DNA from: a virus
IMG/VR virus record: IMGVR_UViG_3300045988_143356
Direction: 5' to 3' (one strand)
DNA length: 64,000 nt
Shown: positions 1 to 64,000 of the stretch, piece by piece
How the letters are laid out: each line of letters begins with the position of its first letter
How positions within the stretch are numbered: the stretch's first letter is position 1
Made by a program: the position numbers and the translations under genes
The notes under the pieces: generated by a model
Told to the model about the DNA's origin: nothing
Database searches by the model: none
What the model saw: the letters and a program-made list of their open reading frames with translations, nothing else

Positions 1-212
1 CTGTATATATCGAGATACCGGCCCGATACTTGGCTATTCCACAAGCGCGAGTTATTTAAGTCGCGATAATCGTTCAGGATGTACTCCTCTGCCTCATCGA
101 CCGTATTGAAGTGACCCACGAAATGATCTCCGAGAGCGCGGTCAAAGACCGAATAGTAGATAGCCCCGTTCAGGGCTCTCTCTTTAATAAATTCAAATCG
201 AGTTGTTATCAT
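1..212 (-). CDS. hypothetical protein (N-terminal part; ORF runs off the window start)
   Basis: ATG at 212 on minus strand, open to position 1 (MITTRFEFIKERALNG...); co-oriented with neighbours; absent from ORF track because no stop lies in the window. Confidence 0.4.
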   Translation of the reverse strand, partial: MITTRFEFIKERALNGAIYYSVFDRALGDHFVGHFNTVDEAEEYILNDYRDLNNSRLWNSQVSGRYLDIY

Positions 213-280
213 GATTTTGTTAGTTAGTGTTTTTTCGAGCCGTGGGGAGGCTTCGATCCTCCCCGAACCCCAAGGCACGG

Positions 281-553
281 CTATTGGTACCTCCGGACAA
301 TTTTAATACATTTGCCGGAGTTGGAGATTATTCGCACGTTGTCGTAAAACCTCCTATAATTCGCGAGGATAGTTTGAGCCTCGCACACAGCCTCGTATTT
401 AACCATACCTTTGGCCACGGCCGTAGCCAAAAAGTTTCCGAGCCATCTATTATCCAGATCGAAAAACATCTCTTGGCTGGTGACCAGGAAATTCGACACC
501 TTCAGGGTCAACTCCCCATTATTGAGGGATTTGTCGGAAATTCTAATTCTCAT
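281..553 (-). CDS. hypothetical protein
   Basis: 90-aa ORF with ATG start, co-oriented with adjacent small genes; no motif recognised. Confidence 0.55.
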   Translation of the reverse strand: MRIRISDKSLNNGELTLKVSNFLVTSQEMFFDLDNRWLGNFLATAVAKGMVKYEAVCEAQTILANYRRFYDNVRIISNSGKCIKIVRRYQ

Positions 554-577
554 AACTTTGTTTTTTTTTTAGCGATT

Positions 578-624
578 TGGGGCCTCGGGAGGGAGTCGAA
601 CCCTCCTGAACACCATGCGAGGCC
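578..624 (-). ncRNA. tRNA-like minihelix (acceptor stem + T-arm + encoded CCA, no D or anticodon arm)
   Basis: Minus strand GGCCTCG-CATGGTGTTCA-GGAGGG-TTCGACT-CCCTCC-CGAGGCC-CCA; 7-bp and 6-bp stems, canonical T-loop; intergenic between 633..980 and 281..553. Confidence 0.4.
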
Positions 625-632
625 AAGATTTT

Positions 633-980
633 TTAGCACCCCAACTCCTTGCAATGGCAATTCGAGGCTCGCCTGAGGTAGTCCAACGCACGGGCTGGAG
701 TCCAAGTCTCCCAAGCCCTGAACTCTTTCTCTCCGACCTCGTTTTTGACAAGGCGGCCGAGCACGCCCTCACGGTTGTAATTGTCATTGTGGAGGTGCTC
801 CACGATATAGCGAGGGTTGACATCATCAAGTCGGAGACCGTCAGCCTCCGCAAGTTGTTCAACCACCTCCCAATTATCCCTGATGGTTCGGAGGCAGCTG
901 CTGAGCGACTTGTGCTCCTTGTTGACGAGAGCGCGGAACTCCTTGAGCCCCTTTGCGCTAAAATTAAGTGTCTGTTTCAT
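633..980 (-). CDS. hypothetical protein
   Basis: 115-aa ORF, ATG at 980; flanked on both sides by tRNA-like elements; no motif recognised. Confidence 0.55.
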   Translation of the reverse strand: MKQTLNFSAKGLKEFRALVNKEHKSLSSCLRTIRDNWEVVEQLAEADGLRLDDVNPRYIVEHLHNDNYNREGVLGRLVKNEVGEKEFRAWETWTPARALDYLRRASNCHCKELGC

Positions 981-1011
981 ATTAAAACGATTTTAATTGT
1001 TAAAATTTTGA

Positions 1012-1069
1012 AAAAGCGAGGGGAATCGAACCCCCAAGGCATTATTAGCCCTATCCATCATTCGCTCCC
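1012..1069 (-). ncRNA. D-armless tRNA-like element
   Basis: Minus strand GGGAGCG-AATGATGGAT-AGGGC-TAATAAT-GCCTT-GGGGG-TTCGATT-CCCCT-CGCTTTT; acceptor stem needs 3 G-U pairs; canonical T-arm; loop lacks U33. Confidence 0.3.
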
Positions 1070-1356
1070 TTATATATGTCATCGGAGGCCTCCGCCTCCG
1101 CCCGTGTCATTTTGGCTGCTACTACTACTCCGCTCACGCCTCCTGACATCATGGCATACTGACAAATTGTCAGATTTTTCCGTGTGGCTCGGCCGACCCA
1201 AGAGCCTACTGACCAGCACGCAAAAAGCATTTCGCTAACAGGCATTTCACCCACGCACAGGCACAGCACTCCCCCACATCTCCGCACGGTACTCAATATT
1301 GTCAAAGAGCTGCCAACAGGAGGCATCTTCGGCGCCGTCCTTTTTTGTTGACAGTG

Positions 1357-1364
1357 CAAAGGTA
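1357..1364 (-). promoter_or_regulatory. candidate Bacteroidota-type -7 promoter box (TACCTTTG) for the leftward operon
   Basis: Matches TAnnTTTG on the minus strand, upstream of the 1069..281 gene/RNA string; position only, no transcript data. Confidence 0.3.
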
Positions 1365-1578
1365 CTGCAAATTTTTGTAATTGCAAAAAAAAAAGTGTAA
1401 TTTACCAAAATTTATAGTAAACAGGCCTCCTGGGTGTGTAGGTGGCATTTTATTTTTTACCAAACTTTGATTTTTGCCAAATGGGACACTCCTAAAGATT
1501 TTAGGATTTATCGCACCGTATATTTGCACACCTGTACGCACACGTATAAGCACACGAGGACAAAAAGATCATCGCCTT

Positions 1579-1594
1579 GCGCAAACGTTTGCGC
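1579..1594. promoter_or_regulatory. perfect 16-bp palindrome GCGCAAACGTTTGCGC (candidate operator)
   Basis: Exact dyad symmetry in the non-coding control region; further dyads at 1159-1173, 1690-1707, 1866-1882. Confidence 0.35.
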
Positions 1595-1884
1595 TTAGCT
1601 TCTAATGCAGGATCACCCCTTGAGTGGTGGTGTAGGTCATTTCGGGGGCGGAACGCGCTAAAATAGGCCTTAAAATGCTAAATCAAAAAGTTTCCACTTT
1701 TGGAAACCTAACTTATTGATTTTCAAGTAGTTACAAGATTCATTTCATCGTCTTTGGAGTGTAACAAATTGACTATCAAGGGGGTACGGGGGGTATTTAG
1801 GGCAAACGGCGGCGTGCGGTGGTGGGACCCAAAAAAATTTTTTTTACGATTTTCCGACCCTGCTTGTGCCAAAAAATGGCACAA

Positions 1885-2177
1885 TGTAGGAAATGAAGCC
1901 ATAAATCTCTATCGCATAAGAAATCACCTTGAACTACATTGGAGTAACTTATTGATTCAATGTGTATTGTGAAGATGTAGTGTAGTAATGTAGTTATATA
2001 CACGCATAACATTAAAAAAGTCTCCTGCGTATATATTATAGGAACGCACACAGACGAGAAAAATGTTAGAAATGCACTACACTAACTACACCAACTACAC
2101 TAAATGGTTTTAATTTGTTCAAAGAAAGTAAGTTGCGTTAGTGTAGTTTCAGTGTAGGGCAACTACACCGGACTACA
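1885..2177. repeat. iteron-like array of 12 TGTAG/CTACA pentamers
   Basis: TGTAG at 1885, 1976, 1981, 1989, 2142, 2153; CTACA at 1934, 2077, 2086, 2095, 2163, 2173. Three ACTACAC units are spaced exactly 9 nt apart (2076, 2085, 2094). Inverted pair GTGTAG-ggcaa-CTACAC at 2152-2168. Confidence 0.75.
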
Positions 2178-2376
2178 TTCCGGGAGTTTGGCGCGGTATT
2201 TGAAGGCTTGGGCGGGTCGTTATGATGATAGCGAAGGAAAGTCTTCGCCTCGGGCAGGAGGTCCTGCTTCTGGCGACGGGTCGGAGGGGCACGATAGACG
2301 CCCTCACGCAGACGAGCCTCGGCGTTCTGACCGGGGACGGCGAGTATGTGGTATGCGGCTACGGGGAGATAGGGGT

Positions 2377-2811
2377 ATGCGGCGGAAGAGGATAGAGGGC
2401 CGTTACGAGGTGACGGATGACGGCGTGGTGTGGTCCGGCGGGCTGCCTCTGCGCCCGGTCCGTGGCGTGTGGGTCTCGATAGGGGGCCGGCGGAGGCGTG
2501 TGGACTGGCTGGTGGCGCGCGCGTTCGTGCCGAACCCGGAGGGTCGGCCGTGCCTGGCGCACCTGAACGGCGACGTGCGCGACAGCCGGGCGGAGAACCT
2601 GGAGTGGCGCGAGGAGCCGCAGTCGTGGGCAAGGTCCGGGAGGCGTGCGAGTCCGAGGCCCGTGGGCGCGTGGGACAGGGCCGGGGACTCCGCGGGTGTC
2701 TGGGGCGGCGTGGTGGAGGCCGCGCGGGCGACGGGCCTGCGGGCGTCCGGGATAAGGTCGGCGGCGGACCGGAAGGGGAGCTGCGGGGGGCTGCTATGGA
2801 GATGGCTGTGA
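2377..2811 (+). CDS. HNH homing-type endonuclease (NUMOD4-like N-terminus + HNH_3-like core)
   Basis: IEGRYEVTDDGVVWS (NUMOD4-like), VARAFVPNPEGRPCLAHLNGDVRDSRAENLEW (HNH_3-like); ATG at 2377 chosen over the long upstream extension of track ORF 2188..2811. Confidence 0.7.
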   Translation: MRRKRIEGRYEVTDDGVVWSGGLPLRPVRGVWVSIGGRRRRVDWLVARAFVPNPEGRPCLAHLNGDVRDSRAENLEWREEPQSWARSGRRASPRPVGAWDRAGDSAGVWGGVVEAARATGLRASGIRSAADRKGSCGGLLWRWL

Positions 2812-3119
2812 CGGGCCGGACGCGGGCCGAGGCGCTCGCGCGGCTGAAGGAGCTGATGTGGCGTGAGGTGTGGCGGGACGAGGTGGAGCTCCCGGGCGTG
2901 GTTTACGAGGAGCCGGGGGGCGGCGTGGTCCGCGCCGGCGTGGATCTGGGGGTTTTCAAGGTGAAGGATGCTCCGGAGCGGATGTCGCCGGAGGATCTGG
3001 AGAGGGAGATAGCGGGTCTGACTGACAGGCTGGTGCGCTGCCGGCTGGCTTTGGACAGGAAGCGCGGGGACACGCCCGCCGGCGCGGCCGTGGAGTTTGC
3101 GGATTTGGTGAAAGATTGA
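2796..3119 (+). CDS. hypothetical protein
   Basis: ATG at 2796 within track ORF 2430..3119, 16-nt overlap with the HNH gene end; helical/charged sequence; GC-rich region so ORF evidence is weak. Confidence 0.4.
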   Translation: MEMAVTGRTRAEALARLKELMWREVWRDEVELPGVVYEEPGGGVVRAGVDLGVFKVKDAPERMSPEDLEREIAGLTDRLVRCRLALDRKRGDTPAGAAVEFADLVKD

Positions 3120-3296
3120 TATATTTGCGGGTCTAAAAGGGGTGGCCCGGTGCGAGCGGGGGTGCGGGCGGCGCACCCCGTCCTGGCAATGGCCGCGGAT
3201 GCGGCGGGAGGATGTCCCCGTGGAGGAATTTCGTCCTTCCGCCCGAGTGAGGGTACCTGGCGTAATTTTTCATAGCCCTATCCGCGGCAGCCGCTC

Positions 3297-3347
3297 CGGC
3301 GCGTCGGGATTTCAGGTCCCCGTGGGGTTCGAGTCCCCGCGCGCCGC
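3297..3347 (+). ncRNA. D-armless tRNA-like element with TCA in the anticodon position
   Basis: CGGCGCG-T-CGGGA-TTTCAGG-TCCC(C)G-TGGGG-TTCGAGT-CCCCG-CGCGCCG-C; perfect 7-bp acceptor stem, canonical T-loop, 7-nt loop with T33/TCA/G37; upstream of helicase ATG 3370. Confidence 0.4.
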
Positions 3348-3369
3348 TCGTTATGGAAAGGATTTTATC

Positions 3370-4821
3370 ATGGACTGGAGATTCATAGAGGACCGCCTCG
3401 TCGGGGTCCAGAAGCAGGCGGGCACGCTCGTCGGCCTGGGCGCGAGCGACGAGCGCGTGAACAAGCGGACGGAGGCCGGGCTGTGCAAGGTGTTCCGGCG
3501 TATGCTGTGCGGCGTGGAGGGCGACAGTCCCGGTGGGATGATGCTCGCCGACGAGGACGGGCAGCTTTACGGGTACAACGGCAGGTGGTACGAGCTGGTG
3601 ACGGAGGAGGCGCTGCTCGAGCTGGTGATCCGTGTGATGGAGCGTCTCGACGTGGGGATAGTTTACCAGACGGGTTCGGCGAAGGCGGCGCGCGACTACT
3701 GCGTGAACGCGCTTGTCGGGGATTCGCGGTGCAGGTTCGTGCCGGACCGGCGGTGGGTGTGCTTCACGAACGGGGTGTACGACGTGCGGGAGGGGCGGCT
3801 GCTGGGTTTCGGGCCGGAGTACGTGACGGACATGGTGATGGACTACGCGTTCGACGCGGAGGCGCGGTCGCGTCTGTGGGACAGTGTGCTGGCGCGGACG
3901 GTCCCGGATCCTGGGATGCGGGCGGCCTTCCGGCAGTTCTGCGGCTGCATGCTGGCGGACCGGCGGGAGTACACGATAGAGTACATCACGTTCGTGGTCG
4001 GCGAGGGGCAGAACGGCAAGAGCGTGATATGCAAGGCGGTGGTGAACACGCTGGGCAGGCGGGTGGCGAGCAGCTACAACCCGGAGCAGCTGTTCCGGAG
4101 CGCGCAGCGGGACTACCACCTTGCGGACGTGAACGGGAAGGTGGTGAACTACTGCGACGACGTGTCGAACAAGGACTTCTCCGGGGGGGACTTCAAGATG
4201 TTCGTGTCGGGGGCGCCGTTCACGGGGCGGCATCCGTACTCCAGGCGTCCGACAAGGGTGGACAAGGTGCCTCTGATGCTGTGCTGCGCGAACAAGATAC
4301 CGCCGACGACGGACGACTCGGAGGGGTATTTCAGAAGGTTCCTGGTCATATTGGCGCCGAACAGGGTCGATGACCGCGACAAGGACCCGCAGCTTGTGTC
4401 GAAGCTGGCTGCGCCGGATGTGAAGGCGGCGATATTCGACTGGATGCTGGAGGGGTACCGCGAGTTCGTGGCGAACGGGGGGAAGATAGACGTGCCGCAG
4501 TCTGTGCGGGATGTCGTGGAGGAGATGAAGGCGGGCGCGAACTCGCTGCGGAGGTGGCTGGACACGGAGGGCTATGTGGCGGCGGTCCCGCGGCAGAGGA
4601 GCGGCGAGGGCTGGCGGCCTTTGAAGGAGTGGGTGCAGGAGTACATCAACTATTGCAGGGACTGGGGCGAGGTGCCGAGGTCGAGGAGCTCGGTGACGGA
4701 CATGTTCGCGAAGATGGGCGCGGCGAAGGTCAGAAGGGGCGACGGGATGTGGTACTACCTGGAGCGGAGGGTGGAGCTTCCGGAGGAGGAAAAGGATGTG
4801 ATGGCGGATCTGCCTTTTTGA
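3370..4821 (+). CDS. D5/P4-family primase-helicase (SF3 NTPase)
   Basis: Walker A VVGEGQNGKSV, YCDDV (Walker B-like), FTGRHPYSRRP...LMLCCANKIPPTTDDSEGYFRRFLV typical of P4-type primase C-terminal domain; ATG 3370 preferred to track start 3142. Confidence 0.8.
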   Translation: MDWRFIEDRLVGVQKQAGTLVGLGASDERVNKRTEAGLCKVFRRMLCGVEGDSPGGMMLADEDGQLYGYNGRWYELVTEEALLELVIRVMERLDVGIVYQTGSAKAARDYCVNALVGDSRCRFVPDRRWVCFTNGVYDVREGRLLGFGPEYVTDMVMDYAFDAEARSRLWDSVLARTVPDPGMRAAFRQFCGCMLADRREYTIEYITFVVGEGQNGKSVICKAVVNTLGRRVASSYNPEQLFRSAQRDYHLADVNGKVVNYCDDVSNKDFSGGDFKMFVSGAPFTGRHPYSRRPTRVDKVPLMLCCANKIPPTTDDSEGYFRRFLVILAPNRVDDRDKDPQLVSKLAAPDVKAAIFDWMLEGYREFVANGGKIDVPQSVRDVVEEMKAGANSLRRWLDTEGYVAAVPRQRSGEGWRPLKEWVQEYINYCRDWGEVPRSRSSVTDMFAKMGAAKVRRGDGMWYYLERRVELPEEEKDVMADLPF

Positions 4822-4847
4822 ATTGTATGTTAAAAAATCAATAGGTT

Positions 4848-5366
4848 ATGAAAAAAAAGCAAATCAATGATGTGCCGGCGGATGTGTCGGCTAAGATGAA
4901 GGAGCTGGAGGAGCTCGCGGAGAGGTACGGGGTGTCGATGTTCGCAATGGCGTGCACAGGCGAGGTCTTGGCGCACTTCATGACCGGCGACTGGGCTCCG
5001 ATCGTGGTTGGGCTTGTGACGATGGGGCGGAGGTATGGTTCCGTCCGCGGCATTGTTTCCGCGGCGGCGCGCATCCTGAACGGGGACCTCACCGACGATT
5101 TCGAGAGGGTGACGCGGGAGATGCGCGGGACGTGGAAGGCGAAGAACGCCGACTACGGGAGCAGCTTCGACGACGGCGTGGACCGCTTCGGCCTCGTGTC
5201 GGCTGCGGTGCGTATATGCGACAAGGCGAACAGGTTCGCGAGCCTTGCCGACGGTAAGAAGGCCAATGTCAAGGGGGAGGCGTTGCGTGACACGCTTATG
5301 GACCTGGCGAATTACGCGGTGATGACGGTGATGCGTCTGGACCAAGACAAGAAAGGCGATGAGTAA
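4848..5366 (+). CDS. DUF1599-like helical protein (nucleotide-modification-associated family)
   Basis: WKAKNADYGSSFDD...GLVSAAVRICDKANRFASL...LRDTLMDLANYAVM resembles DUF1599 as remembered; pattern-based only. Confidence 0.5.
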   Translation: MKKKQINDVPADVSAKMKELEELAERYGVSMFAMACTGEVLAHFMTGDWAPIVVGLVTMGRRYGSVRGIVSAAARILNGDLTDDFERVTREMRGTWKAKNADYGSSFDDGVDRFGLVSAAVRICDKANRFASLADGKKANVKGEALRDTLMDLANYAVMTVMRLDQDKKGDE

Positions 5367-6297
5367 GGACGGTTTCAGGTTCGACTACGATCCTCTGGCG
5401 GCCTTGGCGAACTGTCCGAAGCTGCTGGGGATGGAGCTTGTGCCGAGGGGTAACGGTCTCCAGGGCGGGTATTACCTGAACGGGGACAGGCATCCGTACC
5501 GCAGGGACAAGCTCAAGGTCTTCGTGGGCCGGGGCAGCGTGTGGGTCAGCGAGGAGGGCGGCAGGTGCGTGTCCCTCACGCAGTGGCTTCGCGAGTTCGG
5601 CGGGGCGGAGACCTACCGCGACGCGGTGCGGATGATCAACGGCGAGCCCCAGTCGGTGGACTGGAACCGGGAGTTCCGGAGGATAGTGTCGCCGGATGTG
5701 AAGTACGTGCCGAAGGATGTCCTTGAGGCGGCGAGGGCGTATGACCTCGGAAGGTGCCCTCTTTTCCGCTGGATGTGCGGGCTTTTCCCGGAGGCGGATG
5801 TCCGCGGGGTGTGGGGGCGTTACAACGTGACCACGGACTCGAAGGGGAACGCCGTTTTCTGGTTCACGGACTCGGCCGGGCGGGTGCTGTTCGACAAGCG
5901 CATGGCGTACGGCGAGGACGGGCACCGGCTGAGGGACTTCTTCCCCGGCAGGAAGTACCGTGTCGGCGACGGGTACACGGGGAGGTGCTATTTCGGGGCG
6001 CATCTGGTCGATCAGGGGCGCAAGGTCTATGTCTGCGAGAGCGAGAAGACGTGCCTTCTGGTCGCGCTGGCCTATCCGGGTCGCCAGTGCGTGGCGACGG
6101 GCGGCAAGGGCAACCTGCGGGACGTGGACGCCAACACAGTGCTGCTTCCGGACATGGACGCGAGGTTTGAATGGCAGGAGAAAGGCGAGATATGGCCCTG
6201 GTGGGAGAAGTGGGGAGTCAAGGAAATCCCGGATAAAGGCGACATCGGGGACATGATAGTCTGGAAAAGGGTTCGTGACTTGAACGTAAAAGGTTAA
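5359..6297 (+). CDS. Toprim-domain primase-like protein
   Basis: VYVCESEKTCLLVA (Toprim Glu) and LLPDMDA (DxD) motifs; follows the helicase module. Confidence 0.55.
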   Translation: MSKDGFRFDYDPLAALANCPKLLGMELVPRGNGLQGGYYLNGDRHPYRRDKLKVFVGRGSVWVSEEGGRCVSLTQWLREFGGAETYRDAVRMINGEPQSVDWNREFRRIVSPDVKYVPKDVLEAARAYDLGRCPLFRWMCGLFPEADVRGVWGRYNVTTDSKGNAVFWFTDSAGRVLFDKRMAYGEDGHRLRDFFPGRKYRVGDGYTGRCYFGAHLVDQGRKVYVCESEKTCLLVALAYPGRQCVATGGKGNLRDVDANTVLLPDMDARFEWQEKGEIWPWWEKWGVKEIPDKGDIGDMIVWKRVRDLNVKG

Positions 6298-6380
6298 AAT
6301 TCGTGTTTTGGGCGCGTTTTTGCCTAAAACCAAGGAAATGTATATCTTTGGGGGCGAAACCCCGTTAAAACTAAAAAAAA

Positions 6381-6890
6381 ATGAAAATTTGGGACAGGTT
6401 CGTGAGGCTCTGGTGCCTCAATGTCATGAACCCGGTCGTGGTCAGCGGCGAGAAGGGCGGGTTCAGGTATGTTTTCCGCCGCTACACGCTGGAGCTGCGG
6501 ACGGTGAGCGGCAACTGGCGGATGAGGGTGACGGCGTGCGAGCATCCGTGGGCGTATCTGCGGGCGAGCGTCGAGCAGGGGAGGGAGGACAACGTGTTCG
6601 GGTTCGCGCACGTGCTGTACTACCTGACGATGACGATGACGACCGACCAGCGGCTTGTGGACGAGGTGCAGAAGGCGCTCGTGGACTACGAGACGCGGCT
6701 GGCGGAGGGGGAGAAGTCCGGGGAGGACCCGGAGGAAGAGAAGGCCGCCATGGAGGAGGTCAAGGGCGTGCAGGAGTACGTCGAGATGGGCGCGAGGGAG
6801 CGGAGGAAGTACGAGCGGGATGTGAACCGGCGATTTCGGAAGGCGGCGGAGAAGGTGAGGTCGGCACGGAATTTGAAGGGTAAGGATTAA
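6381..6890 (+). CDS. hypothetical protein
   Basis: 169-aa ORF, ATG preceded by an A-run; acidic/basic helical C-terminus. Confidence 0.55.
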   Translation: MKIWDRFVRLWCLNVMNPVVVSGEKGGFRYVFRRYTLELRTVSGNWRMRVTACEHPWAYLRASVEQGREDNVFGFAHVLYYLTMTMTTDQRLVDEVQKALVDYETRLAEGEKSGEDPEEEKAAMEEVKGVQEYVEMGARERRKYERDVNRRFRKAAEKVRSARNLKGKD

Positions 6891-6900
6891 AACAAAAAAA

Positions 6901-7536
6901 ATGGAAGAAGGAATTTTTTACAAGCGCGGCTCGAAGAGCGATTACGCCGGGGTGGATATGTTGCCTAACGGGAAAGACATTCCTCGTCTGGTAATAACTG
7001 ACATCCGCTTTCACGAGGCTTTGATGATTAACGGTCGTCAAGATAAGGAGCGTTGGACGGCGCATTTTGCACCTAATCCGTTCTGTAACAAGCCTTTACT
7101 CTTAAATTCGACGAACAAATCAAGGATAGCGAAGGCTTTCTGGAATACGCCGGTGGAGGATGGAACAGCGTGTGCCGGAAGGATAAATCTGTTGCATAAC
7201 ATCCCGGTCCGTCTTACGGCGGAGGTCGCTCGTGACGTGGCTAATGGAGGTGAGACTCTTGGTCTCCGCGTCAGCCGCTATCCGGCGGCCACCGAGGAGG
7301 AGATGCAGCAGTGGCTCGTCGAGAACGGCTACGCACAGGCGCCGGAGCCGGCGCCGGCGGCGAAAAAGGTTATCACCGAGGATAAGGTGGGTGTCATAGT
7401 CGAATGGGCGTTGAAGAACGGCCTTGACATGGCGGCGATAAAGGAGCGCTACGACTTCGAGAGCCAGACGGTCGAGGATGCGGTGGCTGACGGCATAGCC
7501 GCGAAGCCGCAGGAGAGTGACGATTTACCTGAGTAG
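6901..7536 (+). CDS. hypothetical protein, candidate recombination partner (annealing or ssDNA-binding protein) of the exonuclease
   Basis: Immediately upstream of the YqaJ-type exonuclease with a 2-nt gap; acidic C-terminus ...ESDDLPE; function inferred from position only. Confidence 0.5.
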   Translation: MEEGIFYKRGSKSDYAGVDMLPNGKDIPRLVITDIRFHEALMINGRQDKERWTAHFAPNPFCNKPLLLNSTNKSRIAKAFWNTPVEDGTACAGRINLLHNIPVRLTAEVARDVANGGETLGLRVSRYPAATEEEMQQWLVENGYAQAPEPAPAAKKVITEDKVGVIVEWALKNGLDMAAIKERYDFESQTVEDAVADGIAAKPQESDDLPE

Positions 7537-7538
7537 CC

Positions 7539-8300
7539 ATGGACAAGAACGAGGTTTGGATGGAGAAGCGCTGCGGCAGGATTACCGCGAGCGAGCTGGG
7601 GCAGATAGTGTCCGCGTCCGGTAAGGTCATAGACGGGAATGTGTCGTATGTCCGCGCGAAGAGATTCGAGCGCGGGCACGGGTTCTCGCTGCCGGTGTCG
7701 GCAAGGGCTATGGACATCGGGAACGAGACGGAGCCGGACATCTTCCGCTGGGCCGTGGAGAACCTTCCGGAGTGCGGGGCGGCGCGTTTCGTGTACTCGA
7801 AGGACCTTCCGGAGGTGCCTTTCTGGGTTCCTGGGGGGATGCCGATGTTCGGCGCGAGCCCGGACGCCTATTCAGAGGACGAGAGCGTGGTTCTTGAGTT
7901 CAAGACGATGGTGGGCAACGAGACGGTGGAGTTCTTCTGTGACGGCCGTACGTGTTACGAGGAGAAGGCCCTGCGTGTGTTCAAGGACCACGGCCCGCAG
8001 ATTCTGGGTCTGTTCCTGTCGAACCCGAAGGTTCGGAGCGTCGTTCTTGTGAAGTATGTCCCGCAGAGGGACGACATCATGAGGGACACGGACTCGCCGC
8101 TTGCCCCGTGGCGCGGCGTGGTGTTCCGTTTCCGCAGGGAGGACTACGTCGAAAGCATCGAGGAGATGCGCCGCAGGGTGCTTCTTTTTGACGCTTTCAT
8201 AGACTCGGTTATAAACCCTTCGCGGATGAAGGACGGCTGGGAGCTTGTGGACGGGAAGTTGGTCAAGGTTGAAAAAGAGAGGAAAAGTGTTGCTGGATAA
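7539..8300 (+). CDS. YqaJ/lambda-Exo-like recombination exonuclease
   Basis: WMEKRCGRITASELGQIV, GNETEP, FGASPDAY...VVLEFKT match the YqaJ PD-(D/E)xK pattern. Confidence 0.75.
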   Translation: MDKNEVWMEKRCGRITASELGQIVSASGKVIDGNVSYVRAKRFERGHGFSLPVSARAMDIGNETEPDIFRWAVENLPECGAARFVYSKDLPEVPFWVPGGMPMFGASPDAYSEDESVVLEFKTMVGNETVEFFCDGRTCYEEKALRVFKDHGPQILGLFLSNPKVRSVVLVKYVPQRDDIMRDTDSPLAPWRGVVFRFRREDYVESIEEMRRRVLLFDAFIDSVINPSRMKDGWELVDGKLVKVEKERKSVAG

Positions 8301-8517
8301 CTGTTACATCTGCATTGACGGTCGCCGGATGGGGCGTCTCCGGCAGGGCGAGGACGGCGAGATGAGGCTGTTCCGCATGCCGGGGTGCTCCATCGGCGTC
8401 TATTTCGAGATGCTGGGATGGTTGATGGATAACGAGGATAACATAGCATGGGATTCGGTCAAAGAAGAAGGCCCCCGGAGGCCGACAGGAAGCTGTACGC
8501 TTACAAGACGCCGCTGA
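8245..8517 (+). CDS. hypothetical protein (possibly the 5' part of the next gene)
   Basis: Track ORF; likely GTG start near 8287; overlaps 8448..9200 by 70 nt around a C5 run. Confidence 0.3.
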   Translation: MWTGSWSRLKKRGKVLLDNCYICIDGRRMGRLRQGEDGEMRLFRMPGCSIGVYFEMLGWLMDNEDNIAWDSVKEEGPRRPTGSCTLTRRR

Positions 8518-9200
8518 ACAGACGGAGCGCGCCTTACATAGTGCGTTTCTTCGACTACTGCTACAAGCGCGGTGTCTGGGACGCTTGCGACCACGGTGAC
8601 GACTACGAGGTGCGGAGCTTCGTGGAGGAGCATTCCGTGTCGTGGAGGTTCGCCGTGCTCGGCGAGCCTGGCGACCTTGACTGGGAGACCTGGCGCTTCC
8701 TTATGTACCGCTGGGCGAAGGAGCGCGGGATGAACGAGCTCGCGGAGTACTACATCTACGAGATAGTCCGTCAGAACCATCTGTGGTATTTCCTTCCGTA
8801 CTGCATGCGCTTCTATCTGAAAGGCATGGCAGACTGGCTGAAAAGGCCGGAGCCGGGCGGGATAGACCTGTTCATGTCCACGCCGAGGGAGCGGTGGGTC
8901 ACTGACGGGAGGCTGTCCGTCCGCATGGTCAACACGGACTACGTTTCGGACATGCACATGTTCGCCTTCGAGTACCGCAGGGTGCCGGAGGACGACCGCG
9001 CGTTCAGCATCATAGCGTTCGAGCAGTACGCCCGCGCCATACACGACCTGACAAGGAAGTGGCGGGGCAGGCAGCAGTTCACATATCAAGTCCGGAAGGA
9101 CCTGGAGGGGATCAAAAAGGAATCGTATGGAAGCGAAGAGTCAAGTATTAAACATGGACTGCCTGGAGTTCCTGAGGGAGCAGCCGGACAAGAGCTTTGA
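8448..9200 (+). CDS. hypothetical protein
   Basis: 250-aa ORF, Trp/Tyr-rich, no motif recognised; 3' end overlaps the methyltransferase start. Confidence 0.5.
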   Translation: MGFGQRRRPPEADRKLYAYKTPLNRRSAPYIVRFFDYCYKRGVWDACDHGDDYEVRSFVEEHSVSWRFAVLGEPGDLDWETWRFLMYRWAKERGMNELAEYYIYEIVRQNHLWYFLPYCMRFYLKGMADWLKRPEPGGIDLFMSTPRERWVTDGRLSVRMVNTDYVSDMHMFAFEYRRVPEDDRAFSIIAFEQYARAIHDLTRKWRGRQQFTYQVRKDLEGIKKESYGSEESSIKHGLPGVPEGAAGQEL

Positions 9201-9829
9201 CCTGGCGGTGGTCGATCCGCCTTACGGGGGAGCCAATGACCTCAGTATCAATGGGGGGGGGGCGTTTCGGCGAAAGGTTCGACCGCTACAAGAACGGGCG
9301 GGACATGGGCGACGAAGTACGGAAAAAAATCATAGGCTGGGACGTGGCACCCGGCGAGGAATATTTCAAGGAGCTTTTCCGTGTCTCGAAGAATCAGATA
9401 ATCTGGGGTGGGAACTATTTCTCTCTCCCGCCGACAAGGTGCTTCCTTGTCTGGCGCAAGCTGACCATATCCGAGAGTTTCACGATGGCGATGGCGGAGT
9501 ACGCGTGGACAAGCTTCAACGGCAACGCCAAGGTGTTCGAGTGCGCTCCGCAGGGCGCGTCGAAGGATCAGCGGTTCCACCCGACGCAGAAGCCCGTCGC
9601 GCTTTACACGTGGGTCTTCAAGCAGTTCGCCAAGCCGGGGGACAGGGTTCTGGACACGCATCTTGGGAGCGGATCGTCAAGGATAGCGGCGTACGGCCTG
9701 GACCTGGACTTCACCGGGATAGAGATAGACAAGGATTATTTCGACAAGTCGGTGGAGCGTTTCGAGCGCGTCTGTCACGGCGTGCAGGACATCGGCGGTC
9801 ACAAGGTGGAGCAGGGCAGCCTGTTTTAG
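9127..9829 (+). CDS. DNA N6-adenine/N4-cytosine methyltransferase, reading frame broken at a G10 tract
   Basis: N-terminal frame: NMDCLEFLREQPDKSFDLAVVDPPYG (motif IV). C-terminal frame (track 9197..9829): NQIIWGGNYF, HPTQKP, DRVLDTHLGSGSS (motif I). The two frames differ by +1 and meet at the G run 9253-9262. Confidence 0.75.
9253..9262 (+). repeat. homopolymeric G10 tract inside the methyltransferase gene
   Basis: Counted codon by codon: aat ggg ggg ggg gcg in the N-terminal frame, atg ggg ggg ggg cgt in the C-terminal frame; G9 or G12 would fuse the frames. Confidence 0.9.
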
Positions 9830-9830
9830 G

Positions 9831-10334
9831 ATGGGGCTGGGCATAGACATAGCCGACAAGGCGCCGAAGCTTTTCCGCACGGGGCACGAGAATCCAGGGG
9901 AGTTCCGCCTGGATTATATCCTGCTTCCCTACGGCCTCTTCTACGAGAAGACTTCCTGCGTGTTGAAGGCCAAGAGGGGGGACCGGATAAGGCTTTTCAA
10001 CGGCCCCGACTGCCGCATAATCAAGGCCGTGGTGGTCGAGGGTGACCTGTGCGATTTGCTTTGCCGGATGCGCTATGGCGTGGCCTGGCGCATAGCGTAC
10101 CAGAAGTGGCTTCTGAACGCCCGCATGGAGGGTTTCGGCAAGGATGTATTCTTTGAGGACAAGTGTATTTTTGTGGTTTTTGACAGGGATGACAACAAGG
10201 AGGAACAGAACACCGCGGCCGTCGCGCTGCGTGGAAACAAAAGTGTACCGGGTGCAGGCAAGAGGCGCGGACGCCCTGCTTCTGCCAAGAAACGCCGTGG
10301 AAGACGCGTTCTGGACAAGAGGGGCAGAGGTTGA
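9831..10334 (+). CDS. hypothetical protein with AT-hook-like basic tail
   Basis: 167-aa ORF; C-terminus GKRRGRPASAKKRRGRR (RGRP core). Confidence 0.5.
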   Translation: MGLGIDIADKAPKLFRTGHENPGEFRLDYILLPYGLFYEKTSCVLKAKRGDRIRLFNGPDCRIIKAVVVEGDLCDLLCRMRYGVAWRIAYQKWLLNARMEGFGKDVFFEDKCIFVVFDRDDNKEEQNTAAVALRGNKSVPGAGKRRGRPASAKKRRGRRVLDKRGRG

Positions 10335-10542
10335 CGCGCTTTTCGAGACGCTTGACGGCAAGAGGTCGCGCCCGCGTTTCATCGCGGCCTGGAACGACAA
10401 GGGAGGCGAGTACGACGGCGAGCTGGATGATGTTTGCCGGCAGCGCTTCGGGTTCCCGTTCGTGAACATCCGGTCGATGTGGAACTGTCGGCTGGGTTTT
10501 GTCGATGACTACTGGTTTTTGGTGGAGTTGGAAGAGGCATGA
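10297..10542 (+). CDS. hypothetical protein (start uncertain)
   Basis: 3' part of track ORF 10144..10542; GTG at 10297 is the first plausible start limiting overlap with 9831..10334; ATGA-type junction with the helicase start. Confidence 0.3.
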   Translation: MEDAFWTRGAEVDALFETLDGKRSRPRFIAAWNDKGGEYDGELDDVCRQRFGFPFVNIRSMWNCRLGFVDDYWFLVELEEA

Positions 10543-12089
10543 TCAAGCTTAGGGACTATCAAAACACTGCTGTAGCCGAGATACGGGAGGCTTTGGTGCG
10601 GTATCGCAAGGTGCTTTTCTGCGCTCCGTGCGGTATGGGCAAAACTATCTGTTTCAGTTACATTGCGCAACAAAGCCAGAGATTCAACCGCAAGGTTTTG
10701 ATTCTATCAAGCCGTTGCGAGATATTGATGCAAAACGGTGGTGCGTTGGAAAGCTTCAATCTGGACATCGACTATATTTCACCGAAGCACAAGAACGTGC
10801 CGACACGCAATGTTGTGGTGGCGATGGCGCAGACGTTGAAACGCCGTGTGGAGAAGCAGGAATGGCGTGACTATCTTGCTGGTGTGGAGTTTGTGATAAT
10901 AGACGAGTGCCACGAGTGCATCACTGACTACATACATCCATATCTGCGCGAGGACGTATGGCTTCTTGGTGTCACCGCCACGCCTTGCCGCAGGTCTCAC
11001 CAGGCGCAACTTGGAAGTTTCTATAAGGCTATGGTACGCACGGTGACGGTGAAGGATTTGGTGTCTATGGGGTATCTTTCCAAGTCAACGTTCTATTCGA
11101 TAGTGGCGCCGTCTTTGGAAGGCGTGAACATAGATTCCGGCACTGGCGACTATAATAAGCGCCAGTTGGCTCAGCGGTTCGAGAGCAAGAAACTCTACAC
11201 GGGTATAGTTGACGAGTATCAGCGTCTTACACCGGGACAGAAGACCATCTGTTTCTGCGTGAGCGCAAAGCAGGCGATAGACATCACCGCCGAGTTCTGT
11301 TCGCGTGGCGTGTCCGCGAAATACGTTCTTTCCGGAGACTTCGATTCCGACGAGACATATAGCGGCAGGCGCGATGACGTATTTGACGAGTTCCGTGACA
11401 ACAAGTTTCAGGTTCTTGTGAATGTAGGTGTCTGCACCGCCGGATTTGATCAGCGCGACATTGAGGTTGTTATTCTGAATTTCGCCACGGTGTCGTTGAG
11501 CCGTTATCTTCAAGCCGTGGGGAGGGGCGCGCGTGTTACCGACACGAAACACGAGTTTACGGTTCTGGATGCGGGTGGAAACTACGCCAAGTTCGGTATC
11601 TATGAGAAGGACAGGGATTTCTCCTTATGGCACGACGAGCATAGCAGCGCGGGTGTGATGGCTATGAAGATTTGCGACACTACAAAACTCGATTGTGAGG
11701 GTAAGCGTGGCTGCGGTTGTATGATTCCGATATCATTGAAGGTCTGTCCTAATTGCGGTTACATATTCAGGACAGCCGAGTACGAGTACAGACTCCACTT
11801 GGAAAAGGTGCAGGAGGAGTCGGAATATGGCAGCATTGAGTCTTTCGCCTCCGCCAAGCGTCTTGAAGGCTGGAAAATCAACCGAATATGCGTTGCGGTA
11901 TGCTTGAAAGACCCAGACAATGCCAAGAAGTGCTGTATGAAGGCGTATCTTGCGGTCAATCCCGACAAGTCTCTGCGTGATGCGGAGCGCTTCTGGTGGG
12001 CGTTCCAGAAGAACGTGTGGAGCAAGGTAAAAACCAAGCGCAAGCCGGTTTGCTCTTCGGGCGGAAAAGAGTTAACTTTGCCCTTATGA
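10539..12089 (+). CDS. SF2 DEAD/DEAH-box DNA helicase with C-terminal zinc ribbon
   Basis: LRDYQ, Walker A APCGMGKT, DEAH-type IIDECH, TATP, QAVGRGAR, CPNCGYIF. Confidence 0.85.
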   Translation: MIKLRDYQNTAVAEIREALVRYRKVLFCAPCGMGKTICFSYIAQQSQRFNRKVLILSSRCEILMQNGGALESFNLDIDYISPKHKNVPTRNVVVAMAQTLKRRVEKQEWRDYLAGVEFVIIDECHECITDYIHPYLREDVWLLGVTATPCRRSHQAQLGSFYKAMVRTVTVKDLVSMGYLSKSTFYSIVAPSLEGVNIDSGTGDYNKRQLAQRFESKKLYTGIVDEYQRLTPGQKTICFCVSAKQAIDITAEFCSRGVSAKYVLSGDFDSDETYSGRRDDVFDEFRDNKFQVLVNVGVCTAGFDQRDIEVVILNFATVSLSRYLQAVGRGARVTDTKHEFTVLDAGGNYAKFGIYEKDRDFSLWHDEHSSAGVMAMKICDTTKLDCEGKRGCGCMIPISLKVCPNCGYIFRTAEYEYRLHLEKVQEESEYGSIESFASAKRLEGWKINRICVAVCLKDPDNAKKCCMKAYLAVNPDKSLRDAERFWWAFQKNVWSKVKTKRKPVCSSGGKELTLPL

Positions 12090-12487
12090 TAACAGAAGCA
12101 GAAGAAAGACCAAAGAAACGTGGTCACGGTCAACCGGAGGCACGCATACAGGCAAGCTGTGTGGCTTGGCTTTGGAACACCTATCCAAAGACGAGGGGAT
12201 GCTATATTCATATCCCCAACGAAGGCAACCGCAGCAGTGTTATAGACGGTGCCGCAAGAAAGGCTCTCGGACTGATTGCGGGCGCTCCGGACACATTCCT
12301 TTTCATCCCGAACAAGAGGTATTTCGGCCTTGCTGTCGAGTTCAAGACGGAGACTGGAGTACAGAGCCAGGCGCAGAAAGATTTCCAGAAAAGGCTTGAA
12401 ATTAACGGCTACCGCTACGAGCTTTGCCGTTCTTTGGAACAATTCAAAACAATAATAGAAGAATATCTTAGCGATGGCAGCAGGTAA
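12086..12487 (+). CDS. VRR-NUC domain nuclease
   Basis: EARIQASCVAWL...IPNEGNRS...GLIAGAPDTFLF...LAVEFKTETGVQSQAQKDF; ATG 12086 overlaps the helicase stop (ATGA). Confidence 0.75.
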   Translation: MITEAEERPKKRGHGQPEARIQASCVAWLWNTYPKTRGCYIHIPNEGNRSSVIDGAARKALGLIAGAPDTFLFIPNKRYFGLAVEFKTETGVQSQAQKDFQKRLEINGYRYELCRSLEQFKTIIEEYLSDGSR

Positions 12488-13109
12488 ACCATTGATACCT
12501 TTGCGCCCGGACAATTTCATTTCTCCGTTGACGCAGGACGAGCAGTCCGCACTCACATGGCACGTCCTTTCGGGATGTCCCAAGAAGACGGCATTCTTGC
12601 TTTTCGCAAGGCCGGATATGCTTACATCCAAGGCCCAGGCGGCGATAGACTCCTATGTCAGGCAGTTCTACGCCAGGCCCGAGAGCATTGATTACATGAG
12701 GGCGTACAGCGACACCCTTGACGCCTTCCTTCACCCGAAGGTGGTCACAGAGGAGAAGCGCCCGATTGCGGAGCGCAAGGCGGCGTCGAAGGCTAAGCTG
12801 ATGGAGTTCGCGATGACGATGATAGACAACATCGAGCAGGCGCAGGACCCGGAGTTCGTGTTGAAGATGGCTGACAAGTTGTCACTTCTCGACGGCGGCG
12901 AGGAGAAGCCGGAGAAGCCGAGGCGCTACCTTCCGGTGTCGTGCATGCAGGAGTGCCGCTACCGTCTTTTCTGCGAGGAGAACACGGTTGACGAGTGCCA
13001 GTACTGCAAGTACAAGCGTTTCTCCGAGGAGAACGGTCTTGTGCTGACACCGCAGACCCAGCTTGATGTGGCACGGGATTTGAAGGAGGAAGGGGAAAAG
13101 GATTCGTAA
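12474..13109 (+). CDS. hypothetical protein
   Basis: 211-aa ORF; Cys cluster CMQECRYRLFC...CQYCKY near the C-terminus; function unknown. Confidence 0.55.
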   Translation: MAAGKPLIPLRPDNFISPLTQDEQSALTWHVLSGCPKKTAFLLFARPDMLTSKAQAAIDSYVRQFYARPESIDYMRAYSDTLDAFLHPKVVTEEKRPIAERKAASKAKLMEFAMTMIDNIEQAQDPEFVLKMADKLSLLDGGEEKPEKPRRYLPVSCMQECRYRLFCEENTVDECQYCKYKRFSEENGLVLTPQTQLDVARDLKEEGEKDS

Positions 13110-13498
13110 TGGAAAAAGAACTGAAACAAAAATTCGAGGAGGTATGCAACGCATACCTTGACGCTTTCGTGAAGAGGCACGATCTGGTCTCGGCGGACTG
13201 GGTAGGTCCGGGCGTGGGCGAAATCGTTTGCGCAAACGACGATGTTTTTCTTGACTTCAATGACATTCGCTACGATGTGGACAACACCGCCTCGCTGTGC
13301 GTCAACGAGATATGGGACTGGGTGGACTACTGCCGAAGGCTTGAATATCTTGAGTGCCCGAAGAAAATCAACTTTCCCTCATGGTGCAAGGGCGCGCCGA
13401 AGCCGTACACCTTAAAGATGCTGGACGAGCTGGAGCGGCTACACGATGCCGTCCTTGAGTCGAAGCGGCGTTTGTCGGCGTGTTTTGTGCAGCAATGA
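13109..13498 (+). CDS. hypothetical protein
   Basis: 129-aa ORF starting at the stop of the previous gene. Confidence 0.55.
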   Translation: MEKELKQKFEEVCNAYLDAFVKRHDLVSADWVGPGVGEIVCANDDVFLDFNDIRYDVDNTASLCVNEIWDWVDYCRRLEYLECPKKINFPSWCKGAPKPYTLKMLDELERLHDAVLESKRRLSACFVQQ

Positions 13499-13571
13499 AA
13501 CTCATGAAGTGGCACGAGATACCTGAGAACGCCGGCAAGGGGCATTACTTCAATTTTATAGAGAAAACGGT

Positions 13572-14348
13572 ATGACAATAAATGGTAAGGTTCACTGTTT
13601 CTTCGAGCAAAGCGGGACTTTCAAGAACGAGTTCAAGAAATTAGGGATAGATGCGGTGGATGTGGACATCCAAAACAATTTCGGCCAGACCGACCATGTT
13701 GTCGATTTGTTCGCCGAGATTGAAACCGCTTATGGGGGGGGGCAATCAAAGGTTTGGGATTCGATTACTTGCGATGATTTGATTATGGCGTTTTTCCCTT
13801 GCATATATTTTTCAGCATTATCGCAAATGGCTTTTTCATTTGGATGTGTAAATTATAGAAAGTTGTCAGACAAGGAAAAGGCTGATGCGATACTTGAAAG
13901 AAGCCATAACAGAGAATATTTTTTCGGGTTGGCGGTAAAGATGTTGACAGTGGCGAAAATGCGTGGATTGAGATTGATAATGGAGAACCCTTGGGCAGAA
14001 CAAACTTTTTTGAAGGCAAACTTCGTGATGCCTCCGACATTAGTGGATAACAATCGTATGCTGCGAGGTGATTACTTTGTGAAGCCTACGGCTTATTGGT
14101 TTATTAACTGCAAACCAACATACGGATTGACAGAACAAAAAGACAAAAAAGCAAAAACGATAAACAAGGCTAAGCCCGGAATCAGAGCTGGGATATGCTC
14201 CGAGGAGCGCAGCATGATAAGCCCCGACTACGCGAGGAACTTCATCTGCGACTTCATCCTTGGGAAAGAGCAGAAAGGGACACAACTTAATTTGTTTGAA
14301 AATGAGCAGGACAAACATACTGATAAACGATTCAGGCACCGACTTTAG
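13572..14348 (+). CDS. divergent C5-cytosine DNA methyltransferase-like protein
   Basis: FFEQSGTF (motif I-like), FFPCIYFS (PC motif IV-like), IMENPW (ENV motif VI-like); contains an in-frame G9 tract. Confidence 0.5.
   Translation: MTINGKVHCFFEQSGTFKNEFKKLGIDAVDVDIQNNFGQTDHVVDLFAEIETAYGGGQSKVWDSITCDDLIMAFFPCIYFSALSQMAFSFGCVNYRKLSDKEKADAILERSHNREYFFGLAVKMLTVAKMRGLRLIMENPWAEQTFLKANFVMPPTLVDNNRMLRGDYFVKPTAYWFINCKPTYGLTEQKDKKAKTINKAKPGIRAGICSEERSMISPDYARNFICDFILGKEQKGTQLNLFENEQDKHTDKRFRHRL
13734..13742 (+). repeat. homopolymeric G9 tract inside the second methyltransferase-like gene
   Basis: tat ggg ggg ggg caa = YGGGQ, in frame as given. Confidence 0.9.
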
Positions 14349-14775
14349 TGCGGAGGGATATGCCGCGCTGGGCGTGTTATTGGAGATGGTCTGGGGAATC
14401 CAGACGATGGGCGCGAGAATGGCCAAGGCCCTTGACCGCATAGGCGCAAAGGACTGTCTTGTGCAGCGCAAGAAACACGCCTTCAACGAGGCGAAAAAGA
14501 ACATCAACGCCTTTCTGAAAGGCTTGGAGGCCGCCTTTGACGAGACGTTTAATTACGCTATGTGCCGCGTGCCGGAGGGAACTTTGGAGCGCACGGAGGC
14601 TTTGCAGTCCTACGCCGACGACATCGTGCGGCTGCTTATACTGTACTATTCGAGGGTTGACGGAGACCCGCAGGGCAACGACAAGCGTCAAAGGGTGCAC
14701 AAGGCGATAGCGAACTTCAAGCCTGTTCCGGGCTTTGACGCCGAGGCACTGATCAAGTTTTTCAAGATGCAATAA
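14302..14775 (+). CDS. hypothetical protein
   Basis: ATG 14302 within track ORF 14260..14775; overlaps the previous gene end. Confidence 0.5.
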   Translation: MSRTNILINDSGTDFSAEGYAALGVLLEMVWGIQTMGARMAKALDRIGAKDCLVQRKKHAFNEAKKNINAFLKGLEAAFDETFNYAMCRVPEGTLERTEALQSYADDIVRLLILYYSRVDGDPQGNDKRQRVHKAIANFKPVPGFDAEALIKFFKMQ

Positions 14776-14793
14776 CTTATTATTCAATAATAT

Positions 14794-15147
14794 ATGGACA
14801 ACGTAATCAAAGGAAGAGTCGTCGCCGTTCCACCGATGGCGACGGGCGAGGGTCAGAGAGGCCCTTGGAAAAGGCAGACGGTGGTAATCGAGTTCCAGGA
14901 CGGGCGCTATACAAGCAAGCTGGCCCTCGACAACAGTTTCAAGGCCGACGAGTTCGCCAAGCTGCGCCCCGGTCAGGTTGTGACGTGCCACTATGACGTG
15001 ACAAGCCGTGAGTATAACGGAAGGTACTACCATACTGTGACATGCTTCGACTGGGAGGTTGAGGGCGCTCAGGTGGCGGCTCCCGCTAATGCGAATAACG
15101 CCCCTGCGACGGCAGCGCAGGACAAAGGCGACGGACTGCCGTTTTAG
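14794..15147 (+). CDS. DUF3127-type OB-fold, SSB-like protein
   Basis: GRVVAV...GEGQRGPWKRQTVVIE...SREYNGRYYHTVTCFDWE pattern of Bacteroidota DUF3127 proteins; low-complexity linker and C-terminal GDGLPF tip. Confidence 0.65.
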   Translation: MDNVIKGRVVAVPPMATGEGQRGPWKRQTVVIEFQDGRYTSKLALDNSFKADEFAKLRPGQVVTCHYDVTSREYNGRYYHTVTCFDWEVEGAQVAAPANANNAPATAAQDKGDGLPF

Positions 15148-15204
15148 TGTTTAACCCAGCCTGGGTTAGACGTGTGTATGAACATATTTGAGTAAAGAAA
15201 AAAG

Positions 15205-15236
15205 AAGGGCCGCCGTGAGGCGTCCCTTTCTTTTTA
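15205..15236. terminator. bidirectional rho-independent terminator
   Basis: AAGGGCCGCC-GTGA-GGCGTCCCTT stem (one mismatch) with GNRA loop, T-run on both strands, between convergent genes. Confidence 0.6.
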
Positions 15237-16766
15237 GCTCTGAATCGACTTTCCCGAAGCGTTGTTGTCAACCGGCGTCTTTTTCGGATTGGTCCCTTCC
15301 GTGACCGCCGTTGTGTTGTACTTTGCGGGGATTGAACTTTTAATTTCTAATTCATACTCCCATTCCTTCTGAATAGTCTCGTAGTCGTCGATGTGCGCCG
15401 TGCCGAGGTCCTCCATGGCGGCCTCCCTTGACTTTATCCTTGCGTACACTTGGTCGCACTCGTTTTTGACCAGCTCAGAGACGTTCTGCGGAAGCCAGAT
15501 GTTCTGCCCGACTGACACCTTGAGGCTCTCGTACCCGGCGATGTCGCCCTGAACCTTGCCGACAAGCGCCTTGAAGACGTTGACCATCTTCTTCACACCC
15601 TTGAAGAAGTACGGCCATGTGTTCTTGCACCACTGAATCTCCGGCGCGAAAAGAATCTTTATCGTCGTGCTGGAGTCCGATCCGGCCTTGAGGATGTCCG
15701 GCTCGACGAAGACCGACATTGTAGTCCTTACGATGTTGTTCCACAGCGTGTTGTGGTGTATGTCGGCGATGTTGCTCGCATCAGGCGGTGCGAGGAACTT
15801 GCCGTCGGCGTTCCGTAGGGAGTCGGCCGTGCCCTTCACGCCGATGGTCTTTCCCGCCATCTTGGAAGGCGGCAGGTTGACGATCTTCTCCGACTTCAGG
15901 AAGAGAATCGGAAAAGCGCTGTTTTTCAGCTCCTCGCCGAGGTACGAGCTTGCGTTCTCCAGTGACTCGATGCTGAGCTGCGCCGGTCCGGTAGGGATGT
16001 CGTCTATACGGAAATAAGTGCACTGGCATCTTCCGGCACCGGCCTGGTTCGCCTTGCGCAGTATCAGCGTGTAGCCGTCCTCGCTGCGCTCCCTCCCCAA
16101 AGTTTCCTCTTCCGGCAACTGCATCCATGTCTCCACGGACTCGCAAGTGAAGATGTCCACGGCGTCGCGGTTCTCGTACTTGTACTTCCTCGCCACGCAC
16201 TCGTGACCCTCCGCGTCAAGGAAAGGGAACAGCGTCGAGCCTTCCTCGTAGCCGTACACCTCGTACTCTATGCCGTCCTCGGTCTGGTACAGATAGATGG
16301 CTCCGTCTCCGGTGCGGAACACGCTTTTGACAAGAGCCGTCCACGCCGCCTCCTTCAAGCCGGTCATATCCATCTGCGAGCGGAGCACCTCGAAGCGTTC
16401 CTTGTCTTTCGTCTCGTTGGCCATCCAGAAGCCGTCTGACGCGAAGTGCGAGATCTTCTTGCCGATGATGCACTCCTGCAAGCCAAGGGCGACCGTCTCT
16501 ACGTCGTCGTAGCCGGTTATCCTCCACTTCGTCTTGCCGTTGGCGTCCTTCTCGTCCGTCGGGCCGTAGATGGCTCGCTTCGACATATACGGCGAGTTGA
16601 TGTTGTGCGCCGCCGGGGAAATCTCGTTGAGGAAATCGTCCTGGGTCATGAGCACCTGGTCACAGCCCCTCCCCGGCTTCATGTTCTGTCCTGCGGCGGT
16701 GTCCATCGCCACACGTCTTGTCCACTGCTTCTTCTTCGCAGGGTTGATGTAACTTGATACGTTCAT
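15234..16766 (-). CDS. portal protein
   Basis: 510-aa ORF directly downstream of the large terminase with a 4-nt overlap; size and position typical of SPP1-type portals. Confidence 0.7.
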   Translation of the reverse strand: MNVSSYINPAKKKQWTRRVAMDTAAGQNMKPGRGCDQVLMTQDDFLNEISPAAHNINSPYMSKRAIYGPTDEKDANGKTKWRITGYDDVETVALGLQECIIGKKISHFASDGFWMANETKDKERFEVLRSQMDMTGLKEAAWTALVKSVFRTGDGAIYLYQTEDGIEYEVYGYEEGSTLFPFLDAEGHECVARKYKYENRDAVDIFTCESVETWMQLPEEETLGRERSEDGYTLILRKANQAGAGRCQCTYFRIDDIPTGPAQLSIESLENASSYLGEELKNSAFPILFLKSEKIVNLPPSKMAGKTIGVKGTADSLRNADGKFLAPPDASNIADIHHNTLWNNIVRTTMSVFVEPDILKAGSDSSTTIKILFAPEIQWCKNTWPYFFKGVKKMVNVFKALVGKVQGDIAGYESLKVSVGQNIWLPQNVSELVKNECDQVYARIKSREAAMEDLGTAHIDDYETIQKEWEYELEIKSSIPAKYNTTAVTEGTNPKKTPVDNNASGKSIQS

Positions 16767-18499
16767 ATCTTAATCCAAATTGCGTTTCTTCCGTTGCTGT
16801 CGTTGTAAAGTCCATAATACGCGTCATCCTCCACCTCCGGTGACGGCTGCTTCTTCGGACGGGCGTCAAGGTCTGGAAGCATACGAAGATACATAGTATC
16901 TACGAGGTTCGGCGAGGCGTGGAATTTGGCCTTGTATTCATCTTTCGTGCGGTAGTATATTTTCTTGTTTCGTTGCAATGTTCGGAAAGTCTCGATTTCA
17001 TCGTAGAGGACGTCAATAAGCCGTCTTGTCTGCCCTTTCTTGCCGTATGGTATGACCATATTCAAGTCGAGCGTTGTCGATATTTTATTTGTTTTCAAGG
17101 CGACTTCCAGTTTTCCCATCAACTGCGAACGCAAGTTGAAGTATTGCTCGAACTCCACCTTGTTACCGCTTTCGTCGTATTCGGGGAGAGCCGTTTTGTT
17201 CGCTGTCACTGGCCAACCGTTTGTGTAAGCCTTCAAATAAAAACCTATTCCGGTTGCGTCAAAGATAAAATTATGTGTAGGTATCTCGTATTTCCGCAAC
17301 ATTCTGTCAATCCAATCCACAAGTTCCTTTGCGTCACCACGGAAGAACTCTATACCGATAATCGTGTGGCCTTTCCAAGCGATGAACGGGTTGTCATCGG
17401 AATTGACATTGCCGCCGGAAACGTCCATAGTTCCCCATCTGGTTTCGTCATCATCATAAGGGTTGGTCTGAATGTCCCGTATCATTTGTCTTGACACGTT
17501 CGTTGACTCATTCTCGATTTCGCCGAAATACGCCTCGGCAAGTACCGCTCTTTGCTTGCCGCCGACATTGTGTAGATTCGCCACTGACTGTCCCTTTGTG
17601 GAGGCCACAAGTTTTCTGTTGTCCGCGGCCGTTCCGGTGATGAGCTGAAAAGACTTGACCATATCGGTCTCTTTCAATCCGGCTCGTCTGTCAGCGTCAC
17701 TGATATGAATATCGGCGGCTTGGGCGACCTCTTCTTTAGTATCTCCCCAAATGACTGATTCTGGAGTATCTCCTTTTATATAGAAATACCGGATTTTCCC
17801 TTGCATTTCCGGCTTGATATACCAAGTTGTCGTGTCAATGTACCCACCACAGACAAGAAAATCGGTAGTCCAGTGCGAATGACTTGGGTTAAAGGTGCAA
17901 AGGAATTGTGGTATCACGCCAGAGTTGTCTCTGTTTCTGGAAAATATATAACTGAACATTCTGAAACTTGATACCGCGGAAAGCTCGTCGATTGCCATAC
18001 GGCTACTTTGTACCTTCTTAATCGCCTCGATGAAATCGTCCCATTGTGAATCCGGATTGTAGTTCATACCTATCATCTGGAAGGAATTATTCCATTCAGG
18101 CCAAAAGAATGTAGGTGTTTCGCTTGCCGTCACTTCGCAGTCAGAGAACTGTCCCAAAGTTAGCAAAGCGTCACGGAACATACTCGATCCTTTGGCGGAA
18201 TCCATTTTGCGGACATTGATAAGTTTCGCCGTATAATTGGGTATGCCGATCCCCTTTAAGAAACTCAAAAACAATGCGAAACTCTTCCCGCTCGTAGCTT
18301 GACCACAAGCAAATACGAGGTTCGCTTCTGAACGGACCACCGCCTCCTGCATCCCTACTTGTGGGCAAAAGTCCACGCCGTCTCGTAGAACAAAACTGCC
18401 TATCTTATCAAATCCCTTGGACTTGATGGTAGGCAGTTCCCGGCTTATGTGTTCATATCTGTCTGGAAACTTTGCGTCTTTGTTTTTAAGTCTAAACAT
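16763..18499 (-). CDS. terL: terminase large subunit
   Basis: Walker A ACGQATSGKSFAL, 578 aa, followed by portal. Confidence 0.85.
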   Translation of the reverse strand: MFRLKNKDAKFPDRYEHISRELPTIKSKGFDKIGSFVLRDGVDFCPQVGMQEAVVRSEANLVFACGQATSGKSFALFLSFLKGIGIPNYTAKLINVRKMDSAKGSSMFRDALLTLGQFSDCEVTASETPTFFWPEWNNSFQMIGMNYNPDSQWDDFIEAIKKVQSSRMAIDELSAVSSFRMFSYIFSRNRDNSGVIPQFLCTFNPSHSHWTTDFLVCGGYIDTTTWYIKPEMQGKIRYFYIKGDTPESVIWGDTKEEVAQAADIHISDADRRAGLKETDMVKSFQLITGTAADNRKLVASTKGQSVANLHNVGGKQRAVLAEAYFGEIENESTNVSRQMIRDIQTNPYDDDETRWGTMDVSGGNVNSDDNPFIAWKGHTIIGIEFFRGDAKELVDWIDRMLRKYEIPTHNFIFDATGIGFYLKAYTNGWPVTANKTALPEYDESGNKVEFEQYFNLRSQLMGKLEVALKTNKISTTLDLNMVIPYGKKGQTRRLIDVLYDEIETFRTLQRNKKIYYRTKDEYKAKFHASPNLVDTMYLRMLPDLDARPKKQPSPEVEDDAYYGLYNDSNGRNAIWIKI

Positions 18500-18685
18500 A
18501 CCGCAAAAATAGCAAATATTTCGGCGGTATTCATCTAATTATAAAAAGTCCCCGCAGTTTTCGGCAGAAGGGACCAGCAACCGCCTACTCACCACGGGGA
18601 CGTAAATTTCTGACTGTTTTGGCAACTGGCCATTGCCGCCGAACAAAATATACATAAATTGTGCCAAACTTCGAGAAAATCCTTT

Positions 18686-18695
18686 TATCTTTGCA
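18686..18695 (+). promoter_or_regulatory. candidate late promoter -7 box TATCTTTGCA
   Basis: TAnnTTTG match 18 nt before the scaffold ATG; identical 10-mer recurs at 29839 and 37079. Confidence 0.45.
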
Positions 18696-18710
18696 TAAAA
18701 TGTTGGAAAT

Positions 18711-19409
18711 ATGTTAAAAGAACAGATTTTAGAGGCGCTCAAGACGAAGTACAAGGCATACGGATTGAGCAACGACGCTCTTGACAGGATTGCGTCGCTT
18801 CGTGAAAAGACTGTCGAGAAAGCGGAGGACATCGAGGGAGCGGTTGCTGACGCGACCACGTTGGACTTGATCGCCAAGGAGATTCAGAGGCAGCGTGACC
18901 AGGCTATCCAGAAGAACAGCGAGTCGCAGCGTGCTTTTGAGGCTTACAAGGCGGCGCACCCGGAGCCTGACGCGGGGGGTGCGGGCGATAAGGATAAGGA
19001 CAACGGCCAAGACATCGCGTCGATAGTCAAGGCCGCGGTAGACGAGGCCGTCGCTCCGCTCAACGAGAAGATCACCGCTCTGGAGACCTCGAAATCAGCC
19101 GAGGCTGCCCTCAGCACGGCGCACTCTTCCTTCTTCAACGGCGACTACGCCAAGAAGTACAAGGACCAGGCGACCGACGCGTGGGAGCGCGCCGTGGAGC
19201 TGAACGAGGCAACGGGGAACAAGATGACGGCGGAGGAGCTTGCGGCGAAGGCTTCCGGCTACTTCAACAAGGCCGTCTCACGTCTTGGCGTGGACACGTC
19301 GAAGCCGTTCCAGGCCGACCCTCCGAAGAACGACGAGGAGGGCACGATTGACTGGAGCGCTGAGGTCGCCCGCAAGAAGGCGCAGGGCTTGATTCCCGAC
19401 GGCAAGTAA
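18711..19409 (+). CDS. scaffolding protein
   Basis: 232 aa, helical, Ala/Glu/Lys-rich; precedes decoration-like and capsid genes. Confidence 0.6.
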   Translation: MLKEQILEALKTKYKAYGLSNDALDRIASLREKTVEKAEDIEGAVADATTLDLIAKEIQRQRDQAIQKNSESQRAFEAYKAAHPEPDAGGAGDKDKDNGQDIASIVKAAVDEAVAPLNEKITALETSKSAEAALSTAHSSFFNGDYAKKYKDQATDAWERAVELNEATGNKMTAEELAAKASGYFNKAVSRLGVDTSKPFQADPPKNDEEGTIDWSAEVARKKAQGLIPDGK

Positions 19410-19434
19410 AATCAACCCATTAAAAGTTTAACAG

Positions 19435-20067
19435 ATGAGTAATTACGGAAACTACTATGGCGTTCCTGCCGACAAGAGCTACGAGTCGGGCGTTGTCCCG
19501 GTGTGGCTTGAGGTGAAGGAGCGCAAGGTCGCGGGTGGCACCGTTGACCTTACCAGGGTCGCTGCTGGGACACTTATCCCTCTGGGAATCCCGGTATCGC
19601 TGAAGACCATGGGCGGCGAGGCGAAGTTCCTTGAGACATACACTGTCGAGGCAGCCGTCACTACCGTGGGGACGTCGCTGAAGATCAAGCCTCTCAACGG
19701 CATCGTTCCTAAGGCCGGTATGATTGTCGGCAAATGCGACGCCGACGGCAAGGCCGCAAAGGCTGTCGCTTTGAGCGGCACACCGTCTGTATCCAACGGT
19801 GTTTACACGTTCACTATCGCAGCCGGCGATCTTGGCGAGCTGTCCAAGGGCGACAAGCTCTACATTGTGTCCGAGGCGGGCGATAACAAGGTCGCTGTGC
19901 TTCCTGACGGTCTGTCTTGGAGACAGATTCATGTGGAGGCCGAAGGCGGCAAGGGCACCGTCGCCGTCGTGACCAAGGGTCAGATTCTCGGCGACCGCAT
20001 CAGCGCGGTTCCTGACTTCTACAAGGCGGCTATGCCTGGAATCACTTTCGAGTACGAGACCGCTTAA
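19435..20067 (+). CDS. head decoration-like protein
   Basis: 210 aa, Gly/Val-rich beta-type sequence between scaffold and capsid (lambda Nu3-D-E order); position-based. Confidence 0.4.
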   Translation: MSNYGNYYGVPADKSYESGVVPVWLEVKERKVAGGTVDLTRVAAGTLIPLGIPVSLKTMGGEAKFLETYTVEAAVTTVGTSLKIKPLNGIVPKAGMIVGKCDADGKAAKAVALSGTPSVSNGVYTFTIAAGDLGELSKGDKLYIVSEAGDNKVAVLPDGLSWRQIHVEAEGGKGTVAVVTKGQILGDRISAVPDFYKAAMPGITFEYETA

Positions 20068-20082
20068 AAAGGAGGGAATAAA

Positions 20083-21300
20083 ATGGCAAACAAGTACGCA
20101 AAAGGTTTCTACACCCTTATGTCGGAGGCGGGCATCCTGTCCTCCAAGAGTTTTGGACTCTACATCAACGATGTGGTCGGCTTCAACAACATCCAGAAGC
20201 TTGACCTTGACGGCTTCACCTGGGACGAGTATTCCTCCCTGACGTTCGACTTCAAGGATCTTGTCATGTCGAACCGCGTGAAGGTGATGGCCACCTATAC
20301 GGACAAGGACTCCGAGGCTATTCCGTTCGGTACGGAGGGCTTCACAGAGACAAGCGGCGTGGTTCCTACCATGAAGGCCCGCTTCATCTGGGACTCCGAC
20401 GACTACCGCAAGTACCTCGACGCTGTGCGCAACCTTGACTTCCAGAACAAGACCGCGAAGCAGTACGCCCTTGACCTTCTCTTCAACGGAATCAAGGACA
20501 TCCAGAGCGCCCACGAGCTTTCAATGACCTACCAGCGCGATCAGATAGTTTCCGGCAGGGAGCTGTCACTTGACGCGAACAACAATCCAAGGGGCATCAA
20601 GGGGCTCGTGTTCAAGTCAGCCGTTCCTAAGGCCAACGTGACCACCGTCGCCAAGGCGAAGAGATGGTTTAACAACGCGACCGACAAGAACGCGACCACC
20701 GCGAACGCGGACGCTGATCCGGTAGGAGACATGAAGGCTGTTGTACGCGCCATGAAGCGCAAGGGCTACATGGACATCGTGGTCGAGGCCGACTACATCT
20801 CCTTCCTTGAGGACATGGATCATCCGAAGTGGCGCACCGCCATGGGTTACCAGATGCGCCCGGACCTCGTACTCGCCGCAAGCAACGACGCCAACGCCCT
20901 TGCAGTGGGCAACGCCGCCGGTGACGACGAGCTCGTGGCCCTCTTCGCTAAGATTATCGGCGTTCCTGCGGCCAACGTGCATCTGCGCAAGGGTCTCGCC
21001 GGAGTCGAGGTTCTCGAAGGCAAGGGACCTGACGCCAAGCTCGTGAGGAAGACCCAGAGGACTTTCAAGGCGAACACCTATGTGTTCTATCCTGCCGGTC
21101 CTATCGGAACAATCAAGAGCACCTTGGCCCTCACGCCGGACGACAGCTTCATCTACGCCAAGTTCTTTGGCGACAGGGGACTTATCCAGTACGAGTTCGA
21201 CGCCAAGGCGAGGACTCAGGACTGGTGGTCAGAGCTGAACGCGCTTTGCGTTCCTTCCCGTCCGCAGGAGATGTACTATCTCATCACTTACACAGACTAA
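20083..21300 (+). CDS. major capsid protein
   Basis: 405 aa, strong AGGAGG-like site upstream, position after scaffold/decoration genes. Confidence 0.7.
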   Translation: MANKYAKGFYTLMSEAGILSSKSFGLYINDVVGFNNIQKLDLDGFTWDEYSSLTFDFKDLVMSNRVKVMATYTDKDSEAIPFGTEGFTETSGVVPTMKARFIWDSDDYRKYLDAVRNLDFQNKTAKQYALDLLFNGIKDIQSAHELSMTYQRDQIVSGRELSLDANNNPRGIKGLVFKSAVPKANVTTVAKAKRWFNNATDKNATTANADADPVGDMKAVVRAMKRKGYMDIVVEADYISFLEDMDHPKWRTAMGYQMRPDLVLAASNDANALAVGNAAGDDELVALFAKIIGVPAANVHLRKGLAGVEVLEGKGPDAKLVRKTQRTFKANTYVFYPAGPIGTIKSTLALTPDDSFIYAKFFGDRGLIQYEFDAKARTQDWWSELNALCVPSRPQEMYYLITYTD

Positions 21301-21315
21301 AAATAGTACCGAAGT

Positions 21316-21726
21316 ATGACTGTCGAAGAGTATCTGCGTAGTTTGGTGCCTGGCTTGGATTTGCCGGACACCGTTGTCGCCCGCGCGGCGAGAAGCCCCA
21401 TCGAGGTTGGTCTTGACCGCCTTGATGTGGCTGAGGACATAGATTATGACTATGGCGGCGAGGACGAGGACGGAGACGGCTTCCAGAAGCGCCTTGACTA
21501 CGCCTCTTCGACAATCTACTATTCGGTGTTGGGGGTTTTCGCTGGCGGAGGCTACTCCGAGCAGGTCGGCGATGTCCGCGCCTCCAGAGGCGGTTACACC
21601 ATCACGATGGCTGACCGCGCGAGGTTCAAGGCGATGGGCGACGCGCTCCGTTTGAAATGGGGCTGGGGCGTCGAGGAGGACGAGTCCTCCAGCGAAATGT
21701 ATGACGCAAGGTATCAAAGGTTTTAG
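21316..21726 (+). CDS. head-tail connector/completion protein (putative)
   Basis: 136-aa ORF in the head-to-tail joining block; position-based. Confidence 0.45.
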   Translation: MTVEEYLRSLVPGLDLPDTVVARAARSPIEVGLDRLDVAEDIDYDYGGEDEDGDGFQKRLDYASSTIYYSVLGVFAGGGYSEQVGDVRASRGGYTITMADRARFKAMGDALRLKWGWGVEEDESSSEMYDARYQRF

Positions 21727-21728
21727 TT

Positions 21729-22064
21729 ATGCGCCTGATTGATTTCCGCGACAAGTGCACCATAAGCCGTCTGACCGGAAAGAAGGACGAGTGGGACAAC
21801 CCGGAGCGTTCCGTGGTCTATTCGGGGCCGTGCCTCTACGAGGAGGGTGGCACCGGATATTCACGGTCAATCGTGACGAGGGTCCCATCAGTCTATCTGC
21901 CGGGCAACGACGTTATGGTGATGATTAATGACTCCGTGTCGGTGACAACCGAGCACGGGCGTGAAATCAGCGCTGTCGTGGAGATTGTCAGGGACATTAA
22001 TATGCCTTGGAGAGCCAATTTGAAGTGCACAAGGGTCGAGCTTAAACAAGCGCAGGGGGATTAG
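21729..22064 (+). CDS. head-tail adaptor (putative)
   Basis: 111-aa ORF, tightly packed; position-based. Confidence 0.45.
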   Translation: MRLIDFRDKCTISRLTGKKDEWDNPERSVVYSGPCLYEEGGTGYSRSIVTRVPSVYLPGNDVMVMINDSVSVTTEHGREISAVVEIVRDINMPWRANLKCTRVELKQAQGD

Positions 22065-22066
22065 TC

Positions 22067-22600
22067 ATGCCAAGGACAAAGTGGAATACAACCGCGAGGC
22101 AGTTCCAGGAGGTGCTCAGAAATTCCGCAAAGGATTTCAATCGCCATGCTGAAAAGCTTATGGTCGAAGTTACGGAGGACTTCCTAAAGTACGTTAACAG
22201 TAACAGGGAATTGCTGCCGTACTACACCGGCAACCTGCATGACAGTATTGCCGCATACGTGTCGAAGAGCGGACGTGTCATCCGAGCGTGTTATATGCCG
22301 CAGGAGGCCACCAAGCCGCAGCACGTCACGAAGCTGACAGCGACGAAGACGCGCAAGGATAATGGCGATACCCGCTACAAGGAGATATGGGGCTACCGTG
22401 AGGCCATAAAGGCCGTGCGGAACAACAAGCCCCTGTCAAAGGGCATTGGCTCCACGCTTATCGTTGCGGTTCCCTACGCTGGCGCCGCAAACGAGGATAG
22501 TTCAAAACCGGGATACATCGAGCAAATGCGTACCACTTTTAATGGTATGTTGACGGTACAAATGCTATTGATTGGACAGCATAACTATAAAGCGAAATGA
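22067..22600 (+). CDS. HK97 gp10-like head-tail joining protein
   Basis: YYTGNLHDSIAAYV resembles the TGxLxxSI signature of the gp10 family; position. Confidence 0.5.
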   Translation: MPRTKWNTTARQFQEVLRNSAKDFNRHAEKLMVEVTEDFLKYVNSNRELLPYYTGNLHDSIAAYVSKSGRVIRACYMPQEATKPQHVTKLTATKTRKDNGDTRYKEIWGYREAIKAVRNNKPLSKGIGSTLIVAVPYAGAANEDSSKPGYIEQMRTTFNGMLTVQMLLIGQHNYKAK

Positions 22601-23055
22601 GCATGATGCACGCATCCCACATAAACCCGGACACGGAGCTGAAAGCGCTGCTTGACGGCCAGATAACTGTGGGGATGTCCGGCGGCAAGACGGAGAAGGT
22701 CACTGTTTATAGCGACTGGGAACGCCCTACCAACGGACTTCCGGCAGACTTCATAGTCATCTACGTGAACGGCAATATCGAGGGCGTAGGCGCGAAAGTG
22801 GACTACGCTTCGGGCTATCTTCTTGTCAGTCTCTACTCCAAGCTGAATGACGACGGATCGGTCAAGGCCAACCGCGTCAAGAAGATTCTGGAGCAGTTCG
22901 ACACGGTGGTGGAGGGAGCGTCAACAGAACATTACTTCTACCGCTACGACATGGACCGTTTCATCACTCCCACATCGCCGAACCAGACTTCGGGCTATTC
23001 TGTGACAAGCCTCAATTTGAGGTGGCATACAAAAAACAACTTTAACAAGCAATAA
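22597..23055 (+). CDS. tail completion/terminator protein (putative)
   Basis: 152-aa ORF overlapping the previous stop, immediately before the major tail gene. Confidence 0.45.
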   Translation: MSMMHASHINPDTELKALLDGQITVGMSGGKTEKVTVYSDWERPTNGLPADFIVIYVNGNIEGVGAKVDYASGYLLVSLYSKLNDDGSVKANRVKKILEQFDTVVEGASTEHYFYRYDMDRFITPTSPNQTSGYSVTSLNLRWHTKNNFNKQ

Positions 23056-23060
23056 TAACT

Positions 23061-23693
23061 ATGGCAGTAAAAAATCTTGGAGGCTCACAGCAGCTTCTTG
23101 CCGGACAGGGCGACATCATTGTGTTCAGCGCTCCTACCGCCGGTTACACTTCCAGCACCACACTTGCCGACGTGCTGACCAACGGCGCGAGCCTTGGTCA
23201 GGTCGTGCAGGATTCAACCTCCTGGGACGGTGAGCAGGTGTCCTTCTCCCAGATACTTGATGAGCAGGGCGATGTCATCACCTCAAAGGCATCCAACGGA
23301 ACCCATCAGGTATCCTTCGACCTTGCTGACCTTGAACCGGATTTCCTGGCCGCCTTCCTCGGCGCGGAGTCTGTCACCGTTGCGGCTTCCGGCGCGTCGG
23401 CTGTGTTCAAGGATGGCACGGTGACCTGCTACGGCTTCGGTCACAAGCTTCCGGTCAAGGTGCGTCCACTTATGATCACCAACGACGAAGGCAACAGGGC
23501 AATATTCTTCCCGAAGGCGAAGATGGCCGGTTCGCTCGCATGGTCAGACGGACTCTGGAGACTTCATATTGTCGCAACCGCCGAGTTCGTTGACGCCGCA
23601 GCGCTCAAGACGTGTATGATTCTGTCGTCAACAAGGGGCGTTGACTACGCCGACGGCAGCATCACCGCCGCGACTCTGGATGGCGGAGAGTAA
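23061..23693 (+). CDS. major tail protein
   Basis: 210 aa, followed by a terminator/attenuator and the G/GT chaperone pair. Confidence 0.6.
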   Translation: MAVKNLGGSQQLLAGQGDIIVFSAPTAGYTSSTTLADVLTNGASLGQVVQDSTSWDGEQVSFSQILDEQGDVITSKASNGTHQVSFDLADLEPDFLAAFLGAESVTVAASGASAVFKDGTVTCYGFGHKLPVKVRPLMITNDEGNRAIFFPKAKMAGSLAWSDGLWRLHIVATAEFVDAAALKTCMILSSTRGVDYADGSITAATLDGGE

Positions 23694-23717
23694 TCTCTTG
23701 CGGTGAGTATGATTGCG

Positions 23718-23751
23718 GGGAACGGAATATAATGTTTCGTTCCCTTTTTTT
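23718..23751 (+). terminator. rho-independent terminator/attenuator after the major tail gene
   Basis: GGGAACG...CGTTCCC stem followed by T7. Confidence 0.55.
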
Positions 23752-23781
23752 GACGTTTTTAGGTTGAAATAGAACAATATT

Positions 23782-24309
23782 ATGGAAAAATCAGACAAAT
23801 TAATATCCGGCGAGTACGAGACCGTGATGCAGGCACCTTGCGTGGTTGAGGCCGGCGGCAGGAAATACAAGGTGCGTCAGGTGGCGCAGGCGGTCAAGGA
23901 GCGCATCGCGTTGCTTGAACAGGAGGCGCAGGTGCTTGAGGCGAAGGGCAAGATGGGCGTTGACAGCCGGCAGGCGAAGAGGCTGACAAGGAAGCTGTAC
24001 TCGCTGCACTCGAAGAAGGCGGCGTATTACCTTCTGGGCAACTGGGCGATTTTCTGTCCGTGGCTCTGGGCGATAAAGTGGCGTATTTTGCAGCTCCGTG
24101 GCGACGAGGTTACATTCAGGATAAACGGGGCGGGGGCCGTGAGTGAGGACGTGGGTTTTTCCAAGGCCAACTGGCAGCTCTCAAGGCAGGAACGCGAACT
24201 GTTTATGAGGCCGGTTGGCGAAGTCGCCAAAGAAGCGCGCGAGCGGCTGGAGACAGTGATAAATATGTTGGAGAAGGACGGTTTGGGGATAAAAAAGGAA
24301 GACAGGTAG
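23782..24309 (+). CDS. tail assembly chaperone (G-like)
   Basis: 175-aa ORF directly before the tape measure, ends 10 nt after an A_AAA_AAG slippery site. Confidence 0.65.
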   Translation: MEKSDKLISGEYETVMQAPCVVEAGGRKYKVRQVAQAVKERIALLEQEAQVLEAKGKMGVDSRQAKRLTRKLYSLHSKKAAYYLLGNWAIFCPWLWAIKWRILQLRGDEVTFRINGAGAVSEDVGFSKANWQLSRQERELFMRPVGEVAKEARERLETVINMLEKDGLGIKKEDR

Positions 24310-24608
24310 GCTCTGCCTTCGAGTCCTCGACGCACAACGAGCGAATCAAGAACGTTTACGGCAACTTCGGTTTCTGGTCGTGGCTGCGCTATTGGTACCT
24401 TGACTCGGCGAACCTCGTGACGATGTGGCTGATAGACAAGGGATATTACGATTACGACTACGAGAAGGAGGGTAAGCTGATAACGGTGTCGGGAACTCGC
24501 AAGTCAAAGACTGATGTTAACAATATTCTTCGTAACTTTGGACTGCCTGTTGAAGGCGAGGATTTACAATCATACATAATCAAGGAGGAACAAAAAAATG
24601 GCTGTTGA
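23782..24608 (+). CDS. tail assembly chaperone GT-like frameshift fusion
   Basis: -1 frame extension of about 103 codons (…GRQVGSAFESSTHNER…IKEEQKNGC) ends 11 nt inside the tape measure gene; track ORF 24417..24608 is its tail. Confidence 0.6.
24291..24297 (+). other. -1 programmed ribosomal frameshift heptamer A_AAA_AAG
   Basis: Zero-frame codons AAA(24292) AAG(24295) preceded by A24291; the -1 frame stays open from here to 24608. Confidence 0.65.
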
Positions 24609-27600
24609 GATACCGGTAGTCATAGACATAGACAAGGCGTTTGACGACGCTATCAAGAAGCTGCCGTCGGCGATGCGCCCGTTGAAGAACACGATAGAGC
24701 AGCTTTCGCAGGAGCTGAACATAGCGCGTCAGATTATGGCGGAGGCTCCGATAGACAGCAAGGACTGGCAGGACGCGGCGAATATGGTAAAGGGGTTGTC
24801 GCAGTCTTTGGAAGTCGCATCCGACAAGATGCGGAGATTGGTAGCCAACGATGGCAGCATCAAGCAGATGACCGCCACCTTGGCCTCGCTGAATCGTAGG
24901 TGGGAAGAGATGGGATATATGCAGAAGTTCCAGAACGCTTCGCAGTTGTCAAGCGAGGCGGAGGCTTTGTATGCTGAATATAAAAGAATAACAAAGTCTT
25001 TGCAGCAGAACAAGACCCTTACACAGCTTTGGGCGGAAGAGCAGGCAAAAGCGGCGAAAGCCGCAGAGCGGCAGGCCGCTGCCACCAAAGCTGCGCAGGA
25101 CAAGGCATTCATGATGTCCTCCCCGGCGAACACGCTTGCGGGTTTGCGCAAACAGGAAACTCTACTGTCAGCCGCGATGGGGCAGGTTACTATTGGATCC
25201 GCAGCGTTCAGGGATTATGAGAACCGCCTGACAGCAGTGCGCAACAAGATAAAGTCAGCCACAAAGGAGCAGAAAACATATAACACTGCGTTGTCCGAAA
25301 GCCATTCGCGCCTTGGCACGCTGATAAAAAGTACCGTGGCGTACTTCTCTTTGCGCCAGGTTACAAATTTCCTGCGTAATATCCGTGCTGTCACCGCCGA
25401 GTTCGAGATGCAGCGTGTTGCCTTGGGAGGTATCATCCAGGATAGCGACAAGGCAAGCGAACTCTTCAAGCAGATAAAGGCCGCTGCAATCAAGTCGCCT
25501 TTTGAAATCAAGGATTTGGTCTCATACACGAAGCAGTTGTCCGCGTACCGGATAGAGACAGACCAGCTTTTTGAGACCACGCAGCGTCTGGCCGATGTGT
25601 CTTCCGGTCTTGGCGTGGATATGGGGCGTATCATACTCGCCTACGGCCAGGTCCGCGCTGCTTCGGTGCTTCGTGGAACCGAGTTGAGACAATTTACCGA
25701 GGCCGGGATTCCATTGGTGGAGCTTTTGGCAGAAAAATTCTCGCAGCTTTCCGGGCGAATGGTCAACACCGCCGAGGTGTTCGACCTTATATCGAAGCGT
25801 GCTGTGTCGTTCAAGATGATCAAGGAGATATTTGAGGATATGACCAACGCTGGCGGTATGTTCTATAAGATGCAGGAGAAACAGTCCGAGACGTTGCAGG
25901 GTAAGTGGATGAACTTGAAGGATTCCGTGTCCATTATGTATGATGAGATAGGAAACACGAAAGATATTCATACGGCTATGGAATGGATGCTATCTTTCGC
26001 GACCGCGTTGATGAATAACTGGCGCACCGTGGGGAAGGTGCTTGGCGGCGTGATAGCGTCTATGACGGCTTATAAAATAGCGGTGACAAATACCACGATA
26101 GCCATTAATGCGCAGACAGCCGCCAATGGCATAGCTCAAAAGATGGAATGGAGTCGCCAAATAGGTATGAGCAAGACCATATCACTCATATTCGGCGAGA
26201 CGGCTGCCAGGAAGATTCAGATAGCCTTGATGCGTACCTACGTCGCAGTCAAAGCCAAGGAGGTAGCGGCCACGAACCTTTTCACAAAGGCATTCTATAA
26301 GATGACCGCCGCCTTGCTGAAAAATCCTTACGCGCTTGCGATAGCGGGAATCACGGCTTTGGGCTACGGGTTGTATCAGTTGATGACAAATGCCAACAAG
26401 GCAAAAATAAGTGTTGATGATTTTGAGAAATCCTTGGAATCTTTCAAGCAGTCCAAGTCGCACGCCAAGGATATTGATGATTTATGCGCGGCTTATGACG
26501 AGCTTAATAAAAAGACGGACAAGACCGCCGAGGAGCAGAAAAAGCTCGAGCGCATAACTAAAGATTTAGCAAAGGCATATCCGTCCGCTGTCGCTGGTGT
26601 AGATGCGCAGACGGGGGCATTGAAGATTAACACCAAGGCTATCAAAAGCAATAACGAAGCTGTAAAAGAGGCTATCAAATTGGCGTTGACGCAAGATAAG
26701 ACAAGTGCGGAGGCAGAACTTGCCAAAAGGGAAGCGGAACGCGACAAGATAGCAAGAGAGTTGGAACGTGGTAAAGTAACACGTTTTGGGCCTTACAATA
26801 CGCAATATGAAGGTGATTTAACCGAGGAAGAGCGAGCTGCCAGAGGCCGTCGTATCACCGAGTTGGAAGCCGAAATTAAGCAATATTCAAACTTGGTTGA
26901 AGATGCGGAAAAACAATTGGAGGGGTATTCCGAAGAAGTGGGCGTTTGGCTTGACTTCTTTGATGACAAATGGCGCTTATCCCTCACCGGCTATTCATAT
27001 ACCTTGCAGAGCACCGGTCAGCGGGTCCGTGCCTTCACCAAAGAACAGATAGAGAATTTCACCTCGCTGAAAGACGCACTGGACGCCGCAGCGAAGGGCT
27101 ACAAGGAGCAGAAGGAGGCGGTCGAGTTCTATACGCACGCATACAACGCTGCCACGGGCGGCAAGAAAGACCAGATGAAGGCGGCTCTCGCTGACGCGCA
27201 GGCGCAGCTTGCCATGTACACGAAGATACTGACCGACAATGATGCCATGTATCTGACAGCGCAGAAAGGCAAGGGCGGAGCATCAAGTGACCCGTTTATC
27301 ATCCAGATAGAGAATCGCATCAAGTTCATGAAAGACTTCCAGAAGGGTTACGAGTCTCTTTTGAAGTATATGTCTTCCTCGGCTGCCTTGCAGAAAGAGG
27401 GCAGCATCATGCAGGGACGTGGTGTCGCCTTGGGCATAGACCCGTCTGAGCAGAAGCGTGCCGCCACTGACCTTTCTGGATGGCTCGAAGATTTGAAAAA
27501 GACGGTGTTCGCAGAGGCGCAAAAGAAGGGTGCTAAAGGTGATATTCTTAATTTTCTCGGTTTGAAAATCAACTCCGGTGTGCTCCGTGAGTATCAGTCC

Positions 27601-29832
27601 TTGATTCAGTCTATCTTTGACACAAAGACCGACATAGACACGTCGCAGATGTCGAAGAACTTTGACAAGGCGATAAAGCAGCTTTCCACCGAGTTAAAGA
27701 ACACCGAGGCGGCCCGTAACTTCTACAAGGACATCCTCGGCCAGACTGGTGATGAGCAGCTGGCGACTACGCTGACCGTATCGGTTTACGGCGACATCGG
27801 CAAGGATTTCAAGGACCGGATAAAGGCGCAGCTGGACAAGGCATTCGCGAGCCTTTCAAAGGCTGACCAGACACCGGAGATGAAGGCGGCGATAGACACG
27901 CAGGACTTCGGTTATTTGCTTTCCAATCTGGACAAGTTCTCGCAGGAGTGGCAGAAGGTGTTGCAGGAGGCGGCCAGCAGCTCTATCCAATACAACGCCA
28001 AGTGGCTGAAAGATTTGGTCTCTTCCTACGAAAAACACAAGACCTTCGAGGAGCGCATCACCGAGACAAAGCAGCGCGAGGCACAGAAACGTGTTGAGAT
28101 ACAGAAGTGGGAGGCGGAACAGATTGCGGCGATAGACAAGGACACGACCAAGACCGCCGAGGAGAAAACGGCTGCGAAAGCCAAGGTGAAGGCGACATCT
28201 ACACAGATGCAGGCCGCGTCAAGCAGTAAGGAAACTAAAGAGGTGTCTAATATTGAGATGGAGGCGTTGAAAGCGACGTATGAATGGACCAAGGCGTTCG
28301 AGGATATGGACAACGTTTCAACCACAACGTTGAAAAACCTTATCGCTCTGCTGACCTCGTATATTGACAAGTGGAAGGATTCAGGTGACGCACCGGAATC
28401 ACTAAAGGCAGCAGTCCAGGCGTTAGAGCAGGCACAGGCGCAGATTACGGAAAGGAATCCTTACCAAGGCGCGATAAAAGGCATAAAAGATTATATCAAG
28501 GCCAAGCAGACGGCAAACAGATTGGAGAAAGAGGGAAAGAAAGGAACGCAGGAGTATAAGGAAGCGCAAGATGCAATGCGCAAGGCTATGAAATCTACCG
28601 AGAAATCGGTAAATGATGTCGGCAACACTTTCAATACATTTTCTTCAATAGTAAGTTCGGTTTCTGATATTCTGAACCTTGACGAAATGTCCGACGGTGA
28701 GGCGGTACTGCAAGGTATCGCCGCCGGTCTTACTATGGTCGGTACTGCCCTCGTGTTCATCAATGCGATGTTTACCCTTTTGGAAACCAATCCTATTGTC
28801 CTCGCCATTTCCGCCATAATCGCCAGTGTAGCCGCCTTGGGTATGATAATGAGCAACCTGTCCACGGCAGGAGCCAACCGCGAGATAGAGAAACAGCAAC
28901 AGACCGTAGATGCGCTTGAAAAGTCTTACAAGCGATTGGAAAAGGCTATGGAGGATTCCTTCGGTTCTGATTACATCTATAACTATCAAGAGCAGATGAA
29001 GAACCTCCAGGCGCAGGCTGACGCTTATCAGAAGATGGCCGATGCCGAGCGAAGCAAAGGAAGAAAGGCGGATGACGACAAGATAAAGGAGTACGAGGAG
29101 AGTATGGATGACATACTTGAGAAAATGGACGACATGAAGCACCAGCTCAGCGAGTACTTCTCCGGCACGGATCTGACCTCGGCGGCGGAGGATTTTGCTA
29201 AATCTTGGATTGACGCTTACCGTGAGTTTTCCAGCACCACCTCGGCGATGAAGGAGAAGTTCAGGGAGATGATTGACAATATGGTGGTCAATTCGCTTGC
29301 CGGGCAGGTGATGCAGAATATATTAAAACCCGTCTTTGATGCCATTGACGAATATTCAAAGGACGGCGCTTTGACCGAGAAAGAGATTGCGAACATAGCT
29401 GCGATGTCTGTTGCCAAAACCGAGGAGATAAACACTGCTATGACCGCCTTGATGGAACGACTCACCGCCGCTGGTGTGAACATCCGTGCCACCGGCTCCA
29501 GTCTTTCCGGAATATCGAAGGACATAGCGGGTGCGTCCGAGGAGTCCATCAACGCTCTTGCTTCCGGCATCAACACGCAGAACTTCTACATGTCGTATAT
29601 GCCGAACATAGACCGCAACGTCGCCGCTATCCTTGTGGCGATACAAGGTGGGACTACTCCGAACACGGTTGCGGCTCCGCAGACCACCTCTGTCCAGTTT
29701 GGCGACGAGACGTTCCGCGGGCAGATGAGCAGGATAGACGAGAATGTCGCCGGAATCTACCAGATGATGCGCAGCGTGATTACTCCGAAGTCTGCAAACG
29801 TTAACACGCATTGTGTTGGCACAAAGGGCTAA
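24598..29832 (+). CDS. tape measure protein
   Basis: 1744 aa, long coiled-coil stretches plus hydrophobic segments; position after G/GT. Confidence 0.9.
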   Translation: MAVEIPVVIDIDKAFDDAIKKLPSAMRPLKNTIEQLSQELNIARQIMAEAPIDSKDWQDAANMVKGLSQSLEVASDKMRRLVANDGSIKQMTATLASLNRRWEEMGYMQKFQNASQLSSEAEALYAEYKRITKSLQQNKTLTQLWAEEQAKAAKAAERQAAATKAAQDKAFMMSSPANTLAGLRKQETLLSAAMGQVTIGSAAFRDYENRLTAVRNKIKSATKEQKTYNTALSESHSRLGTLIKSTVAYFSLRQVTNFLRNIRAVTAEFEMQRVALGGIIQDSDKASELFKQIKAAAIKSPFEIKDLVSYTKQLSAYRIETDQLFETTQRLADVSSGLGVDMGRIILAYGQVRAASVLRGTELRQFTEAGIPLVELLAEKFSQLSGRMVNTAEVFDLISKRAVSFKMIKEIFEDMTNAGGMFYKMQEKQSETLQGKWMNLKDSVSIMYDEIGNTKDIHTAMEWMLSFATALMNNWRTVGKVLGGVIASMTAYKIAVTNTTIAINAQTAANGIAQKMEWSRQIGMSKTISLIFGETAARKIQIALMRTYVAVKAKEVAATNLFTKAFYKMTAALLKNPYALAIAGITALGYGLYQLMTNANKAKISVDDFEKSLESFKQSKSHAKDIDDLCAAYDELNKKTDKTAEEQKKLERITKDLAKAYPSAVAGVDAQTGALKINTKAIKSNNEAVKEAIKLALTQDKTSAEAELAKREAERDKIARELERGKVTRFGPYNTQYEGDLTEEERAARGRRITELEAEIKQYSNLVEDAEKQLEGYSEEVGVWLDFFDDKWRLSLTGYSYTLQSTGQRVRAFTKEQIENFTSLKDALDAAAKGYKEQKEAVEFYTHAYNAATGGKKDQMKAALADAQAQLAMYTKILTDNDAMYLTAQKGKGGASSDPFIIQIENRIKFMKDFQKGYESLLKYMSSSAALQKEGSIMQGRGVALGIDPSEQKRAATDLSGWLEDLKKTVFAEAQKKGAKGDILNFLGLKINSGVLREYQSLIQSIFDTKTDIDTSQMSKNFDKAIKQLSTELKNTEAARNFYKDILGQTGDEQLATTLTVSVYGDIGKDFKDRIKAQLDKAFASLSKADQTPEMKAAIDTQDFGYLLSNLDKFSQEWQKVLQEAASSSIQYNAKWLKDLVSSYEKHKTFEERITETKQREAQKRVEIQKWEAEQIAAIDKDTTKTAEEKTAAKAKVKATSTQMQAASSSKETKEVSNIEMEALKATYEWTKAFEDMDNVSTTTLKNLIALLTSYIDKWKDSGDAPESLKAAVQALEQAQAQITERNPYQGAIKGIKDYIKAKQTANRLEKEGKKGTQEYKEAQDAMRKAMKSTEKSVNDVGNTFNTFSSIVSSVSDILNLDEMSDGEAVLQGIAAGLTMVGTALVFINAMFTLLETNPIVLAISAIIASVAALGMIMSNLSTAGANREIEKQQQTVDALEKSYKRLEKAMEDSFGSDYIYNYQEQMKNLQAQADAYQKMADAERSKGRKADDDKIKEYEESMDDILEKMDDMKHQLSEYFSGTDLTSAAEDFAKSWIDAYREFSSTTSAMKEKFREMIDNMVVNSLAGQVMQNILKPVFDAIDEYSKDGALTEKEIANIAAMSVAKTEEINTAMTALMERLTAAGVNIRATGSSLSGISKDIAGASEESINALASGINTQNFYMSYMPNIDRNVAAILVAIQGGTTPNTVAAPQTTSVQFGDETFRGQMSRIDENVAGIYQMMRSVITPKSANVNTHCVGTKG

Positions 29833-29838
29833 ATTCAC

Positions 29839-29848
29839 TATCTTTGCA
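29839..29848 (+). promoter_or_regulatory. candidate promoter -7 box TATCTTTGCA
   Basis: Identical 10-mer to 18686 and 37079; only 2 nt before ATG 29851, implying a leaderless or very short-leader mRNA. Confidence 0.35.
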
Positions 29849-29850
29849 TT

Positions 29851-30333
29851 ATGGAGAAAGATTGGCAAAAACAGCTGCGGCGCGAGGCCTCCCTGCATCA
29901 CATGTGCGGGGAGAACCGGGCCGCTCTTTCGGAGGTGGAGTCCAAGGTAGAGGCGATTGCGCTATACAAAAAAACGATAGACTGGGCGATAAAGGAGGGT
30001 TATCCGGACATGGAGACAATCCGTCGCTATTTCAGCGACGCGGACGCCTCCGGCGTCTTTGTGGACCGTCACTTCGACGGCGAGGTCCTTGATGACCAGC
30101 AGGTCTATGTATTCCACAACTGCACCGGGACGATTCGCACGGGTCTGAACGTTGACAAGGCGATAATCCCTATGCTGCACTTCGCCAACGGGTGTGACAT
30201 GAGGGTCGAGAGCTGCAACGCCGACAACATGCCGTGTCCCGTCAAAGTGCCTCTTTACATCTACGGCGACAGCAGGGTTGAAGCGGAGGAATCCGCAAGG
30301 CTGCATTGTCTGAAATATCTTAATACCAAATAG
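29851..30333 (+). CDS. hypothetical Cys-containing protein
   Basis: 160-aa ORF between tape measure and distal tail genes; no structural motif seen. Confidence 0.55.
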   Translation: MEKDWQKQLRREASLHHMCGENRAALSEVESKVEAIALYKKTIDWAIKEGYPDMETIRRYFSDADASGVFVDRHFDGEVLDDQQVYVFHNCTGTIRTGLNVDKAIIPMLHFANGCDMRVESCNADNMPCPVKVPLYIYGDSRVEAEESARLHCLKYLNTK

Positions 30334-30335
30334 TT

Positions 30336-30734
30336 ATGGGTGAGACGTCAATACTTTCCGACATATTGCAGAACCTTGGCCTGCCTTTGGTCACGGGAAT
30401 CATGGGCTGGTTCGGGAACGTCTGGCGAAACCGGCAGAAGAAGGACAAGGACATTCTTGACAATGTGACCCAGATTCTTGACATACAGAAAAAGTATATC
30501 GAGGAGCAGAAAGGCACCATCGAGGAGACCAAGAAGATGAACAAGCGTCTGGAAGGCAAGCTGAATAAGGAGTACAAGTGTGTGCGGCAGGCATTCAAGT
30601 GCAAGTACTCGAATGTCGGCGACGGCTGTCCGGTGCTTCTTCTTGAGGAACGATACGACAACGATACCGTATGTGAGGACTGCAAACTGAAAAAGGAGGT
30701 ACAGAATGCTGAGGGTGCGACTGAAAATAGGTGA
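30336..30734 (+). CDS. hypothetical membrane-anchored coiled-coil protein
   Basis: Hydrophobic N-terminal helix LGLPLVTGIMGWFGNVW, Lys/Glu coiled coil, Cys cluster near the C-terminus. Confidence 0.5.
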   Translation: MGETSILSDILQNLGLPLVTGIMGWFGNVWRNRQKKDKDILDNVTQILDIQKKYIEEQKGTIEETKKMNKRLEGKLNKEYKCVRQAFKCKYSNVGDGCPVLLLEERYDNDTVCEDCKLKKEVQNAEGATENR

Positions 30735-31188
30735 CGGTGACGAAAATCCGGTCTATACCGATGAGGCTTACGGCCTTGTGTATGTCTCTGCCGACAATCG
30801 TCTCGGACCCGATGTAAAGGCTTTCGAGTCCACGGCTTACCCGGAGGAGGAGGGCGAACATCTACTCACGAAGACGGTTGACGCAGCCTTTGACTACACC
30901 GTCAAATTCTACGTTAATACGGAAGGCAGTCTTGAGAATGCCAACCAGAAGCTGGCTGCCTTCAACGCGGCGCTTTTTGACAAGGACGACAACGGAATCA
31001 AGACGTTCAAGCGGGTGTGGTTCTACAATGACTACAAGAAGACGCTGATTGTCGGCTATCCTTATCCTATTTCGGAAGCCACGGACTTTTGGCGTGACTC
31101 CAAGGGTGAGTGGCATGATGTCGTTGTTGTCGAGTGGAAGATACGCGTCACCAAACCAAGTCTTTGTGATTTCAATCTAACTGCATAG
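30706..31188 (+). CDS. distal tail protein (putative)
   Basis: 160-aa ORF immediately upstream of the large tail-tip protein; position-based. Confidence 0.45.
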   Translation: MLRVRLKIGDGDENPVYTDEAYGLVYVSADNRLGPDVKAFESTAYPEEEGEHLLTKTVDAAFDYTVKFYVNTEGSLENANQKLAAFNAALFDKDDNGIKTFKRVWFYNDYKKTLIVGYPYPISEATDFWRDSKGEWHDVVVVEWKIRVTKPSLCDFNLTA

Positions 31189-31192
31189 ACAA

Positions 31193-34100
31193 GTGATCAA
31201 GGGCATTACAGAAGTCAACTTCCCGTCCTATGCGACGCTGAGCCAGGCCACCGTCTCTCTGGAGGAGATGGGCAGCCGAACCATTACCACGCAGGTGAAG
31301 ATAGACGGCGGCATTACGCCCGATTTTGAGAGCAAAGAGTGGAAGCTGGTTTACAACGGCGAGGAGTTCATACTGAACACCAAGACCCCGCAAGCGACAA
31401 AAGACACCTCTACACAGAAATCTATTCTTGACTTGGTGTTCGTCTCTTCGATGGAGTCCGAGTTGAAGCGGTACTTCTTCATCGAGCTTTCCGAGGTTGA
31501 GCTTGGCACGGTAATCATCGACAAGTACATAGCGTCTCTCCGGCTCAACGTAACGTACTTCATCACGGCCTTCAACCGTGTGCTGGAGTACTATTTCGGG
31601 GCGAACAAGTTTCGTATAGTTGCGGCCCCTGGCGTGACGCTTTCCCCGGAGGTCAAGGATGTATCAATAGAGTACACCTATCTCTGGGATGTGCTTCCGG
31701 TATTTTATGACGTTTACGGTCTTACATGGCATTTCACAAAGGATGTCAACGGCTACACTATAACCGTCGGCGGCGAGATGCAGCCCATCCGGGGCCATGT
31801 GTTCCAATACGGTTATCTTGGCGGTCTGACACGCATAGAAAGGCAGATAGAGGACGCTGACATATACAATCAGCTTCTTGGCCGTGGCGGAGACAAGAAC
31901 CTGCCGTACAGATACTTCAAGAAGGCGGACCCGAACAACACTGCGTTCGCCGGGGACCCCGACGCCTGCGCTGAGTTGTCAACGGTCTATTTCGAGCGGC
32001 TTCTGGACATCAACTTCCGGTACTATGTCAAAGGTTGGCTCCGTAACCCGAACCGCCCGATAAACGCCAATTATCCCGTGCCTACGACCACCGAGCCGGA
32101 AGAGGTGACATCCACGTGGGCGTACCAGAAAGGTTTGACGGACGAGAAGTTCCGTCCGGTCGAGTACGTAAAGGATGATGAGTCGATAGCCAAGTACGGT
32201 GTGCGGCAAGGCAAGCTGGATGACAACGACGAGATATATCCGACTATACAAGGTGTCACTGTGTCGCCTTACGGCAGGATTGACGAGATTGTTGCGGTGG
32301 GTTCGATTACCGATGGTAGCGACGGCGTTGATACTGACAACGGTGTGACAAAGAAGGTCACACTTCCGGATATGCTCGCTGACTTGACGAGCACCAAGTC
32401 GTTTTCGGATAATAGGAACGTCACTGATTTTGTGACAATAGTGGGTACATCCTTTAGTGTTCCGGCCGGATTCATTGGGCAGATTGATTATGTGCCATAC
32501 GTTGAGCGTCAAAACTCGCGAGATTTTGTATTCATATACGAGCCTAAGGAGACCGAGATTTTCGCCGTCCGCGACAGCGACGGTGCATTGTTCGGAATCG
32601 CCAGCATACCGGGTGGCGAAAGCTATCATCTGAAAGTGAAATTCGTCGTTTCGATTGGTGCGGCGCATCGTGGACAGAGCAGTACGACAAGAGAGGTAGG
32701 TTTCAAGAATATAACATTGACCTCTTCCGTTAAGGCGTCCTCCGGCAGCGACACCGCTCAAACCTTCAACGTATGGATAAAGAACGTGTTCCAGACCACA
32801 CAGGGCACGGATGAGACTGACTTGCAGTACATGAAGCGTGTGTGGGAGCCGATACTTGGAGACCGTGTGGGCAACGAGGCAAAGCTGGTTTTCTCTGATG
32901 GCTGGATGTCAGCCAGCAGCGATTATGAGTTCACCATCGTTGACTGGCCTACCGTTGACCGCTCCAAGACCACTGACGGCGTTTCCTCAGAGTGGATGCT
33001 CACCCTCGCCAAGTCCGACGTGGACTACGAGGCGACAGGCAAGTACCTTCCGAACGCCACGAGTCCGAAGCCCGTGGGCGGAGACCATTTCTTCTTCATC
33101 GGCATAGATATGCCGCACATCTATGTGGAGTGGGCGGAGAAGAAACTTAACGCCGAGAAGCAGACCGCCTTGGAGAGCAAGGCCTACGCCAACCCGACGT
33201 GGGCGGTTCAGCTGGACAAGATACGAATCAACACGCTCGTCGGAGACGAGACAGCCACGCTGATGTCACGCCTCGGCACAGGAGTGGTGATGCAGATATT
33301 CGACAAGCGGTTCTCCGGCGGTCAGATACTTTTCCTTGCCATACGGTCGATGACTATAACGTGGGCGAACGACACGGCGATGCTTCCGAATGTCAATGTG
33401 GTACTTTCCGAGAATGTGCTGGCGCGTTCAAGCGGCTCGTCAACGCTTTCCCCGGAAAACATCATCGCAAGTCTTGCGTCAACAGTCAATAAGATTCAGC
33501 AGCAGAACGCGATGATGCCGATGGTATATCTGTCCAAGGAAAAGGATGATGTGGCTGTCGGCCATATCACGATGCAGCAGGGGTCTTCTTTCGGAAACTA
33601 CGCCGGCGGACTCGCAGGATTTGGCGGAAACATCGACGCCAAAGGTCGCGGCGAGCTTGACGAGTTGACCATCCGTCACTTCCTTGAGGTTCCGGAACTT
33701 CGTTACAACCGCATATCCGTGCAGATTGGCAACCGTTGGAACGCTCCGGGCGGCGGAATCATAGAACGCGTCGAGCCTGATTATGACACTGACGGCAACA
33801 TCTTGAACACGGGAATCATCTACCTTCATCTGGAGGATGGCGAGATAGGCATGGTCGCTCTTGATGACATCTGCATGGGAATATACCACGACGGCATCAC
33901 GGCAGACACGAATGCTTTAGCCGACACGGATGACGGAATAGGCAACTTCCATTTCAGCGGGTTCTACACAACCTATTTCCGCGTCACGGAGATTCTGGCC
34001 GGCGACAATCACGCATTCCGATACTCCATCCGTCCTGTGAGTGACACCTGGAAAGAGACGCATCATCCTTGCGAGGCCATGCACTTTGTCGGCTACGGCA

Positions 34101-34639
34101 ACTTCTCAGACACGACAAGGCAGACGTCACGATATTCAACCAGGACCTACGAGCGGTATCTGAAAGGCGTCAACAGCTGGGAGTTCACCAAGGACAACAT
34201 CGGTGCGCAGTTCGGTGATCTGTCGAACCTGAGCGTGTTCAGCCTGAACATGACCGGTTACTCGGCTTATCTGAACAATATCTATATGTCCGGTGTGATA
34301 CAGCAGTTCCAGGATATCCCGTACCGTATGGAAATAGACACCGGCGGCCAGGATACGCTCGCCTATGGTGAGTCCATAACGGTCAAGTGTTCCGTGTTCC
34401 ACGGTTGGGATGACAAGACCTCTGAGGTCACTTCCTGGAGTATAGTCCGGGACACTGGCGACACCGCGGCTGACGCCGCGTGGTCGGAACTCGACAAGGT
34501 TAAGAATTTTGCGGGAACCATAACCATAGCGCACGGCAAGGGTTACAGTGACCTCGCAACTGTGGGGCTGAGTACCTTGTTCACCATCACGGCGACGCTT
34601 TCTGACGGCACTTCCGCGCAACTTGAATTGACTGTATGA
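31193..34639 (+). CDS. tail tip / baseplate hub protein (Tal-like)
   Basis: 1148 aa, GTG start, canonical position after the Dit-like gene. Confidence 0.65.
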   Translation: MIKGITEVNFPSYATLSQATVSLEEMGSRTITTQVKIDGGITPDFESKEWKLVYNGEEFILNTKTPQATKDTSTQKSILDLVFVSSMESELKRYFFIELSEVELGTVIIDKYIASLRLNVTYFITAFNRVLEYYFGANKFRIVAAPGVTLSPEVKDVSIEYTYLWDVLPVFYDVYGLTWHFTKDVNGYTITVGGEMQPIRGHVFQYGYLGGLTRIERQIEDADIYNQLLGRGGDKNLPYRYFKKADPNNTAFAGDPDACAELSTVYFERLLDINFRYYVKGWLRNPNRPINANYPVPTTTEPEEVTSTWAYQKGLTDEKFRPVEYVKDDESIAKYGVRQGKLDDNDEIYPTIQGVTVSPYGRIDEIVAVGSITDGSDGVDTDNGVTKKVTLPDMLADLTSTKSFSDNRNVTDFVTIVGTSFSVPAGFIGQIDYVPYVERQNSRDFVFIYEPKETEIFAVRDSDGALFGIASIPGGESYHLKVKFVVSIGAAHRGQSSTTREVGFKNITLTSSVKASSGSDTAQTFNVWIKNVFQTTQGTDETDLQYMKRVWEPILGDRVGNEAKLVFSDGWMSASSDYEFTIVDWPTVDRSKTTDGVSSEWMLTLAKSDVDYEATGKYLPNATSPKPVGGDHFFFIGIDMPHIYVEWAEKKLNAEKQTALESKAYANPTWAVQLDKIRINTLVGDETATLMSRLGTGVVMQIFDKRFSGGQILFLAIRSMTITWANDTAMLPNVNVVLSENVLARSSGSSTLSPENIIASLASTVNKIQQQNAMMPMVYLSKEKDDVAVGHITMQQGSSFGNYAGGLAGFGGNIDAKGRGELDELTIRHFLEVPELRYNRISVQIGNRWNAPGGGIIERVEPDYDTDGNILNTGIIYLHLEDGEIGMVALDDICMGIYHDGITADTNALADTDDGIGNFHFSGFYTTYFRVTEILAGDNHAFRYSIRPVSDTWKETHHPCEAMHFVGYGNFSDTTRQTSRYSTRTYERYLKGVNSWEFTKDNIGAQFGDLSNLSVFSLNMTGYSAYLNNIYMSGVIQQFQDIPYRMEIDTGGQDTLAYGESITVKCSVFHGWDDKTSEVTSWSIVRDTGDTAADAAWSELDKVKNFAGTITIAHGKGYSDLATVGLSTLFTITATLSDGTSAQLELTV

Positions 34640-34640
34640 T

Positions 34641-35789
34641 ATGGAGAGGCGGCGCATCAGACTTGTTTACGAGCCGCTGAACATCGCCGTGTCGGTGTCC
34701 GGCTCAGTCACCACACAGACTTATGACGGCGCGTATCATCCCGACAGGACGGTGACACCGGGAGTGTTCCGGCCGGTCATATCGGCGCAGTCCTCGGACG
34801 GCACCGCCGAAGTGACCTTGTCAGATAAGGTCTGGAGTGTTGATGGAATCCAGATAGCGTCCCACGCCGACTTCACAGGGGCTTACACGGTCGCCGAGGA
34901 CGGTGCACTCACACTCCGCAAGAACGTTCCAGCAGGCAAGTCATACACACTTCGGTTCTCTGCCGTTGTGAAAGACACACGCACCGGGAACACCGTGGAA
35001 GTTAGCACCGACGACATCGTTATCTCGACGCGTCCGAAAAGCGGCGAGGCTTATTCAATCAGCATCGGGGAGGACCAGATTATACGATATAACCCGTTCC
35101 TCGACAGACTGCATCTGTATGAGTACAAGGTGGCGCATGGACTTGCCGAATATTCGGAAGAGGCGGCCGCTGGTCTTGCGGACGGGAACTCTTATTTGAG
35201 GGAAATACCCGTGGCTGTCTTTGTCGGCAAGGAACGCATAAGAGTAGGGTTCACCGTGCGTCTATACCGAATTGGCTCCGACGGCACACAGACAGAGCTG
35301 TCCGAAACAGATGACGGCATTGTATCCATAGAGGCGGATAAAATCACGCTTGACCTCAGGATGATGACCAAGGCCGACTTCGTTGTCAAGGCTGATTTCG
35401 GCACTCCATCGTCGCCTTCCGTGCAGTTTTCCGTGAACCGCATATATGAAGACTATACCATTAGGCCGACCAATGGCGCCTCGATAATGCCGGGGGATAC
35501 AGAGCTTCTTGATACGGCCCTGGTCACCACGAAGGGTCGTGTGCTGGAGTGCCCCGAAAGCGTGATACGCATCCTTTGGAAGACAGACACCGCCGCCTTG
35601 GCCGGATGCACGCACAACGAGGGCGGCAGGGGGTATATCAATCTTGACAAGACGAAAATAGGCTACAAACGCGGCGAGGACTGGCTTGGCATATACACCG
35701 AATCGGAAATAAAGGGGCAGTACAATGTCACCAGCGATGATGGCGACACGCTTGTTGACAACGAAGGAAACATTCTAATATTCAACTGA
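34641..35789 (+). CDS. baseplate/fibre-associated structural protein
   Basis: 382 aa, beta-rich, tightly coupled to the previous gene. Confidence 0.55.
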   Translation: MERRRIRLVYEPLNIAVSVSGSVTTQTYDGAYHPDRTVTPGVFRPVISAQSSDGTAEVTLSDKVWSVDGIQIASHADFTGAYTVAEDGALTLRKNVPAGKSYTLRFSAVVKDTRTGNTVEVSTDDIVISTRPKSGEAYSISIGEDQIIRYNPFLDRLHLYEYKVAHGLAEYSEEAAAGLADGNSYLREIPVAVFVGKERIRVGFTVRLYRIGSDGTQTELSETDDGIVSIEADKITLDLRMMTKADFVVKADFGTPSSPSVQFSVNRIYEDYTIRPTNGASIMPGDTELLDTALVTTKGRVLECPESVIRILWKTDTAALAGCTHNEGGRGYINLDKTKIGYKRGEDWLGIYTESEIKGQYNVTSDDGDTLVDNEGNILIFN

Positions 35790-35793
35790 CTTT

Positions 35794-36870
35794 ATGGCAA
35801 ACATAACTGTACAGAATCATTTCACGATAAGGCGGCTCCGCACCGGAGACACCCTTTTTCTCACAATAGCCAACAACGGCGTGCCGCTTATGCAGACAGT
35901 TAACACCGCAACCGGCGTGCCCACACCTGATTGGACCATAGAGTCCAACCAACCCGTGTTGACACCGAAGGTTAATGCTGCAAGCGGTAATCCCGTTGTG
36001 CTTTCTGCGCATAAATGGCTGTATAACGGTTCCGAGCTGACTTTCTCTGGCGCTACGACAGATGGTTGGATTCTTGATACCACAGAACGGTTCAAGGTTA
36101 ACGAGGCTACCGGCGCGCTGCGGATAGTGGCCAATCTTGGCGGCACGGATAACCTTGACGGCGATGTGCTTCAATACTCGTGTGTCGCCACCGCCGGCGA
36201 GGTGAATTATCCCATGGCGAGGAGCGTGGATATTCAGATTTTCGGGTCAGATGCCGCGTCCTATTATGGCATGATCACTGCCACCACAGAACAGATTACC
36301 GCAAATACGCCTACCGCCACGGTGACGACACGGCTGTTTTTCGGAAGCGAAGAGAAGACAGGATACACCGTGAAATGGTACAAGGACGAGGATATTTGGA
36401 CAGAGAAGGGAAACGGCTCCTCTATCATTGTGAATCGTGGAGATGTTGACGGGGCACAGCTTATCATAGCCGAGTTCTACGAGTCTGCCGAGGACATCTC
36501 GCCAGTGTTCCGCGCTGGTATCAGGATAATCGACACGCTGGATGACTATTTTGTCGCGCACAGATACGTCGTGTCTGCCACGAACAGGGCCACGACCGGA
36601 GCGAACACAGAGGTGGCACCGAACAAACCGGTTTATCTGGAAGCCTATGTGGTCAATGTCCGGACTAACGTGGAGTTGACCGGAATAACAGATGCCAAGT
36701 GGGTATCTAATATTATGGACAAAGACACCTGGACTTCATTGCTGCGTGTCCCGGTGACGGGTGAGAATACGGGGGCGACCAACCTCGTCATGGTAACCAC
36801 CGCCCAGACAGACAAGGACAATGTTGAAAAAGATGTGGTCGTGGTGTCCGAAGTGGAATGGTCTTTGTGA
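35794..36870 (+). CDS. baseplate/fibre-associated structural protein
   Basis: 358 aa, beta-rich repeat-like sequence. Confidence 0.55.
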   Translation: MANITVQNHFTIRRLRTGDTLFLTIANNGVPLMQTVNTATGVPTPDWTIESNQPVLTPKVNAASGNPVVLSAHKWLYNGSELTFSGATTDGWILDTTERFKVNEATGALRIVANLGGTDNLDGDVLQYSCVATAGEVNYPMARSVDIQIFGSDAASYYGMITATTEQITANTPTATVTTRLFFGSEEKTGYTVKWYKDEDIWTEKGNGSSIIVNRGDVDGAQLIIAEFYESAEDISPVFRAGIRIIDTLDDYFVAHRYVVSATNRATTGANTEVAPNKPVYLEAYVVNVRTNVELTGITDAKWVSNIMDKDTWTSLLRVPVTGENTGATNLVMVTTAQTDKDNVEKDVVVVSEVEWSL

Positions 36871-36890
36871 TTTTTTAGTAATTTTGTGCT

Positions 36891-37058
36891 ATGGCAACTA
36901 AAGATTTAGGAACAGCAATATTGGGAACGGCCTTGACAAAGGACGACACTATACTGGCGGAGGTCGGCGGCTCCATCCGAAGAATCCCCGTATCGGTATT
37001 GGCGGACGTTCTGCGCGCCTTGGCATCCGAAAACAATACAAGTTCAGACAACCAATAG
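36891..37058 (+). CDS. small hypothetical protein (55 aa)
   Basis: ATG 36891 to TAG 37056-37058, translated by hand (MATKDLGTAILGTALTKDD…); below the ORF-track size cut-off. Confidence 0.35.
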   Translation: MATKDLGTAILGTALTKDDTILAEVGGSIRRIPVSVLADVLRALASENNTSSDNQ

Positions 37059-37078
37059 TTTTTGAATCAGAATTTGTG

Positions 37079-37088
37079 TATCTTTGCA
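37079..37088 (+). promoter_or_regulatory. candidate promoter -7 box TATCTTTGCA
   Basis: Third identical copy, 20 nt before ATG 37108 at the start of the lower-GC fibre cassette. Confidence 0.4.
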
Positions 37089-37107
37089 ACACTTGATATA
37101 TTGTAAG

Positions 37108-38220
37108 ATGGACAATTGTACTTGCATCTCAAGAGAGAGAGTTTCTATTGTATATGGCAATGATTTCACAATCGAGGCCCATGTCTCCGTTTACGATAAG
37201 GACGAAGGTATATATAAGCTGCTCGACCTTACTGGCGTGAAGGAATGTCAGATGCGTCTGGTCGGGACTTATCGCAAAGCCATCGGCAAAGACATTACAG
37301 TCACCGGGTCTAAGGTCACGGCTTTCTTTCCGGGCGGCTCCGTCGGAGTCGGCACTTACGGAGTTGAGATAACTTTTGTTGACTCGCTCGGCAAGGGAAG
37401 AATCTTTGAGCGCAACCTTATCGGTATAGTGTCAGCCAGCGGTGATGCAACCGTGGACAATATTATCGAGGGGGAGACCGGCGAGGGGCTGAACGTCACG
37501 GTCAATGTTTTAACCCGTACCGTGAGAATCGGCACGAGTGGGGGGTCTTGCGTTCCCGATTCGGCGCTTTCTGAGACCAGTGAGAATTGCGTGCAGAACA
37601 GAGTCGTGACAGGAGCCATAAGGGAGTTGCAGGACTACTGCTTCCCGACTTCACTTGAGGCTTCCATCTCGCCGTCTTCGGCAGAATGGACAGGTAACTC
37701 AGTAGAGGTCAGTGTATCTTTCAGGGTTCTCAGAAACTCTAAGCCAGTAGTAGCTGACACTGTCCAGATCCAGTTCAACGGCGAGACTAAGACCCTGGAG
37801 AATGTAGCGGAGGGCTCAGAGAAATTCACTCTCTCTACTCAGGGCTACAAATCTGGCTCAGTCACTGCTAAGAAGGGCAGTACTACCATAAAGAACTCAC
37901 CAAGGTCTATCAGTGCTAATCTTTATCTCCCAGTATATTATGGATTCTCTAAGGCCACCACAGGAAATGAGTTGACTATCACTTCACTGACTAAGGGAGG
38001 CTCTTCTCTCAATGGTACCAAGACTCTTAACAATGATGATGCTACTAAGTACTTGTGGCTCTGCGTCCCTAACACCATGTCGATCAACAAGGTTACATCT
38101 GGTGGTTTCGATGTTCCGTTCTTGGCTTCAGTAGAGGCTTCTACTCCACTGGGAACCTACAAGTGCTATCGAACTAAGGATCTTCCTGGTGCTGGCTCTA
38201 TGACCATTGTTATCTCTTAA
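37108..38220 (+). CDS. fibre-cassette structural protein
   Basis: ATG 37108 inside track ORF 37084..38220 (track start is TTG); Ser/Thr/Gly-rich beta-type sequence. Confidence 0.55.
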   Translation: MDNCTCISRERVSIVYGNDFTIEAHVSVYDKDEGIYKLLDLTGVKECQMRLVGTYRKAIGKDITVTGSKVTAFFPGGSVGVGTYGVEITFVDSLGKGRIFERNLIGIVSASGDATVDNIIEGETGEGLNVTVNVLTRTVRIGTSGGSCVPDSALSETSENCVQNRVVTGAIRELQDYCFPTSLEASISPSSAEWTGNSVEVSVSFRVLRNSKPVVADTVQIQFNGETKTLENVAEGSEKFTLSTQGYKSGSVTAKKGSTTIKNSPRSISANLYLPVYYGFSKATTGNELTITSLTKGGSSLNGTKTLNNDDATKYLWLCVPNTMSINKVTSGGFDVPFLASVEASTPLGTYKCYRTKDLPGAGSMTIVIS

Positions 38221-38233
38221 AACTTAGAATATC

Positions 38234-38590
38234 ATGGCAGATTATATCAAGATCTATGGCGAACTAAGACGACCCTTAGGGGGACAATATGTCACAGACT
38301 CAGATCAGATAAAGCACAAAAATGAGACCGTAAAAGAGGTTCTCGATAGACTAGACGGTGTCACCTACGTAGATGTCCCAGAGCTCGAGAACGATTACAT
38401 TGTTCAGGCAAGCGCATCTCACAAAGAGACTGTCTATACTATCGAAGTGGGAGCAACCATTCATGCTATCGTGGGTGACTCCACCATTAAATGGATGAAC
38501 GGAGAGGCTCCTGTAACTCAAGCTGATCGCATATACGTGGTCTCAGTGATCGGGTCTCTGGCCGTCTGGGGAGAATTTCCAAAAGCTTAA
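38234..38590 (+). CDS. hypothetical protein
   Basis: 118-aa ORF in the fibre cassette. Confidence 0.5.
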   Translation: MADYIKIYGELRRPLGGQYVTDSDQIKHKNETVKEVLDRLDGVTYVDVPELENDYIVQASASHKETVYTIEVGATIHAIVGDSTIKWMNGEAPVTQADRIYVVSVIGSLAVWGEFPKA

Positions 38591-38593
38591 GCT

Positions 38594-38773
38594 ATGAGTG
38601 TATTTAGAGCTCTGATGATGCACAAGCATCAGCCTCTGAGTGAGTTTATTAAACTTATTCCAGAGAACTTAGAATTTCCGAACCCAGAGAGCACTAAAGA
38701 TCTAACTATAGAATCTAATGCTCCATGGACTCTTGGAGTTAAATACAACGACGAAACACCTAACAAAGGATAA
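38594..38773 (+). CDS. small protein carrying the first half of a BACON-like domain (59 aa)
   Basis: Hand translation MSVFRAL…KDLTIESNAPWTLGVKYNDETPNKG; LTIESNxxWTL matches the C-terminus of 38804..40456. Confidence 0.35.
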   Translation: MSVFRALMMHKHQPLSEFIKLIPENLEFPNPESTKDLTIESNAPWTLGVKYNDETPNKG

Positions 38774-38803
38774 TTTATTAATTTCTTAAAAACCATTAAA
38801 AGT

Positions 38804-40456
38804 ATGGCAAAACCGAGTTGGATTAAACTGGGCAAGAGCTCAGGTTCCATGAACGATTCCACAACTGTTACCGCCAGTGAGTACACGGGGCGTCAGCAGA
38901 GAGGTGGAACAATCACTGCTAAAACAACTGGAGGTGCAACCGACACTACTTCAGTTTCGCAGGCCGGTAAGGCTGAGTTCATTAATGTGCCGACCAAGAC
39001 TTACAATGCCGCTGCAAAGGGTAGCAACTCTGACGGTTCTGACACCATTCAGATCACTGGTACCGCAAATACGGCAAACATCAAGGTGGCCGAGACTACT
39101 GGCAAGATTATCCCTGGGGCAGCCTACAAGATCCAAGTCAACGCAGTCAATGATGAGTCTTGGGATGGAAAGACTGACACTGGCATTGATGACGATCCGG
39201 GTAAGGATGCTCAGTTCACTTTCACTATCGACGTCAAGATCCCAGAGAACAAGACTGAAGCTGCCAGAACATTGGAGATCAAGCTTCAGAATGGTAACGG
39301 TGATGTGACCACAGAAGCTATCACTATCACTCAGGCCAAGGGTGTCAAGTCTTATGGTGCTGTTACCCTCACCGTGGGCACTTATCAGCAAATCCCAGCT
39401 GCCGGTGGTACTGTTGATGCTCCTTCTGTTTCCTTCTCACAGCCTTGGGGATGGAACGGTAAAACTTCGGGTGGGGGAACCATTACTACTGGTGGCACTG
39501 TTGCTTATGCAACTAAGACCGGATGGCCTTCAGCTCTTACCCTTGCCACAGCTACGGGTCAGGTATCTGCGGAATCTCGTACAACCGTGGTTGGAGACGT
39601 GATTTCAGGCACTGTAACTATCACTCTCAATGCTAATGGCAAGTCTGCTTCCAAAGAGGTTTCAGTTAGTCAGCAAGCCAATTCCGTTACTTATGCAGTT
39701 ACGGATGTGACACTGGCTGCTCCAGCTGACATCCCAGCTTCCGGAGGTTCAGTATCTTCTACTACGGTTACAGCCAAGGGTTCACAGACTTACACCTCGG
39801 GTTCAGTCACCAGTGATGTTGCCCTCACCAACGGCTCTGATGATTGTACCATCACCTTTAGTGAGGGAGTTTCAGCTGCTTCACTTGGTACAACTGTTAC
39901 CAACAGAACTAAGAAGGGCACTCTCACTGCTACGGTTACTTGGAAGACTACAGCTACCAAGTCCGCTTCTGTAGATGTATATCAGGCAGCCAACACCGCT
40001 ACTTACGGTGACATCACCTTTGACTCTGCCGTTGCCACAGAGGTTTCACTCAAGGCTGACGGTACCCAAAGCCGCAACATGACCGACAACTCCAGTGTTG
40101 GAGCCAAGCAGACTGTCACCTATACTTCGGGCGCCACCAGAACAGAGGCTAGCGCCACTGCTGCGGTTGTCTTCGATCTCAGTCCAAAGGTCAAGACCGC
40201 CGCAACTGGGTTTGCTCTCTCTTCTGACGGCATCGTCTCTGTTGGAGCCAATCCTACTACTGAGCCTCGTGGAGGCTTCGTTGTGACGGTTACTGTCACC
40301 GGCGAGGGCGACAAGACTGCCACCAGAGACTTCACGTTTAGTCAGCAGGGGTCTTCTTCCTACATCAACCTCACTCCAGAGAGCCTCACCTTTGTGGCTG
40401 CCGGAGAATCCAAGGAGCTCACTATAGAGTCAAACGACAGCTGGACTCTTGAATAA
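38804..40456 (+). CDS. BACON-like repeat tail fibre / receptor-binding protein 1
   Basis: N-terminus MAKPSWIKLGKSSGS…TGRQQRGGTI…VSQAG (second half of a BACON-like unit); C-terminus …LTFVAAGESKELTIESNDSWTLE (first half); paralogue of 40527..43331. Confidence 0.7.
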   Translation: MAKPSWIKLGKSSGSMNDSTTVTASEYTGRQQRGGTITAKTTGGATDTTSVSQAGKAEFINVPTKTYNAAAKGSNSDGSDTIQITGTANTANIKVAETTGKIIPGAAYKIQVNAVNDESWDGKTDTGIDDDPGKDAQFTFTIDVKIPENKTEAARTLEIKLQNGNGDVTTEAITITQAKGVKSYGAVTLTVGTYQQIPAAGGTVDAPSVSFSQPWGWNGKTSGGGTITTGGTVAYATKTGWPSALTLATATGQVSAESRTTVVGDVISGTVTITLNANGKSASKEVSVSQQANSVTYAVTDVTLAAPADIPASGGSVSSTTVTAKGSQTYTSGSVTSDVALTNGSDDCTITFSEGVSAASLGTTVTNRTKKGTLTATVTWKTTATKSASVDVYQAANTATYGDITFDSAVATEVSLKADGTQSRNMTDNSSVGAKQTVTYTSGATRTEASATAAVVFDLSPKVKTAATGFALSSDGIVSVGANPTTEPRGGFVVTVTVTGEGDKTATRDFTFSQQGSSSYINLTPESLTFVAAGESKELTIESNDSWTLE

Positions 40457-40472
40457 GACTGTCATAAGGTGG

Positions 40473-40490
40473 GAGGGGGCAAAACCCCTC
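40473..40490 (+). terminator. weak terminator-like hairpin between fibre genes
   Basis: GAGGGG-GCAAAA-CCCCTC followed by a poor T-tract. Confidence 0.3.
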
Positions 40491-40526
40491 TCATCTTCTA
40501 ATTTATTCTAAAAAAACAGAATCATC

Positions 40527-43331
40527 ATGGCAAAACCAAGTTGGATCACTGTAGTATCCGGGTCTACAGGAAGTGGCTCAGGGACAAGATCACTAAAAGC
40601 AAGCTCCCATACTGGAAGGTCAAGCAGATCAGGCTCTATCAAAGGAGTTACCTCTGGTGGCGCCTCTGATTCTGTAGTTCTCTCACAGGTTGGAGCTGGT
40701 GAGTTTATCAGGGTAGACAAGGCTTTCTATTTTGTTGCAGCTCTGGGTGGCACCGTGAAAATCACTGGCACCAGCAACTCACCATCTCTGAAGCTGACTA
40801 ATCACACCAGACCATATTTACTTTCCAACTTTGCCCTTAAGGTGAACGGGACTGCCTATTCATGGGATGGGAACGCCTCTCATCAGATATCGGGTGATCC
40901 TGGGGCATCTAGCTCTTACACTTTTGAGATCTCCTTTGACGTGGCAGAGAATCAGACAGAGAACTCCAGGGACAGCACTTTCAGGCTCCGCGATTCGAGT
41001 GATCCTAGGGTGTCTTCTAAAATCATTACTATTAGACAGACAGCAGGCGAGAAGACCTACGGCACTGCAAGTGTCAATATGAGATATTCTAATTGGAATA
41101 TAGGCGCAGAAGGAGGAGTTGCTACCCCTTCTTACGAATTTTCAATCCCTTGGGGATGGAATGGCAAAACATCTGGTGGTGGAACTCTTACCCAATCTAA
41201 TTCTTCCCATTCTGTAAAATACACCTATTATACTGATCCTCCTGGTTCTCCTTATAACTGGACCTTAAACGAGCAAACAGGAGAGCTAGTTATGGATTCT
41301 CTGGGAAAGGTCATCACTGATTCTTATAAGAAAGCCCGTATTAAGATAACCATTGTCGTTGATGGCCAGACATTGACTTCCACCGACTTTGTAAGACAGG
41401 ATCCTAATAAGGCTACATACACTTTAAGCTCTGCTTCTGTTTCATTAGATGATATCCCAGCATCGGGTGGCTCAGCTGACTCACCAAACTTTATCTCAGC
41501 TTCAGGCAAGATTGATTATTCTTCTGGAGAATCCGATACTCTTTCTATAACATCCTCAGATGTTATCATTACGTTGTCTAAAACTGTAAATGGCTCGAAT
41601 CTTGGTTCAACTGTTAAGGCCAGAACAAAACTTGACACAATTATAGCCACTATAACCTGGAATGGTTCCCAAATAACCCAAAGCATTGATGTGTACCAAC
41701 AGGCCAATCAGGTAACCTATTCATCAGTTAGCGCCACATCTTCTACTGTAATTATTCCAAAGACTGGTGGGGATGTGGATATAGCTGCCAAGGTATCCCC
41801 GAACCAGACAGCCACCTATACTTCTGGTGCTACTAGAACCACAACTGATTTTACCTATGAGTTTACATCAGTACCAAGTTTGGTAACTATTGATGAGCTT
41901 AATCTCAAGGCCACTGTTGGTAAGAACGTCACAGGTTTAACTAGAGACGACACTATTGAAATGAAGATAACCGGCGAGGGGAGCAAGTCAACTACAGCAT
42001 CTATATCTTATCATCAGGAGTCTTTAGTTATGCCTTCTTGGGATGTTCCTGCTACATTCCGTTTTGACAGTATTGGTCAAAGTGATCTATCTCCATCAGG
42101 CTTGGATTTGAATATATCTGCCCCAGATAATGTGGGTTGGACTATTGAAGGACCTTCTTATGTTGGCAACCGTTTAGTAAGTGGCGACCCGCTACCAATA
42201 AGTGGTACCGGAAATAAGAGCTTGTCTCTGGCACCTGATGTTAACACTTCTTCAGAGAGAACCTTTGATCTCGTTCTTAAAGCTTCTACTGGAGATGTGA
42301 TTGCCACTTGCAATTGTACACAGGATGCTTCTGCTGAACAAGCTCACACTCTCACTATTACTCATGAAGTTTGTGGTAAGTTGAATGTCGCTTCGGGCGA
42401 TATCACCATTTGTGTATCACCATTTGGAACTCTCAATGAGTTTAATGAAGACTATCTTGAATTAGGGACAACTGATTATGTAAATGATAGTAATCTTGGT
42501 CTATCAGTTGCGCACTCGGTTATAGAACAGCTATCTACTAAGCTTAACGTAGGTGATTGGATGGATTGCAACTATCTCTACTTCTGGGTTAAGAATGGAA
42601 GTACCCAAGCTAACGTAGTTCCAGTGTTTGGATCAACTTCTAAGACTCACTTTACCAATACTACTTTTGTGTTCTATGAGTATGACCTTATTACTTCTAA
42701 TCTGAAGAATCAGCTGTCAAACTTTGCAGCTTCAGGAAATACAGACTCGATAGATCTCTCAGAGACTTACGGTGTGAACCTGCTTTCTACCCGTAAGATG
42801 ACCCTTAAGGGCACATTCCCTGTGGCTTTTGCACAAGATCCTACAGGTTATGATATGGAAGCGTTCTTACGTCTTTATTACCATGCAGGAAGCGAGATAT
42901 GCTATGCTCCGGTGATCCCTATTCAACTCTTTGACAACATTGACACTTCAACCGATTCAAACGGGAATATAATTAAGAATATAAACTTCTATCGAGTTAT
43001 ACCATTGACTCAGTCAACTAATTATATAACCTTTAATGGATGGGAGATATTCTTGATTAACAATATTGATGTTTATAACGTAGTTGCAAAAGCCCATGAT
43101 GGACATATAAATTTAACCGCAGAGCCTATTTCAGCTAATATGAGTTTTGGATTCTCAGTAGGTACTGGTCCTGATAATGATACTGAGGTTACTGGTGATA
43201 AGTGGTTAGCTCCGTTTGATGAGGATGGTGATCAATCTTATTGGGGCTGGGATTTTGGATCCTTGGATAATGATTGTACGATGGATGTTAGTGCTGCTAC
43301 CGGTGAATCATGGATTGCTCTATTTAGCTAG
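40527..43331 (+). CDS. BACON-like repeat tail fibre / receptor-binding protein 2
   Basis: MAKPSWITVVSGSTGSGSG…GRSSRSGSI…LSQVG; shares PWGWNGKTSGGGT with fibre 1; divergent 500-aa C-terminal part. Confidence 0.7.
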   Translation: MAKPSWITVVSGSTGSGSGTRSLKASSHTGRSSRSGSIKGVTSGGASDSVVLSQVGAGEFIRVDKAFYFVAALGGTVKITGTSNSPSLKLTNHTRPYLLSNFALKVNGTAYSWDGNASHQISGDPGASSSYTFEISFDVAENQTENSRDSTFRLRDSSDPRVSSKIITIRQTAGEKTYGTASVNMRYSNWNIGAEGGVATPSYEFSIPWGWNGKTSGGGTLTQSNSSHSVKYTYYTDPPGSPYNWTLNEQTGELVMDSLGKVITDSYKKARIKITIVVDGQTLTSTDFVRQDPNKATYTLSSASVSLDDIPASGGSADSPNFISASGKIDYSSGESDTLSITSSDVIITLSKTVNGSNLGSTVKARTKLDTIIATITWNGSQITQSIDVYQQANQVTYSSVSATSSTVIIPKTGGDVDIAAKVSPNQTATYTSGATRTTTDFTYEFTSVPSLVTIDELNLKATVGKNVTGLTRDDTIEMKITGEGSKSTTASISYHQESLVMPSWDVPATFRFDSIGQSDLSPSGLDLNISAPDNVGWTIEGPSYVGNRLVSGDPLPISGTGNKSLSLAPDVNTSSERTFDLVLKASTGDVIATCNCTQDASAEQAHTLTITHEVCGKLNVASGDITICVSPFGTLNEFNEDYLELGTTDYVNDSNLGLSVAHSVIEQLSTKLNVGDWMDCNYLYFWVKNGSTQANVVPVFGSTSKTHFTNTTFVFYEYDLITSNLKNQLSNFAASGNTDSIDLSETYGVNLLSTRKMTLKGTFPVAFAQDPTGYDMEAFLRLYYHAGSEICYAPVIPIQLFDNIDTSTDSNGNIIKNINFYRVIPLTQSTNYITFNGWEIFLINNIDVYNVVAKAHDGHINLTAEPISANMSFGFSVGTGPDNDTEVTGDKWLAPFDEDGDQSYWGWDFGSLDNDCTMDVSAATGESWIALFS

Positions 43332-43419
43332 TTGCCAAAATTTGAAGGAAGATTACCAAAATTTATAGGTACCCTATAATCCGATAGGACTGTATGTTGA
43401 AATCATATCATAATAATCC

Positions 43420-46314
43420 ATGAAAGCACAAGGATATCAGACTGTAACACGTTCAAGAGCGGGTAAAGACGGTGTATCGGCATTCAAGAGCGTGGTTTTC
43501 AAAAGAAGCAATGAAGATATAGATGCACCCGTAGGTGGTACGTATGATTCCCCGGTACCCTCCGGTTGGAGTGATGGTGTTCCGGGAGGCGAGGAAAAAT
43601 TGTGGATGTCAACAAGGATATTCACAAACACTGGAGGCGCACCGCAGCAGGCGGCATGGACAACGCCTTCCGTGGTAACAGACACGGCGGACATTGATTT
43701 CGAGTTCTCGGCTGCCGCGAGTAATCCTGGAAATCCTACAAGTTCACCGAAACTTTGGCACAATACCGCCACATCGAATGACGTGTGGATGGCCGTGCGG
43801 AAGAAGAGCAATGGTGTGTGGGGAGCATGGGAGGTGTCGAAGATAAAGGGCGATAAGGGCGAGGACGGGAAGTCTTTCTACACGTGGATAAAGTACGCCG
43901 ACAACGCAGACGGCGGCGGAATCAGCGACAACCCTGTGGCCGCCGACGGCACGCTTAAGAAATACATCGGCTTCGCGTACAACAAGACCTCGCCGACGGA
44001 GAGCAACGTGGCCTCGGACTATACGTGGGCGCTTTTCAAGGGCACTGACGGCACCGACGGCCTCCCTGGAAAGCCGGGCGACGACGGCACGACCTACTAC
44101 ACGTGGATAAAGTACGCCGACGCTCTGGGAAGCAACGGCTATCCTACCGAGATGTACGACACGGCCAAGGCAACGACGGAGTATATCGGCATAGCGGTGA
44201 ACCAGACGGAGCGTGCGGAGGGGACAGACCCGGCGGCGTACTCGTGGAGCAAGTTCAAGGGCGAGGACGGGAAGGGCATCGTCTCGCAGGTCGATTACTA
44301 CGCCGTGTCGGCTTCCAAAACGGAAGTGCCGACAAATTGGACACCGAACACGCCGCCGAGCATGACCGCGACGCTTCGCTACCTGTGGAAATACACGCTG
44401 ACCACGTTTACTGATGGCAACACCGTGCAGACTGCCCCTTGTGTGGTAGGCGTGTTCGGTGTAGACGGCCTGTCCTATCGATACTCGAAATGGGTCGCTG
44501 GCGTGGAGTACAGGAATGATAACAATCCATATTACCGCGATTCTAACGGGCAGGGTATTATTGACGTCGTTTATGTGAACGGTATAACCATGTATGACCC
44601 GAACAGTGACACCACCCCGCCTGCCGGGTATATCTGTCGAAAGACGCATACTTCCCTTGACACGGTGATATTCTCGTCAGAGGGTAACTGGACACAAGAA
44701 GACAATGTTTTCACCTCAGACACCATAACGGACAATAATGCGACATGGGCGAAAATCAAGTTCAAGACAACGGCGGCGAACACAAAGATCACGGTAAAGA
44801 TAACGGCTTCGTCGGAGGCGAATTATGATTGGGGATATGTGTGCGGCCTTGACGCTGATTTCAGCACGACGAGCTATCTTGCCAAGGTATCAGGAACAAA
44901 TACTCAAACAGTTGAGATAGCGGTGCCCAAACCGGGCGTGCATTTTTTCTATGTCGGTTATACGAAGGATGGATCCGGCTACAAGAACAATGACAATACT
45001 GTTGTTGAGATAATATCTGTATCACCGTCCCCTGTTCCGCTCGCCGTAGGTGAATATTGGACGCAGATGAACTCTATGGCACCTATTCTGACAGCTTTGG
45101 TGCTTGCTGACAGAATAAAAGCGAACGCCATTGATGTGGAGAGCCTCGCCGCGAACACCGCGTTCATCGACAACCTGACGGTAAACAAGCTGATGGCCGG
45201 GATAAAGAACGGACAGAGGATTGAGATAACGCCTGATAAGAAATCCATCGACATTTATAATTCCGACGGCACTTTAGCCTCCGTGTTAGAAGGCAATGAA
45301 TATACAGCAATATCGTCCTTATTCAGTTCGGTAACTTCGGGGGCCATCACGGTAACCGAAGAAAGCGGAACAAAACGAATGGATGGGGAGGATTTATTCG
45401 GTTCATCAACCCCGATTACTTCAGCGACGCAATTCTTGACACCTTCAAAAATAACAGTGGGAAGTGGAACACTTTCCATCGAACCTATTGTAACAATGAT
45501 GGGCGGAACCTATATCACTTCAATAGGGTTGTACCTATGCACTTATTCTGATGAAAATTGCACAAATAAGATATACTCTTCAGAAGTGCGTAGACTCCTA
45601 GCTAATAGTGAGTATAGTCAAAACACACAGACCTTAACCTTTTCTAATGGAACGGGGGTTGTTCCGGCTGGATGGACAAGGTTGGAGATAGTGGTGGTGT
45701 CCCATCAGATTGGTTTTCCTATATTGATATGCTCATGGACTGACATCAGTGACGTGACTTATACTTCTGATTTCTACGTCTCACGATACTTCGCAAATGG
45801 CTTATGCCTCGGCAGGAATCTGAACAACTATATTGCTATTTATAATAGTGGTTTGGTAGGGGGGATGAATTGCAGTATGGTGAATGGTGTTTACAGGTTT
45901 GACTTTGATGCCGACGGCATCTTTTTCAAAAGAAGTGCAAAGGAGGATAGAAAGAGACTTGCACCTAGATATGGGCTTCCTTTCGCCGCCCTAGCGGTGG
46001 GCACTATGCTTCTAAATTCCACTTCTCCGTCCATGGGAAATTACAGAACCGTTGATGGCTCAAATACTGGCATGTCCGTGTCCCGGGTTTCCAACGGCAC
46101 ATTCAAGGTCACGATACCGTCCACTTGGGGTAACCGATATATAGTACAACTCACGACATTGGGTAGGACTGACAGTGATAACCCAATGGGGGCATCAGTC
46201 AGTACCATTTCGACAGGATCATTCATCGTTGATACTATGAGCTTAAAGGGCACTTGGGTCAACGAGGCAAAGGTTATGTTTTTAATCACAGATTTGTATG
46301 ATTTCAATGGATGA
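43420..46314 (+). CDS. tail fibre protein with collagen-like G-x-x segments and internal repeats
   Basis: 964 aa; GDKGEDGKSFYTWIKYAD… and GTDGLPGKPGDDGTTYYTWIKYAD… repeat units. Confidence 0.7.
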   Translation: MKAQGYQTVTRSRAGKDGVSAFKSVVFKRSNEDIDAPVGGTYDSPVPSGWSDGVPGGEEKLWMSTRIFTNTGGAPQQAAWTTPSVVTDTADIDFEFSAAASNPGNPTSSPKLWHNTATSNDVWMAVRKKSNGVWGAWEVSKIKGDKGEDGKSFYTWIKYADNADGGGISDNPVAADGTLKKYIGFAYNKTSPTESNVASDYTWALFKGTDGTDGLPGKPGDDGTTYYTWIKYADALGSNGYPTEMYDTAKATTEYIGIAVNQTERAEGTDPAAYSWSKFKGEDGKGIVSQVDYYAVSASKTEVPTNWTPNTPPSMTATLRYLWKYTLTTFTDGNTVQTAPCVVGVFGVDGLSYRYSKWVAGVEYRNDNNPYYRDSNGQGIIDVVYVNGITMYDPNSDTTPPAGYICRKTHTSLDTVIFSSEGNWTQEDNVFTSDTITDNNATWAKIKFKTTAANTKITVKITASSEANYDWGYVCGLDADFSTTSYLAKVSGTNTQTVEIAVPKPGVHFFYVGYTKDGSGYKNNDNTVVEIISVSPSPVPLAVGEYWTQMNSMAPILTALVLADRIKANAIDVESLAANTAFIDNLTVNKLMAGIKNGQRIEITPDKKSIDIYNSDGTLASVLEGNEYTAISSLFSSVTSGAITVTEESGTKRMDGEDLFGSSTPITSATQFLTPSKITVGSGTLSIEPIVTMMGGTYITSIGLYLCTYSDENCTNKIYSSEVRRLLANSEYSQNTQTLTFSNGTGVVPAGWTRLEIVVVSHQIGFPILICSWTDISDVTYTSDFYVSRYFANGLCLGRNLNNYIAIYNSGLVGGMNCSMVNGVYRFDFDADGIFFKRSAKEDRKRLAPRYGLPFAALAVGTMLLNSTSPSMGNYRTVDGSNTGMSVSRVSNGTFKVTIPSTWGNRYIVQLTTLGRTDSDNPMGASVSTISTGSFIVDTMSLKGTWVNEAKVMFLITDLYDFNG

Positions 46315-46756
46315 TTTAACGAAAAATTTTTCTTACTCGGAGTTTACCGAGTCAAGCACGGCCAAGGCGAGGGGGATCGACAACAGTCTTCCGAACCAGG
46401 CCGTGCGCACTGCTATCAAGGAGCTTGCTGAGAATATTCTGCAACCGCTCCGTGACGCATACGGAAGCGGCATAAGGATTACATCCGGCTATCGTTGCCC
46501 CGCCTTGAACAAGGCGGTGGGCGGCGTGGCCACCTCCGCGCACCTTACGGGTTACGCGGCGGATTTGCAGCCGATAAACGGTGATATCGCCGGGTTTACC
46601 AGATTTGCCGTTGAATGGTTGAAACGCACCGGCACTGCTTTTGACCAGTGCATAACCGAGCGTAACACCCATACCGGAGCGATATGGCTGCACATCGGGC
46701 TGAAAGGTCCTGGAGGCAAGCAGCGCAAACAATTTTTAAATATGACAATATCATGA
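46298..46756 (+). CDS. peptidase M15-family (D-Ala-D-Ala carboxypeptidase-like) endolysin
   Basis: ITSGYRCPALNKAVGGVATSAHLTGYAADL zinc-binding pattern. Confidence 0.8.
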   Translation: MISMDDLTKNFSYSEFTESSTAKARGIDNSLPNQAVRTAIKELAENILQPLRDAYGSGIRITSGYRCPALNKAVGGVATSAHLTGYAADLQPINGDIAGFTRFAVEWLKRTGTAFDQCITERNTHTGAIWLHIGLKGPGGKQRKQFLNMTIS

Positions 46757-47181
46757 AAGAGTTTTTAAAGAAAATCGCCGACATTCTGTTATGGGCGTGG
46801 CAGCTGCCGCAGAATGTCGCGGGAATCATCGTCCAGAAGTTTTACGAGCGGAAGGCGGACAAGACCGACGCGGATTGGCTCTATTTCCGCAGACATGGCA
46901 TCCTGTACCTCCGCACGGACTCGCTCGCCAGCGGCAAGGCGGTGGCGCTGGGAGAGTATGTCGTGGTAAACTGGTTCGCGAGCCACGACACAGAGGATCA
47001 CGAGTTCGGCCACGTCAGGCAGTCGAGGATGCTCGGGCCGTTTTACCTTCCGCTCGTGGGCTTGCAGTCACTCTGCCACGCCGCCGTCCACTACGACCTT
47101 TGCGGAAGGAAAAAGTACAAGCCTTACAGGCATTTCTGGACTGAAAAATGGGCGGATTGGCTTGGCGGAGTCAAAAAATAG
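46753..47181 (+). CDS. HExxH-motif protein (putative small metallopeptidase)
   Basis: ATG 46753 overlaps the lysin stop (ATGA); DHEFGHVRQS motif. Confidence 0.5.
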   Translation: MKEFLKKIADILLWAWQLPQNVAGIIVQKFYERKADKTDADWLYFRRHGILYLRTDSLASGKAVALGEYVVVNWFASHDTEDHEFGHVRQSRMLGPFYLPLVGLQSLCHAAVHYDLCGRKKYKPYRHFWTEKWADWLGGVKK

Positions 47182-47243
47182 CACTACCTTTGTGGCAGTT
47201 GTCATAACTTTACTCGTTTTAGGTTAGTTAGTTAAAGAACTTC

Positions 47244-47278
47244 GGTCTCCCCGCCGAGAGGTGCGGAGACCTTTTTTT
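47244..47278 (+). terminator. rho-independent terminator
   Basis: GGTCTCC…GGAGACC stem with inner pairs and GAGA loop, followed by T7. Confidence 0.65.
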
Positions 47279-47286
47279 AGAATATC

Positions 47287-47799
47287 ATGGGAAAGAAATT
47301 TTTATTCTTGATTTGCATGGCGCTTACGGCCACCCTCGGGTTCATCGGCGGGCGAAGAAGTTCCATTATGCCTCCCGTTGAAAAGTCAGACACTATAATA
47401 ATACGCGATACATTCATTGACTACAAGCCTTCGCCCGTAACCGTCTCTCCATTGCGGATCGAAACCTGCCGTCTGCTTCTGGCATCTAAGTTCGCTGATG
47501 ATACCACGATGACAGCTGATACGGTCATTATACAAATCCATGACACCGTTGCCGTAGAGGTTCCGATAACCCTCAGCCGCTATATGGCGCGGGATTATGA
47601 TATAGCCGTGTCCGGTTTCCGTACTGAACTTGAATATGTCAAGGTGTTTCCGGAAACAAAAGTGGTGACCAAGATGGTCATGCAGCAGAAAAGAAAATTC
47701 GGTTTCGGTGTCTCGGCGGGACCGACGGTATGCCTTGCTCCGGATGGGCGGTTTGCGTACGGTCTGGGCGTGACAGGAGGTTTAACATATAATTTTTGA
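47287..47799 (+). CDS. exported/outer-membrane-type protein
   Basis: N-terminal signal-anchor MGKKFLFLICMALTATLGFIGG; C-terminal …GVTGGLTYNF ending in Phe, like an OMP beta-signal. Confidence 0.5.
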   Translation: MGKKFLFLICMALTATLGFIGGRRSSIMPPVEKSDTIIIRDTFIDYKPSPVTVSPLRIETCRLLLASKFADDTTMTADTVIIQIHDTVAVEVPITLSRYMARDYDIAVSGFRTELEYVKVFPETKVVTKMVMQQKRKFGFGVSAGPTVCLAPDGRFAYGLGVTGGLTYNF

Positions 47800-47860
47800 C
47801 GGTCTATGACGACGGATTCAGAATGTCTGATCATCTTCCTCTAATAATCAATCTTTAGTC

Positions 47861-48046
47861 ATGAGCAAAGCGAAATTCAAGATAAAAGTTCAGAAAGGCA
47901 AAAAGTCTGGCACAAAACTTGCGGCTATCCCAGTGAAGGTGGTGAAGAACGACAATCCTAACGGAGAGAAAATCCTTGCGAAGGGCATCCAAATCACCGT
48001 CAGCCCTAAAATTAATAGTCATGGACAACCAAGGCGAAAGCGATGA
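47861..48046 (+). CDS. small basic hypothetical protein
   Basis: 61-aa Lys-rich ORF. Confidence 0.35.
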   Translation: MSKAKFKIKVQKGKKSGTKLAAIPVKVVKNDNPNGEKILAKGIQITVSPKINSHGQPRRKR

Positions 48047-48437
48047 ACGGATTAAAAGATTGATTCTGACGCTACGGGATATAACCCTTGCGGTACAGAT
48101 AGCACCGTTTGTCATTTCCTTGCTTTATATCCTGGGCATAACCGCGCAACTTTTATTTAGCGGCGATACAAGCTGGCTTTTCAGCATTATATTATATACT
48201 CCGCCGCCTATCATTCTCATCATGCTGATATTTTCGAGAATGCTGCACCTTTGCAAATGGCATCGGCTGGCCTGCGCGCTCCCGCTTGTGCCATTCTGCT
48301 TTACAATGATTGACGCTTATCTGATTGAATTATCAGATATAGCCGTATGGATTCTAAATGGATTGGCTATTGCCATGATAATTATGCTCCTTATGGCGGC
48401 TTACAATGTTTTTCTTAAACCACATCATTATGTTTAA
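48021..48437 (+). CDS. multi-pass membrane protein (holin candidate)
   Basis: ATG 48021 in track ORF 47976..48437; at least three hydrophobic helices. Confidence 0.5.
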   Translation: MDNQGESDERIKRLILTLRDITLAVQIAPFVISLLYILGITAQLLFSGDTSWLFSIILYTPPPIILIMLIFSRMLHLCKWHRLACALPLVPFCFTMIDAYLIELSDIAVWILNGLAIAMIIMLLMAAYNVFLKPHHYV

Positions 48438-48546
48438 TCCTAAAGACTATCTTATCGAGATTCTTGAGTTCTACATCAAGAAACTGCAAAGTGATTCCTG
48501 CACTATGGAGGAAATCAATTAGGCGACGCACACCTTGGAAAGCAAT

Positions 48547-48729
48547 ATGAAAGTGTACGGCAGCATTTCGGACTTCGCCGATTTTTATCACAAACCGGAA
48601 ACTTCAATCCGTGTCAATATCTTCCGTAAGTTATTGGATAAGCCTATCCGAAAAGTGCTTTACCCGTTCCACAAGATTCACCGCATTGTTCCAGATAATT
48701 GGCATAATAAAAGCGATTTAAGAATATAA
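48547..48729 (+). CDS. small hypothetical protein
   Basis: ATG 48547 inside track ORF 48535..48729 (track start is TTG). Confidence 0.35.
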   Translation: MKVYGSISDFADFYHKPETSIRVNIFRKLLDKPIRKVLYPFHKIHRIVPDNWHNKSDLRI

Positions 48730-48763
48730 CGATACATTCTTCATCCGCACCTCCATGATATCG

Positions 48764-48771
48764 TAACTTTG
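48764..48771 (+). promoter_or_regulatory. candidate -7 promoter box TAACTTTG
   Basis: TAnnTTTG match 45 nt before ATG 48816. Confidence 0.3.
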
Positions 48772-48815
48772 CGACAAGACCGAATGGCGGTCGAAACACA
48801 CTAAACTTTTTTATC

Positions 48816-49736
48816 ATGGAATCAAAAACGTATGTATTCGGCGGGGAAGACTCCGGCAACAGCGGGATGTGGGGATGGCTCGCCAACCTCGCGCAGAACA
48901 GGGGTGTTGACCCTAATGTCCTGGCGATGATGAACAACAGCGGTGGCTGGGGCAACGGAATGGGGAACTGGATCTGGTTCTTCTTCATTATCCTTATCTT
49001 CTGTGGCAACGGCTGGAACGGGCTCGGACGCAACGGGCAAGGCACCGCTGACCTTGCGTCGCTCATCAACAGCGACAACGGCAGGGATCTCGTGATGCAG
49101 GCCATCACCCGCAACGGCAACGCCATCGACCAGCTGGCAAGCACGTTCAACTGCTCGACAGGCCAGATCCAACAGGCCATCAACGGTGTGATGACACAGC
49201 TCCAGTCCCTCGGCAGCCAGGTAGGCATGTCCGGACAGGCTATCATCAACGCCATCCAGAGCGGCAACTGCTCGATAGAGAGACAGCTTGCGCAGTGCTG
49301 CTGCGACAACCGCCTTCTCGCCACCCAGCAGGGCTATGAGAACAGGATTGCCATCTCAGAGCAGACCAACGTGCTTGGCTCGAAGATTGACCAGCAAAGC
49401 GTTCTCATCAACGACAAGTTCTGCCAGCTGGAGCAGCGTGAGCTTCAGAACAAGATAGACGCGCTCCGGGAGGAAAGGTCCAACCTTCTCGGCCAGATCT
49501 CACAGGCGAACCAGACCGCGCAGATCGGGCAGTACATCAGCCAGGCGTTCACGCCGCTCAACTCCGCCTTGGCCGCCTTGCAGTCCGAAGTTGACGGCAT
49601 CAAGTGCAAGCTCCCGCAGACGCAGGTTGTCCCGGCGCAGAACGGCGTTTACCTTTCGCCTTGCCAGGCCACCCTTCTCGGTCTCAACGGACTTGGTGCG
49701 GGCTCCGGTGTCATCGGTAACGGCCCTTGGCTGTAA
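48816..49736 (+). CDS. membrane-anchored Gln-rich coiled-coil protein
   Basis: Gly/Trp/Asn-rich N-terminus, TM helix WIWFFFIILIFCG, long Q/N-rich helical region. Confidence 0.55.
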   Translation: MESKTYVFGGEDSGNSGMWGWLANLAQNRGVDPNVLAMMNNSGGWGNGMGNWIWFFFIILIFCGNGWNGLGRNGQGTADLASLINSDNGRDLVMQAITRNGNAIDQLASTFNCSTGQIQQAINGVMTQLQSLGSQVGMSGQAIINAIQSGNCSIERQLAQCCCDNRLLATQQGYENRIAISEQTNVLGSKIDQQSVLINDKFCQLEQRELQNKIDALREERSNLLGQISQANQTAQIGQYISQAFTPLNSALAALQSEVDGIKCKLPQTQVVPAQNGVYLSPCQATLLGLNGLGAGSGVIGNGPWL

Positions 49737-49780
49737 GTTCAACGGGGCCGTCGTAAGGCGGCCCATAAACCCAAGACATC

Positions 49781-50122
49781 ATGATACCGTTCTACTTTAT
49801 GGCTAACAGAGGCGGAATACCGAGGGTCAAGTCCGAAAGCGTGACAGTGACAGCCACGGAAGTGAGGTTCAACTTCACAAGTGACGCGCGGTTCGCGAGG
49901 AATTTCAGCGGATTCGTCGCGGTATGGCTGGCGCAGGCAATCCCGTCGGGAACCACAGGAACGCTTCCGGTAGTATTCTCTTCGACAGCTTCCGGCAACC
50001 AGGCCGTGACCACTTTCGACGACGCAGCCGTGACCGTGAACAACATCAGCGGCACGGGTATCTATCTTGCCTACTACGAGGCTTCAACAGGAACACTGCA
50101 ATTCCTTACGGGACTTGCGTAA
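49781..50122 (+). CDS. hypothetical beta-rich protein
   Basis: 113-aa ORF. Confidence 0.5.
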   Translation: MIPFYFMANRGGIPRVKSESVTVTATEVRFNFTSDARFARNFSGFVAVWLAQAIPSGTTGTLPVVFSSTASGNQAVTTFDDAAVTVNNISGTGIYLAYYEASTGTLQFLTGLA

Positions 50123-50141
50123 CAATTAAACAATCAGAGAC

Positions 50142-50648
50142 ATGTTCAGCGCATTGAGACAGTCAGGCACGGTCTATATCCTGACAAAGGGTGACACCCC
50201 GACCCTAAAGACGGGCGTGGTTCAGTCCGTTTCCTCCCCGGTGACGAAGTTCGGCACACAGCTGATGCCGGGACAGTTCCAGCAGGACACGGTGGTGGAT
50301 TTGACCGTGAAGGTCGGGGACGAGCTTCTGACATTCAAGCAGATTCCGTCTTCGTCTGTCATCGCGCCTTGCGGCAACACCGTGGTCTCCGAAAGCCGCG
50401 AGGCTATGGTGGCCGAGGTCGAGAACATGATAAGGACAAGCAAGGAAGTCCTTGGGAGCGTGGACTATCACAAGAACGCTCTGGAGGCCTGCGAGTCCAT
50501 CATGTGCACGCTCAATCCAAGGCTTGCCGAGGAAAAGGAACAAAGGGAGAAGATTGAGACCCTTGAGCGTAAGCTCGGTGGCATCGAAGACACCGTGGGT
50601 GACATGAAAGAACTGCTGCTCAAGGCGTTGAACAAGGTCCCTAAATAA
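50142..50648 (+). CDS. hypothetical protein
   Basis: 168-aa ORF with coiled-coil C-terminus. Confidence 0.55.
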   Translation: MFSALRQSGTVYILTKGDTPTLKTGVVQSVSSPVTKFGTQLMPGQFQQDTVVDLTVKVGDELLTFKQIPSSSVIAPCGNTVVSESREAMVAEVENMIRTSKEVLGSVDYHKNALEACESIMCTLNPRLAEEKEQREKIETLERKLGGIEDTVGDMKELLLKALNKVPK

Positions 50649-50663
50649 CACACTATTTTAATC

Positions 50664-50903
50664 ATGAGAGTAATAGAGATAACTGAAAGCAAGCTGGACA
50701 AGATGTCCGACTTGGCAGAGGAAATGCTGACCGCCGGGGGCAGACTGATGCACTGCATCAGCGAGTTGGGTGAGGAAAGCGGCCTGAATATGCGGATGGG
50801 TGACGGGGACTACCGGTCAATGTCAACCATGAGGCGCAGGCATGAACGTGATGACTATGACGGTGACGACTTCGGCGAGCGCCGCCGCAGATACCGCTAT
50901 TAG
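50664..50903 (+). CDS. hypothetical protein
   Basis: 79-aa ORF, Arg/Asp-rich tail. Confidence 0.45.
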   Translation: MRVIEITESKLDKMSDLAEEMLTAGGRLMHCISELGEESGLNMRMGDGDYRSMSTMRRRHERDDYDGDDFGERRRRYRY

Positions 50904-50905
50904 CC

Positions 50906-51328
50906 ATGTATAGGGAACCGCTTGACATTTATGACGAGAGGCCGGCGGCCATGGTCGCCTACCTCCGTCACAACGGAATGCACTTCAACGGCAAGGCCCA
51001 GGAGTTCGCCGCGTCCCAGATGCGGAAGATGAACCCGGCGACAAGAAAGACCGAGCGGATAGAAGCCTGGAACAAGGAGCAGGTCGATGACCTTATGAAA
51101 CGGAACGGCATCACGCTGGAAAACGCTGTCGGGCATGACTACGTTTTCGTGGCCAACATGGCCAAAGCGGATTTCCTCGGCTCCAGCATAGAGGACGAGA
51201 AGCACCTTGCAAGGTATGTCAAGGATGTCATTGACGATCCGGACCAGGCGGACGGGTTTATCTTCAACCGCTGGTACGCCGACACGGTGCGTTCGGGAAT
51301 CCCCGTTGACTGGGAGACTATCCTATGA
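50906..51328 (+). CDS. hypothetical protein
   Basis: 140-aa ORF, coupled to neighbours. Confidence 0.55.
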   Translation: MYREPLDIYDERPAAMVAYLRHNGMHFNGKAQEFAASQMRKMNPATRKTERIEAWNKEQVDDLMKRNGITLENAVGHDYVFVANMAKADFLGSSIEDEKHLARYVKDVIDDPDQADGFIFNRWYADTVRSGIPVDWETIL

Positions 51329-51738
51329 CGACACAGCGTGTCCTTTTGTCCGATTGGCGGTGGACAGTGGTGTTCTGCTACGACGCCACCGCCTACGACA
51401 CGGACACGGTTCTTGACTTGATGGACGAGGCGAACATTTCTGCCGACAAGATAGAGGCCGCTGAAAGAATCCTTTCCGATATCCAGTCCAACACGGGCCT
51501 CACGGCCTCGTCCTTCAATTCAAGGACTACCGTAAGCGTGATAGGCAGGGCTTCATCAGTGTTCGAGTTCCAAAACACCTATGACCACGAGAAGGGACAC
51601 GTGACGATGCACATAGCGAAGGCGTTGGGGATAGACCCTTTCGGCGAGGAGCTTCAATACCTCGCCGGCGATATAGGGAGAAAAACATATCCGGTCGCAA
51701 GAATGTATCTTTGCGCCGGATGCGGGAATGACAGATGA
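51325..51738 (+). CDS. HExxH-motif hypothetical protein
   Basis: 137-aa ORF with YDHEKGHVTMH. Confidence 0.55.
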   Translation: MTTQRVLLSDWRWTVVFCYDATAYDTDTVLDLMDEANISADKIEAAERILSDIQSNTGLTASSFNSRTTVSVIGRASSVFEFQNTYDHEKGHVTMHIAKALGIDPFGEELQYLAGDIGRKTYPVARMYLCAGCGNDR

Positions 51739-51768
51739 GGCGGCAAGTTGCCCATTTGTCAAATAAAG

Positions 51769-51802
51769 GCACCGTGCGAACCTCCACCACACGGTGCTTT
51801 TT
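51769..51802. terminator. bidirectional rho-independent terminator
   Basis: GCACCGTG…CACGGTGC 8-bp stem, T5 downstream and A-run upstream, between convergent genes. Confidence 0.6.
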
Positions 51803-51803
51803 G

Positions 51804-52376
51804 TCAGTCATTTAGAAGGAAATCCTCCGCATACGGCAATGACCTTATGAAGTCGCAGAAAGCACCGTAGTCCTCTTTTAGTTTGTGGTTCTTGCGTTGT
51901 GCATATATGTTCCTAAGACACAGATAGTTGGTCGTGCAACGCATAAACAACTCTATGCCCTGGGGACAGTTCGACACCAGACGCATAAAGTTCGCGTATG
52001 TCGGGGACTCGTTATACTCTTTCTGCAAGGCCGTGACTTCCTTGATTGTGTTTTCGGTAACATATTTGTTACAACACTCCTTTATGTTCATCTTACTCAG
52101 ACGGTGCATCTTGCTGCTGGAGTTCACTATCTTGAAGAAGGTGTACCGTTGCAGCTCCGGACTGATGTAGTTCGGATATACCAGATCAAAGGCGACACGG
52201 ATTCCGGAAAGAAAGTTGGAGTGGCCGCCGCCAAGCGGCGCGAGTTTCCTTGCCCTTTCAAGCGATTTCTCGAACTCCTCATCAGTGTATTCCGGCAATT
52301 CAAGCCGCATCGAGTTGCGGCACGCTATGACCGATTCCTTCAAGTCATAGACCTTCACATTCTCAACCCTCAGCAT
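51804..52376 (-). CDS. ThyX-like protein with degenerate signature
   Basis: GGGHSNFLSGIRVAFDL…LQRYTFFKIVNSSSKMH aligns by eye to the ThyX GHxSxLEH…RHR-x7-S…SxRY region, but RHR is RYT and SQRY is SKMH. Confidence 0.45.
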   Translation of the reverse strand: MLRVENVKVYDLKESVIACRNSMRLELPEYTDEEFEKSLERARKLAPLGGGHSNFLSGIRVAFDLVYPNYISPELQRYTFFKIVNSSSKMHRLSKMNIKECCNKYVTENTIKEVTALQKEYNESPTYANFMRLVSNCPQGIELFMRCTTNYLCLRNIYAQRKNHKLKEDYGAFCDFIRSLPYAEDFLLND

Positions 52377-52632
52377 TGTTCTTCTCCACGATTAAAGGAT
52401 TGTAAAGCATTGATCCAACATAGTCCTGGTCTTCAAAAGATTCGATGCAGAACTGAACCATAGAGTAACCCATCAGAGCAAGGAACCTGTATATGGTGTC
52501 CTTGCTCGGAGGTGTGGAACCACGCTCTATCTTCCACAGCGTGCTTTTGGACACGCCGAGACGAGCGGCGAATGTCCGGAGGCTCTCGTTGCACTCCAGA
52601 CGCGCTTTCTTGAATACTTTGCCTGGATTCAT
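52363..52632 (-). CDS. XRE-family helix-turn-helix regulator
   Basis: SLRTFAARLGVSKSTLWKIERGSTPPSKDTIYRF. Confidence 0.7.
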   Translation of the reverse strand: MNPGKVFKKARLECNESLRTFAARLGVSKSTLWKIERGSTPPSKDTIYRFLALMGYSMVQFCIESFEDQDYVGSMLYNPLIVEKNNAEG

Positions 52633-52904
52633 CAGAACTTATTAATTTGGTTGATTATCTGCACCACGGTATTGACACGTTCCTTAGCAATCTTCTTTGT
52701 CAAGCCGTTGGCGTCAGCGCGCTCGGCCCGTTTGATAAGAGCGTTGGATAATTCAAGAAGACCTTGGAGTATCGCTCCCTTCGCAAGATAGATGTCTTTG
52801 CCCTTACTTTCTTTTTCGCAGAGCGTGGCGGTGATTGTGCCGTCCTCGGCGAATGTCACGGCAATCTTTGCCGGTTTCTTACAGTCCAGTGCTTCCATAT
52901 CCAC
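52632..52904 (-). CDS. hypothetical protein
   Basis: 90-aa ORF. Confidence 0.5.
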   Translation of the reverse strand: MDMEALDCKKPAKIAVTFAEDGTITATLCEKESKGKDIYLAKGAILQGLLELSNALIKRAERADANGLTKKIAKERVNTVVQIINQINKF

Positions 52905-53310
52905 CTGTTCCCCTTTTTGTTTCCGACAACTCCTCGACTTCGATGAGTTCCACTTCCGGAAGCTTCATGAACACCATCTGTGCGATTCTGTCACCTACTG
53001 AATAGACGTTATCCTTGGAAGTATCAGTGACGTTGAACACAGCCGTTACCTCTCCGCGATAGTCTGAATCGATGACTCCCACACAGTTCGACAGCGACAA
53101 GTCCTTCTTGCACACTGACGAACGCGGGAATATCAATCCCGTATAACCCACCGGAATCTCGAAAGCGAGTCCGAAGAAGTACTTGACTTGATTCCTTTCC
53201 TTGTCCCAGAACGCGGATATGGCCGTCAAGTCGTAACCGGCAGAGTTATCCGTCCCCTTTCTTGGCATCACCGCTTCGGGTGACAGTCTTTTGATTTTTA
53301 CATTTATCAT
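52879..53310 (-). CDS. dut: dUTP diphosphatase
   Basis: MPRKGTDNSAGYDL, GVIDSDYRGEV, GDRIAQMVF, RGTGGYGSTG motifs. Confidence 0.85.
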   Translation of the reverse strand: MINVKIKRLSPEAVMPRKGTDNSAGYDLTAISAFWDKERNQVKYFFGLAFEIPVGYTGLIFPRSSVCKKDLSLSNCVGVIDSDYRGEVTAVFNVTDTSKDNVYSVGDRIAQMVFMKLPEVELIEVEELSETKRGTGGYGSTGL

Positions 53311-53481
53311 TTATAATACTGTTTTAATGCGCTCTTGCGCTATGGAAAAATAGTCTCTATCCAATTCGATTCCCATGAAATCATATCCCAACTTCTTGCA
53401 GGCTATTCCAGTTGTCCCAGCACCGTCCAACTCGTGGACGCCAACGAAAGCGTCTTTGTCAAGTATCGTCTCTTTTCTTTT
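53311..53481 (-). pseudogene. start-less fragment resembling a DNA methyltransferase C-terminus (motif I region)
   Basis: Hand translation …KRKETILDKDAFVGVHELDGAGTTGIACKKLGYDFMGIELDRDYFSIAQERIKTVL*. No start codon; +1 frame relative to the overlapping zinc-ribbon ORF. Confidence 0.4.
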
Positions 53482-53695
53482 TATTGTATTCCCTGTAATA
53501 TTCCAAAACTTTCTTTCTGTACTCCGGATCCCCCCGCATCTTTTGGGCGTGCCGGACCTGACCCGCTTCGGTGTACTTCATACTGTTCTCCTTGCGGCAG
53601 TACTTGCAGTAAGAGTCAAGACCGTCCCTCCGTGTCTTGTTGCGGTAGAACTCCGACTCCGGAAGCTCCTCACCGCAATGGCTGCATCGCTTCAC
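53459..53695 (-). CDS. zinc-ribbon protein
   Basis: CSHCGEELPESEF…DSYCKYCRKE. Confidence 0.6.
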   Translation of the reverse strand: MKRCSHCGEELPESEFYRNKTRRDGLDSYCKYCRKENSMKYTEAGQVRHAQKMRGDPEYRKKVLEYYREYNKKKRDDT

Positions 53696-54344
53696 GTGAC
53701 ACCTCCTCCGCTGTCATATATCCGGCGAAGGCGCCGTTATTCACGAACGTCTCCAGATCATACCATATAGGCTCCCATCCGAAATCGGCCTTTCTCAGAA
53801 AGTTTTTCCGGTCCGGAACCGGGACAAGCCTGCGCTGCCATGTCCGGAACATTGTTTTGCCGTTCACGACTATATGCTCCGTGTCGTCGAAGCAGCTTGC
53901 GAACGTCTCCCAAGGGAGGAGATCGTCAAGATCATTCACGGTGAAGTAGGTCTTTATCTGTGGAACCTTCCTTTCAAAAAGATATCTTCCCGTGTGGGCG
54001 TCATAATTGATGTTCGCGTATGTCAGCAGCTCATCAAAAGATCTGACACCCTGCGCCTGAATAAATTTGAACAGCGTATCAAAAGGGTTGAACTTGTCTT
54101 CCCGAGTCATCCGGTCTATCCGGTAGCCGAACGGGAGGAAGTGCAGATGCTCGTATATCTCCCTGCGAATGTCCTCCGCTGTGAACCTTCTTCTTTCCGG
54201 GGATAGCTTGTTGTAGTAGTGTTGCGGAATGTCGTATGCAAGACTTGCGACATAAGTCTTACTTCCTATCGCGTATCGGTAGGAAGTCCACATCAGCATC
54301 TCCTCGAACAAGGAGCATTTCTCTTCTTTCTTTTTCTTTTTCAT
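53670..54344 (-). CDS. hypothetical protein
   Basis: ATG 54344 (MKKKKKEEK…) inside track ORF 53670..54422. Confidence 0.55.
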   Translation of the reverse strand: MKKKKKEEKCSLFEEMLMWTSYRYAIGSKTYVASLAYDIPQHYYNKLSPERRRFTAEDIRREIYEHLHFLPFGYRIDRMTREDKFNPFDTLFKFIQAQGVRSFDELLTYANINYDAHTGRYLFERKVPQIKTYFTVNDLDDLLPWETFASCFDDTEHIVVNGKTMFRTWQRRLVPVPDRKNFLRKADFGWEPIWYDLETFVNNGAFAGYMTAEEVSREAMQPLR

Positions 54345-54454
54345 ACTCTGAAAATTTATGGGAAGGCCGCCCCTTCCCGGATATATATTGAATGGCTTGG
54401 CTTTAAAACACCCCGGCGGCAAGAGTGTAGCCGTTTTACCTACAAGAAACGTGC

Positions 54455-54628
54455 CTATTTGCGTATTTCTGTAAATAATGCGTCCACGAACTTGGTGTTA
54501 TCCGTGAAAAATGAAAGTCCTATTCTCGCGAAGGTACCGTTCTTTGTAGTGGACATCGATATCATCGTAACTTCTAACTGTTTGCTTCTGATGACTGTGC
54601 CGTCATCCATTTTTAATGTAAGTTCCAT
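54455..54628 (-). CDS. small hypothetical protein (57 aa)
   Basis: Hand translation MELTLKMDDGTVIRSKQLEV…; fills a gap in the gene string. Confidence 0.3.
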   Translation of the reverse strand: MELTLKMDDGTVIRSKQLEVTMISMSTTKNGTFARIGLSFFTDNTKFVDALFTEIRK

Positions 54629-54756
54629 ATCCTATGTTTTAAGCACGCCACAGAGTCCTCTTTCAGCGCAAATTGCCACCGACGGCAATAGATGTCCCCT
54701 GATATTTGTGTGAAGTACACGCAGGAGTTGCAGAAAAGTTTCTGTTTGGTCAGCAT
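54613..54756 (-). CDS. small Cys-rich hypothetical protein (47 aa)
   Basis: Hand translation MLTKQKLFCNSCVYFTQISGDICYCRRW…. Confidence 0.3.
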   Translation of the reverse strand: MLTKQKLFCNSCVYFTQISGDIYCRRWQFALKEDSVACLKHRIWNLH

Positions 54757-54759
54757 AGC

Positions 54760-55059
54760 CTATTCCATCGTGTTGATAGCCTCGTTGAGAAAGGAAGCGA
54801 AAGTATTGACGAAAGACTCGTCATCATATAGGTCATCCTTTCGCATCGTGTTCAGTATGGCGTGGACAAGCTCGTGAAGGAAAGTCTGCTGCTGAAATGA
54901 CTGCGGCACGTCACGGTTCCCGCATGTCTGGGCTATTTGTATAACCTTCCGGACGGGATCGTATTGCCCAAAATCTTGTTCATACCTTACCGCCTGCTGA
55001 ATCTCGACAACGTGCTCCACGCCGCCGAGTGTGAATGCTTTTGGTATATTGAAATCCAT
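54760..55059 (-). CDS. HExxH-motif protein (ImmA/IrrE-like candidate)
   Basis: FLHELVHAILN; ATG 55059 preferred to the TTG used by the track (55065). Confidence 0.5.
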   Translation of the reverse strand: MDFNIPKAFTLGGVEHVVEIQQAVRYEQDFGQYDPVRKVIQIAQTCGNRDVPQSFQQQTFLHELVHAILNTMRKDDLYDDESFVNTFASFLNEAINTME

Positions 55060-55061
55060 AC

Positions 55062-55229
55062 TCAAATTGTTTTATTCATCGCCTCGCTCACCGAATATCC
55101 CTTCTCGATGAGCCTTTTGATTTTCCTGCGTTCCTCCCTCGTGAAGAACATTCCGGCTTCACCGAATGTTACCGGATTACCATTGCCGTCATATTTGAAC
55201 GGAATTCGCTTGAACTCTTCGTTTGTCAT
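55062..55229 (-). CDS. small hypothetical protein (55 aa)
   Basis: Hand translation MTNEEFKRIPFKYDGNGNPVTFGEAGMFFTREERRKIKRLIEKGYSVSEAMNKTI. Confidence 0.35.
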   Translation of the reverse strand: MTNEEFKRIPFKYDGNGNPVTFGEAGMFFTREERRKIKRLIEKGYSVSEAMNKTI

Positions 55230-55230
55230 G

Positions 55231-55386
55231 TTATTCCTTGTTTAATTCGTCAACGGAGTGCCAGGTTATCCAGACAATGGCCGGGACACCGAACAGCGTT
55301 TCAAGTTTCTTGGCGATTTTCGTACTGACCTTGCCCTTCCCTTTGATTATGTCGTTCAGCCAAGGAGGGGCAACGCCGACTGTCAT
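55231..55386 (-). CDS. short HigA/XRE-like HTH fragment protein
   Basis: LNDIIKGKGKVSTKIAKKLETLFGVPAIVWI resembles the second half of antidote-type HTH domains; ATG 55386 overlaps the upstream stop. Confidence 0.45.
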   Translation of the reverse strand: MTVGVAPPWLNDIIKGKGKVSTKIAKKLETLFGVPAIVWITWHSVDELNKE

Positions 55387-55514
55387 TGCCCGTCCTCCTC
55401 GTCCAGGTCGCACTCGACCTCGACATCATCGTTGCCGTAATAGACGACGCCCTTCAGATGCTTGCAGCCCACACAGTTGTACGGACACTCGCACGGAGCG
55501 TCAAGCGGTATCAT
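55383..55514 (-). CDS. small Cys-rich acidic protein (43 aa)
   Basis: Hand translation MIPLDAPCECPYNCVGCKHLKGVVYYGNDDVEVECDLDEEDGQ. Confidence 0.3.
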   Translation of the reverse strand: MIPLDAPCECPYNCVGCKHLKGVVYYGNDDVEVECDLDEEDGQ

Positions 55515-55519
55515 TTCCG

Positions 55520-55741
55520 CTAACTTTGTCCTTCGCATAATTTATCTACCTTTTGTTTGAACTTCTTGACCTCCTCGACGTATTTCCCCTCGATTTCCAG
55601 AGCATATTCTGGGATTGCCTCATAATGCCACCACCGCTTGCGCTTCCCGAAGTACTTGACAATATAGACACGCTGTCCATCGTCCACGACGGTGGCCACA
55701 TAATGATACAAAAGGCCGTAATAGTGATACTGAGGTGCCAT
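55520..55741 (-). CDS. hypothetical protein
   Basis: 73-aa ORF. Confidence 0.5.
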   Translation of the reverse strand: MAPQYHYYGLLYHYVATVVDDGQRVYIVKYFGKRKRWWHYEAIPEYALEIEGKYVEEVKKFKQKVDKLCEGQS

Positions 55742-55742
55742 T

Positions 55743-56039
55743 CTACTCGAATACAGAGTTGATGAACCTGTCCGCCATCTGCTCTATCTCCTCATCCGTT
55801 GGCTTCGGGAATTCAATGTCTTCTTTCATGAATTTATTAAACATCCCGAACATACCGTCAGGCACACTCACGCTCTTGATTCCGGACACGAGAGCTTCTT
55901 TTAGCATTCCGTTATCTCTGAAATGTCTCAGCAGTTCTGTCAGGCTTGTTATGATGCACCTGTCGCAGAACGGACTTTTCTTTGCCTCGCAGACTTTAAA
56001 CGCAATCGAAAAGAGGGCTTTTTGTAATTTCTCTTCCAT
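55743..56039 (-). CDS. hypothetical protein
   Basis: 98-aa ORF. Confidence 0.5.
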   Translation of the reverse strand: MEEKLQKALFSIAFKVCEAKKSPFCDRCIITSLTELLRHFRDNGMLKEALVSGIKSVSVPDGMFGMFNKFMKEDIEFPKPTDEEIEQMADRFINSVFE

Positions 56040-56045
56040 AATATT

Positions 56046-56465
56046 TTAGATTTTAAGGTTGTCCGCCAATTCAGATAAACCACATAACCGCAACGCGTGC
56101 TGCAACTCGTGGACGTACTTGATAGGACATGAAATGTTATACATATTGTTGCTTATCTCCACGTTGCGACATTCCCCGTTGTATCTATAATTGACAAGCA
56201 CATATAGATTCTCAGAATTATCTATGTGCAGAATCAATCCAGAGCCTATCGTATCCTGCGTGAATCCGTTATTAGTTAGAATATCAGTAGTGAGCGGTAT
56301 TGGTTTGATATATTCACTCTTAAATGAATATTCTATAGACTTCAGCGGCGACATTATAATAATAAAATCTTCTCCGTTATTATATGCAGCTTTTATTGTT
56401 GTAACCTTAACCGAACCACCAAAACAATCAACCCAGTCTCCCAATTGTAAATCAGAAACTTTCAT
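56046..56465 (-). CDS. hypothetical protein
   Basis: 139-aa ORF. Confidence 0.55.
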   Translation of the reverse strand: MKVSDLQLGDWVDCFGGSVKVTTIKAAYNNGEDFIIIMSPLKSIEYSFKSEYIKPIPLTTDILTNNGFTQDTIGSGLILHIDNSENLYVLVNYRYNGECRNVEISNNMYNISCPIKYVHELQHALRLCGLSELADNLKI

Positions 56466-56466
56466 A

Positions 56467-56847
56467 TTATTCCTTCCAAGTTATTTTACAAGTGGCCACA
56501 ACATTTAATTTATCAGCTACTGCCAATTTAGCAGTTTTCTCGTCCTTGTGAGGATGGTTTGTTGCTATAAAGATTTCTCCGCTTGAGCTTATTGCCAGAT
56601 TAATCCAACCCTCATGTTTTTCGGTAGCAAAGAATAAATCCATACATGAATCTGTATCCACATACCGTCTCCCATTAGGAAGACATGAAAAACAATTTTC
56701 AATTCCATCACTCGCGAAGCAAAGAGCAAGAATTGGACGATCTCCTCCCTGTCTGTCAGTACAAATAATTCTTGCGTCCCTACCGTCTCTTGTAATGACT
56801 TTTCTCTTTGGGTTTTTGAGGTATTCCTCCAAGTTGAATTGCATCAT
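56467..56847 (-). CDS. hypothetical protein, tandem paralogue A
   Basis: EEYLKNPKRKVITRDGR…DLFFA…EGWINL…VATCKITWKE; paralogue of 56850..57230. Confidence 0.55.
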   Translation of the reverse strand: MMQFNLEEYLKNPKRKVITRDGRDARIICTDRQGGDRPILALCFASDGIENCFSCLPNGRRYVDTDSCMDLFFATEKHEGWINLAISSSGEIFIATNHPHKDEKTAKLAVADKLNVVATCKITWKE

Positions 56848-56849
56848 GA

Positions 56850-57230
56850 TTATTCCTCCCATTCGATTTTGCAGGTCGCAACATAGTCTTTTATATACTT
56901 AGATTCCATCTTTGCATCCTTTTCAGATCCGATAGGATAAACAGTACCGATAGCTACTCTACCATCTTCGTTTTTGTACAGATTCAGCCAACCCTCTTTC
57001 TTTTGTGGAGCGAAGAAAAGATCGCTATCTGTGTCTCCTTCTGTGTAAAGTTTCCCATCAGCCGTATAAGAATTCCAACTTTCATGAGTAGGATCCTTCT
57101 TATAAACCGCAAGAACCGGGTAAATGGCTCCCATAACATCGGCACAGACAATTCTCACACTCCTGCCGTCACGAGTAATAACTTTACGGTTTGGATTCTT
57201 TTGATATTCTTCTACAGTAAACTGTTTCAT
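56850..57230 (-). CDS. hypothetical protein, tandem paralogue B
   Basis: EEYQKNPNRKVITRDGR…DLFFA…EGWLNL…VATCKIEWEE. Confidence 0.55.
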   Translation of the reverse strand: MKQFTVEEYQKNPNRKVITRDGRSVRIVCADVMGAIYPVLAVYKKDPTHESWNSYTADGKLYTEGDTDSDLFFAPQKKEGWLNLYKNEDGRVAIGTVYPIGSEKDAKMESKYIKDYVATCKIEWEE

Positions 57231-57292
57231 ATTATCTATTTTTTTTAATTTTTCAAATCTACGATCGCTCTGTTAACATGTCAAATCCTATT

Positions 57293-57916
57293 TTAGTCTG
57301 CTGATGAGGCCCAGGACCCGAGGGATGGATAAACCAATTCCCATCCCGCCTCCTTAATGGCGTTGACAGATTTGATGTCCAGCTTGTATCCTTCCCAGTT
57401 GTAGCAGTCACCGATTCCTCCATAGCAGGTGGACACCTTCTTGATGAGTCCGGCGTCAACCAGAGTCTGAATCTTCTCCGGCGTGTTCCTGTAGAGACTC
57501 TTCCTGTCCTTGGGGTCGTCTGCCTCAATATAGAGGAACTCCAGTACATCGTAGTAATATTTGCCGAACACCTGGATTTTCCTTTCCCACGCCTTCTTCT
57601 GTATCTCCAGCCACTCCTCAGTATCGGGATTCTCCTCCGGGGTGAGATAGACTTTCCTAAGAGCTAATCCCAGACTCTTCACAACACCCTTGGCGGATTT
57701 GCTGGTGGCCTTGGTGACGTCAAAGAGCTTAGGATTATCTTCGATATACTGCATCAGCGCCGTCTTCTTGATTCCCAGTTCACTGGCTGTCTCGGTAACG
57801 AGGGCGAAGGTCGAGCAGTTGACCTTCTGGATCAACGACACAATCCGGTGGACTTCAGAGATCTGGAGTTCCGATGGTTTCCCTTTTCTAATACTTTCTT
57901 TTAGTTTATCGTTCAT
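57293..57916 (-). CDS. hypothetical protein
   Basis: 207-aa ORF. Confidence 0.55.
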   Translation of the reverse strand: MNDKLKESIRKGKPSELQISEVHRIVSLIQKVNCSTFALVTETASELGIKKTALMQYIEDNPKLFDVTKATSKSAKGVVKSLGLALRKVYLTPEENPDTEEWLEIQKKAWERKIQVFGKYYYDVLEFLYIEADDPKDRKSLYRNTPEKIQTLVDAGLIKKVSTCYGGIGDCYNWEGYKLDIKSVNAIKEAGWELVYPSLGSWASSAD

Positions 57917-57936
57917 AATGATTTTTATTTCTTATT

Positions 57937-58263
57937 TTATTGCTGCACTTTGAATTGTTCGTATCCTTCGAGAAATAGTGCACGGGCTACATCTTTTTTC
58001 CATTCCTCAAAATTTCCATATTTTTCTCCGTTACTCGAATAGTGATACCTGTATTTTGATCCACAACCAGGACATTCAAAACACAGAAAATACCCATTTT
58101 CAGTAACACAATATCCCACAATACCTTCTCGATATGCTGATCGATGTGTAAAATGGTAGTTACAGTTATCACATGCACATGACTTATTGTACCTATATTC
58201 CTCGTAGTTGAGGATTTCCGGTAAATTCCATTCTCCTTTACCAAATTCGTGTCTGAAAATCAT
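57937..58263 (-). CDS. zinc-ribbon-like hypothetical protein
   Basis: CACDNCNYHF…CPGCGSKY. Confidence 0.5.
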   Translation of the reverse strand: MIFRHEFGKGEWNLPEILNYEEYRYNKSCACDNCNYHFTHRSAYREGIVGYCVTENGYFLCFECPGCGSKYRYHYSSNGEKYGNFEEWKKDVARALFLEGYEQFKVQQ

Positions 58264-58496
58264 CTTCTTGAGCTAAATTGGTTCTTCATTGCTTTTCTGA
58301 ATCTAATCTCAAAGTCATCAAACCAAGATATTCCTATCTCTTCCTTTTGATGCTTGAACCACTCGACGGCTTTTTCTATCAATTCGGATTGCATCCACTC
58401 TGAACCTGCAATGAACGCTTCTTCTATTTCAGTTGGAACATAATCTTGCGAACCTATATTAGATTCATATTCTTTTGCTTTTTCTTCGATACTCAT
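58260..58496 (-). CDS. hypothetical protein
   Basis: 78-aa ORF, 4-nt overlap with the next gene. Confidence 0.5.
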   Translation of the reverse strand: MSIEEKAKEYESNIGSQDYVPTEIEEAFIAGSEWMQSELIEKAVEWFKHQKEEIGISWFDDFEIRFRKAMKNQFSSRR

Positions 58497-58498
58497 AA

Positions 58499-58690
58499 CT
58501 ATTTCTTTCTTTTCGGTTTATAATTATCGCATATAGTCTGTCTTGGATTATTGCAAGGCCCGATACCAAACAATTTGCAAGACTTACAGATTTTCTTCTC
58601 TGATTTTCTTAATTGATATGATGGTATCTTCTTGAAATTGAAATCAGTAGGTTCGACCCCAAAAAGTTGAATTGGTGAATATCTTGACAT
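58499..58690 (-). CDS. small Cys-containing protein
   Basis: 63-aa ORF, CKSCKLFGIGPCNN. Confidence 0.45.
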   Translation of the reverse strand: MSRYSPIQLFGVEPTDFNFKKIPSYQLRKSEKKICKSCKLFGIGPCNNPRQTICDNYKPKRKK

Positions 58691-58692
58691 AA

Positions 58693-58929
58693 CTATTGTA
58701 TTGGTTCATCCGTATCACCATCCCATACATTACCATCATTGGTATATATGTTATCATCATCACCGTAATGCCAACATTTTGGACAGTAATGTTTTCCCCC
58801 AAGTGTACGCCACGAATTATCGTCTGCTACCTCTTTTGCTCCCTCTGGGTCAGCACACCACGACGAATCATCTGCCAATGTTTTACAGCAATCGCATTCA
58901 ATATTGTAAAAATATTCTTTTATTAACAT
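58693..58929 (-). CDS. small zinc-ribbon-like protein
   Basis: 78-aa ORF, CDCCKTL…CPKCWHY. Confidence 0.45.
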   Translation of the reverse strand: MLIKEYFYNIECDCCKTLADDSSWCADPEGAKEVADDNSWRTLGGKHYCPKCWHYGDDDNIYTNDGNVWDGDTDEPIQ

Positions 58930-58931
58930 AA

Positions 58932-59159
58932 CTATTTCTTTTTAAGTTCTTTAATAAGTGCATCTGCAACCTCTACTGCTTCCTTTGTGCAATTTTCTGG
59001 AGAAAGAGTCTTATATATTCTGTTGGGATTTGAATACCATGCTATAAGCACATCTTTTGCAATTTCATACCTGCGCTGATCCCAGTCGATTTCCTTTGAT
59101 TGGGCTTCACGGAAATATCTTGTCGCCGATTCCAAGAACGTTTGTTCAAGATCTGTCAT
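58932..59159 (-). CDS. hypothetical protein
   Basis: ATG 59159 (MTDLEQTF…) gives an ATGA junction with the upstream gene; the track start 59228 would overlap it by 73 nt. Confidence 0.45.
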   Translation of the reverse strand: MTDLEQTFLESATRYFREAQSKEIDWDQRRYEIAKDVLIAWYSNPNRIYKTLSPENCTKEAVEVADALIKELKKK

Positions 59160-59413
59160 AATCCAAATATTTTTCTGATTATCAAGTAAATCAACCATAA
59201 TATAGACGCAACGAGAAAGAGTGGCCAAAGTATAATCATCATCCTAACACCTTGCGTATTTGTGTGCCAAGCTGGATCAGGAGGATACTTTTCGAGCAAA
59301 AGCGGTTTTATTGAATAACCCCATTTGAGAAGCGTTAACTCCGTCTTTTCCCAAGCCGAAGCGACAATGGCACCTATGAATATGTAGCCAAGAATAATTA
59401 GTATAATCTTCAT
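59156..59413 (-). CDS. small membrane protein
   Basis: Two hydrophobic helices (IILIILGYIFIGAIVA, MMIILWPLFLVASILWLIYLI). Confidence 0.5.
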   Translation of the reverse strand: MKIILIILGYIFIGAIVASAWEKTELTLLKWGYSIKPLLLEKYPPDPAWHTNTQGVRMMIILWPLFLVASILWLIYLIIRKIFGL

Positions 59414-59808
59414 TTTAATTCTTCTTCAAGAACTAATCCACCTTTCAATACATGTTGTTGCATCAATGGAGATAGTTTTATCATCTGCTCATAAGTAGGT
59501 CTTACCCAGTTGTGCAACTTAGCGCCAGAAATAAACTCCAATTTAAGCCATTCCGTATAAGAGATGGTCGTTTTATGTAACATTATCGCTGCTTTACAGA
59601 AACGGCACCCAATCGTAAATGGGGTTACACCTTTTGCTGTATATTGTGTATAAAAACTCTTGCCGCATTTCTCGCAGATATAAACATCCACGCCAGTGCC
59701 TCTGCCGTCAAATATACGGGCAGTTTCAATGTCTTTAAGCATCTGGTCGTACTTTTTCTTTAATTCTTCCATAGAATTATATTTTTTAATAGCTATTCCT
59801 CCCACCAT
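59410..59808 (-). CDS. zinc-ribbon-like hypothetical protein
   Basis: CEKCGKSF…CRFCKAA. Confidence 0.5.
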   Translation of the reverse strand: MVGGIAIKKYNSMEELKKKYDQMLKDIETARIFDGRGTGVDVYICEKCGKSFYTQYTAKGVTPFTIGCRFCKAAIMLHKTTISYTEWLKLEFISGAKLHNWVRPTYEQMIKLSPLMQQHVLKGGLVLEEELK

Positions 59809-60245
59809 TTATAGTACTTCGGAGCATCATCGTTTGTGCCTACAAGATGAGCGGTTTTGTCGTTGTAAGGGATTTGTTGTTTCCACATTCCAGTATGGGA
59901 AAATACCGCAGCTACCCACCAAGAAGCATCATAATCTCTTACCAATACCTTATCAAATGGCTTCAACGTCTCAGGGTCAAAACGCTCCTTCTTTGGCTTG
60001 AATGTACTCCAGTCACGGTTGTCCTTTGAGGGAAATAACAAGCATTCATCGCCTAATTCGCTGATTGCCCCATTAGGGAAGAATGTCTTATTGCAAATTA
60101 TATTGGCAGTCCCTACATAATTGACAGTCACAAATTTATCGACAACCGAATATAAACTACAAACACCATAAAGTGGTGTGTACAGCTTCGTCCCTTTCGG
60201 GCTGTCTTTCAGAATCTCGCAGAGATTCAGTTCTTTATTTTCCAT
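59793..60245 (-). CDS. hypothetical protein
   Basis: 150-aa ORF. Confidence 0.5.
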   Translation of the reverse strand: MENKELNLCEILKDSPKGTKLYTPLYGVCSLYSVVDKFVTVNYVGTANIICNKTFFPNGAISELGDECLLFPSKDNRDWSTFKPKKERFDPETLKPFDKVLVRDYDASWWVAAVFSHTGMWKQQIPYNDKTAHLVGTNDDAPKYYKWWEE

Positions 60246-60621
60246 AACCTATTTTGCTTTGATTAAGTCTCAACATTCTCTCCAGATACTTTTGGTTCCC
60301 GTAGATCACATCCGACACCTTAAGCTGGAAGCGGTTGTAGGAGTCGATATACATAAGCTGCCTCCTGAAATACTTTGTGGCGCATCTGTAAGCCTCCTTG
60401 TAAGCCTTTGTTACGGCTCTCGCCTTGGCTATTTTCCTGCCTATAGACTCGTCATAGGTGTCTTCCGGATTACACTTAGCCCTGCCTATGGCATAATACT
60501 CGTGATACCAACTTGGGGTTATCTGCGTGCGTATGCGCATACGGCATTCAGTCGTATGGCCCGTGACAGAATAGTCCTCCTCTACAATCCTTACCTTAAT
60601 TGATTGGTTTGTGTGTCTCAT
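60235..60621 (-). CDS. hypothetical protein
   Basis: 128-aa ORF. Confidence 0.5.
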   Translation of the reverse strand: MRHTNQSIKVRIVEEDYSVTGHTTECRMRIRTQITPSWYHEYYAIGRAKCNPEDTYDESIGRKIAKARAVTKAYKEAYRCATKYFRRQLMYIDSYNRFQLKVSDVIYGNQKYLERMLRLNQSKIGYGK

Positions 60622-60655
60622 TTTAAAAATTAGCTAAATTGTAATCCTTAATCTT

Positions 60656-61255
60656 TCAAAACGGAAGCTCGGCGCGAACACCTTGCGGAGCCACTGAACC
60701 AGCCGTCCTCTTCTTGAAAGCGTCGGCGGTGACATCCAAAAGCACGATGGGAGCCGCCATGTACTTGAGGTACAGGCCGCAGCCGTACACGTAACCGTAG
60801 AAGCCGTTCGAGACCCACCCGCGATCCCGGTTGCCCCGGGAGCAACTCCAGACGCCGGCGCTAAAATACTCCATAAGATCCGCCCCGTCTATCTTTCTTG
60901 CTAACTTGTCAATCTCGCCATCCTGCTCCGTTATCTCCATCGCCGCCAGCAGGGTCGGCAGTCCGAATCTGCCGAACTTTTCGGAGGTGAATTTTGTGGC
61001 AAACCTCGCCGCCGGGCTTCCAGCTTTAAGAAGCGCGGCGGTGGCCGCCTGGTTATCCCTCAACCTCAGCGCGCGCATCACGGAAATTCCCGCGTCGAAC
61101 CACCTATCCCTATCCTTTGGATCCAGCAACTCCTCGTTGCTGTACCTCGGGTAAATGAGAGCCCTCTGCCAGTTCAGGAGGTCGATCTCGATACCCTCGA
61201 TACATTCAAGCCTGTTCTGGCCGTCGCATCCGTCCTTGTAGATAATCCTTGCCAT
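60656..61255 (-). CDS. hypothetical protein with C-terminal ELPF tip
   Basis: ATG 61255 (MARIIYKDG…) inside track ORF 60656..61336; ends …VRAELPF. Confidence 0.5.
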   Translation of the reverse strand: MARIIYKDGCDGQNRLECIEGIEIDLLNWQRALIYPRYSNEELLDPKDRDRWFDAGISVMRALRLRDNQAATAALLKAGSPAARFATKFTSEKFGRFGLPTLLAAMEITEQDGEIDKLARKIDGADLMEYFSAGVWSCSRGNRDRGWVSNGFYGYVYGCGLYLKYMAAPIVLLDVTADAFKKRTAGSVAPQGVRAELPF

Positions 61256-61292
61256 AATCAAAAAATCTTTCTGTAATTCATGACTCCGCGCC

Positions 61293-62021
61293 TCATAGCT
61301 CCAGCCCGTATTCCATGGCCACCTGCCTGATGACATCGCCGCCGTAGTCGCCCGCGGTCTCCGTAAGGAACGTCCTCAGGGTGATGCTGTCAGTAGGATT
61401 GTACCCGTGTTCCTCGCACCACTGCCTCCTTCCGAACTCGCAGGAGCCTGTCAATATGTGATGCCAGTCGAACAGGTCGCCATACTCCTCATCCAATGCC
61501 GGGTGGGTCTTCGCGAACTCCGCTATCCTCTCGTCCAGCGGCCTGTTCTTCCTCCACTTGGCCTCGACCGCCTCGACCGCCTCGTGGAGCGTGTTACTGT
61601 GGGCGAAGAAGTTCCCTCGCTTGGCTATCCAGCAGTCCCTCAACGTCAAATCCCTGCACAGAACCGCGCCCTTGGCGACATTGCCACGCAAGTCATAGAT
61701 AAGTGTCAACACTCCGTCGATGTCATAGACCTTGCGGCCGTTGAACTCCTTGATGCCGTCACCGTCACCGGAACCGGAACCGTAACCGTAACCGTCACCG
61801 TCACCGTCACCGTCACCGGAACCGGAACCGGAACCGGAACCGGAACCGGAACCGTAACCGTCACCGTCACCGGAACCGGAACCGGAACCGTCACCGTCAC
61901 CGTCACCGTCACCGTCACCGGAACCGGAACCGGAACCGTAACCGTCACCGTCACCGGAACCGGAACCGGAACCGGAACTTATGGCAAGGAACCGCTCGAT
62001 ATCCTTTTCTATCGCTTCCAT
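61293..62021 (-). CDS. protein with a long (GS/GD/GY)n low-complexity linker
   Basis: MEAIEKDIERFLAISSGSGSGSGDGDGYGSGS… about 75 aa of dipeptide repeats followed by a 150-aa globular part. Confidence 0.55.
   Translation of the reverse strand: MEAIEKDIERFLAISSGSGSGSGDGDGYGSGSGSGDGDGDGDGDGSGSGSGDGDGYGSGSGSGSGSGSGDGDGDGDGYGYGSGSGDGDGIKEFNGRKVYDIDGVLTLIYDLRGNVAKGAVLCRDLTLRDCWIAKRGNFFAHSNTLHEAVEAVEAKWRKNRPLDERIAEFAKTHPALDEEYGDLFDWHHILTGSCEFGRRQWCEEHGYNPTDSITLRTFLTETAGDYGGDVIRQVAMEYGLEL
61755..61978. repeat. in-frame hexanucleotide microsatellite (ACCGTC/ACCGGA/ACCGTA)n
   Basis: About 37 consecutive 6-nt units on the plus strand; encodes GD/GS/GY on the minus strand. Confidence 0.9.
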
Positions 62022-62314
62022 TCCTTCTTCGCCTCGATGTTAGCTATTGCCTTGTAAGAGCAAGGTATGATCTGGACAACGTTGGCGACTACCAGCGACG
62101 GCACGGCCACCGTGATCTTGCTGTTGTCGTTGCAACCTTCCTGCGAAAGCTGCTCCACGGCCGCGGCCCCGTCCCAGTACCACACCTTGCGGGCGTTGGC
62201 AAGACGGACGTTCAGCCCGTTGGCGTCGCCTGAAACCTCTTCGACCTCGCCGAAGAAGACCCCGGCGCCATAGCATCTCACGATGCACTTTTTTCCGCTG
62301 TAATTTTCCATCAT
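62009..62314 (-). CDS. hypothetical protein
   Basis: 101-aa ORF. Confidence 0.5.
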   Translation of the reverse strand: MMENYSGKKCIVRCYGAGVFFGEVEEVSGDANGLNVRLANARKVWYWDGAAAVEQLSQEGCNDNSKITVAVPSLVVANVVQIIPCSYKAIANIEAKKEWKR

Positions 62315-62350
62315 CTTTAATCATTAAAAGTTAAACAATCTGTATAAACT

Positions 62351-62453
62351 TGGCCCGGAGCGCGGAGTCGAACCGCCTTTTGTCAAAATCATCAATTTGT
62401 GTTTTTAGCATCGCTACGTATTCCCGCGTCCCCGTGGACGCTTTCTCTCCTGG
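62351..62453 (-). ncRNA. tRNA-like element with 6-bp/4-nt D-type hairpin and canonical T-loop (weak model)
   Basis: CCAGGAG-AGAAA-GCGTCC-ACGG-GGACGC-(49 nt)-GCGG-TTCGACT-CCGC-G-CTCCGGG-CCA; acceptor 6 of 7 pairs; no convincing anticodon arm. Confidence 0.3.
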
Positions 62454-62528
62454 CTTTTCGCGCGTCACCGCGCTACTTGGGTTGGAAGGTAACTCCTGGG
62501 CTACCTTGTCCTCGCTTGCGAGGCTTCG

Positions 62529-62640
62529 CTCCACGGTGAGGAATCGAACCTCACTGTCGTCCTACGCTTTGAATGAAGTGTGTCTTTTCGGGGCGTCTTC
62601 ATTCATTGTGCCGGAAACGCCATATTCCGGCCTTCGTGGA
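62529..62640 (-). ncRNA. expanded cloverleaf tRNA-like element (112 nt)
   Basis: TCCACGA-AG-GCCGGAA-TATGGCGT-TTCCGGC-ACAA-TGAATGAAG-(18-nt loop)-CTTCATTCA-(16 nt)-TGAGG-TTCGATT-CCTCA-CCGTGGA-G; four-way junction, GG in the D-type loop. Confidence 0.4.
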
Positions 62641-62654
62641 GTTTTGCCGTCTCC

Positions 62655-62909
62655 CTAAACGGTATATTCCCAGTTCGTCATTGCTGGCGGATCATCGTCC
62701 TCTATCGAATCCGACATAAAGACAACCATGTCCACTGTGACACCTACAAAATCCATGCCTTTGTAGTCATCGAAGCGGTAGTCCAGGACAAGTTTCCTTG
62801 CCTCCGCCGCGTCATTTGCCCAACAGTCGCACTCTATCGGCCTGTTGTAAACCTCGCCATTCCAGTCCTCGTGCTGGACAGTGGCGCAAACTTTGAATAA
62901 CTTAATCAT
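62655..62909 (-). CDS. hypothetical protein
   Basis: 84-aa ORF ending 14 nt before the tRNA-like element. Confidence 0.5.
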   Translation of the reverse strand: MIKLFKVCATVQHEDWNGEVYNRPIECDCWANDAAEARKLVLDYRFDDYKGMDFVGVTVDMVVFMSDSIEDDDPPAMTNWEYTV

Positions 62910-63687
62910 TGCTTAACTGAATTATCTTTATCCACTTGCTTAATATCCCCTTGCTCAAGGGGCATCCGTTGCGCGTCCCGTACTTCTCCGGATGCTTCCG
63001 GTAAAGCTCCTGCGCGTCCGCAAGGATGTCAACCCTTGCCCTGTGCTTGAACACCTGCAACTCCACCCAGGCGAAGAGCGGCGACTCCTTGCGCCATTCA
63101 ACGGCCTTGGCGGCGGCCGCCTCATTGGCGGCCACTATCGCCTGCCTTGGCATACATCCCCTCGGATTGCCAAGTTTCTTCACCCAGTGCCCAGACTTGG
63201 AGAAGAACCCTCCGTTCTCCGCTATCTGGCGCTGACGTTCCGCCAAGGCAAGACGTGTGTTTATCTGTATCATCTGCGCCTGACGCTCCCACACCGCGAA
63301 CATTATCGTCAGCACGAACCTGTCACAGGTAGGAAGGTCGCAGATGACCACGTTACGCTCGCCCATGGCATCTATGATATCCAACGCCTCGGACACGGAT
63401 CTCAGACGGTCGCTCTTTGCTATGCACAGGACATAATCAGAAGCCTTGCAGTACCGTATGGCCTCCCATAACTGACCGCACTCCTTCAACTTCGTCCCTG
63501 AATGGACGTCAGTGAAAACCGCCACCGGATCCTTTGCCATGAACATCTTCGCTATCGTCAACTGCGCCTCCAGGCCAAGGCCGGAGGCCTCCTGCTCCTG
63601 CGTGGATACCCTGCGCCACAAGACATAAGGCCTTGAATCGCCTATCGGCTTTATCTCTATCTTTTTTCTCTTTTTCCCTGTCCACAT
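62902..63687 (-). CDS. small serine recombinase (resolvase/invertase family)
   Basis: YVLWRRVSTQEQEASGLGLEAQ (catalytic Ser), TDVHSGTK, CIAKSDRLRSV, E-helix WERQAQMIQINTRLAL; ATG 63687 preferred to track start 63747. Confidence 0.8.
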   Translation of the reverse strand: MWTGKKRKKIEIKPIGDSRPYVLWRRVSTQEQEASGLGLEAQLTIAKMFMAKDPVAVFTDVHSGTKLKECGQLWEAIRYCKASDYVLCIAKSDRLRSVSEALDIIDAMGERNVVICDLPTCDRFVLTIMFAVWERQAQMIQINTRLALAERQRQIAENGGFFSKSGHWVKKLGNPRGCMPRQAIVAANEAAAAKAVEWRKESPLFAWVELQVFKHRARVDILADAQELYRKHPEKYGTRNGCPLSKGILSKWIKIIQLSND

Positions 63688-63932
63688 AACCGCAAAGACT
63701 CCAAAGTTGCCGGAAACCAATACGCATCGTGATCGAAGAACACGCAACGCCCGTACTTGTCGGGCAGCTGAAACGCAAGCACCTCATACGGCCCGAACGT
63801 GATTCCTGACGAGTTGGTGAACATCACCTTGTCGCCGATACTAAGGTCAACACCCGGAAGACTCTCGCAGAACTCTTCTTCCCTATACTGTCTCTTCCAT
63901 TCCTGGAACTCTTTCTTGTAACTTTTCCCCAT
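63657..63932 (-). CDS. hypothetical protein
   Basis: ATG 63932 (MGKSYKKEF…) in track ORF 63657..63959. Confidence 0.45.
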   Translation of the reverse strand: MGKSYKKEFQEWKRQYREEEFCESLPGVDLSIGDKVMFTNSSGITFGPYEVLAFQLPDKYGRCVFFDHDAYWFPATLESLRLCGQGKREKR

Positions 63933-64000
63933 ATTACCTTCTTGCCAGCAAATCATCAAGATATGCCAAAAACATTATTATCAACATTATTTGTCCCTTC

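Follow-up and report, generated by a model that had tools for sequence, protein, structure and literature searches.

What do truncated tRNA-like structures do in the transcripts of a phage? The question is raised by the 64,000-nucleotide (nt) stretch of viral DNA analyzed here (the window), which comes from an uncultured Bacteroidales phage and carries such elements in its early transcripts. An earlier note had described two of them on the minus strand, at 624->578 and 1069->1012, each with an acceptor stem and a T arm. The minus-strand letters match that description exactly, including the CCA and A10 run of the first element, and the proposed folds of both are the minimum free energy structures computed by RNAfold. 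Folding energies were −22.7 kcal/mol (z = −2.2) for the first element, here called TLS-2, and −20.2 kcal/mol (z = −1.5) for the second, TLS-1; with z scores this modest, thermodynamics alone makes the two elements only weakly unusual. Each occupies an intergenic gap and has the same orientation as 633..980(−) and 281..553(−).

The tRNA-like structures (TLS) of the 64-kb window number six, all intergenic, all sense to their flanking genes, and all with the next ATG 23 to 38 nt downstream. The motif GGTTCGANTCC occurs five times, against 0.15 expected, and five or more occurrences were reached in 0 of 100 dinucleotide shuffles. A scanner purpose-written for an acceptor stem plus T arm returned five sites in the window, four scoring at least 13.7 and the fifth 11.96, compared with 0.13 sites per genome scoring at least 12 in shuffles. 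Thus, the TLS are present beyond chance. The sixth element, TLS-3 at 282->238, had been overlooked. TLS are confined to the first ~4 kb of the leftward operon and one rightward leader, and the other gene junctions are without them, so they do not form a genome-wide punctuation system. Relatives L047 and L049 suggest that the two ends of the window are continuous.

Three elements lie among the first leftward genes. In the leftward early operon, the untranslated leader (~300 nt) ends with TLS-1 (1011..1070, minus strand). This element is composed of A(−1)-GGGAGCG, a 10-nt linker with GG plus a small hairpin, GGGGG-TTCGATT-CCCCT, and CGCTTTT-U73; its tail, CAAA, occupies 1010-1007, and 30 nt farther on lies the next start codon, ATG. 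TLS-2 (581..624, minus strand) lies between 633..980, whose stop codon is 8 nt before its start, and 281..553, whose ATG is 27 nt past its end. It reads GGCCTCG, a CATGGTGTTCA linker, GGAGGG-TTCGACT-CCCTCC, and CGAGGCC, with the tail CCAA at 580-577. TLS-3 (238..282, minus strand), 3' of 281..553, consists of AGCCGTG, a CCTTGGGGTTCG linker, GGGAGG-ATCGAAG-CCTCCC, and CACGGCT, followed by CGAA; its T-loop is ATCGAAG, and it shares its first two bases, AG, with the TAG stop codon of 281..553.

The remaining three elements lie elsewhere. TLS-R (3297..3346, plus strand) sits in the leader of the primase/helicase gene (3370..4821, plus strand) of the rightward operon, with the ATG 23 nt on, and comprises CGGCGCGT, an 18-19 nt linker with GG, (T)GGGG-TTCGAGT-CCCC(G), GCGCGCCG, and the tail CTCG (RNAfold z = −3.1). 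TLS-4 (62529..62641, minus strand; z = −4.3, 0/200 shuffles) has the acceptor CTCCACG/CGTGGAG, two hairpins of 7 bp and 9 bp, the second with an 18-nt loop, the T arm GTGAGG-TTCGATT-CCTCAC, and the tail CGAA. TLS-5 (62353..62454, minus strand) lies proximally, ahead of the DUF6948 gene 62009..62314, and contains the acceptor GCCAGGAG/CTCCGGGC, a D-like hairpin (GCGTCC-ACGG-GGACGC), an A-rich segment of ~55 nt, the T arm GCGG-TTCGACT-CCGC, and the tail CAAG. The earlier statement that no T arm of the window sits in a complete cloverleaf holds for canonical cloverleaves; nonetheless, 62641->62529 and 62454->62353 fold into closed, multi-arm, cloverleaf-like structures.

The leftward leader (981..1364, minus strand) is a conserved untranslated sequence that ends in TLS-1. 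At its head, TTTG (1387-1384) is separated by N19 from TACCTTTG (1364-1357), a promoter-like arrangement of the Bacteroidota type, and comparison with the published TTTG/TAnnTTTG consensus suggests that the promoter of the leftward operon may lie there. Repeated motifs occur in the leaders, TGAACGGCTT in distant relatives and TGACA in the window, and iteron-like repeats are found at 1960-2200. The first leftward gene (633..980, minus strand) encodes a conserved protein of 115 amino acids (aa), and the second (281..553, minus strand), which TLS-2 and TLS-3 flank, one of 90 aa. AlphaFold2 predicted the 115-aa protein with a pLDDT of 88; the model had no PDB fold match with an E value below 1 and, as a prediction, offers no clue to RNA binding. 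The protein belongs to no PHROG family and had no tblastn match in phages, and a search of 185,579 bacterial and archaeal genomes turned up no relative of it. Among ~26 window proteins compared with PHROGs or Pfam, no tRNA-processing, ligase, or nucleotidyltransferase domain was detected, and the sole recombinase was a small resolvase-type serine recombinase.

Common to all TLS is a 13-layer acceptor/T stack (12 bp plus the −1:73 pair) with a canonical T-loop, followed by a C-N-A-A-type tail. Most real elements have 13 layers, compared with 9.7% of random scanner sites, and the tail occurs in 1.5% of such sites. The body of the elements ranges from nothing up to a cloverleaf-like fold, the D stem and anticodon arm being absent, shortened, or replaced. 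Most linkers contain a D-loop-like GG, and variants that form one continuous hairpin have no D-loop surrogate inside the element. Outside the T-loop, paralogous TLS share almost no sequence. In 34 elements, the 3' flank has C at +1 in 31, A at +3 in 29, and A at +4 in 25, with position 75 variable, and U or A lies directly upstream in 31. The CCA ascribed to TLS-2 is indeed encoded in the window, but only C74 and A76 are conserved across elements.

These flanks resemble those of genuine tRNA genes. In 32 tRNA genes drawn from Bacteroides phages BI-TP1 and crAss001 and the relative L009, U(−1) is present in 25, positions −1 and 73 can pair in 22, C74 is found in 31, and CCA is not encoded. Since −1:73 pairing is common in real tRNA genes, the 13th layer is that pair, and this replaces the notion of a distinct 13-bp, tRNA-Sec-like stack. 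In crAss001, tRNA genes alternate with open reading frames; in L009, a tRNA-Ser gene lies beside an element upstream of the primase gene; and L006 carries an intermediate form in which a canonical D arm is combined with an aberrant long hairpin. The TLS probably descended from phage tRNA genes. Truncated elements are absent from the nearest phages in culture, namely, PF672P1 of Parabacteroides (45 kb) and, of Bacteroides, BI-TP1 (41 kb) and crAss001 (50 kb), which had only real tRNAs, and a blastn search of INPHARED with positions 1-2000 of the window returned no match.

As called by standard tools, the window contains no canonical tRNA or tmRNA: ARAGORN found 0 of either, and no Rfam model matched at its gathering score. 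The best sub-threshold match was tRNA-Sec (23.1 bits; threshold, 47) at 1011-1070, with the D and anticodon arms deleted in the alignment. The mascRNA model (RF01684) reached 20.4 bits (gathering score, 42.5) at 3298-3345, its best match in the window; chrB-a was the other sub-threshold match in E-value scans, and with the cutoff relaxed to E ≤ 10, positions 62200-62800 still gave none. When the window and five relatives were scanned at gathering scores, Rfam reported two real tRNAs, both in relatives. The elements lack the four-arm cloverleaf of the tRNA class (RF00005/ARAGORN), with its 7-nt anticodon loop on a 5-bp stem, and possess the tRNA-type 12-bp acceptor/T coaxial stack with its T-loop (G53, T54, Y55, C56, R57, A58, C61). 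Like t-elements and mascRNA, they are non-canonical tRNA-like folds with a conserved T arm, in sense within a longer transcript near mRNA ends. A tmRNA assignment was discarded, given the negative ARAGORN result, the change of G3:U70 of TLS-1 to G3-C70 in L015, and a CCA that is not conserved; alanine identity via G3:U70 in TLS-1 was dropped on the same substitution. Assignment to the tRNA mimic of bacterial Y RNA (YrlA), which couples a tRNA-like domain with a helix that binds Ro60, was likewise set aside, with no Rfam match at E ≤ 10 in 1-4000 or 62200-62800. A covariance model of the 33-nt core (R1) regained five T arms as local matches, found no new members, and missed TLS-3; it yielded T arms alone because the variable linker breaks the model. 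Thus, standard annotation with ARAGORN and Rfam overlooks the TLS entirely.

To collect orthologs of TLS-1 and TLS-2, the 115-aa gene was used as an anchor. TLS-1 has an ortholog in 19/19 distinct relatives, down to 50% protein identity; it precedes every homolog of the gene, with 40 to 77 nt between the T-loop and the called ATG. In the TLS-1 alignment, 92.7% of cells are paired (54.9% in shuffles), and double-change cells number 83 (28.5 in shuffles). The covariation score is 0.927, compared with 0.20 in shuffles and 0.16 to 0.24 in slid controls, and G53, T54, C56, A58, and C61 are invariant in the 19 orthologs. For TLS-5, RNAalifold independently predicted the acceptor, the D-like hairpin, and the T arm from 13 relatives, with double changes at 8 pairs; 97.4% of cells are paired, and double-change cells number 32, compared with 10.6 in shuffles and 0 to 1 in slid controls. 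Compensatory changes in related phages are therefore found for both TLS-1 and TLS-5. Orthologs of TLS-2, TLS-3, and TLS-R provide just 2 to 3 variants each. The TLS-2 ortholog of L001/L017 (AGCCCCG..GTGCCGG-(T/A)TCGTTT-CCGGCAC-GGGGCT) keeps all pairs via double changes, a covariation that comprises only three sequence variants; a scan of IMG/VR with the gene-2 protein gave no pattern match and hence no further ones. TLS-3 is near-identical in L001, L015, L017, and L063, TLS-R is conserved in L001, L003, L004, and L017 with GAGGG/CCCTT, and TLS-4 in relatives has the acceptor CTCCCCG/CGGGGAG with varied T stems. As many as three elements stand in tandem.

This conservation bears on the view that the TLS have no present function and are either tRNA genes in decay or attP-type tRNA remnants of integration, the latter being the alternative that the earlier note had kept. 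Real tRNAs do lie nearby in relatives, and integration commonly leaves tRNA fragments (PMC9897764). However, such a fragment is the 3' part of a tRNA only, with the T arm and one acceptor strand (PMC9897764), whereas the TLS have both acceptor strands, and these covary. Dozens of double substitutions keep the pairing in relatives with as little as 50% protein identity, none of the 19 distinct orthologous leaders lacks the element, the 115-aa gene beside it has no relative in the bacterial and archaeal genomes searched, and the scanned proteins include no tyrosine integrase, the resolvase-type enzyme being the only recombinase. We reject this alternative as very improbable. That the elements are functional tRNA mimics, as had been proposed, is strongly supported by their conservation with compensatory changes, their sense-strand specificity, and flanks matching those of genuine Bacteroidales phage tRNA genes.

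The strand specificity is visible in the non-canonical cells of the TLS-1 alignment, in which G·U outnumbers A·C by 27 to 2, so that the complementary strand would fold worse (82.6% versus 92.7% paired); the fold is thus selected on the sense strand, at the RNA level. A role in DNA, with cruciforms or hairpins serving in replication priming, recombination, or packaging, could draw on the TLS that adjoins the primase gene and on the iteron-like repeats close by, but it is at odds with this asymmetry, with a strand-specific T-loop sequence, and with the sense orientation of all six TLS to the adjacent genes on whichever strand these lie; it is extremely unlikely. Hardly more credible are intrinsic terminators or attenuators, in which a GC-rich hairpin is followed by a U run. 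TLS-1 in the window does end ...CCCCTCGCTTTTT, but this U-rich 3' strand is not conserved: its orthologs end GCCCTTT, CGCTCTC, CCAACCA, or GGCCCGTA and then C-N-A-A, the tail found across the 34 elements. TLS-2 is followed by CCAAATCGCT and A10, not U, and a terminator needs neither T-loop nor acceptor stem. The relic, DNA-level, and terminator explanations are essentially excluded.

With structures that covary, one selected strand, a constant stack length, and pre-tRNA-type flanks, the TLS most likely imitate precursor tRNA as viewed by end-processing enzymes, copying only its acceptor/T-arm end. Acceptor/T minihelices suffice as substrates of RNase P, RNase Z, and CCA-adding enzymes. Among the roles listed by the earlier note, an RNase P/Z-type processing signal with putative cleavage fits best, and a role as CCA-adding mimic may be considered as a candidate. 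We infer that the TLS correspond in phage to the t-elements of plant mitochondria and are recognized by RNase P together with a 3' tRNA nuclease, with a probability of about 0.5; the binding, the cuts, and their effects are predictions from the features above. Host RNase P would make the 5' cut, at the edge of the element, and RNase Z or an equivalent nuclease of tRNA 3' maturation would cut after position 73 or 74. These cuts would detach the ~300-nt leader, split the first cistrons apart, leave each downstream gene with a short (23-38 nt) A/U-rich leader suited to translation initiation in Bacteroidota, and release tRNA-like RNAs of 45 to 113 nt. Several points speak against the processing reading. 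As TLS-3 begins inside the upstream TAG, an RNase P cut there would yield a non-stop mRNA, which in bacteria should trigger tmRNA tagging; in plant nad6 and ccmC, t-element cleavage likewise leaves an mRNA without a stop. In addition, ribosomes at termination would unfold the acceptor stems of both TLS-2 and TLS-3. The limited distribution of the TLS, the modest z scores of TLS-1 and TLS-2, the low scores with Rfam tRNA-clan models, the continuous-hairpin variants with no internal D-loop surrogate, the negative result for tRNA-processing enzymes in the ~26 proteins scanned, and the absence of TLS from the nearest cultured relatives also count against it.

The TLS could instead be cis-acting sites that involve no tRNA enzymes, either nut-like binding sites for a phage protein that modifies RNA polymerase or hairpins, with the T-loop as no more than a stable cap, that shield the ends of mRNAs or insulate cistrons. 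The layout, with one TLS per divergent early leader and others after early genes, is like that of lambda nutL/nutR; the first gene past the leader is conserved and its product well folded, which makes the 115-aa protein, encoded right after the leader element, one candidate binder; and the repeated leader motifs suggest protein binding. Such sites, however, have no need of an exact tRNA T-loop pattern, a stack of tRNA length, and a C74-type flank shared with real tRNA genes. Moreover, because paralogous TLS share almost no sequence beyond the T-loop, a shape-reading host enzyme fits better than a sequence-specific protein. We consider cis-acting sites of this kind unlikely.

Alternatively, the TLS may mainly make small tRNA-like RNAs that act in trans; these would be excised, possibly CCA-tailed, and would titrate a host factor that binds the acceptor/T arm and 3' tail, with punctuation as a by-product. 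Candidate factors are a tRNA-directed immune nuclease or toxin and a tRNA-binding enzyme. The TLS do occupy the earliest-expressed part of both early operons, with up to three in tandem, and their conservation is limited to the acceptor/T half and the 3' flank. On the other hand, the elements encode no conserved CCA, position 75 being variable, the literature searched shows no defense system countered by such an RNA, and the processing step of the main explanation would still be required. This possibility also appears doubtful. Rather improbable, too, is the specific proposal that anticodon-less "dummy tRNAs," 3'-trimmed and CCA-added, serve as decoys or sponges for immunity factors that read the acceptor stem, T arm, and 3' tail, and so protect the real tRNA pool in early infection; candidate targets are tail-cleaving nucleases, e.g., Cas12a3, and toxins that modify the acceptor end.

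The processing reading finds its closest parallel in plant-mitochondrial t-elements, which came to light in the same GGTTCRANYCC screen and which RNase P and RNase Z cleave, within reading frames too (PMC1920247). Like the TLS, they are non-canonical tRNA-like folds around a perfectly conserved GGTTCRANYCC T arm; they lie in sense beside protein genes, in 5' leaders and at 3' ends, and in some cases extend into the last part of a reading frame; and they mark mRNA ends, with an excised element that can persist as a small RNA (PMC1920247). The TLS differ in coming from a double-stranded DNA bacteriophage of Bacteroidales rather than an organelle, in the reduction of many copies to an acceptor/T minihelix alone or to one continuous hairpin of 13 layers, and in their conserved C74-N-A-A flank and arrays of up to three. 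Cleavage has been demonstrated for the t-elements (PMC1920247) and is predicted for the TLS.

Other systems share parts of this design. The mascRNA/MEN-beta tRNA-like element (RF01684) is also embedded in a longer transcript, and its processing by RNase P and RNase Z sets the 3' end of the upstream RNA and frees a small tRNA-like RNA; unlike the TLS, it is a eukaryotic, nuclear cloverleaf with a short anticodon arm, and there is no homology. The tRNA-like domain of tmRNA has an acceptor stem, a T arm, and a D-loop surrogate without a D stem, as TLS do, with the rest of the molecule inserted in place of the anticodon arm, but the TLS have no tag reading frame, no pseudoknots, no conserved G3:U70, and no conserved encoded CCA. 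The tRNA genes of Bacteroidales phages (crAss001 and BI-TP1) share with the TLS the T-loop, the 12-bp stack, U(−1), the tendency to −1:73 pairing, C74 without CCA, and a location between small open reading frames, whereas the TLS have a missing anticodon arm or aberrant arms, cannot decode, and go unseen by ARAGORN and Rfam. Host RNase P also cuts acceptor-like helices in the C4 antisense RNA precursor of P1/P7, in phi80 M3 RNA, and at intercistronic operon sites. These are single sites that are not known to carry a canonical T arm with a 12-bp ruler and pre-tRNA flanks, in contrast to the conserved TLS family.

If the TLS acted in trans, they would represent a new class of phage anti-defense RNA, an RNA-based strategy so far undescribed. 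Cleavage by tRNA-maturation enzymes, if it occurs, would mean that this phage group arrived independently at the logic of organellar "tRNA punctuation" and t-elements. Translation initiation in the host phylum, Bacteroidota, is not driven by Shine-Dalgarno sequences, and minimal pre-tRNA mimics would then tailor early mRNAs in such a phylum. The family would offer a natural definition of the minimal substrate of RNase P and the 3' nuclease in Bacteroidota (12-bp ruler, T-loop, −1:73 pair, and C74), together with processing tags of 33 to 45 nt for synthetic operons in gut Bacteroides. It would also give a handle on tRNA 3'-end formation in Bacteroidales, whose phage tRNA genes encode C74, not CCA.

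The earlier note had described two truncated tRNA-like elements on the minus strand, and both sequences matched its wording exactly: element 1 (581 to 624), in the gap between the genes at 633 to 980 and 281 to 553, and element 2 (1011 to 1070), the leader element. RNAfold returned the proposed folds, but compared with shuffled sequences their stability alone was modest (z = −2.2 and −1.5, respectively). Motif evidence was strong: GGTTCGANTCC occurred five times in the window versus 0.15 expected, and a scanner for a T-loop hairpin plus an adjoining acceptor helix reported five sites, four of which scored ≥13.7, against a shuffle background of 0.13 sites per genome with a score of ≥12. The note counted five T-arms; a sixth member, TLS-3, lies at 282 to 238 (−) with loop ATCGAAG. 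The note's statement that none sits in a complete cloverleaf holds for canonical cloverleaves only: acceptor helices close the two T-arms near 62400 to 62600 into cloverleaf-like folds with several arms, at 62641 to 62529 (−) and 62454 to 62353 (−). Neither ARAGORN nor Rfam called a tRNA or tmRNA in the window. All six elements, including the one in the primase/helicase leader at 3297 to 3346 (+), are intergenic and in the sense orientation of the neighboring genes, with the next start codon 23 to 38 nt past the element's 3' end. Between the two cloverleaf-like elements (62455 to 62528, minus strand) lie three small hairpins, GCCTCGCAAGCGAGG, GGTAGCCCAGGAGTTACC, and GCGCGGTGACGCGC, the last with compensatory variants GCGGCGTGAGCCGC and GCGGTGCGAATCGC in relatives.

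The window derives from a tailed phage with genes for terminase, portal, major head protein, a P4-type primase/helicase, and a small serine recombinase. No DNA-level relative was detected among 50,697 deposited phage genomes, and the nearest cultured phages by terminase are Parabacteroides phages PF672P1 and PF672P2 (37% identity). A Bacteroidota host would fit the TTTG-N19-TAnnTTTG motifs, which we take to be Bacteroidota-type promoter-like sequences from their match to the published consensus. The run of small minus-strand genes begins near 1350, exits the window at base 1, and resumes at 64000; in relatives L047 and L049, the region preceding the DUF6948 gene (62009 to 62314, minus strand) comes immediately after a homolog of 281 to 553. 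A single leftward early operon therefore spans the two window ends, the window being circularly permuted. For one phage genome, base composition is strongly mosaic, the G+C content going from 46% at 1 to 2000 to 63 to 66% at 2000 to 6000 and falling to 37% near 58000 to 60000. The 1.3-kb noncoding gap between the divergent early operons carries dense ACTACA(C)/GTGTAGT repeats in both orientations (1960 to 2200, plus strand), an iteron-like array that may be a replication origin or an operator array. In an open reading frame at 61293 to 62021 (−), GGTTCC/GGTGAC repeats encode a long low-complexity stretch of perfect (GS)n(GD)n periodicity. Two long plus-strand genes flank a perfect palindromic hairpin at 40466 to 40497, which the hairpin model detects on either strand; it is probably a terminator unrelated to the tRNA-like family.

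IMG/VR, JGI/ENA metagenomes, and Logan assemblies supplied relatives of the 115-aa, primase, and DUF6948 genes. Upstream of each distinct ortholog of the 115-aa gene (633 to 980, minus strand; 18 loci, 50 to 95% protein identity), a search of 160 nt gave one T-loop motif and no more, 40 to 77 nt before the called ATG. Nineteen leader-element sequences (these loci plus L006), trimmed to a 13+7+13-nt core, showed 92.7% of cells paired versus 54.9% in shuffled alignments, 83 double-change cells versus 28.5, and a covariation score of 0.927 versus 0.20 (0.16 to 0.24 for slid controls); the 5' acceptor strand was found through its own pairing in 8 linker-type sequences, and the loop alone served as anchor for the T stem and for the 11 continuous hairpins. 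As an independent check, MAFFT and RNAalifold predicted an acceptor, a D-like hairpin, and a T arm for the element proximal to the DUF6948 gene (62353 to 62454, minus strand) in 13 relatives, with 97.4% of cells paired and 32 double-change cells versus 10.6 (0 to 1 in slid controls). For element 1, which is represented by three variants only, comparison of the window with L001/L017 found every pair kept despite changes in two acceptor pairs and nearly the whole T stem. Covariation, together with the presence of both acceptor strands, rules out relics of tRNA genes or of integration, the latter being the dull alternative raised in the note. Furthermore, G·U pairs outnumbered A·C combinations 27 to 2; this asymmetry indicates selection of the structure on the transcribed sense strand and excludes DNA-level roles.

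Close relatives carry one to three tandem elements. Four of them (L041, L052, L053, and L056) have a middle element, absent from the window, about 230 to 240 nt upstream of the DUF6948 gene; it forms an 8/5 stack, GGGCGCGG..GGGGG-TTCGATT-CCCTC-CCGCGCCC, with the tail CAAG and compensatory variants in L053 and L056. The exact TLS-3 sequence occurred in three IMG/VR contigs only. No truncated element was found in 136 kb of three cultured Bacteroidales phages (PF672P1, BI-TP1, and crAss001), and no phage outside this uncultured group has shown such elements so far.

What separates the 5' acceptor strand from the T stem varies. In some elements nothing intervenes, and the result is a continuous hairpin whose junction has a purine·purine mismatch; others have a linker of about 11 to 21 nt with GG two to five bases in, resembling a D-loop or the tRNA-like domain of tmRNA; a linker plus a small hairpin; or a D-like hairpin together with a long, aberrant one. 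The T-loop, the stack, and the flanks are constant features: G53, T54, C56, A58, and C61 of the T-loop are invariant in the 19 orthologs, and the stack has 13 layers in most real elements versus 9.7% of random scanner hits. The 5' neighbor is U or A in 31 of 34 elements, and the 3' tail reads C (31/34), N, A (29/34), A (25/34), a C-N-A-A tail found in 1.5% of random hits. The CCA encoded by element 1 is one instance of C-N-A rather than a conserved CCA. Terminators are excluded by the A-rich tail and a U run that is not conserved.

The same flank signature was seen in 32 genuine tRNA genes whose acceptor ends were located from ARAGORN runs on Bacteroides phages BI-TP1 and crAss001 and on L009 (L060, 27226 to 28068; L061, 1682 to 5807; L009, 4754 to 4840): U(−1) in 25, a possible −1:73 pair in 22, and C74 in 31. 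Position 75 is A or T, with C in only 3/32, so these genes do not encode CCA; the lone conserved C74 suggests that these hosts mature tRNA 3' ends by a particular route. This shared signature identifies the 13th layer of the elements as a −1:73 pair on the canonical 12-bp acceptor/T stack and their conserved C as C74. The elements imitate precursor tRNA, flanks included, as would be expected if they were read by enzymes acting on pre-tRNA ends. A site for a phage protein (nut-like) or a plain stabilizer seems improbable, since neither explains why the T-loop matches that of tRNA exactly, why the stack has its ruler length, or why C74 flanks it. At equivalent sites, relatives carry real tRNAs or intermediate forms: L009 has a tRNA-Ser beside an element upstream of the primase gene, and the L006 element combines a canonical D arm with an aberrant insert. 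Phage tRNA genes are the probable ancestors of the family. In crAss001, tRNA-Lys and tRNA-Phe flank an unannotated 96-nt tRNA-like sequence without an ARAGORN call (4140 to 4235, plus strand), TGGGTACA..63 nt..GGGAG-TTCGAGT-CTCTC-TGTGCCCA, which may be an intron-containing or aberrant tRNA.

The 115-aa protein, product of the first early gene, has 32 invariant residues across 18 homologs and a confident AlphaFold model (pLDDT 88); it matched no family in Pfam or PHROG and no fold in the PDB. Its untranslated leader of about 300 nt (981 to 1350, minus strand), upstream of element 2, shows block conservation even in distant relatives (e.g., AGCGAAATGCT and GCTCTTTGACAA; window, L001, and L015 to L017) and, in the window, TGACA repeats together with the palindrome TGACAATTTGTCA; the leader may itself be a structured RNA or a region that binds regulators. 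Within 500 nt upstream of the homolog, nine distant relatives (L002, L020 to L022, L026, L028, L031, L032, and L036) have five to seven copies of TGAACGGCTT, the final copy 0 to 6 nt before the T-loop hairpin; in L009 this motif sits inside the element's linker, and in L036 the module GTGCAAAGCAAT..GYGAACGGCTT..hairpin is present twice, once on each side of the gene. Just downstream of the homolog, L020, L026, L030, and others have a hairpin with loop GGGTGAAAC or GGGTAACTATACC, a different conserved motif at the position of element 1 in the window.

It is established that an acceptor/T minihelix is enough for RNase P, RNase Z, or a CCA-adding enzyme to act on. Among documented systems, the plant-mitochondrial t-element comes closest: it was detected through the same T-arm motif, the rest of its fold is noncanonical, and RNase P and RNase Z cut at it to form mRNA ends, in some cases taking off a stop codon; the excised t-element sometimes stays as a small RNA (PMC1920247). 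We therefore propose, at roughly even odds (about 0.5), that host RNase P and a 3' tRNA nuclease cut early transcripts at the elements. Such cuts would free the transcripts of the ~300-nt leader, split the first cistrons from one another, provide downstream genes with short A/U-rich leaders, and liberate tRNA-like RNAs. Three findings stand against this proposal: TLS-3 shares bases with the TAG stop of the gene before it, and therefore a 5' cut would yield a non-stop mRNA; elements are found at operon starts only; and the continuous hairpins have no internal D-loop surrogate. The data are also compatible with decoy or sponge small RNAs, a role we consider unlikely, which shares the processing step with the cleavage proposal.

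Full-text literature searches turned up no account of phage operons with tRNA mimics that lack an anticodon, Rfam has no matching family, and a large survey of phage structured RNAs reported only generic "tRNA or tRNA-like" candidates overlapping ARAGORN calls (PMC10690425). tRNA-like processing signals are an already known kind of element; what appears to be new is their setting in a double-stranded DNA phage of Bacteroidales, their extreme reduction, their arrays, and their defined pre-tRNA flank.

Follow-up and report, generated by a model that had tools for sequence, protein, structure and literature searches.

The window analyzed here, the whole 64,000-nucleotide stretch of viral DNA, is a nearly complete tailed-phage genome with recognizable portal, terminase, head, and tape measure genes (Table 1). 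A putative DNA methyltransferase (MTase) gene sits in its replication and recombination module, where the neighboring genes encode a YqaJ-like exonuclease, a helicase, and a VRR-NUC-like nuclease. No res or hsd genes are present in this neighborhood, and the gene has the makeup of a small orphan Type II-like beta-class enzyme. A megablast search of positions 8400-10400 against cultured phage genomes returned no match, leaving the phage without a close cultured relative, and no tRNA genes were found in the window that could give a clue to its host. Matches of distant homologs to metagenome-assembled genomes fall in Bacteroidales, Clostridia, and others, and no host can be assigned from these. 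The relatives described below come from human, pig, and other gut metagenomes.

Table 1. Positions of the features discussed in the text, numbered from the first letter of the window.
Feature	Position	Strand	Remarks
MTase N-terminal segment	9127..9252	+	Catalytic motif IV DPPY at 9214-9225; relatives mostly called from the second ATG, at 9154
ATG at tract start	9251..9253	+	In G10/A7, in frame with the C-terminal part (M-GGG-RFGERF...); putative start only
Poly-G tract	9253..9262	+	G10 here, which puts the downstream gene in +1 (OFF); G9 in frame; G8, G9, or G10 in close relatives
Frame-tolerant linker	9263..9322	+	Ancestral frame RFGERFDRYKNGRDMGDEVR; frame of in-frame G8/A8 relatives (V)SAKGSTATRTGGTWATKYG; loop with pLDDT <50
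Poly-A tract	9323..9329	+	A7 here (codons CGG AAA AAA ATC); A8, A9, or absent in relatives
MTase C-terminal 166 codons	9330..9829	+	IIGWDVAP...; HPTQKP at 9578-9595; motif I LGSGSS at 9662-9679; stop at 9827-9829
ORF encoded by the G10/A7 allele	9127..9846	+	45 native residues, then nonsense
Second MTase-like gene	13572..14348	+	phrog_757 'DNA methyltransferase', 7e-22; in frame as given
Poly-G tract of second MTase gene	13734..13742	+	G9, TAT GGG GGG GGG CAA, in frame
Portal	15234-16766	-	
Large terminase	16763-18499	-	
Major head protein	20083-21300		
Tape measure protein	24598-29832		1744 aa

The MTase gene is interrupted by a run of exactly ten G (G10). The trinucleotide AAT lies directly 5' of this run, which creates an ATG overlapping its first base. 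The open reading frame that begins upstream (239 aa) opens with MEAKSQ and proceeds to VVDPPYGGANDLSINGGG, after which it continues as Arg-rich nonsense; the part before the run translates from the ATG at 9127 as MEAKSQVLNMDCLEFLREQPDKSFDLAVVDPPYGGANDLSINGGG. The remainder of the enzyme is found in the +1 frame, in an ORF spanning 9197..9829 that reads ...GGGRFGERFDRYK...HPTQKP...DTHLGSGSS..., and the stretch from RFGERFDRYK onward is also in this +1 frame. The original prediction, made from the letters and ORFs alone, held that the tract splits one MTase into two frames, that nine G would restore a single ORF of 233 aa, and that the allele as given ends in a nonsense C-terminus. All of this is borne out by the sequence and its ORFs: removal of one G yields a 233-aa protein that passes the Pfam model PF01555 (N6_N4_Mtase), scoring 52.9 bits against a cut-off of 26.7, while the product of the G10/A7 allele would comprise 45 native residues followed by 194 nonsense codons, with a first stop at 9846, past the start of the next gene at 9831. 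That description did not include a second homopolymer, a run of seven A (A7) located 60 nt downstream of G10.

The reconstructed G9 protein also matches phrog_67 ('DNA methyltransferase') at 9e-40. Its closest solved structures are CcrM and DpnA-type beta-class enzymes, to which it aligns in two blocks, and both protein parts align to CcrM (structure 6pbd). Motif IV is N-terminal of motif I, so that the beta permutation of the catalytic motifs is met. By homology and motif order, then, the split gene is predicted to encode a beta-class N6A/N4C DNA MTase, with its enzymatic activity and its target being inferred only.

Long G runs are rare in DNA of this composition. For a 64-kb sequence, 0.01-0.09 runs of at least ten G and 0.05-0.35 runs of at least nine would be expected, so the G10 tract exceeds chance. 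The window has two runs of at least nine G, each of them inside an MTase gene. Its other homopolymers include G7 at 4183-4189 and runs of A8-A10 at 1385, 4851, 6373, and 6894. GGG is the rarest glycine codon in this phage (16.5%), and among its six Gly-Gly-Gly tripeptides only the two within the MTase genes are encoded entirely by GGG; the other four are not.

A protein search with the MTase returned full-length proteins of about 90% identity together with many products of 192-210 aa whose first residue lies at the tract or shortly ahead of it (MGGG..., MTSVSMGGG...), which means that the gene is split at the same place in other assemblies. The ATG that overlaps the tract is where gene callers start truncated products in relatives. 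The presence of an ATG before the tracts of both MTase genes had been put forward as an argument against coincidence; it is true of this phage but is no feature of the family, since other clades have AGC, GAC, GGT, or TCT in its place. A designed internal start as a general feature of these genes is rejected on the same grounds.

We compared the locus with 15 close relatives that share 88-97% nucleotide identity over the gene and come from independent short-read Illumina assemblies (SPAdes, MEGAHIT, Logan). Public runs and assemblies containing relatives include ERR13995158, SRR25448245, SRR25936300, ERR14760509, ERZ27280423, ERZ28657617, ERZ940974, and ERZ15610057. The G tract is kept in 15/15 with a length of G8, G9, or G10, and the A tract is A7, A8, or A9, or is absent. 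The gene is out of frame (OFF) in the window (G10/A7), in L197 (G10/A9), in L202 (G10, no A tract), and in L198, L199, L204, and L205 (all G9/A8). It is in frame (ON) in L201 and L203 (G8/A8), in L002 and L084 (G9, no A tract), and in L001 and L081-083 (G9/A7). L200 (G9/A7) is in frame at the tracts and has a single-A insertion near HPTQKP, outside any repeat, which indicates that the gene can also be lost by ordinary mutation. Counting the window with the 15 relatives, the whole gene is thus in frame in 8 of the 16 clade members, with L200 a ninth that is in frame at the tracts. Both tracts thus vary, and the reading frame is set by their sum. The outcome that had been named as refuting the prediction, orthologs with neither a homopolymer nor length heterogeneity at this position, is the opposite of what the 15 relatives contain: the homopolymer is retained, its length ranges over G8, G9, and G10, and in-frame and out-of-frame alleles coexist.

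The A tract is a second frame-setting repeat, one that can either break the frame or compensate for a change in the G tract. Translation of the G8/A8 alleles passes through the 22 intervening codons in another frame (VSVEGSTATRTGGTWATKYGKK) and is back in frame at the A tract. Compensating pairs of this sort occur in three clades, as G8/A8 in this one, as G9/A8 versus G10/A7 in a second, and as G7/A8 versus G8/A7 in a third. These alleles amount to frame restoration as read from compared sequences, and over evolutionary time only. The out-of-frame alleles are heritable and turn up again in independent samples: L204 and L205, which stem from separate samples, do not differ at any of 4661 nt and have G9/A8, and L198 and L199 (99.94% identity) are G9/A8 as well. 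Identical OFF alleles in different samples imply stable inheritance and count against extremely fast switching.

The composition of this sample needs to be kept in mind. The OFF relatives were chosen on account of proteins that seemed truncated, and for this reason the ratio of ON to OFF in nature cannot be inferred from the sample. Six relatives that came from unselected scans (L001, L002, and L081-084) are all G9 and all in frame. An exact-product look-up with the window's G10/A7 product, using three alternative starts, gave no match in other public assemblies, and since this allele was not found elsewhere an assembly error in this particular record cannot be excluded.

All seven tract-broken alleles, the window included, keep an uninterrupted 166-codon C-terminal ORF. 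Pairwise dN/dS over these codons is 0.074 for ON/ON pairs, 0.088 for ON/OFF pairs, and 0.102 for OFF/OFF pairs. The window and L204, both OFF by way of different tracts, differ with a dS of 0.119 and a dN of 0.008. A dN/dS of about 0.1 in broken alleles indicates that they have spent most of their history under constraint at the protein level. Such constraint would fit frequent switching or leaky expression of the broken alleles, and not decay.

Scans of viral, metagenome, and genome collections provided 196 homologous loci with 28-94% amino acid identity, and repeat density was determined in 161 non-identical loci, with about 1 Mb of phage DNA in their flanks. Runs of at least eight G have a density of 1.99 per kb in the 200 nt that follow DPPY, of 0.07 per kb in the rest of the gene, and of 0.022 per kb in the flanks, an enrichment of about 90-fold over the flanking DNA. 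For runs of at least nine G the corresponding densities are 1.24, 0.014, and 0.011 per kb. Glycines of the loop that follows DPPY are encoded in keeping with this, with Gly-Gly-Gly being all-GGG in 21/96 cases (22%) versus about 1% expected, and Gly-Gly being all-GGG in 79/333 cases in the loop versus 6/137 in the core, where the fraction is as expected. Part of the enrichment may be mutational and not selected, since long G runs can grow by slippage alone. Offsets and peptide contexts of the tracts differ among family members (DPPYGSGGGEF, NGGGRFG, IGGGY...), and some members have other repeats in the same loop, namely (AG)6-16 ('ERERERE'), (AC)8-21 ('THTHTH'), and C9-10. These varied positions and repeat types argue for several origins, as far as can be judged from sequence comparison. 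A cultured-lineage example is the Bacteroides phage LoVEphage, in which a C9 run divides the homolog into two annotated ORFs.

Frame disruption follows the repeats across the family. In an unselected set of 154 unique loci, with a locus scored as out of frame when DPPY and HPTQKP lie in different frames, the out-of-frame fraction reaches 0.65 among loci with a dinucleotide repeat and is 0.25 for a G or C run of at least nine, 0.30 for a run of eight, 0.25 for a run of seven, and 0.07 for shorter runs (Fisher p = 1.5e-4). These fractions are probably underestimates because retrieval favors intact genes. Clustering at 85% nucleotide identity over the conserved core gave 116 clusters, 55 of which have such a repeat. 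Two or more distinct linkers are found in 13 clusters, and six of these contain both ON and OFF members that differ in tract length. As a control, the three clusters with neither a G/C run of at least seven nor a dinucleotide repeat are all ON. In the pair L030 and L153, 4890 nt of aligned sequence contain 17 substitutions and one indel, which is the difference between G10 and G13. Counts across loci are not phylogenetically independent.

In the protein alignment of the family, the segment that separates DPPYG from I-x-WD-x-P is hypervariable and rich in indels, and the remainder of the protein is highly conserved. In an AlphaFold2 model of an in-frame relative (P0002), residues 25-65, which correspond to this loop, have pLDDT values below 50, and most of the remaining fold is modeled at about 75-96. 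The tracts are thus predicted to lie in a disordered loop that directly follows the catalytic DPPY. In-frame proteins have two common versions of the loop, ...GRxMGxEVRKKI... and ...RTGGxWxxKYGKKI..., and both come from the same stretch of DNA read with an offset of one base, which the A tract makes up for. The second loop motif is still present in the alternative frame in 39/40 loci of the first type. It appears that the loop tolerates both frames and that lineages have moved between them. A conserved overlapping gene was considered for the open off-frame and rejected, as a stop interrupts this frame in the L001/L081-083 clade and numerous stops do so in distant members.

One further possibility is that the G and A tracts form a conserved two-repeat cassette around a dual-coding loop adjacent to the catalytic DPPY, with three heritable states: OFF and two in-frame isoforms. 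We offer this tentatively, as an idea that is possible but may well not hold. If the isoforms differed in activity or target preference, slippage would diversify the methylation pattern and not merely turn it off. If the proposal were true it would hold for the whole MTase family, with G, C, A, (AG), and (AC) repeats having been recruited independently. The loops of the two isoforms read ...RFGxRFDRYK..GRxMGxEVRKK and ...RTGGxWxxKYGKK.

In simple-sequence contingency loci, slipped-strand mispairing changes the length of a tract at high frequency. Such a locus would be expected to have a frame-setting repeat inside an ORF, which is met here in that G10 is +1 and G9 in frame; length polymorphism that gives both ON and OFF forms, which is met in the 16 sequences of 88-97% identity, with five further clusters alike; a remainder of the gene that is kept functional, which is met by the intact C-terminal ORFs and a dN/dS of 0.07-0.10 in all pair classes; and a repeat that is over-represented relative to composition and codon usage, which is met by the excess of runs of at least eight G and of all-GGG triplets in the loop. 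The suggestion that the window carries a candidate contingency locus is therefore supported by tract polymorphism, the coexistence of ON and OFF alleles, compensation, and purifying selection. A repeat-driven contingency locus in a phage MTase family is what we consider the best reading of these data, with a probability of roughly 0.7; it is inferred from comparison, and switching within one population has not been shown. One mark of a phasevarion, an MTase that is the mod or hsd component of a Type III or Type I system in a bacterial chromosome, is lacking in the phage MTase.

Under the contingency-locus reading, the G tract and the A tract 60 nt downstream would constitute a hypermutable simple-sequence repeat in the disordered loop of a phage-borne orphan MTase. 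Slipped-strand mispairing during phage DNA replication would add or remove a base, at an inferred high frequency, and the change in length would decide whether the DPPY part is joined in frame to the part responsible for target recognition and AdoMet binding. The ON state would be represented by G9/A7, or by G8/A8 with the linker in another frame, the enzymatic activity of both forms being inferred, and the OFF state by G10/A7, as in the window, or by G9/A8. A lineage would then keep yielding both methylating and non-methylating progeny, although the rate and the reversibility within a population are again inferences. An interesting question is what would select for such a mixture. The selective reason can only be inferred, and bet-hedging seems the likeliest: ordinary restriction-modification would favor methylation, and methylation-dependent (Type IV) restriction or a cost of methylation would favor the non-methylated state.

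The most immediate alternative is that G10 is a homopolymer miscall confined to this record and that the phage really has G9 and an intact gene. No sequencing platform reads ten G in a row without a risk of error, G9 is the most frequent length among the relatives and the sole length in the six from unselected scans, and the exact G10/A7 product has no match in any other public assembly. We nevertheless regard an error as unlikely, since L197 and L202, of two other sub-lineages, also have G10, identical out-of-frame alleles come from independent samples, and the compensating G8/A8, G9/A8, and G7/A8 pairs cannot come from random miscalls. Dinucleotide repeats, moreover, are not prone to homopolymer errors and yet have the highest out-of-frame fraction. 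Even if the record itself were wrong, the locus would still be hypermutable in the family. In another explanation, the MTase could be dispensable and in the process of being lost, with the homopolymers marking where the first lesions land. The frameshift of L200 outside any repeat and the many out-of-frame family members would be compatible with such a decaying pseudogene, but we consider this very improbable given a dN/dS of about 0.1 even between two out-of-frame alleles, the lack of a second lesion within the 166 codons of any tract-broken allele, the frame-restoring second-site changes (G8/A8, and G9/A8 in another clade), and repeats that are maintained and strongly enriched.

A further explanation is recoding. 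Slippage during transcription, or frameshifting by the ribosome, on the G or A run would let the OFF alleles be expressed, and the tract would tune the level of expression or the mix of isoforms without turning the gene off. Slippage of RNA polymerase on long A/T runs is established, and purifying selection on tract-broken alleles would fit recoding equally well. The sequence around the A tract has suitable features as well: A7 forms an A_AAA_AAA heptamer in one linker frame with a stop two codons later, a +1 slip at the A tract would bring the window's frame back to the C-terminal one, and the off-frame is open to the end of the gene. However, slippage on G runs is less well documented, and a programmed site should keep a single out-of-frame arrangement, which is not the case in the 16-sequence clade, where tract lengths go up and down. 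A programmed site is disfavored in particular because half of the close relatives have the gene in frame to begin with, and we think it quite improbable that recoding is the explanation. Recoding and DNA-level switching are not mutually exclusive.

Phase-variable methyltransferases are a textbook feature of bacterial pathogens, and Helicobacter pylori has Type II methyltransferases with polyG or AG repeats. Other cases, including phasevarions, involve Type III mod and Type I hsd genes in Haemophilus, Neisseria, Moraxella, and Helicobacter (review PMC13076061). They resemble the phage locus in that repeats in the MTase ORF give ON and OFF states by slipped-strand mispairing and in that different types of repeat are found at the same place (PMC13076061). 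They differ in being chromosomal genes of host-adapted pathogens, mostly of Type III or Type I, that regulate sets of genes, whereas here a small orphan beta-class enzyme is borne on phage genomes and a regulatory role would be analogy only.

Phage contingency loci have been reported only recently, as far as the account in PMC12633550 extends, for receptor-binding proteins in 2021 and for T-even genes including agt in a 2025 preprint. In phage T2, an A9 run makes the alpha-glucosyltransferase gene agt a contingency locus that lets the phage evade a Type IV system (Gomez, Barrick & Waters, bioRxiv 2025; PMC12633550). The likeness to the present case is close, with a homopolymer in a phage gene for a DNA-modifying enzyme and +/-1 frameshifts that switch modification off and back on, and it was likewise read as bet-hedging, between defenses against modified and against unmodified DNA (PMC12633550). 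The T2 work, however, was experimental and concerned a cultured coliphage, an A9 run, a glucosyltransferase, and measured reversion, whereas ours is comparative only and concerns an MTase of uncultured gut phages. The present family further differs from agt in having two coupled tracts around a frame-tolerant linker and a repeat that is conserved across a whole protein family. Campylobacter Fletchervirus phages have polyG tracts of 7-11 G in ORFs that generate subpopulations (Sorensen et al., Cell Rep 2021, as summarized in PMC12633550); by that summary these tracts are in receptor-binding proteins and alter host recognition, and do not concern DNA modification. The nearest literal precedent, again as related in PMC12633550, is a polyG tract in the methylase gene of Bordetella phage BPP-1, which was 'not studied further' (Liu et al., J Bacteriol 2004). 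In the open-access literature that we searched, no phage MTase family is described as having a repeat-bearing loop that is conserved, tracts that are coupled, or a linker that can be read in two frames, and this locus is absent from the papers checked on the discovery of gut phages, on methyltransferases of Bacteroides, and on epigenetic phase variation in the gut.

The distribution of these repeats suggests that uncultured gut phages widely and repeatedly apply repeat switching to their own anti-restriction MTases. This would mean that gut phages have methylomes and host ranges that are heterogeneous by design and that 'frameshifted' MTase genes in viromes are not to be dismissed as errors or pseudogenes. 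It would also give a concrete and testable model of bet-hedging between restriction-modification and methylation-dependent defenses. The linker would in addition be a natural example of a protein loop that is kept readable in two frames.

The original prediction had pointed to a poly-G tract in a second methyltransferase-like gene as well, and this tract is present and varies in length. The protein is named by PHROGs only, as it had no match in Pfam, NCBIfam, or PDB sequences. If the gene were independently switchable, it would multiply the possible states of the phage. Its tract is less widespread in its family than that of the first MTase, and close relatives have either GGG there or GEG or EG without a tract. 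In one relative (L206, protein P0182) the tract is G10 and the gene is out of frame and split at this point, and a distant homolog (L073) has G8 at the same place.

On sequence evidence, the linker between the G10 and A7 tracts of the methyltransferase (MTase) gene (window 9263-9329), together with its counterpart in about 75 family loci, is dual-coding, with one DNA encoding either 'GRxMGxEVRKKI' or 'RTGGxWxxKYGKKI' in frames one base apart. Both versions are found among the in-frame proteins of the MTase family, and the 'RTGGxWxxKYGKKI' motif is retained in the hidden frame of 39 of the 40 loci of the 'GRxMGxEVRKKI' type.

The frame that ribosomes would follow in the window's out-of-frame G10/A7 allele is free of stops through the entire rest of the MTase gene (9263-9846), ending past the ATG of the next gene at 9831. 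When codon order was shuffled, the probability of such an open off-frame was ~0.002. It is also present in 9 of the 12 close relatives examined and is absent from the clade of L001 and L081-083, close relatives with in-frame tracts, and from distant members. This open frame may be due to chance, or it may reflect avoidance of polarity in the OFF state.

Other members of the MTase family have dinucleotide or poly-C repeats in place of poly-G at the same loop, between the DPPY and HPTQKP motifs. Among the dinucleotide-repeat loci 11 of 17 are out of frame, near the two-thirds that a random phase would give. The MTase homologue of Bacteroides phage LoVEphage (OY731444.1) is annotated as two ORFs, a "hypothetical protein" and a "DNA methyltransferase", which are split at a C9 run immediately 3' of the WD motif. 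The match to another LoVEphage record, OY725593, is likewise in two pieces.

Repeats, mobile genes and other features at MTase family loci and in the window
Feature	Locus or record	Position	Strand
(AG)n	L004, L021, L025, L029, L040, L056, L088, L090, L096, L118, L126, L140, L142, L171	DPPY-HPTQKP interval	
(AC)n	L111, L139, L174	DPPY-HPTQKP interval	
C9-10	L026, L119, L134, L070, L175	DPPY-HPTQKP interval	
C9 run	LoVEphage OY731444.1 (L207)	L207 1667-1675 = record 18366-18374	
RRXRR/HNH endonuclease gene, directly upstream of MTase	L197	1648-2916	
RRXRR/HNH endonuclease gene, directly upstream of MTase	L204	2188-2916	
RRXRR/HNH endonuclease gene, directly upstream of MTase	L205	255-983	
phrog_125 "DNA invertase" (serine recombinase) match, 1.7e-12	window	62902-63747	-
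T10; A10; A9	window	561-570; 1385-1394; 6373-6381	
A8	window	4851-4858, 6894-6901	
T8	window	1838-1845, 57239-57246	

Homologues of the MTase gene and of the second MTase-like gene adjoin in a distant phage, L073 (~5236-5894, 6001-6778), and each carries a G run, G8 in the second type and G12 in the first, the latter being out of frame. The second MTase-like ORF encodes 258 aa in the window versus 247 aa in close relatives, where the protein terminates in ...LFKNEQD; the window's version has an 11-residue C-terminal extension, KHTDKRFRHRL (14314-14348).

The closest relative by gene identity (L200, 97.3%; a 68-kb contig) has both tracts in frame and a single A inserted after AAGCCC at ~3445 (window ~9596), where there is no repeat, shifting the frame 3' of HPTQKP. 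In some relatives an RRXRR/HNH endonuclease gene is inserted between the MTase and the upstream 250-aa ORF, and an IS605 OrfB/TnpB-like gene lies nearby in L197. Since both are missing from the window, mobile nucleases are gained and lost beside the MTase locus.

Elsewhere in the window, the ORF matching phrog_125 is, from its sequence match, a possible integrase or inversion switch. The count of A runs of at least 7 is about that expected from composition, and runs of at least 8 are somewhat numerous (4 versus 1-2.5 expected). Most of the window's long A/T homopolymers lie close to ORF boundaries, at the left end.

Follow-up and report, generated by a model that had tools for sequence, protein, structure and literature searches.

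A BACON domain encoded in two pieces by consecutive fibre genes of gut phages: a candidate split-domain connector

RESULTS

A BACON domain is bisected at the boundaries of a fibre gene cluster

In a 64,000-nt stretch of phage DNA (IMG/VR record IMGVR_UViG_3300045988_143356; the whole stretch is called the window below), we found a cluster of gut-phage fibre/adhesin genes in which a BACON (sugar-binding-type) domain is bisected at each gene boundary. By profile comparison, the two halves are parts of one BACON domain. We consider it fairly probable (about 0.6) that these halves reconstitute in trans and act as a generic connector that joins modules head-to-tail.

All genes of the cluster lie on the plus strand. 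A 118-aa protein (38234..38590), whose C-terminus reads GDSTIKWMNGEAPVTQADRIYVVSVIGSLAVWGEFPKA, is the upstream partner of the putative two-ended adaptor ORF59 (38594..38773; junction type A). ORF59 starts with the N-terminal peptide MSVFRALMMHKHQ (38594-38632), which is followed by the first half of a BACON domain (residues 16-47; 38639-38734) and by a variable tail, and it ends in KDLTIESNAPWTLGVKYNDETPNKG. After a 30-nt A-rich spacer (38774..38803), fibre 1 (550 aa; 38804..40456) starts with MAKPSWIKLGKSSGS and ends in ELTIESNDSWTLE. It is composed of the second half of a BACON domain (N-half, residues 1-59; 38804..38980), approximately five Ig-like domains, a count taken from matches to protocadherin EC1-5, and the first half of another (C-half, residues 517-550; 40352..40453). 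The 70-nt spacer between 40456 and 40527 contains a terminator- or attenuator-like element (40466..40497), a G+C-rich hairpin of 13 bp with a T-rich tail behind it. Fibre 2 (934 aa; 40527..43331) starts with MAKPSWITVVSGSTGSGSG and carries an N-half (residues 1-60; 40527..40706) without a C-half. The coordinates, termini and spacers of ORF59, fibre 1 and fibre 2 agree with those given in an earlier note on this DNA. Its label "fibre" is kept loosely, since the model of fibre 1 is a string of Ig-like domains that resembles cadherins and RTX adhesins. The phage also encodes a tape measure protein and a portal of the SPP1 type. Deposited phage genomes, searched at the nucleotide and protein level, contained no match to the region or to fibre 1, and no PHROG matched ORF59, fibre 1 or fibre 2.

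Joined halves match the BACON profile end to end

The Pfam families used were PF19190 (BACON_2, 94 profile positions) and PF13004 (BACON, 61 positions). The N-terminus of fibre 1 alone matched PF19190 only at positions 42-93 (31.1 bits) and that of fibre 2 only at positions 42-94 (15.3 bits). Other N-half proteins likewise matched in the second part only, and C-halves alone gave no Pfam BACON match. When the C-terminus of fibre 1 was joined to the N-terminus of fibre 2, the match ran from position 2 to 94 (30.5 bits, a gain of about 15 bits), and ORF59 joined to the N-terminus of fibre 1 matched positions 6-93 (38.3 bits). As a control for chance, the fibre 2 N-half was placed behind five unrelated C-termini from the window or three shuffles of the true C-half; these eight controls gave 13.7-19.2 bits, that is, -1.6 to +3.9 relative to the N-half alone. 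Joining the halves thus extends the match to nearly full length, with a gain in bits that the controls do not reach, and an end-to-end match was obtained with upstream C-terminus and downstream N-terminus joined but not within a single polypeptide at either fibre N-terminus. This bears out the original observation that half-domains sit at the ends of consecutive genes.

The concatenate is colinear with residues 35-119 of a solved BACON domain (PDB 8VA4), apart from a single-residue gap where the halves meet. The cut falls in a loop of the beta-sandwich, the one that connects the "SN..W" strand to the "SW(I/L)" strand, so that the C-terminal ~34 residues of the upstream protein correspond to the first strands and the N-terminal ~55 residues of the downstream protein to the remaining strands. 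Continuous BACON repeats read ITSNTSWTVS followed by ESLSWLSVSPASGSNNG. The spacing between the two tryptophans had been described as normal, and this holds from fibre 1 to fibre 2 (9 residues, compared to 8-9 in continuous repeats). From ORF59 to fibre 1 it is abnormal (20 residues, or 14 in 53-aa variants), owing to the extra ORF59 tail after WTLG.

The cut is conserved and both halves are under selection

An identical cut was found at 47 distinct C-half/N-half junction sequences, in relatives down to 45% identity. All 94 matches of the C-half HMM in the first locus set were at an ORF C-terminus, as were all 131 matches of at least 25 bits obtained with relaxed thresholds in both locus sets. 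The cut was kept at 73% identity (L032/L083) and at 45-49% identity, the latter in homologues on ~100-kb crAss-like contigs, and it is present in both crAss-like and long-tailed phages. Identical termini surround unrelated middles (Ig-like, PEGA/PF25641 repeats and Flg_new repeats), and one locus (L165) has a four-gene chain with these termini. We also considered whether the terminal halves form a subfamily apart from ordinary BACON domains and discarded this idea, as the C-half HMM scored 25-41 bits on first halves of continuous BACON repeats in other proteins, although in the phage loci no such first half was internal.

Fibre 1 scored 104 bits with the N-half HMM and 59.7 bits with the C-half HMM, and the N-half of fibre 2 scored 89 bits. 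Among the 44 homologues compared for N-half residues of fibre 1, M1 and W6 never vary, while conservation of K3 and P4 is at least 90%; P525, F530, G534, S543, D545, W547 and T548 are invariant in the C-half. The homologues at 45-49% identity all begin with MAKP.WI and finish with SNDSWTL(S/E) and a stop codon. The dN/dS ratio of fibre 1 was 0.08, with pN of 0.15 in the N-half, 0.17 in the middle and 0.20 in the C-half and with synonymous sites saturated, and we conclude from these values that both halves are under purifying selection. The halves had been suggested to be recombination scars, but at 45-73% identity they are conserved as well as the rest of the protein; judged by this conservation, the cut is a conserved arrangement and not a scar.

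Cassette exchange exactly at these gene boundaries, as anticipated earlier, was indeed seen between phages. Loci L088 and L085 cease to be similar exactly where the small ORF has its stop codon, and they become similar again ~34 nt ahead of the ATG of the fibre 1-type gene. Otherwise unrelated N-half genes have a 44-nt island (86% identity) in common at their 5' ends, and other N-half genes take the place of fibre 2 in close relatives. These observations would fit junctions that act solely as recombination linkers, providing boundaries or microhomology for exchange without any docking. We judge this quite improbable, since the two junctions of the window share no nucleotide similarity, which also argues against a hot spot formed by a DNA repeat within this genome. 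Moreover, conservation is at the protein level, synonymous sites being saturated at pN of 0.15-0.20, and recombination does not need a cut in a loop of a beta-sandwich with normal W-to-W spacing. Exchange at the boundaries also occurs, then, but probably as a consequence of the connector.

The numbers of halves per locus were compared as well. A rule that C-halves are at least as many as N-halves was true in the window, L083, L085, L088 (4 C-halves and 3 N-halves in the stretch examined) and L089, but was dropped because it fails in L146, where the stretch examined has 3 N-halves and only one weak C-half. Such unequal numbers, as in L088 and L146, speak against the connector reading.

Junction features indicate separate translation of the halves

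The stop codon was TAA at 46 of the 47 junctions, gaps ranged from 2 to 208 nt, and the reading-frame relation was distributed over all three frames (22/14/11). Within the window clade, ORF59 and fibre 1 lie 30 or 45-48 nt apart, and in L083 the spacer measures 60 nt; because all three frame relations were seen even among near-identical relatives, the in-frame relation of these two ORFs is not conserved. The hairpin between fibre 1 and fibre 2 was a hit in a terminator-like scan (-27.7 kcal/mol, z = -3.8, none of 200 shuffles as stable), and similar hairpin and T-run elements lie in equivalent spacers of the crAss-like locus L050. The conserved Met-Ala-Lys-Pro start is preceded by an A-rich leader. 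A conserved frame combined with a recoding signal, which would mark programmed read-through, frameshifting or bypassing, was not found over the 47 junctions.

Some stop codons (TAG, TGA) are known to be recoded in crAss-like phages, and ORF59 and fibre 1 share a frame in the window with a single TAA between them. Both points speak for fusion of the halves during translation, by stop-codon read-through, frameshifting, bypassing or stop reassignment. Such a fusion is nevertheless extremely unlikely: the TAA stops, the use of all three frames and the spacer hairpins exclude read-through, and the conserved start with its A-rich leader likewise argues against it. Judged from these features, the halves are made as separate polypeptides.

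ORF59 resembles a two-ended adaptor

ORF59 scored 61.5 bits with the C-half HMM at residues 16-47. All 24 relatives examined have an intact copy of either 53 or 59 aa. Its dN/dS was 0.33 against the relative at 73% identity, and homologous ORFs of 49-52 aa are present in crAss-like phages, where they are called as genes. ORFs with the start M-x-x-(F/M)-R-x-L-(L/M/K) always stand directly behind a protein with a C-terminal domain of the 118-aa type (27 distinct pairs from three protein families, no exception among them). The 118-aa protein itself matched no Pfam or PHROG family. As ORF59 consists of junction elements only, it looks like a two-ended adaptor from its composition.

Fibre 1 carries both halves and fibre 2 only one

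The AlphaFold2 model of fibre 1 was all-beta, with a mean pLDDT of 88.5, and its best Foldseek matches were protocadherin EC1-5 and RTX-adhesin repeats. In monomer models, the two strands of the C-half were unchanged when the N-half was left out, with a modest drop in pLDDT from ~84-88 to 75-86, so the C-half may pack on the neighbouring domain of its own chain. No support for cis pairing came from this comparison.

Residues 1-541 of fibre 2 are colinear with the whole of its paralogue fibre 1 (BLASTP, 35% identity, E = 1e-65), and the chain runs on beyond the point where fibre 1 stops. There, at residues ~505-600, Pfam and local HMMs gave no significant match to a continuous BACON-like domain, and such a domain is a lead at most. 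In close relatives, fibre 2 is 701-935 aa long with a strain-variable distal part, and in some strains it is replaced by an N-half-only protein of 80-82 aa, behind which, in L070 and L074, stand genes of ~260 and ~168 aa. With these ends, fibre 1 would be a putative "extender" module carrying both connector ends and fibre 2 a putative chain "terminator" with a variable distal part.

Since fibre 1-type proteins bear both halves, the C-half of fibre 1 could instead complete its own N-half in a ring, or that of another fibre 1 copy in an open-ended homopolymer, rather than the products of neighbouring genes. Joining the C-half of fibre 1 to its own N-half gave the best BACON_2 score of all (46.1 bits, although mainly by adding the half-scores), and the fibre 1-type gene has no N-half gene behind it in four loci (L085, L088, L091 and L092). 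This arrangement appears improbable to us. The same loci contain C-half-only proteins (ORF59 and a PEGA-repeat protein) and N-half-only proteins (fibre 2 and proteins of 82, 170, 222 and 314 aa) that need partners, the extended string of domains in the fibre 1 model makes ring closure unlikely, and the modelled C-half was barely altered by removal of the N-half.

A natural fusion joins the halves without insertion

A version of the junction as a continuous ORF, which the earlier note had proposed to look for, was found by HMMER. In P0200 (920 aa, locus L220; one contig from one sample), INSNSNWEFD is directly continued by MAKPSWITLDKSSG, with neither a stop codon nor inserted sequence, and this protein matched BACON_2 at positions 2-93 (36.4 bits). 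Of the 148 best hits examined from a search of 1.84 billion representative proteins, 28 carry an N-half at or within a few residues of their start, and 13 of these 28 also finish with a C-half. In a word-indexed search with the 94-aa concatenated query, none of 14 scored candidates spanned both halves; because recall was weak and the exhaustive HMMER search found P0200, this result is not counted as absence.

We then weighed whether each half could stand on its own. PF13004 matched the fibre 2 N-half at positions 8-60 of 61, and given this near-full coverage the N-half alone may form a stable truncated domain. However, on the 85-residue solved domain of 8VA4, PF13004 covers residues 28-85 only, whereas PF19190 covers 3-85. 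A near-full PF13004 match therefore does not make the N-half complete, since that profile omits the first strands of the solved domain. A rather unlikely alternative is that the N-terminal ~55 residues are a stable shortened BACON-like unit and the C-terminal ~34 a hairpin on the preceding domain, that the proteins attach to the virion independently and that the likeness reflects an old gene fission. Besides the PF13004 match, the fairly confident C-terminal strands of the AlphaFold2 model, unchanged without the N-half, would suit such autonomous halves, as would N-half proteins in L146 and L102 without an adjacent strong C-half donor. On the other hand, the invariant P525, F530, G534 and W547, together with hydrophobic residues that alternate by eye, fit one buried beta face. 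Autonomy would also leave unexplained why unrelated proteins end and start at the same loop, why long-tailed and crAss-like phages alike have kept a protein of 49-59 aa made only of a C-half and a junction peptide, and why a seamless fusion is viable.

DISCUSSION

A proposed split-domain connector

The conserved cut, the purifying selection, the seamless fusion and the adaptor mini-protein together favour docking in trans, the first of the two readings proposed earlier, but not its "ordered", pair-specific form. N-halves of the fibre 1 type follow ORF59-type C-halves in one lineage and C-halves of PEGA-repeat proteins in another, which suggests a connector that is generic rather than specific to each pair. 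In the mechanism that we propose, the proteins would first be translated separately, and a C-half and an N-half would then associate non-covalently into one BACON domain, linking separately encoded modules into a composite fibre or adhesin. The chain in the window would run from the 118-aa protein through ORF59 and fibre 1 to fibre 2: ORF59 would bind the 118-aa protein through its N-terminal peptide and fibre 1 through its C-half, fibre 1 would extend the chain, and fibre 2 would end it and bear the variable distal domains. An attachment point on the virion is an inferred part of this model. The ends carried by a protein would set its role, with a C-half only starting the chain, both halves extending it and an N-half only ending it. 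Because joining would depend on which ends each protein carries, whole genes could be swapped without breaking assembly.

A bolder and more doubtful version would make the split BACON domain a universal, promiscuous plug and socket across unrelated gut-phage lineages. Proteins with both halves would be added open-endedly as in pilus rods, between virion-anchored C-half-only initiators (ORF59, the PEGA-repeat protein) and N-half-only terminators (fibre 2). Expression ratios, for which the intergenic hairpins are candidates, would tune length and composition, and adhesin or receptor-binding modules would be exchanged by whole-gene swap.

Comparison with known systems

In chaperone-usher pili, an incomplete Ig-like subunit is completed by a strand of the next subunit, and adaptor, rod and terminator subunits are thereby ordered into a fibre without covalent links. 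The incomplete sandwich and the adaptor, extender and terminator roles proposed here from sequence resemble this donor-strand complementation. However, chaperone-usher subunits donate a single strand from an N-terminal extension, whereas here the donor would be a C-terminus of ~34 residues, two strands in the AlphaFold2 model, and what the domain lacks is its first ~34 residues rather than the final (G) strand. Assembly would moreover be cytoplasmic, between different gene products with unrelated cargo domains, and no periplasmic chaperone or outer-membrane usher family was found among the cluster proteins scanned. Type V pili of Bacteroidota (FimA/Mfa1) polymerise by strand exchange via C-terminal strands, similarly to the insertion of C-terminal strands into the next subunit proposed here, and the host phylum is the same. 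Type V pilins are exported as lipoproteins, lose an N-terminal strand by proteolysis and have a different two-domain fold; for the window proteins, no signal peptide or cleavage step is indicated.

SpyTag/SpyCatcher is an engineered split Ig-like domain. Naturally fractured genes rejoined at the protein level by split inteins have been described (PMC2677866). Both share with the present proposal one fold encoded in two pieces and reassembled after translation. Here, in contrast, nothing points to isopeptide or intein chemistry (no intein/Hint family was hit when ORF59, fibre 1 and fibre 2 were scanned with Pfam), and the split would build a multi-protein fibre rather than restore one protein.

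The joined halves share conserved residues and spacing with canonical BACON domains and fit PF19190 end to end, but a canonical domain lies whole in one polypeptide, whereas here the loop between two tryptophans is interrupted by stop codon, spacer and start codon. The crAssphage protein with tandem BACON repeats (PMC6949934) was described with no mention of split domains. BACON/Ig-like "modular adhesins" of gut phages have been proposed to bind mucus or epithelium (PMC13370021), and the dimeric head-fibre protein gp29 of crAss001 binds the capsid through its N-terminal residues 1-58 (PMC10172136). Both are proteins of the kind described here and come from the same crAss-like and long-tailed groups of Bacteroidota phages, and term searches of these two papers turned up nothing on domains divided between genes. 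A PEGA-like beta-sandwich repeat is common to gp29 and the crAss-like partner protein (PF25641, 122-131 bits, with 3-4 copies in P0200 and in the proteins of L050 and L088); this family is absent from the scanned window proteins. The identification of this partner as a head fibre was not upheld, since in BLASTP against the 532-aa L050 protein only gp29 residues 49-118 aligned, that is, the repeat domain and not the capsid-binding N-terminus. No earlier description of a split BACON domain or of strand complementation in phage fibres was found in a literature coverage that was incomplete.

Significance

The connector predicts that peptides of ~34 and ~55 residues form one domain. If true, engineering of phage host range or display would gain a compact connector that can be genetically encoded, and annotation a rule by which small or truncated-looking ORFs, now orphan partial BACON hits, are assigned to one fibre. 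Reconstitution of the halves would represent a natural "split-domain" assembly principle for fibres and adhesins in the most abundant human gut phages, and would explain how mucus- or host-binding modules are mixed across distant lineages while virion assembly stays intact.

Results

The layout of three consecutive genes described in the earlier note, with its coordinates and termini, was confirmed in the window. ORF59 (38594-38773, 59 aa), which ends in ...KDLTIESNAPWTLGVKYNDETPNKG before its stop codon, is followed after a spacer of 30 nt by fibre 1 (38804-40456, 550 aa; MAKPSWIKLGKSSGS... to ...ELTIESNDSWTLE and stop) and, after a second spacer of 70 nt, by fibre 2 (40527-43331, 934 aa), which starts with MAKPSWITVVSGSTGSGSG.... 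An SPP1-type portal gene (15234-16766, minus strand) and a TMP_3 tape measure gene (24598-29832) identify the window phage as a long-tailed phage, and the nearest deposited relatives of its portal, at 24-30% identity, belong to phages of Bacteroides, Parabacteroides and Phocaeicola. The fibre cluster is located in the tail-fibre region, immediately 5' of the gene for a 964-aa protein (43420-46314) with PHROG tail/host-range matches. Collagen-like G-x-x runs occur in this protein, as do repeats of a YTWIKYAD motif; a 301-aa antisense ORF (43744-44649) nested in its gene is probably spurious.

The same note had proposed that a BACON domain is split across the stop and start codons of these genes, and the comparison with the Pfam profile BACON_2 (PF19190, 94 positions) bore this out. 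Alone, the N-termini of fibre 1 and fibre 2 match the profile only from position 42 onwards (31.1 and 15.3 bits). Joined to the C-terminus of fibre 1, the fibre 2 N-terminus matches positions 2-94 (30.5 bits), and ORF59 joined to the fibre 1 N-terminus matches positions 6-93 (38.3 bits). Eight control joins, in which the true C-half (the first ~34 residues of the domain) was swapped for unrelated C-termini from the window or for its own shuffles, scored 13.7-19.2 bits. The joined halves are colinear with residues 35-119 of a solved BACON domain (PDB 8VA4), with a single gap that falls at the junction. By its sequence, the split domain is an ordinary BACON domain. Alternatively, the halves might be autonomous, as the near-complete match of the N-half (the remaining ~55 residues) to the older and shorter model PF13004 could suggest. 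However, on the solved 8VA4 domain PF13004 spans no more than residues 28-85 of 85 and leaves out the start, so that such a match does not amount to a whole domain; we consider autonomous halves unlikely. The tryptophan-to-tryptophan spacing is normal between fibre 1 and fibre 2 (9, against 8-9 in continuous repeats) but not between ORF59 and fibre 1, where it reaches 20 (14 in 53-aa variants of ORF59) because ORF59 carries an extra tail.

Over its first 541 residues, fibre 2 aligns colinearly with the entire fibre 1 (35% identity, E = 1e-65), as far as WTLE versus WTIE, and the fibre 2 chain runs on beyond. BACON-like motifs were visible by eye in this additional segment, which gave no significant profile match. 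AlphaFold2 predicted fibre 1 as a string of all-beta domains (pLDDT 88.5, pTM 0.43) with protocadherin EC1-5 and RTX-adhesin repeats as best PDB matches; as modelled, it resembles an adhesin more closely than a trimeric tail fibre. When fibre 1 was modelled without its N-half, the C-half kept its two strands unchanged and its pLDDT fell only from ~84-88 to 75-86. Homotypic or cis pairing, in which a protein would engage its own kind or its own other end, appears improbable; no sign of intramolecular pairing between the halves was seen in the fibre 1 models with and without the N-half. The comparison of these models speaks neither for nor against pairing in trans, although the confident modelling of the C-half in the monomer is a weak point of a connector of that type.

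Could the two halves be joined by translation, through read-through, frameshifting or recoding? The stop codon is TAA in 46 of 47 distinct junction sequences, the downstream ATG lies in frame 0, 1 or 2 in 22, 14 and 11 of them, respectively, and the spacers vary between 2 and 208 nt. In the window ORF59 and fibre 1 are in frame, a relation that near-identical relatives do not maintain. Moreover, a 13-bp hairpin trailed by T-rich sequence (-27.7 kcal/mol, z = -3.8) is present in the spacer between fibre 1 and fibre 2, and the equivalent spacers of the crAss-like locus L050 contain hairpins followed by T-runs. Together, the TAA stops, mixed frames, variable spacers and hairpins exclude recoding events of this type as the normal state, and a translational fusion has a negligible chance of being the explanation. 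A check proposed in the earlier note, the search for relatives with a continuous junction, was answered by one natural fusion, P0200 (920 aa), encoded at 6001-8763 of a 28.7-kb crAss-like contig (L220). In this protein, a PEGA-repeat protein is joined seamlessly and without spacer to a fibre 1-type protein (protein junction ...EISINSNSNWEFD / MAKPSWITLDKSSG...; DNA junction AATTGGGAATTTGAT / ATGGCAAAACCAAGTTGG). The 94 residues spanning the junction match BACON_2 positions 2-93 (36.4 bits), and the continuous form, known from one contig and one sample, is the exact sum of the two halves.

We then considered how widely the cut is conserved. The same cut, small ORF, fibre 1 and fibre 2 are kept in 33 close relatives (94-98% identity) and in one relative at 73% identity (L032 = L083). 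A large fibre 1 family at 45-49% identity has identical boundaries, and every member inspected starts with MAKP(S/K/N)WI and ends with SNDSWTL(S/E) before the stop. These distant homologues sit on ~100-kb contigs, crAss-like by their Crass_capsid, ring and auxiliary capsid protein families, which carry gene chains with identical end types and a small ORF of 49-52 aa that throughout has a C-half end but no N-half start. With C for a C-half end and N for an N-half start, the gene order in L088 is 148 aa, small ORF, 417-aa PEGA-repeat protein (..C), 214 aa (N..C), 222 aa (N..) and 554 aa (N..C). L089 and L050 have the small ORF, 532 aa (..C), 554/555 aa (N..C) and 170/172 aa (N..); L085 has the small ORF, 314 aa (N..) and 546 aa (N..C); and L165 has 282 aa (..C), 1011 aa (N..C, with ten Flg_new repeats), 227 aa (N..C) and 190 aa (N..). 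Using HMMs built from each of the two halves, we found all 94 C-half matches of the first set of loci at an ORF C-terminus, as were 131/131 strong matches (at least 25 bits) at relaxed thresholds in both locus sets. We also searched 1.84 billion representative proteins exhaustively by profile. Of the 148 best-hit sequences examined, 28 begin with the N-half, directly or after a few residues, and 13 of these end in a C-half as well; the sequences other than these 28 are large tandem-BACON proteins with an internal match.

The cassette of small ORF and fibre 1 is common to the long-tailed window phage and to crAss-like podophages (L050, L085-L093) at 45-49% identity, and its presence in unrelated lineages implies horizontal transfer. 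The distant loci L094-L099 encode giant proteins (1470-2186 aa) with internal domains in common with fibre 1. Adjacent to these are ORFs of 369-395 aa (for example L097, 13470-14579; L098, 4333-5442) whose C-terminal motif, CPQCG...NAALNI, looks like that of a TnpB/IS605-family transposon protein. A GIY-YIG/NUMOD homing-endonuclease gene (L050, 676-1368) is inserted into the set of crAss-like structural genes, a few kb 5' of the fibre cluster.

The earlier note had also suggested that the half-domains are recombination scars or hot-spots for cassette exchange. Scars were contradicted by the divergence between the window and L083: with synonymous sites saturated, fibre 1 has a dN/dS of ~0.08 and its N-half, middle and C-half differ to a similar degree at non-synonymous sites (0.15, 0.17 and 0.20). 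ORF59 (dN/dS 0.33 over 50 codons) is intact in 24/24 relatives in which the region is present. In 44 aligned homologues, W6, G14, T28-G29-R30 and R33 of the N-half and P525, F530, G534, S543, D545, W547 and T548 of the C-half are invariant. These halves are thus neither random truncations nor decaying scars. Cassette exchange at these gene boundaries is real: similarity between phages breaks there, and between L088 and L085 it ends at the stop codon of the small ORF and restarts ~34 nt 5' of the start codon of the fibre 1-type gene. N-half genes that are otherwise unrelated share a conserved island of 44 nt at the 5' end. Fibre 2 ranges from 701 to 935 aa across close relatives, and in other strains an 80-82-aa N-half-only protein (MALPDWLRISPVSGKG...) takes its place, followed by genes of ~260 and 168 aa where examined (L070, L074). 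Comparison of window 40527-43331 with L001, L033, L052-L084, L070 and L074 shows that the variation concerns the distal end of the protein, among strains of 94-98% identity (701, 706, 910, 921 and 932-935 aa). Against a hot-spot based on a DNA repeat, no nucleotide similarity was detectable between the two junctions of the window. A role in recombination only is very improbable.

In ORF59 the C-half is preceded by a 13-residue peptide at the N-terminus (MSVFRALMMHKHQ) and followed by a short, variable tail; the protein thus contains nothing but junction elements. At all loci, all ORFs starting with M-x-x-(F/M)-R-x-L-(L/M/K) lie directly 3' of one C-terminal type, ..W(M/Q)(N/D)G..P....(V/I)(V/I).(V/N)....A(V/I)(W/G)(G/V).F, with a gap of -4 to +15 nt (window 38234-38632; L050 5735-6333; L074 11272-12572). 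This second junction signature covers 27 distinct pairs from three protein families, including the 118-aa ORF of the window (38234-38590); on the downstream side it takes in ORF59, the small ORFs of the crAss-like phages and a 168-aa protein that begins with MGLMRKLMMGC. We infer that ORF59 may link the 118-aa protein to fibre 1. A candidate third junction signature was noticed in window 37084-38260, where a 378-aa protein ends in ..GTYKCYRTKDLPGAGSMTIVIS and the next starts with MADYIKIYGEL, and in the distant L043 (681-3500), where a 922-aa protein ends in ..GSYKCYRTEGALKAGNFNFVIG and the next starts with MAEIPIYGTL.

Discussion

The most economical reading, to which we give a probability of about 0.6, is that C-half and N-half rebuild one BACON domain in trans, as the first reading of the earlier note proposed. 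The numbers of C-halves and N-halves are a point against it, since they are unbalanced in some of the stretches examined (4:3 in L088, 1:3 in L146). L146 encodes three consecutive N-half proteins of 225, 220 and 228 aa (3658-5760, fibre-gene strand) and a single weak C-half (..DTQDSVEWTVE and stop) within the 10.8 kb available; either this locus departs from the expected pairing or its C-half donors are encoded elsewhere.

Chaperone-usher pili are assembled by donor-strand complementation, and type V pili of Bacteroidota by C-terminal strand exchange. A split BACON domain would work alike without being a member of either system, from which it differs in the donated piece, polarity, fold and accessory machinery. 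The crAss-like partner protein has the repeat domain of the crAss001 head-fibre gp29 but lacks its capsid-binding N-terminus, and the likeness therefore sets no virion location for the chain. A domain divided between genes did not turn up in term searches of the paper on BACON in crAssphage (PMC6949934), the crAss001 structural atlas (PMC10172136) or a 2026 paper (PMC13370021) that deals with BACON/Ig "modular adhesins" in gut phages, both crAss-like and long-tailed. Further literature searches, of incomplete coverage, found no prior description.

Fibre 1-type N-halves are preceded by ORF59-type or PEGA-repeat-type C-halves, depending on the lineage, and C-halves of the ORF59 type are in turn followed by N-halves of the fibre 1 or the 314-aa type. 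With partners interchangeable between lineages, the connector seems generic. Separately encoded modules would be joined head-to-tail via the rebuilt BACON domain, and the order of the chain would be set by which ends each protein carries. Cassette exchange looks like a consequence of such a compatible connector, rather than its reason.
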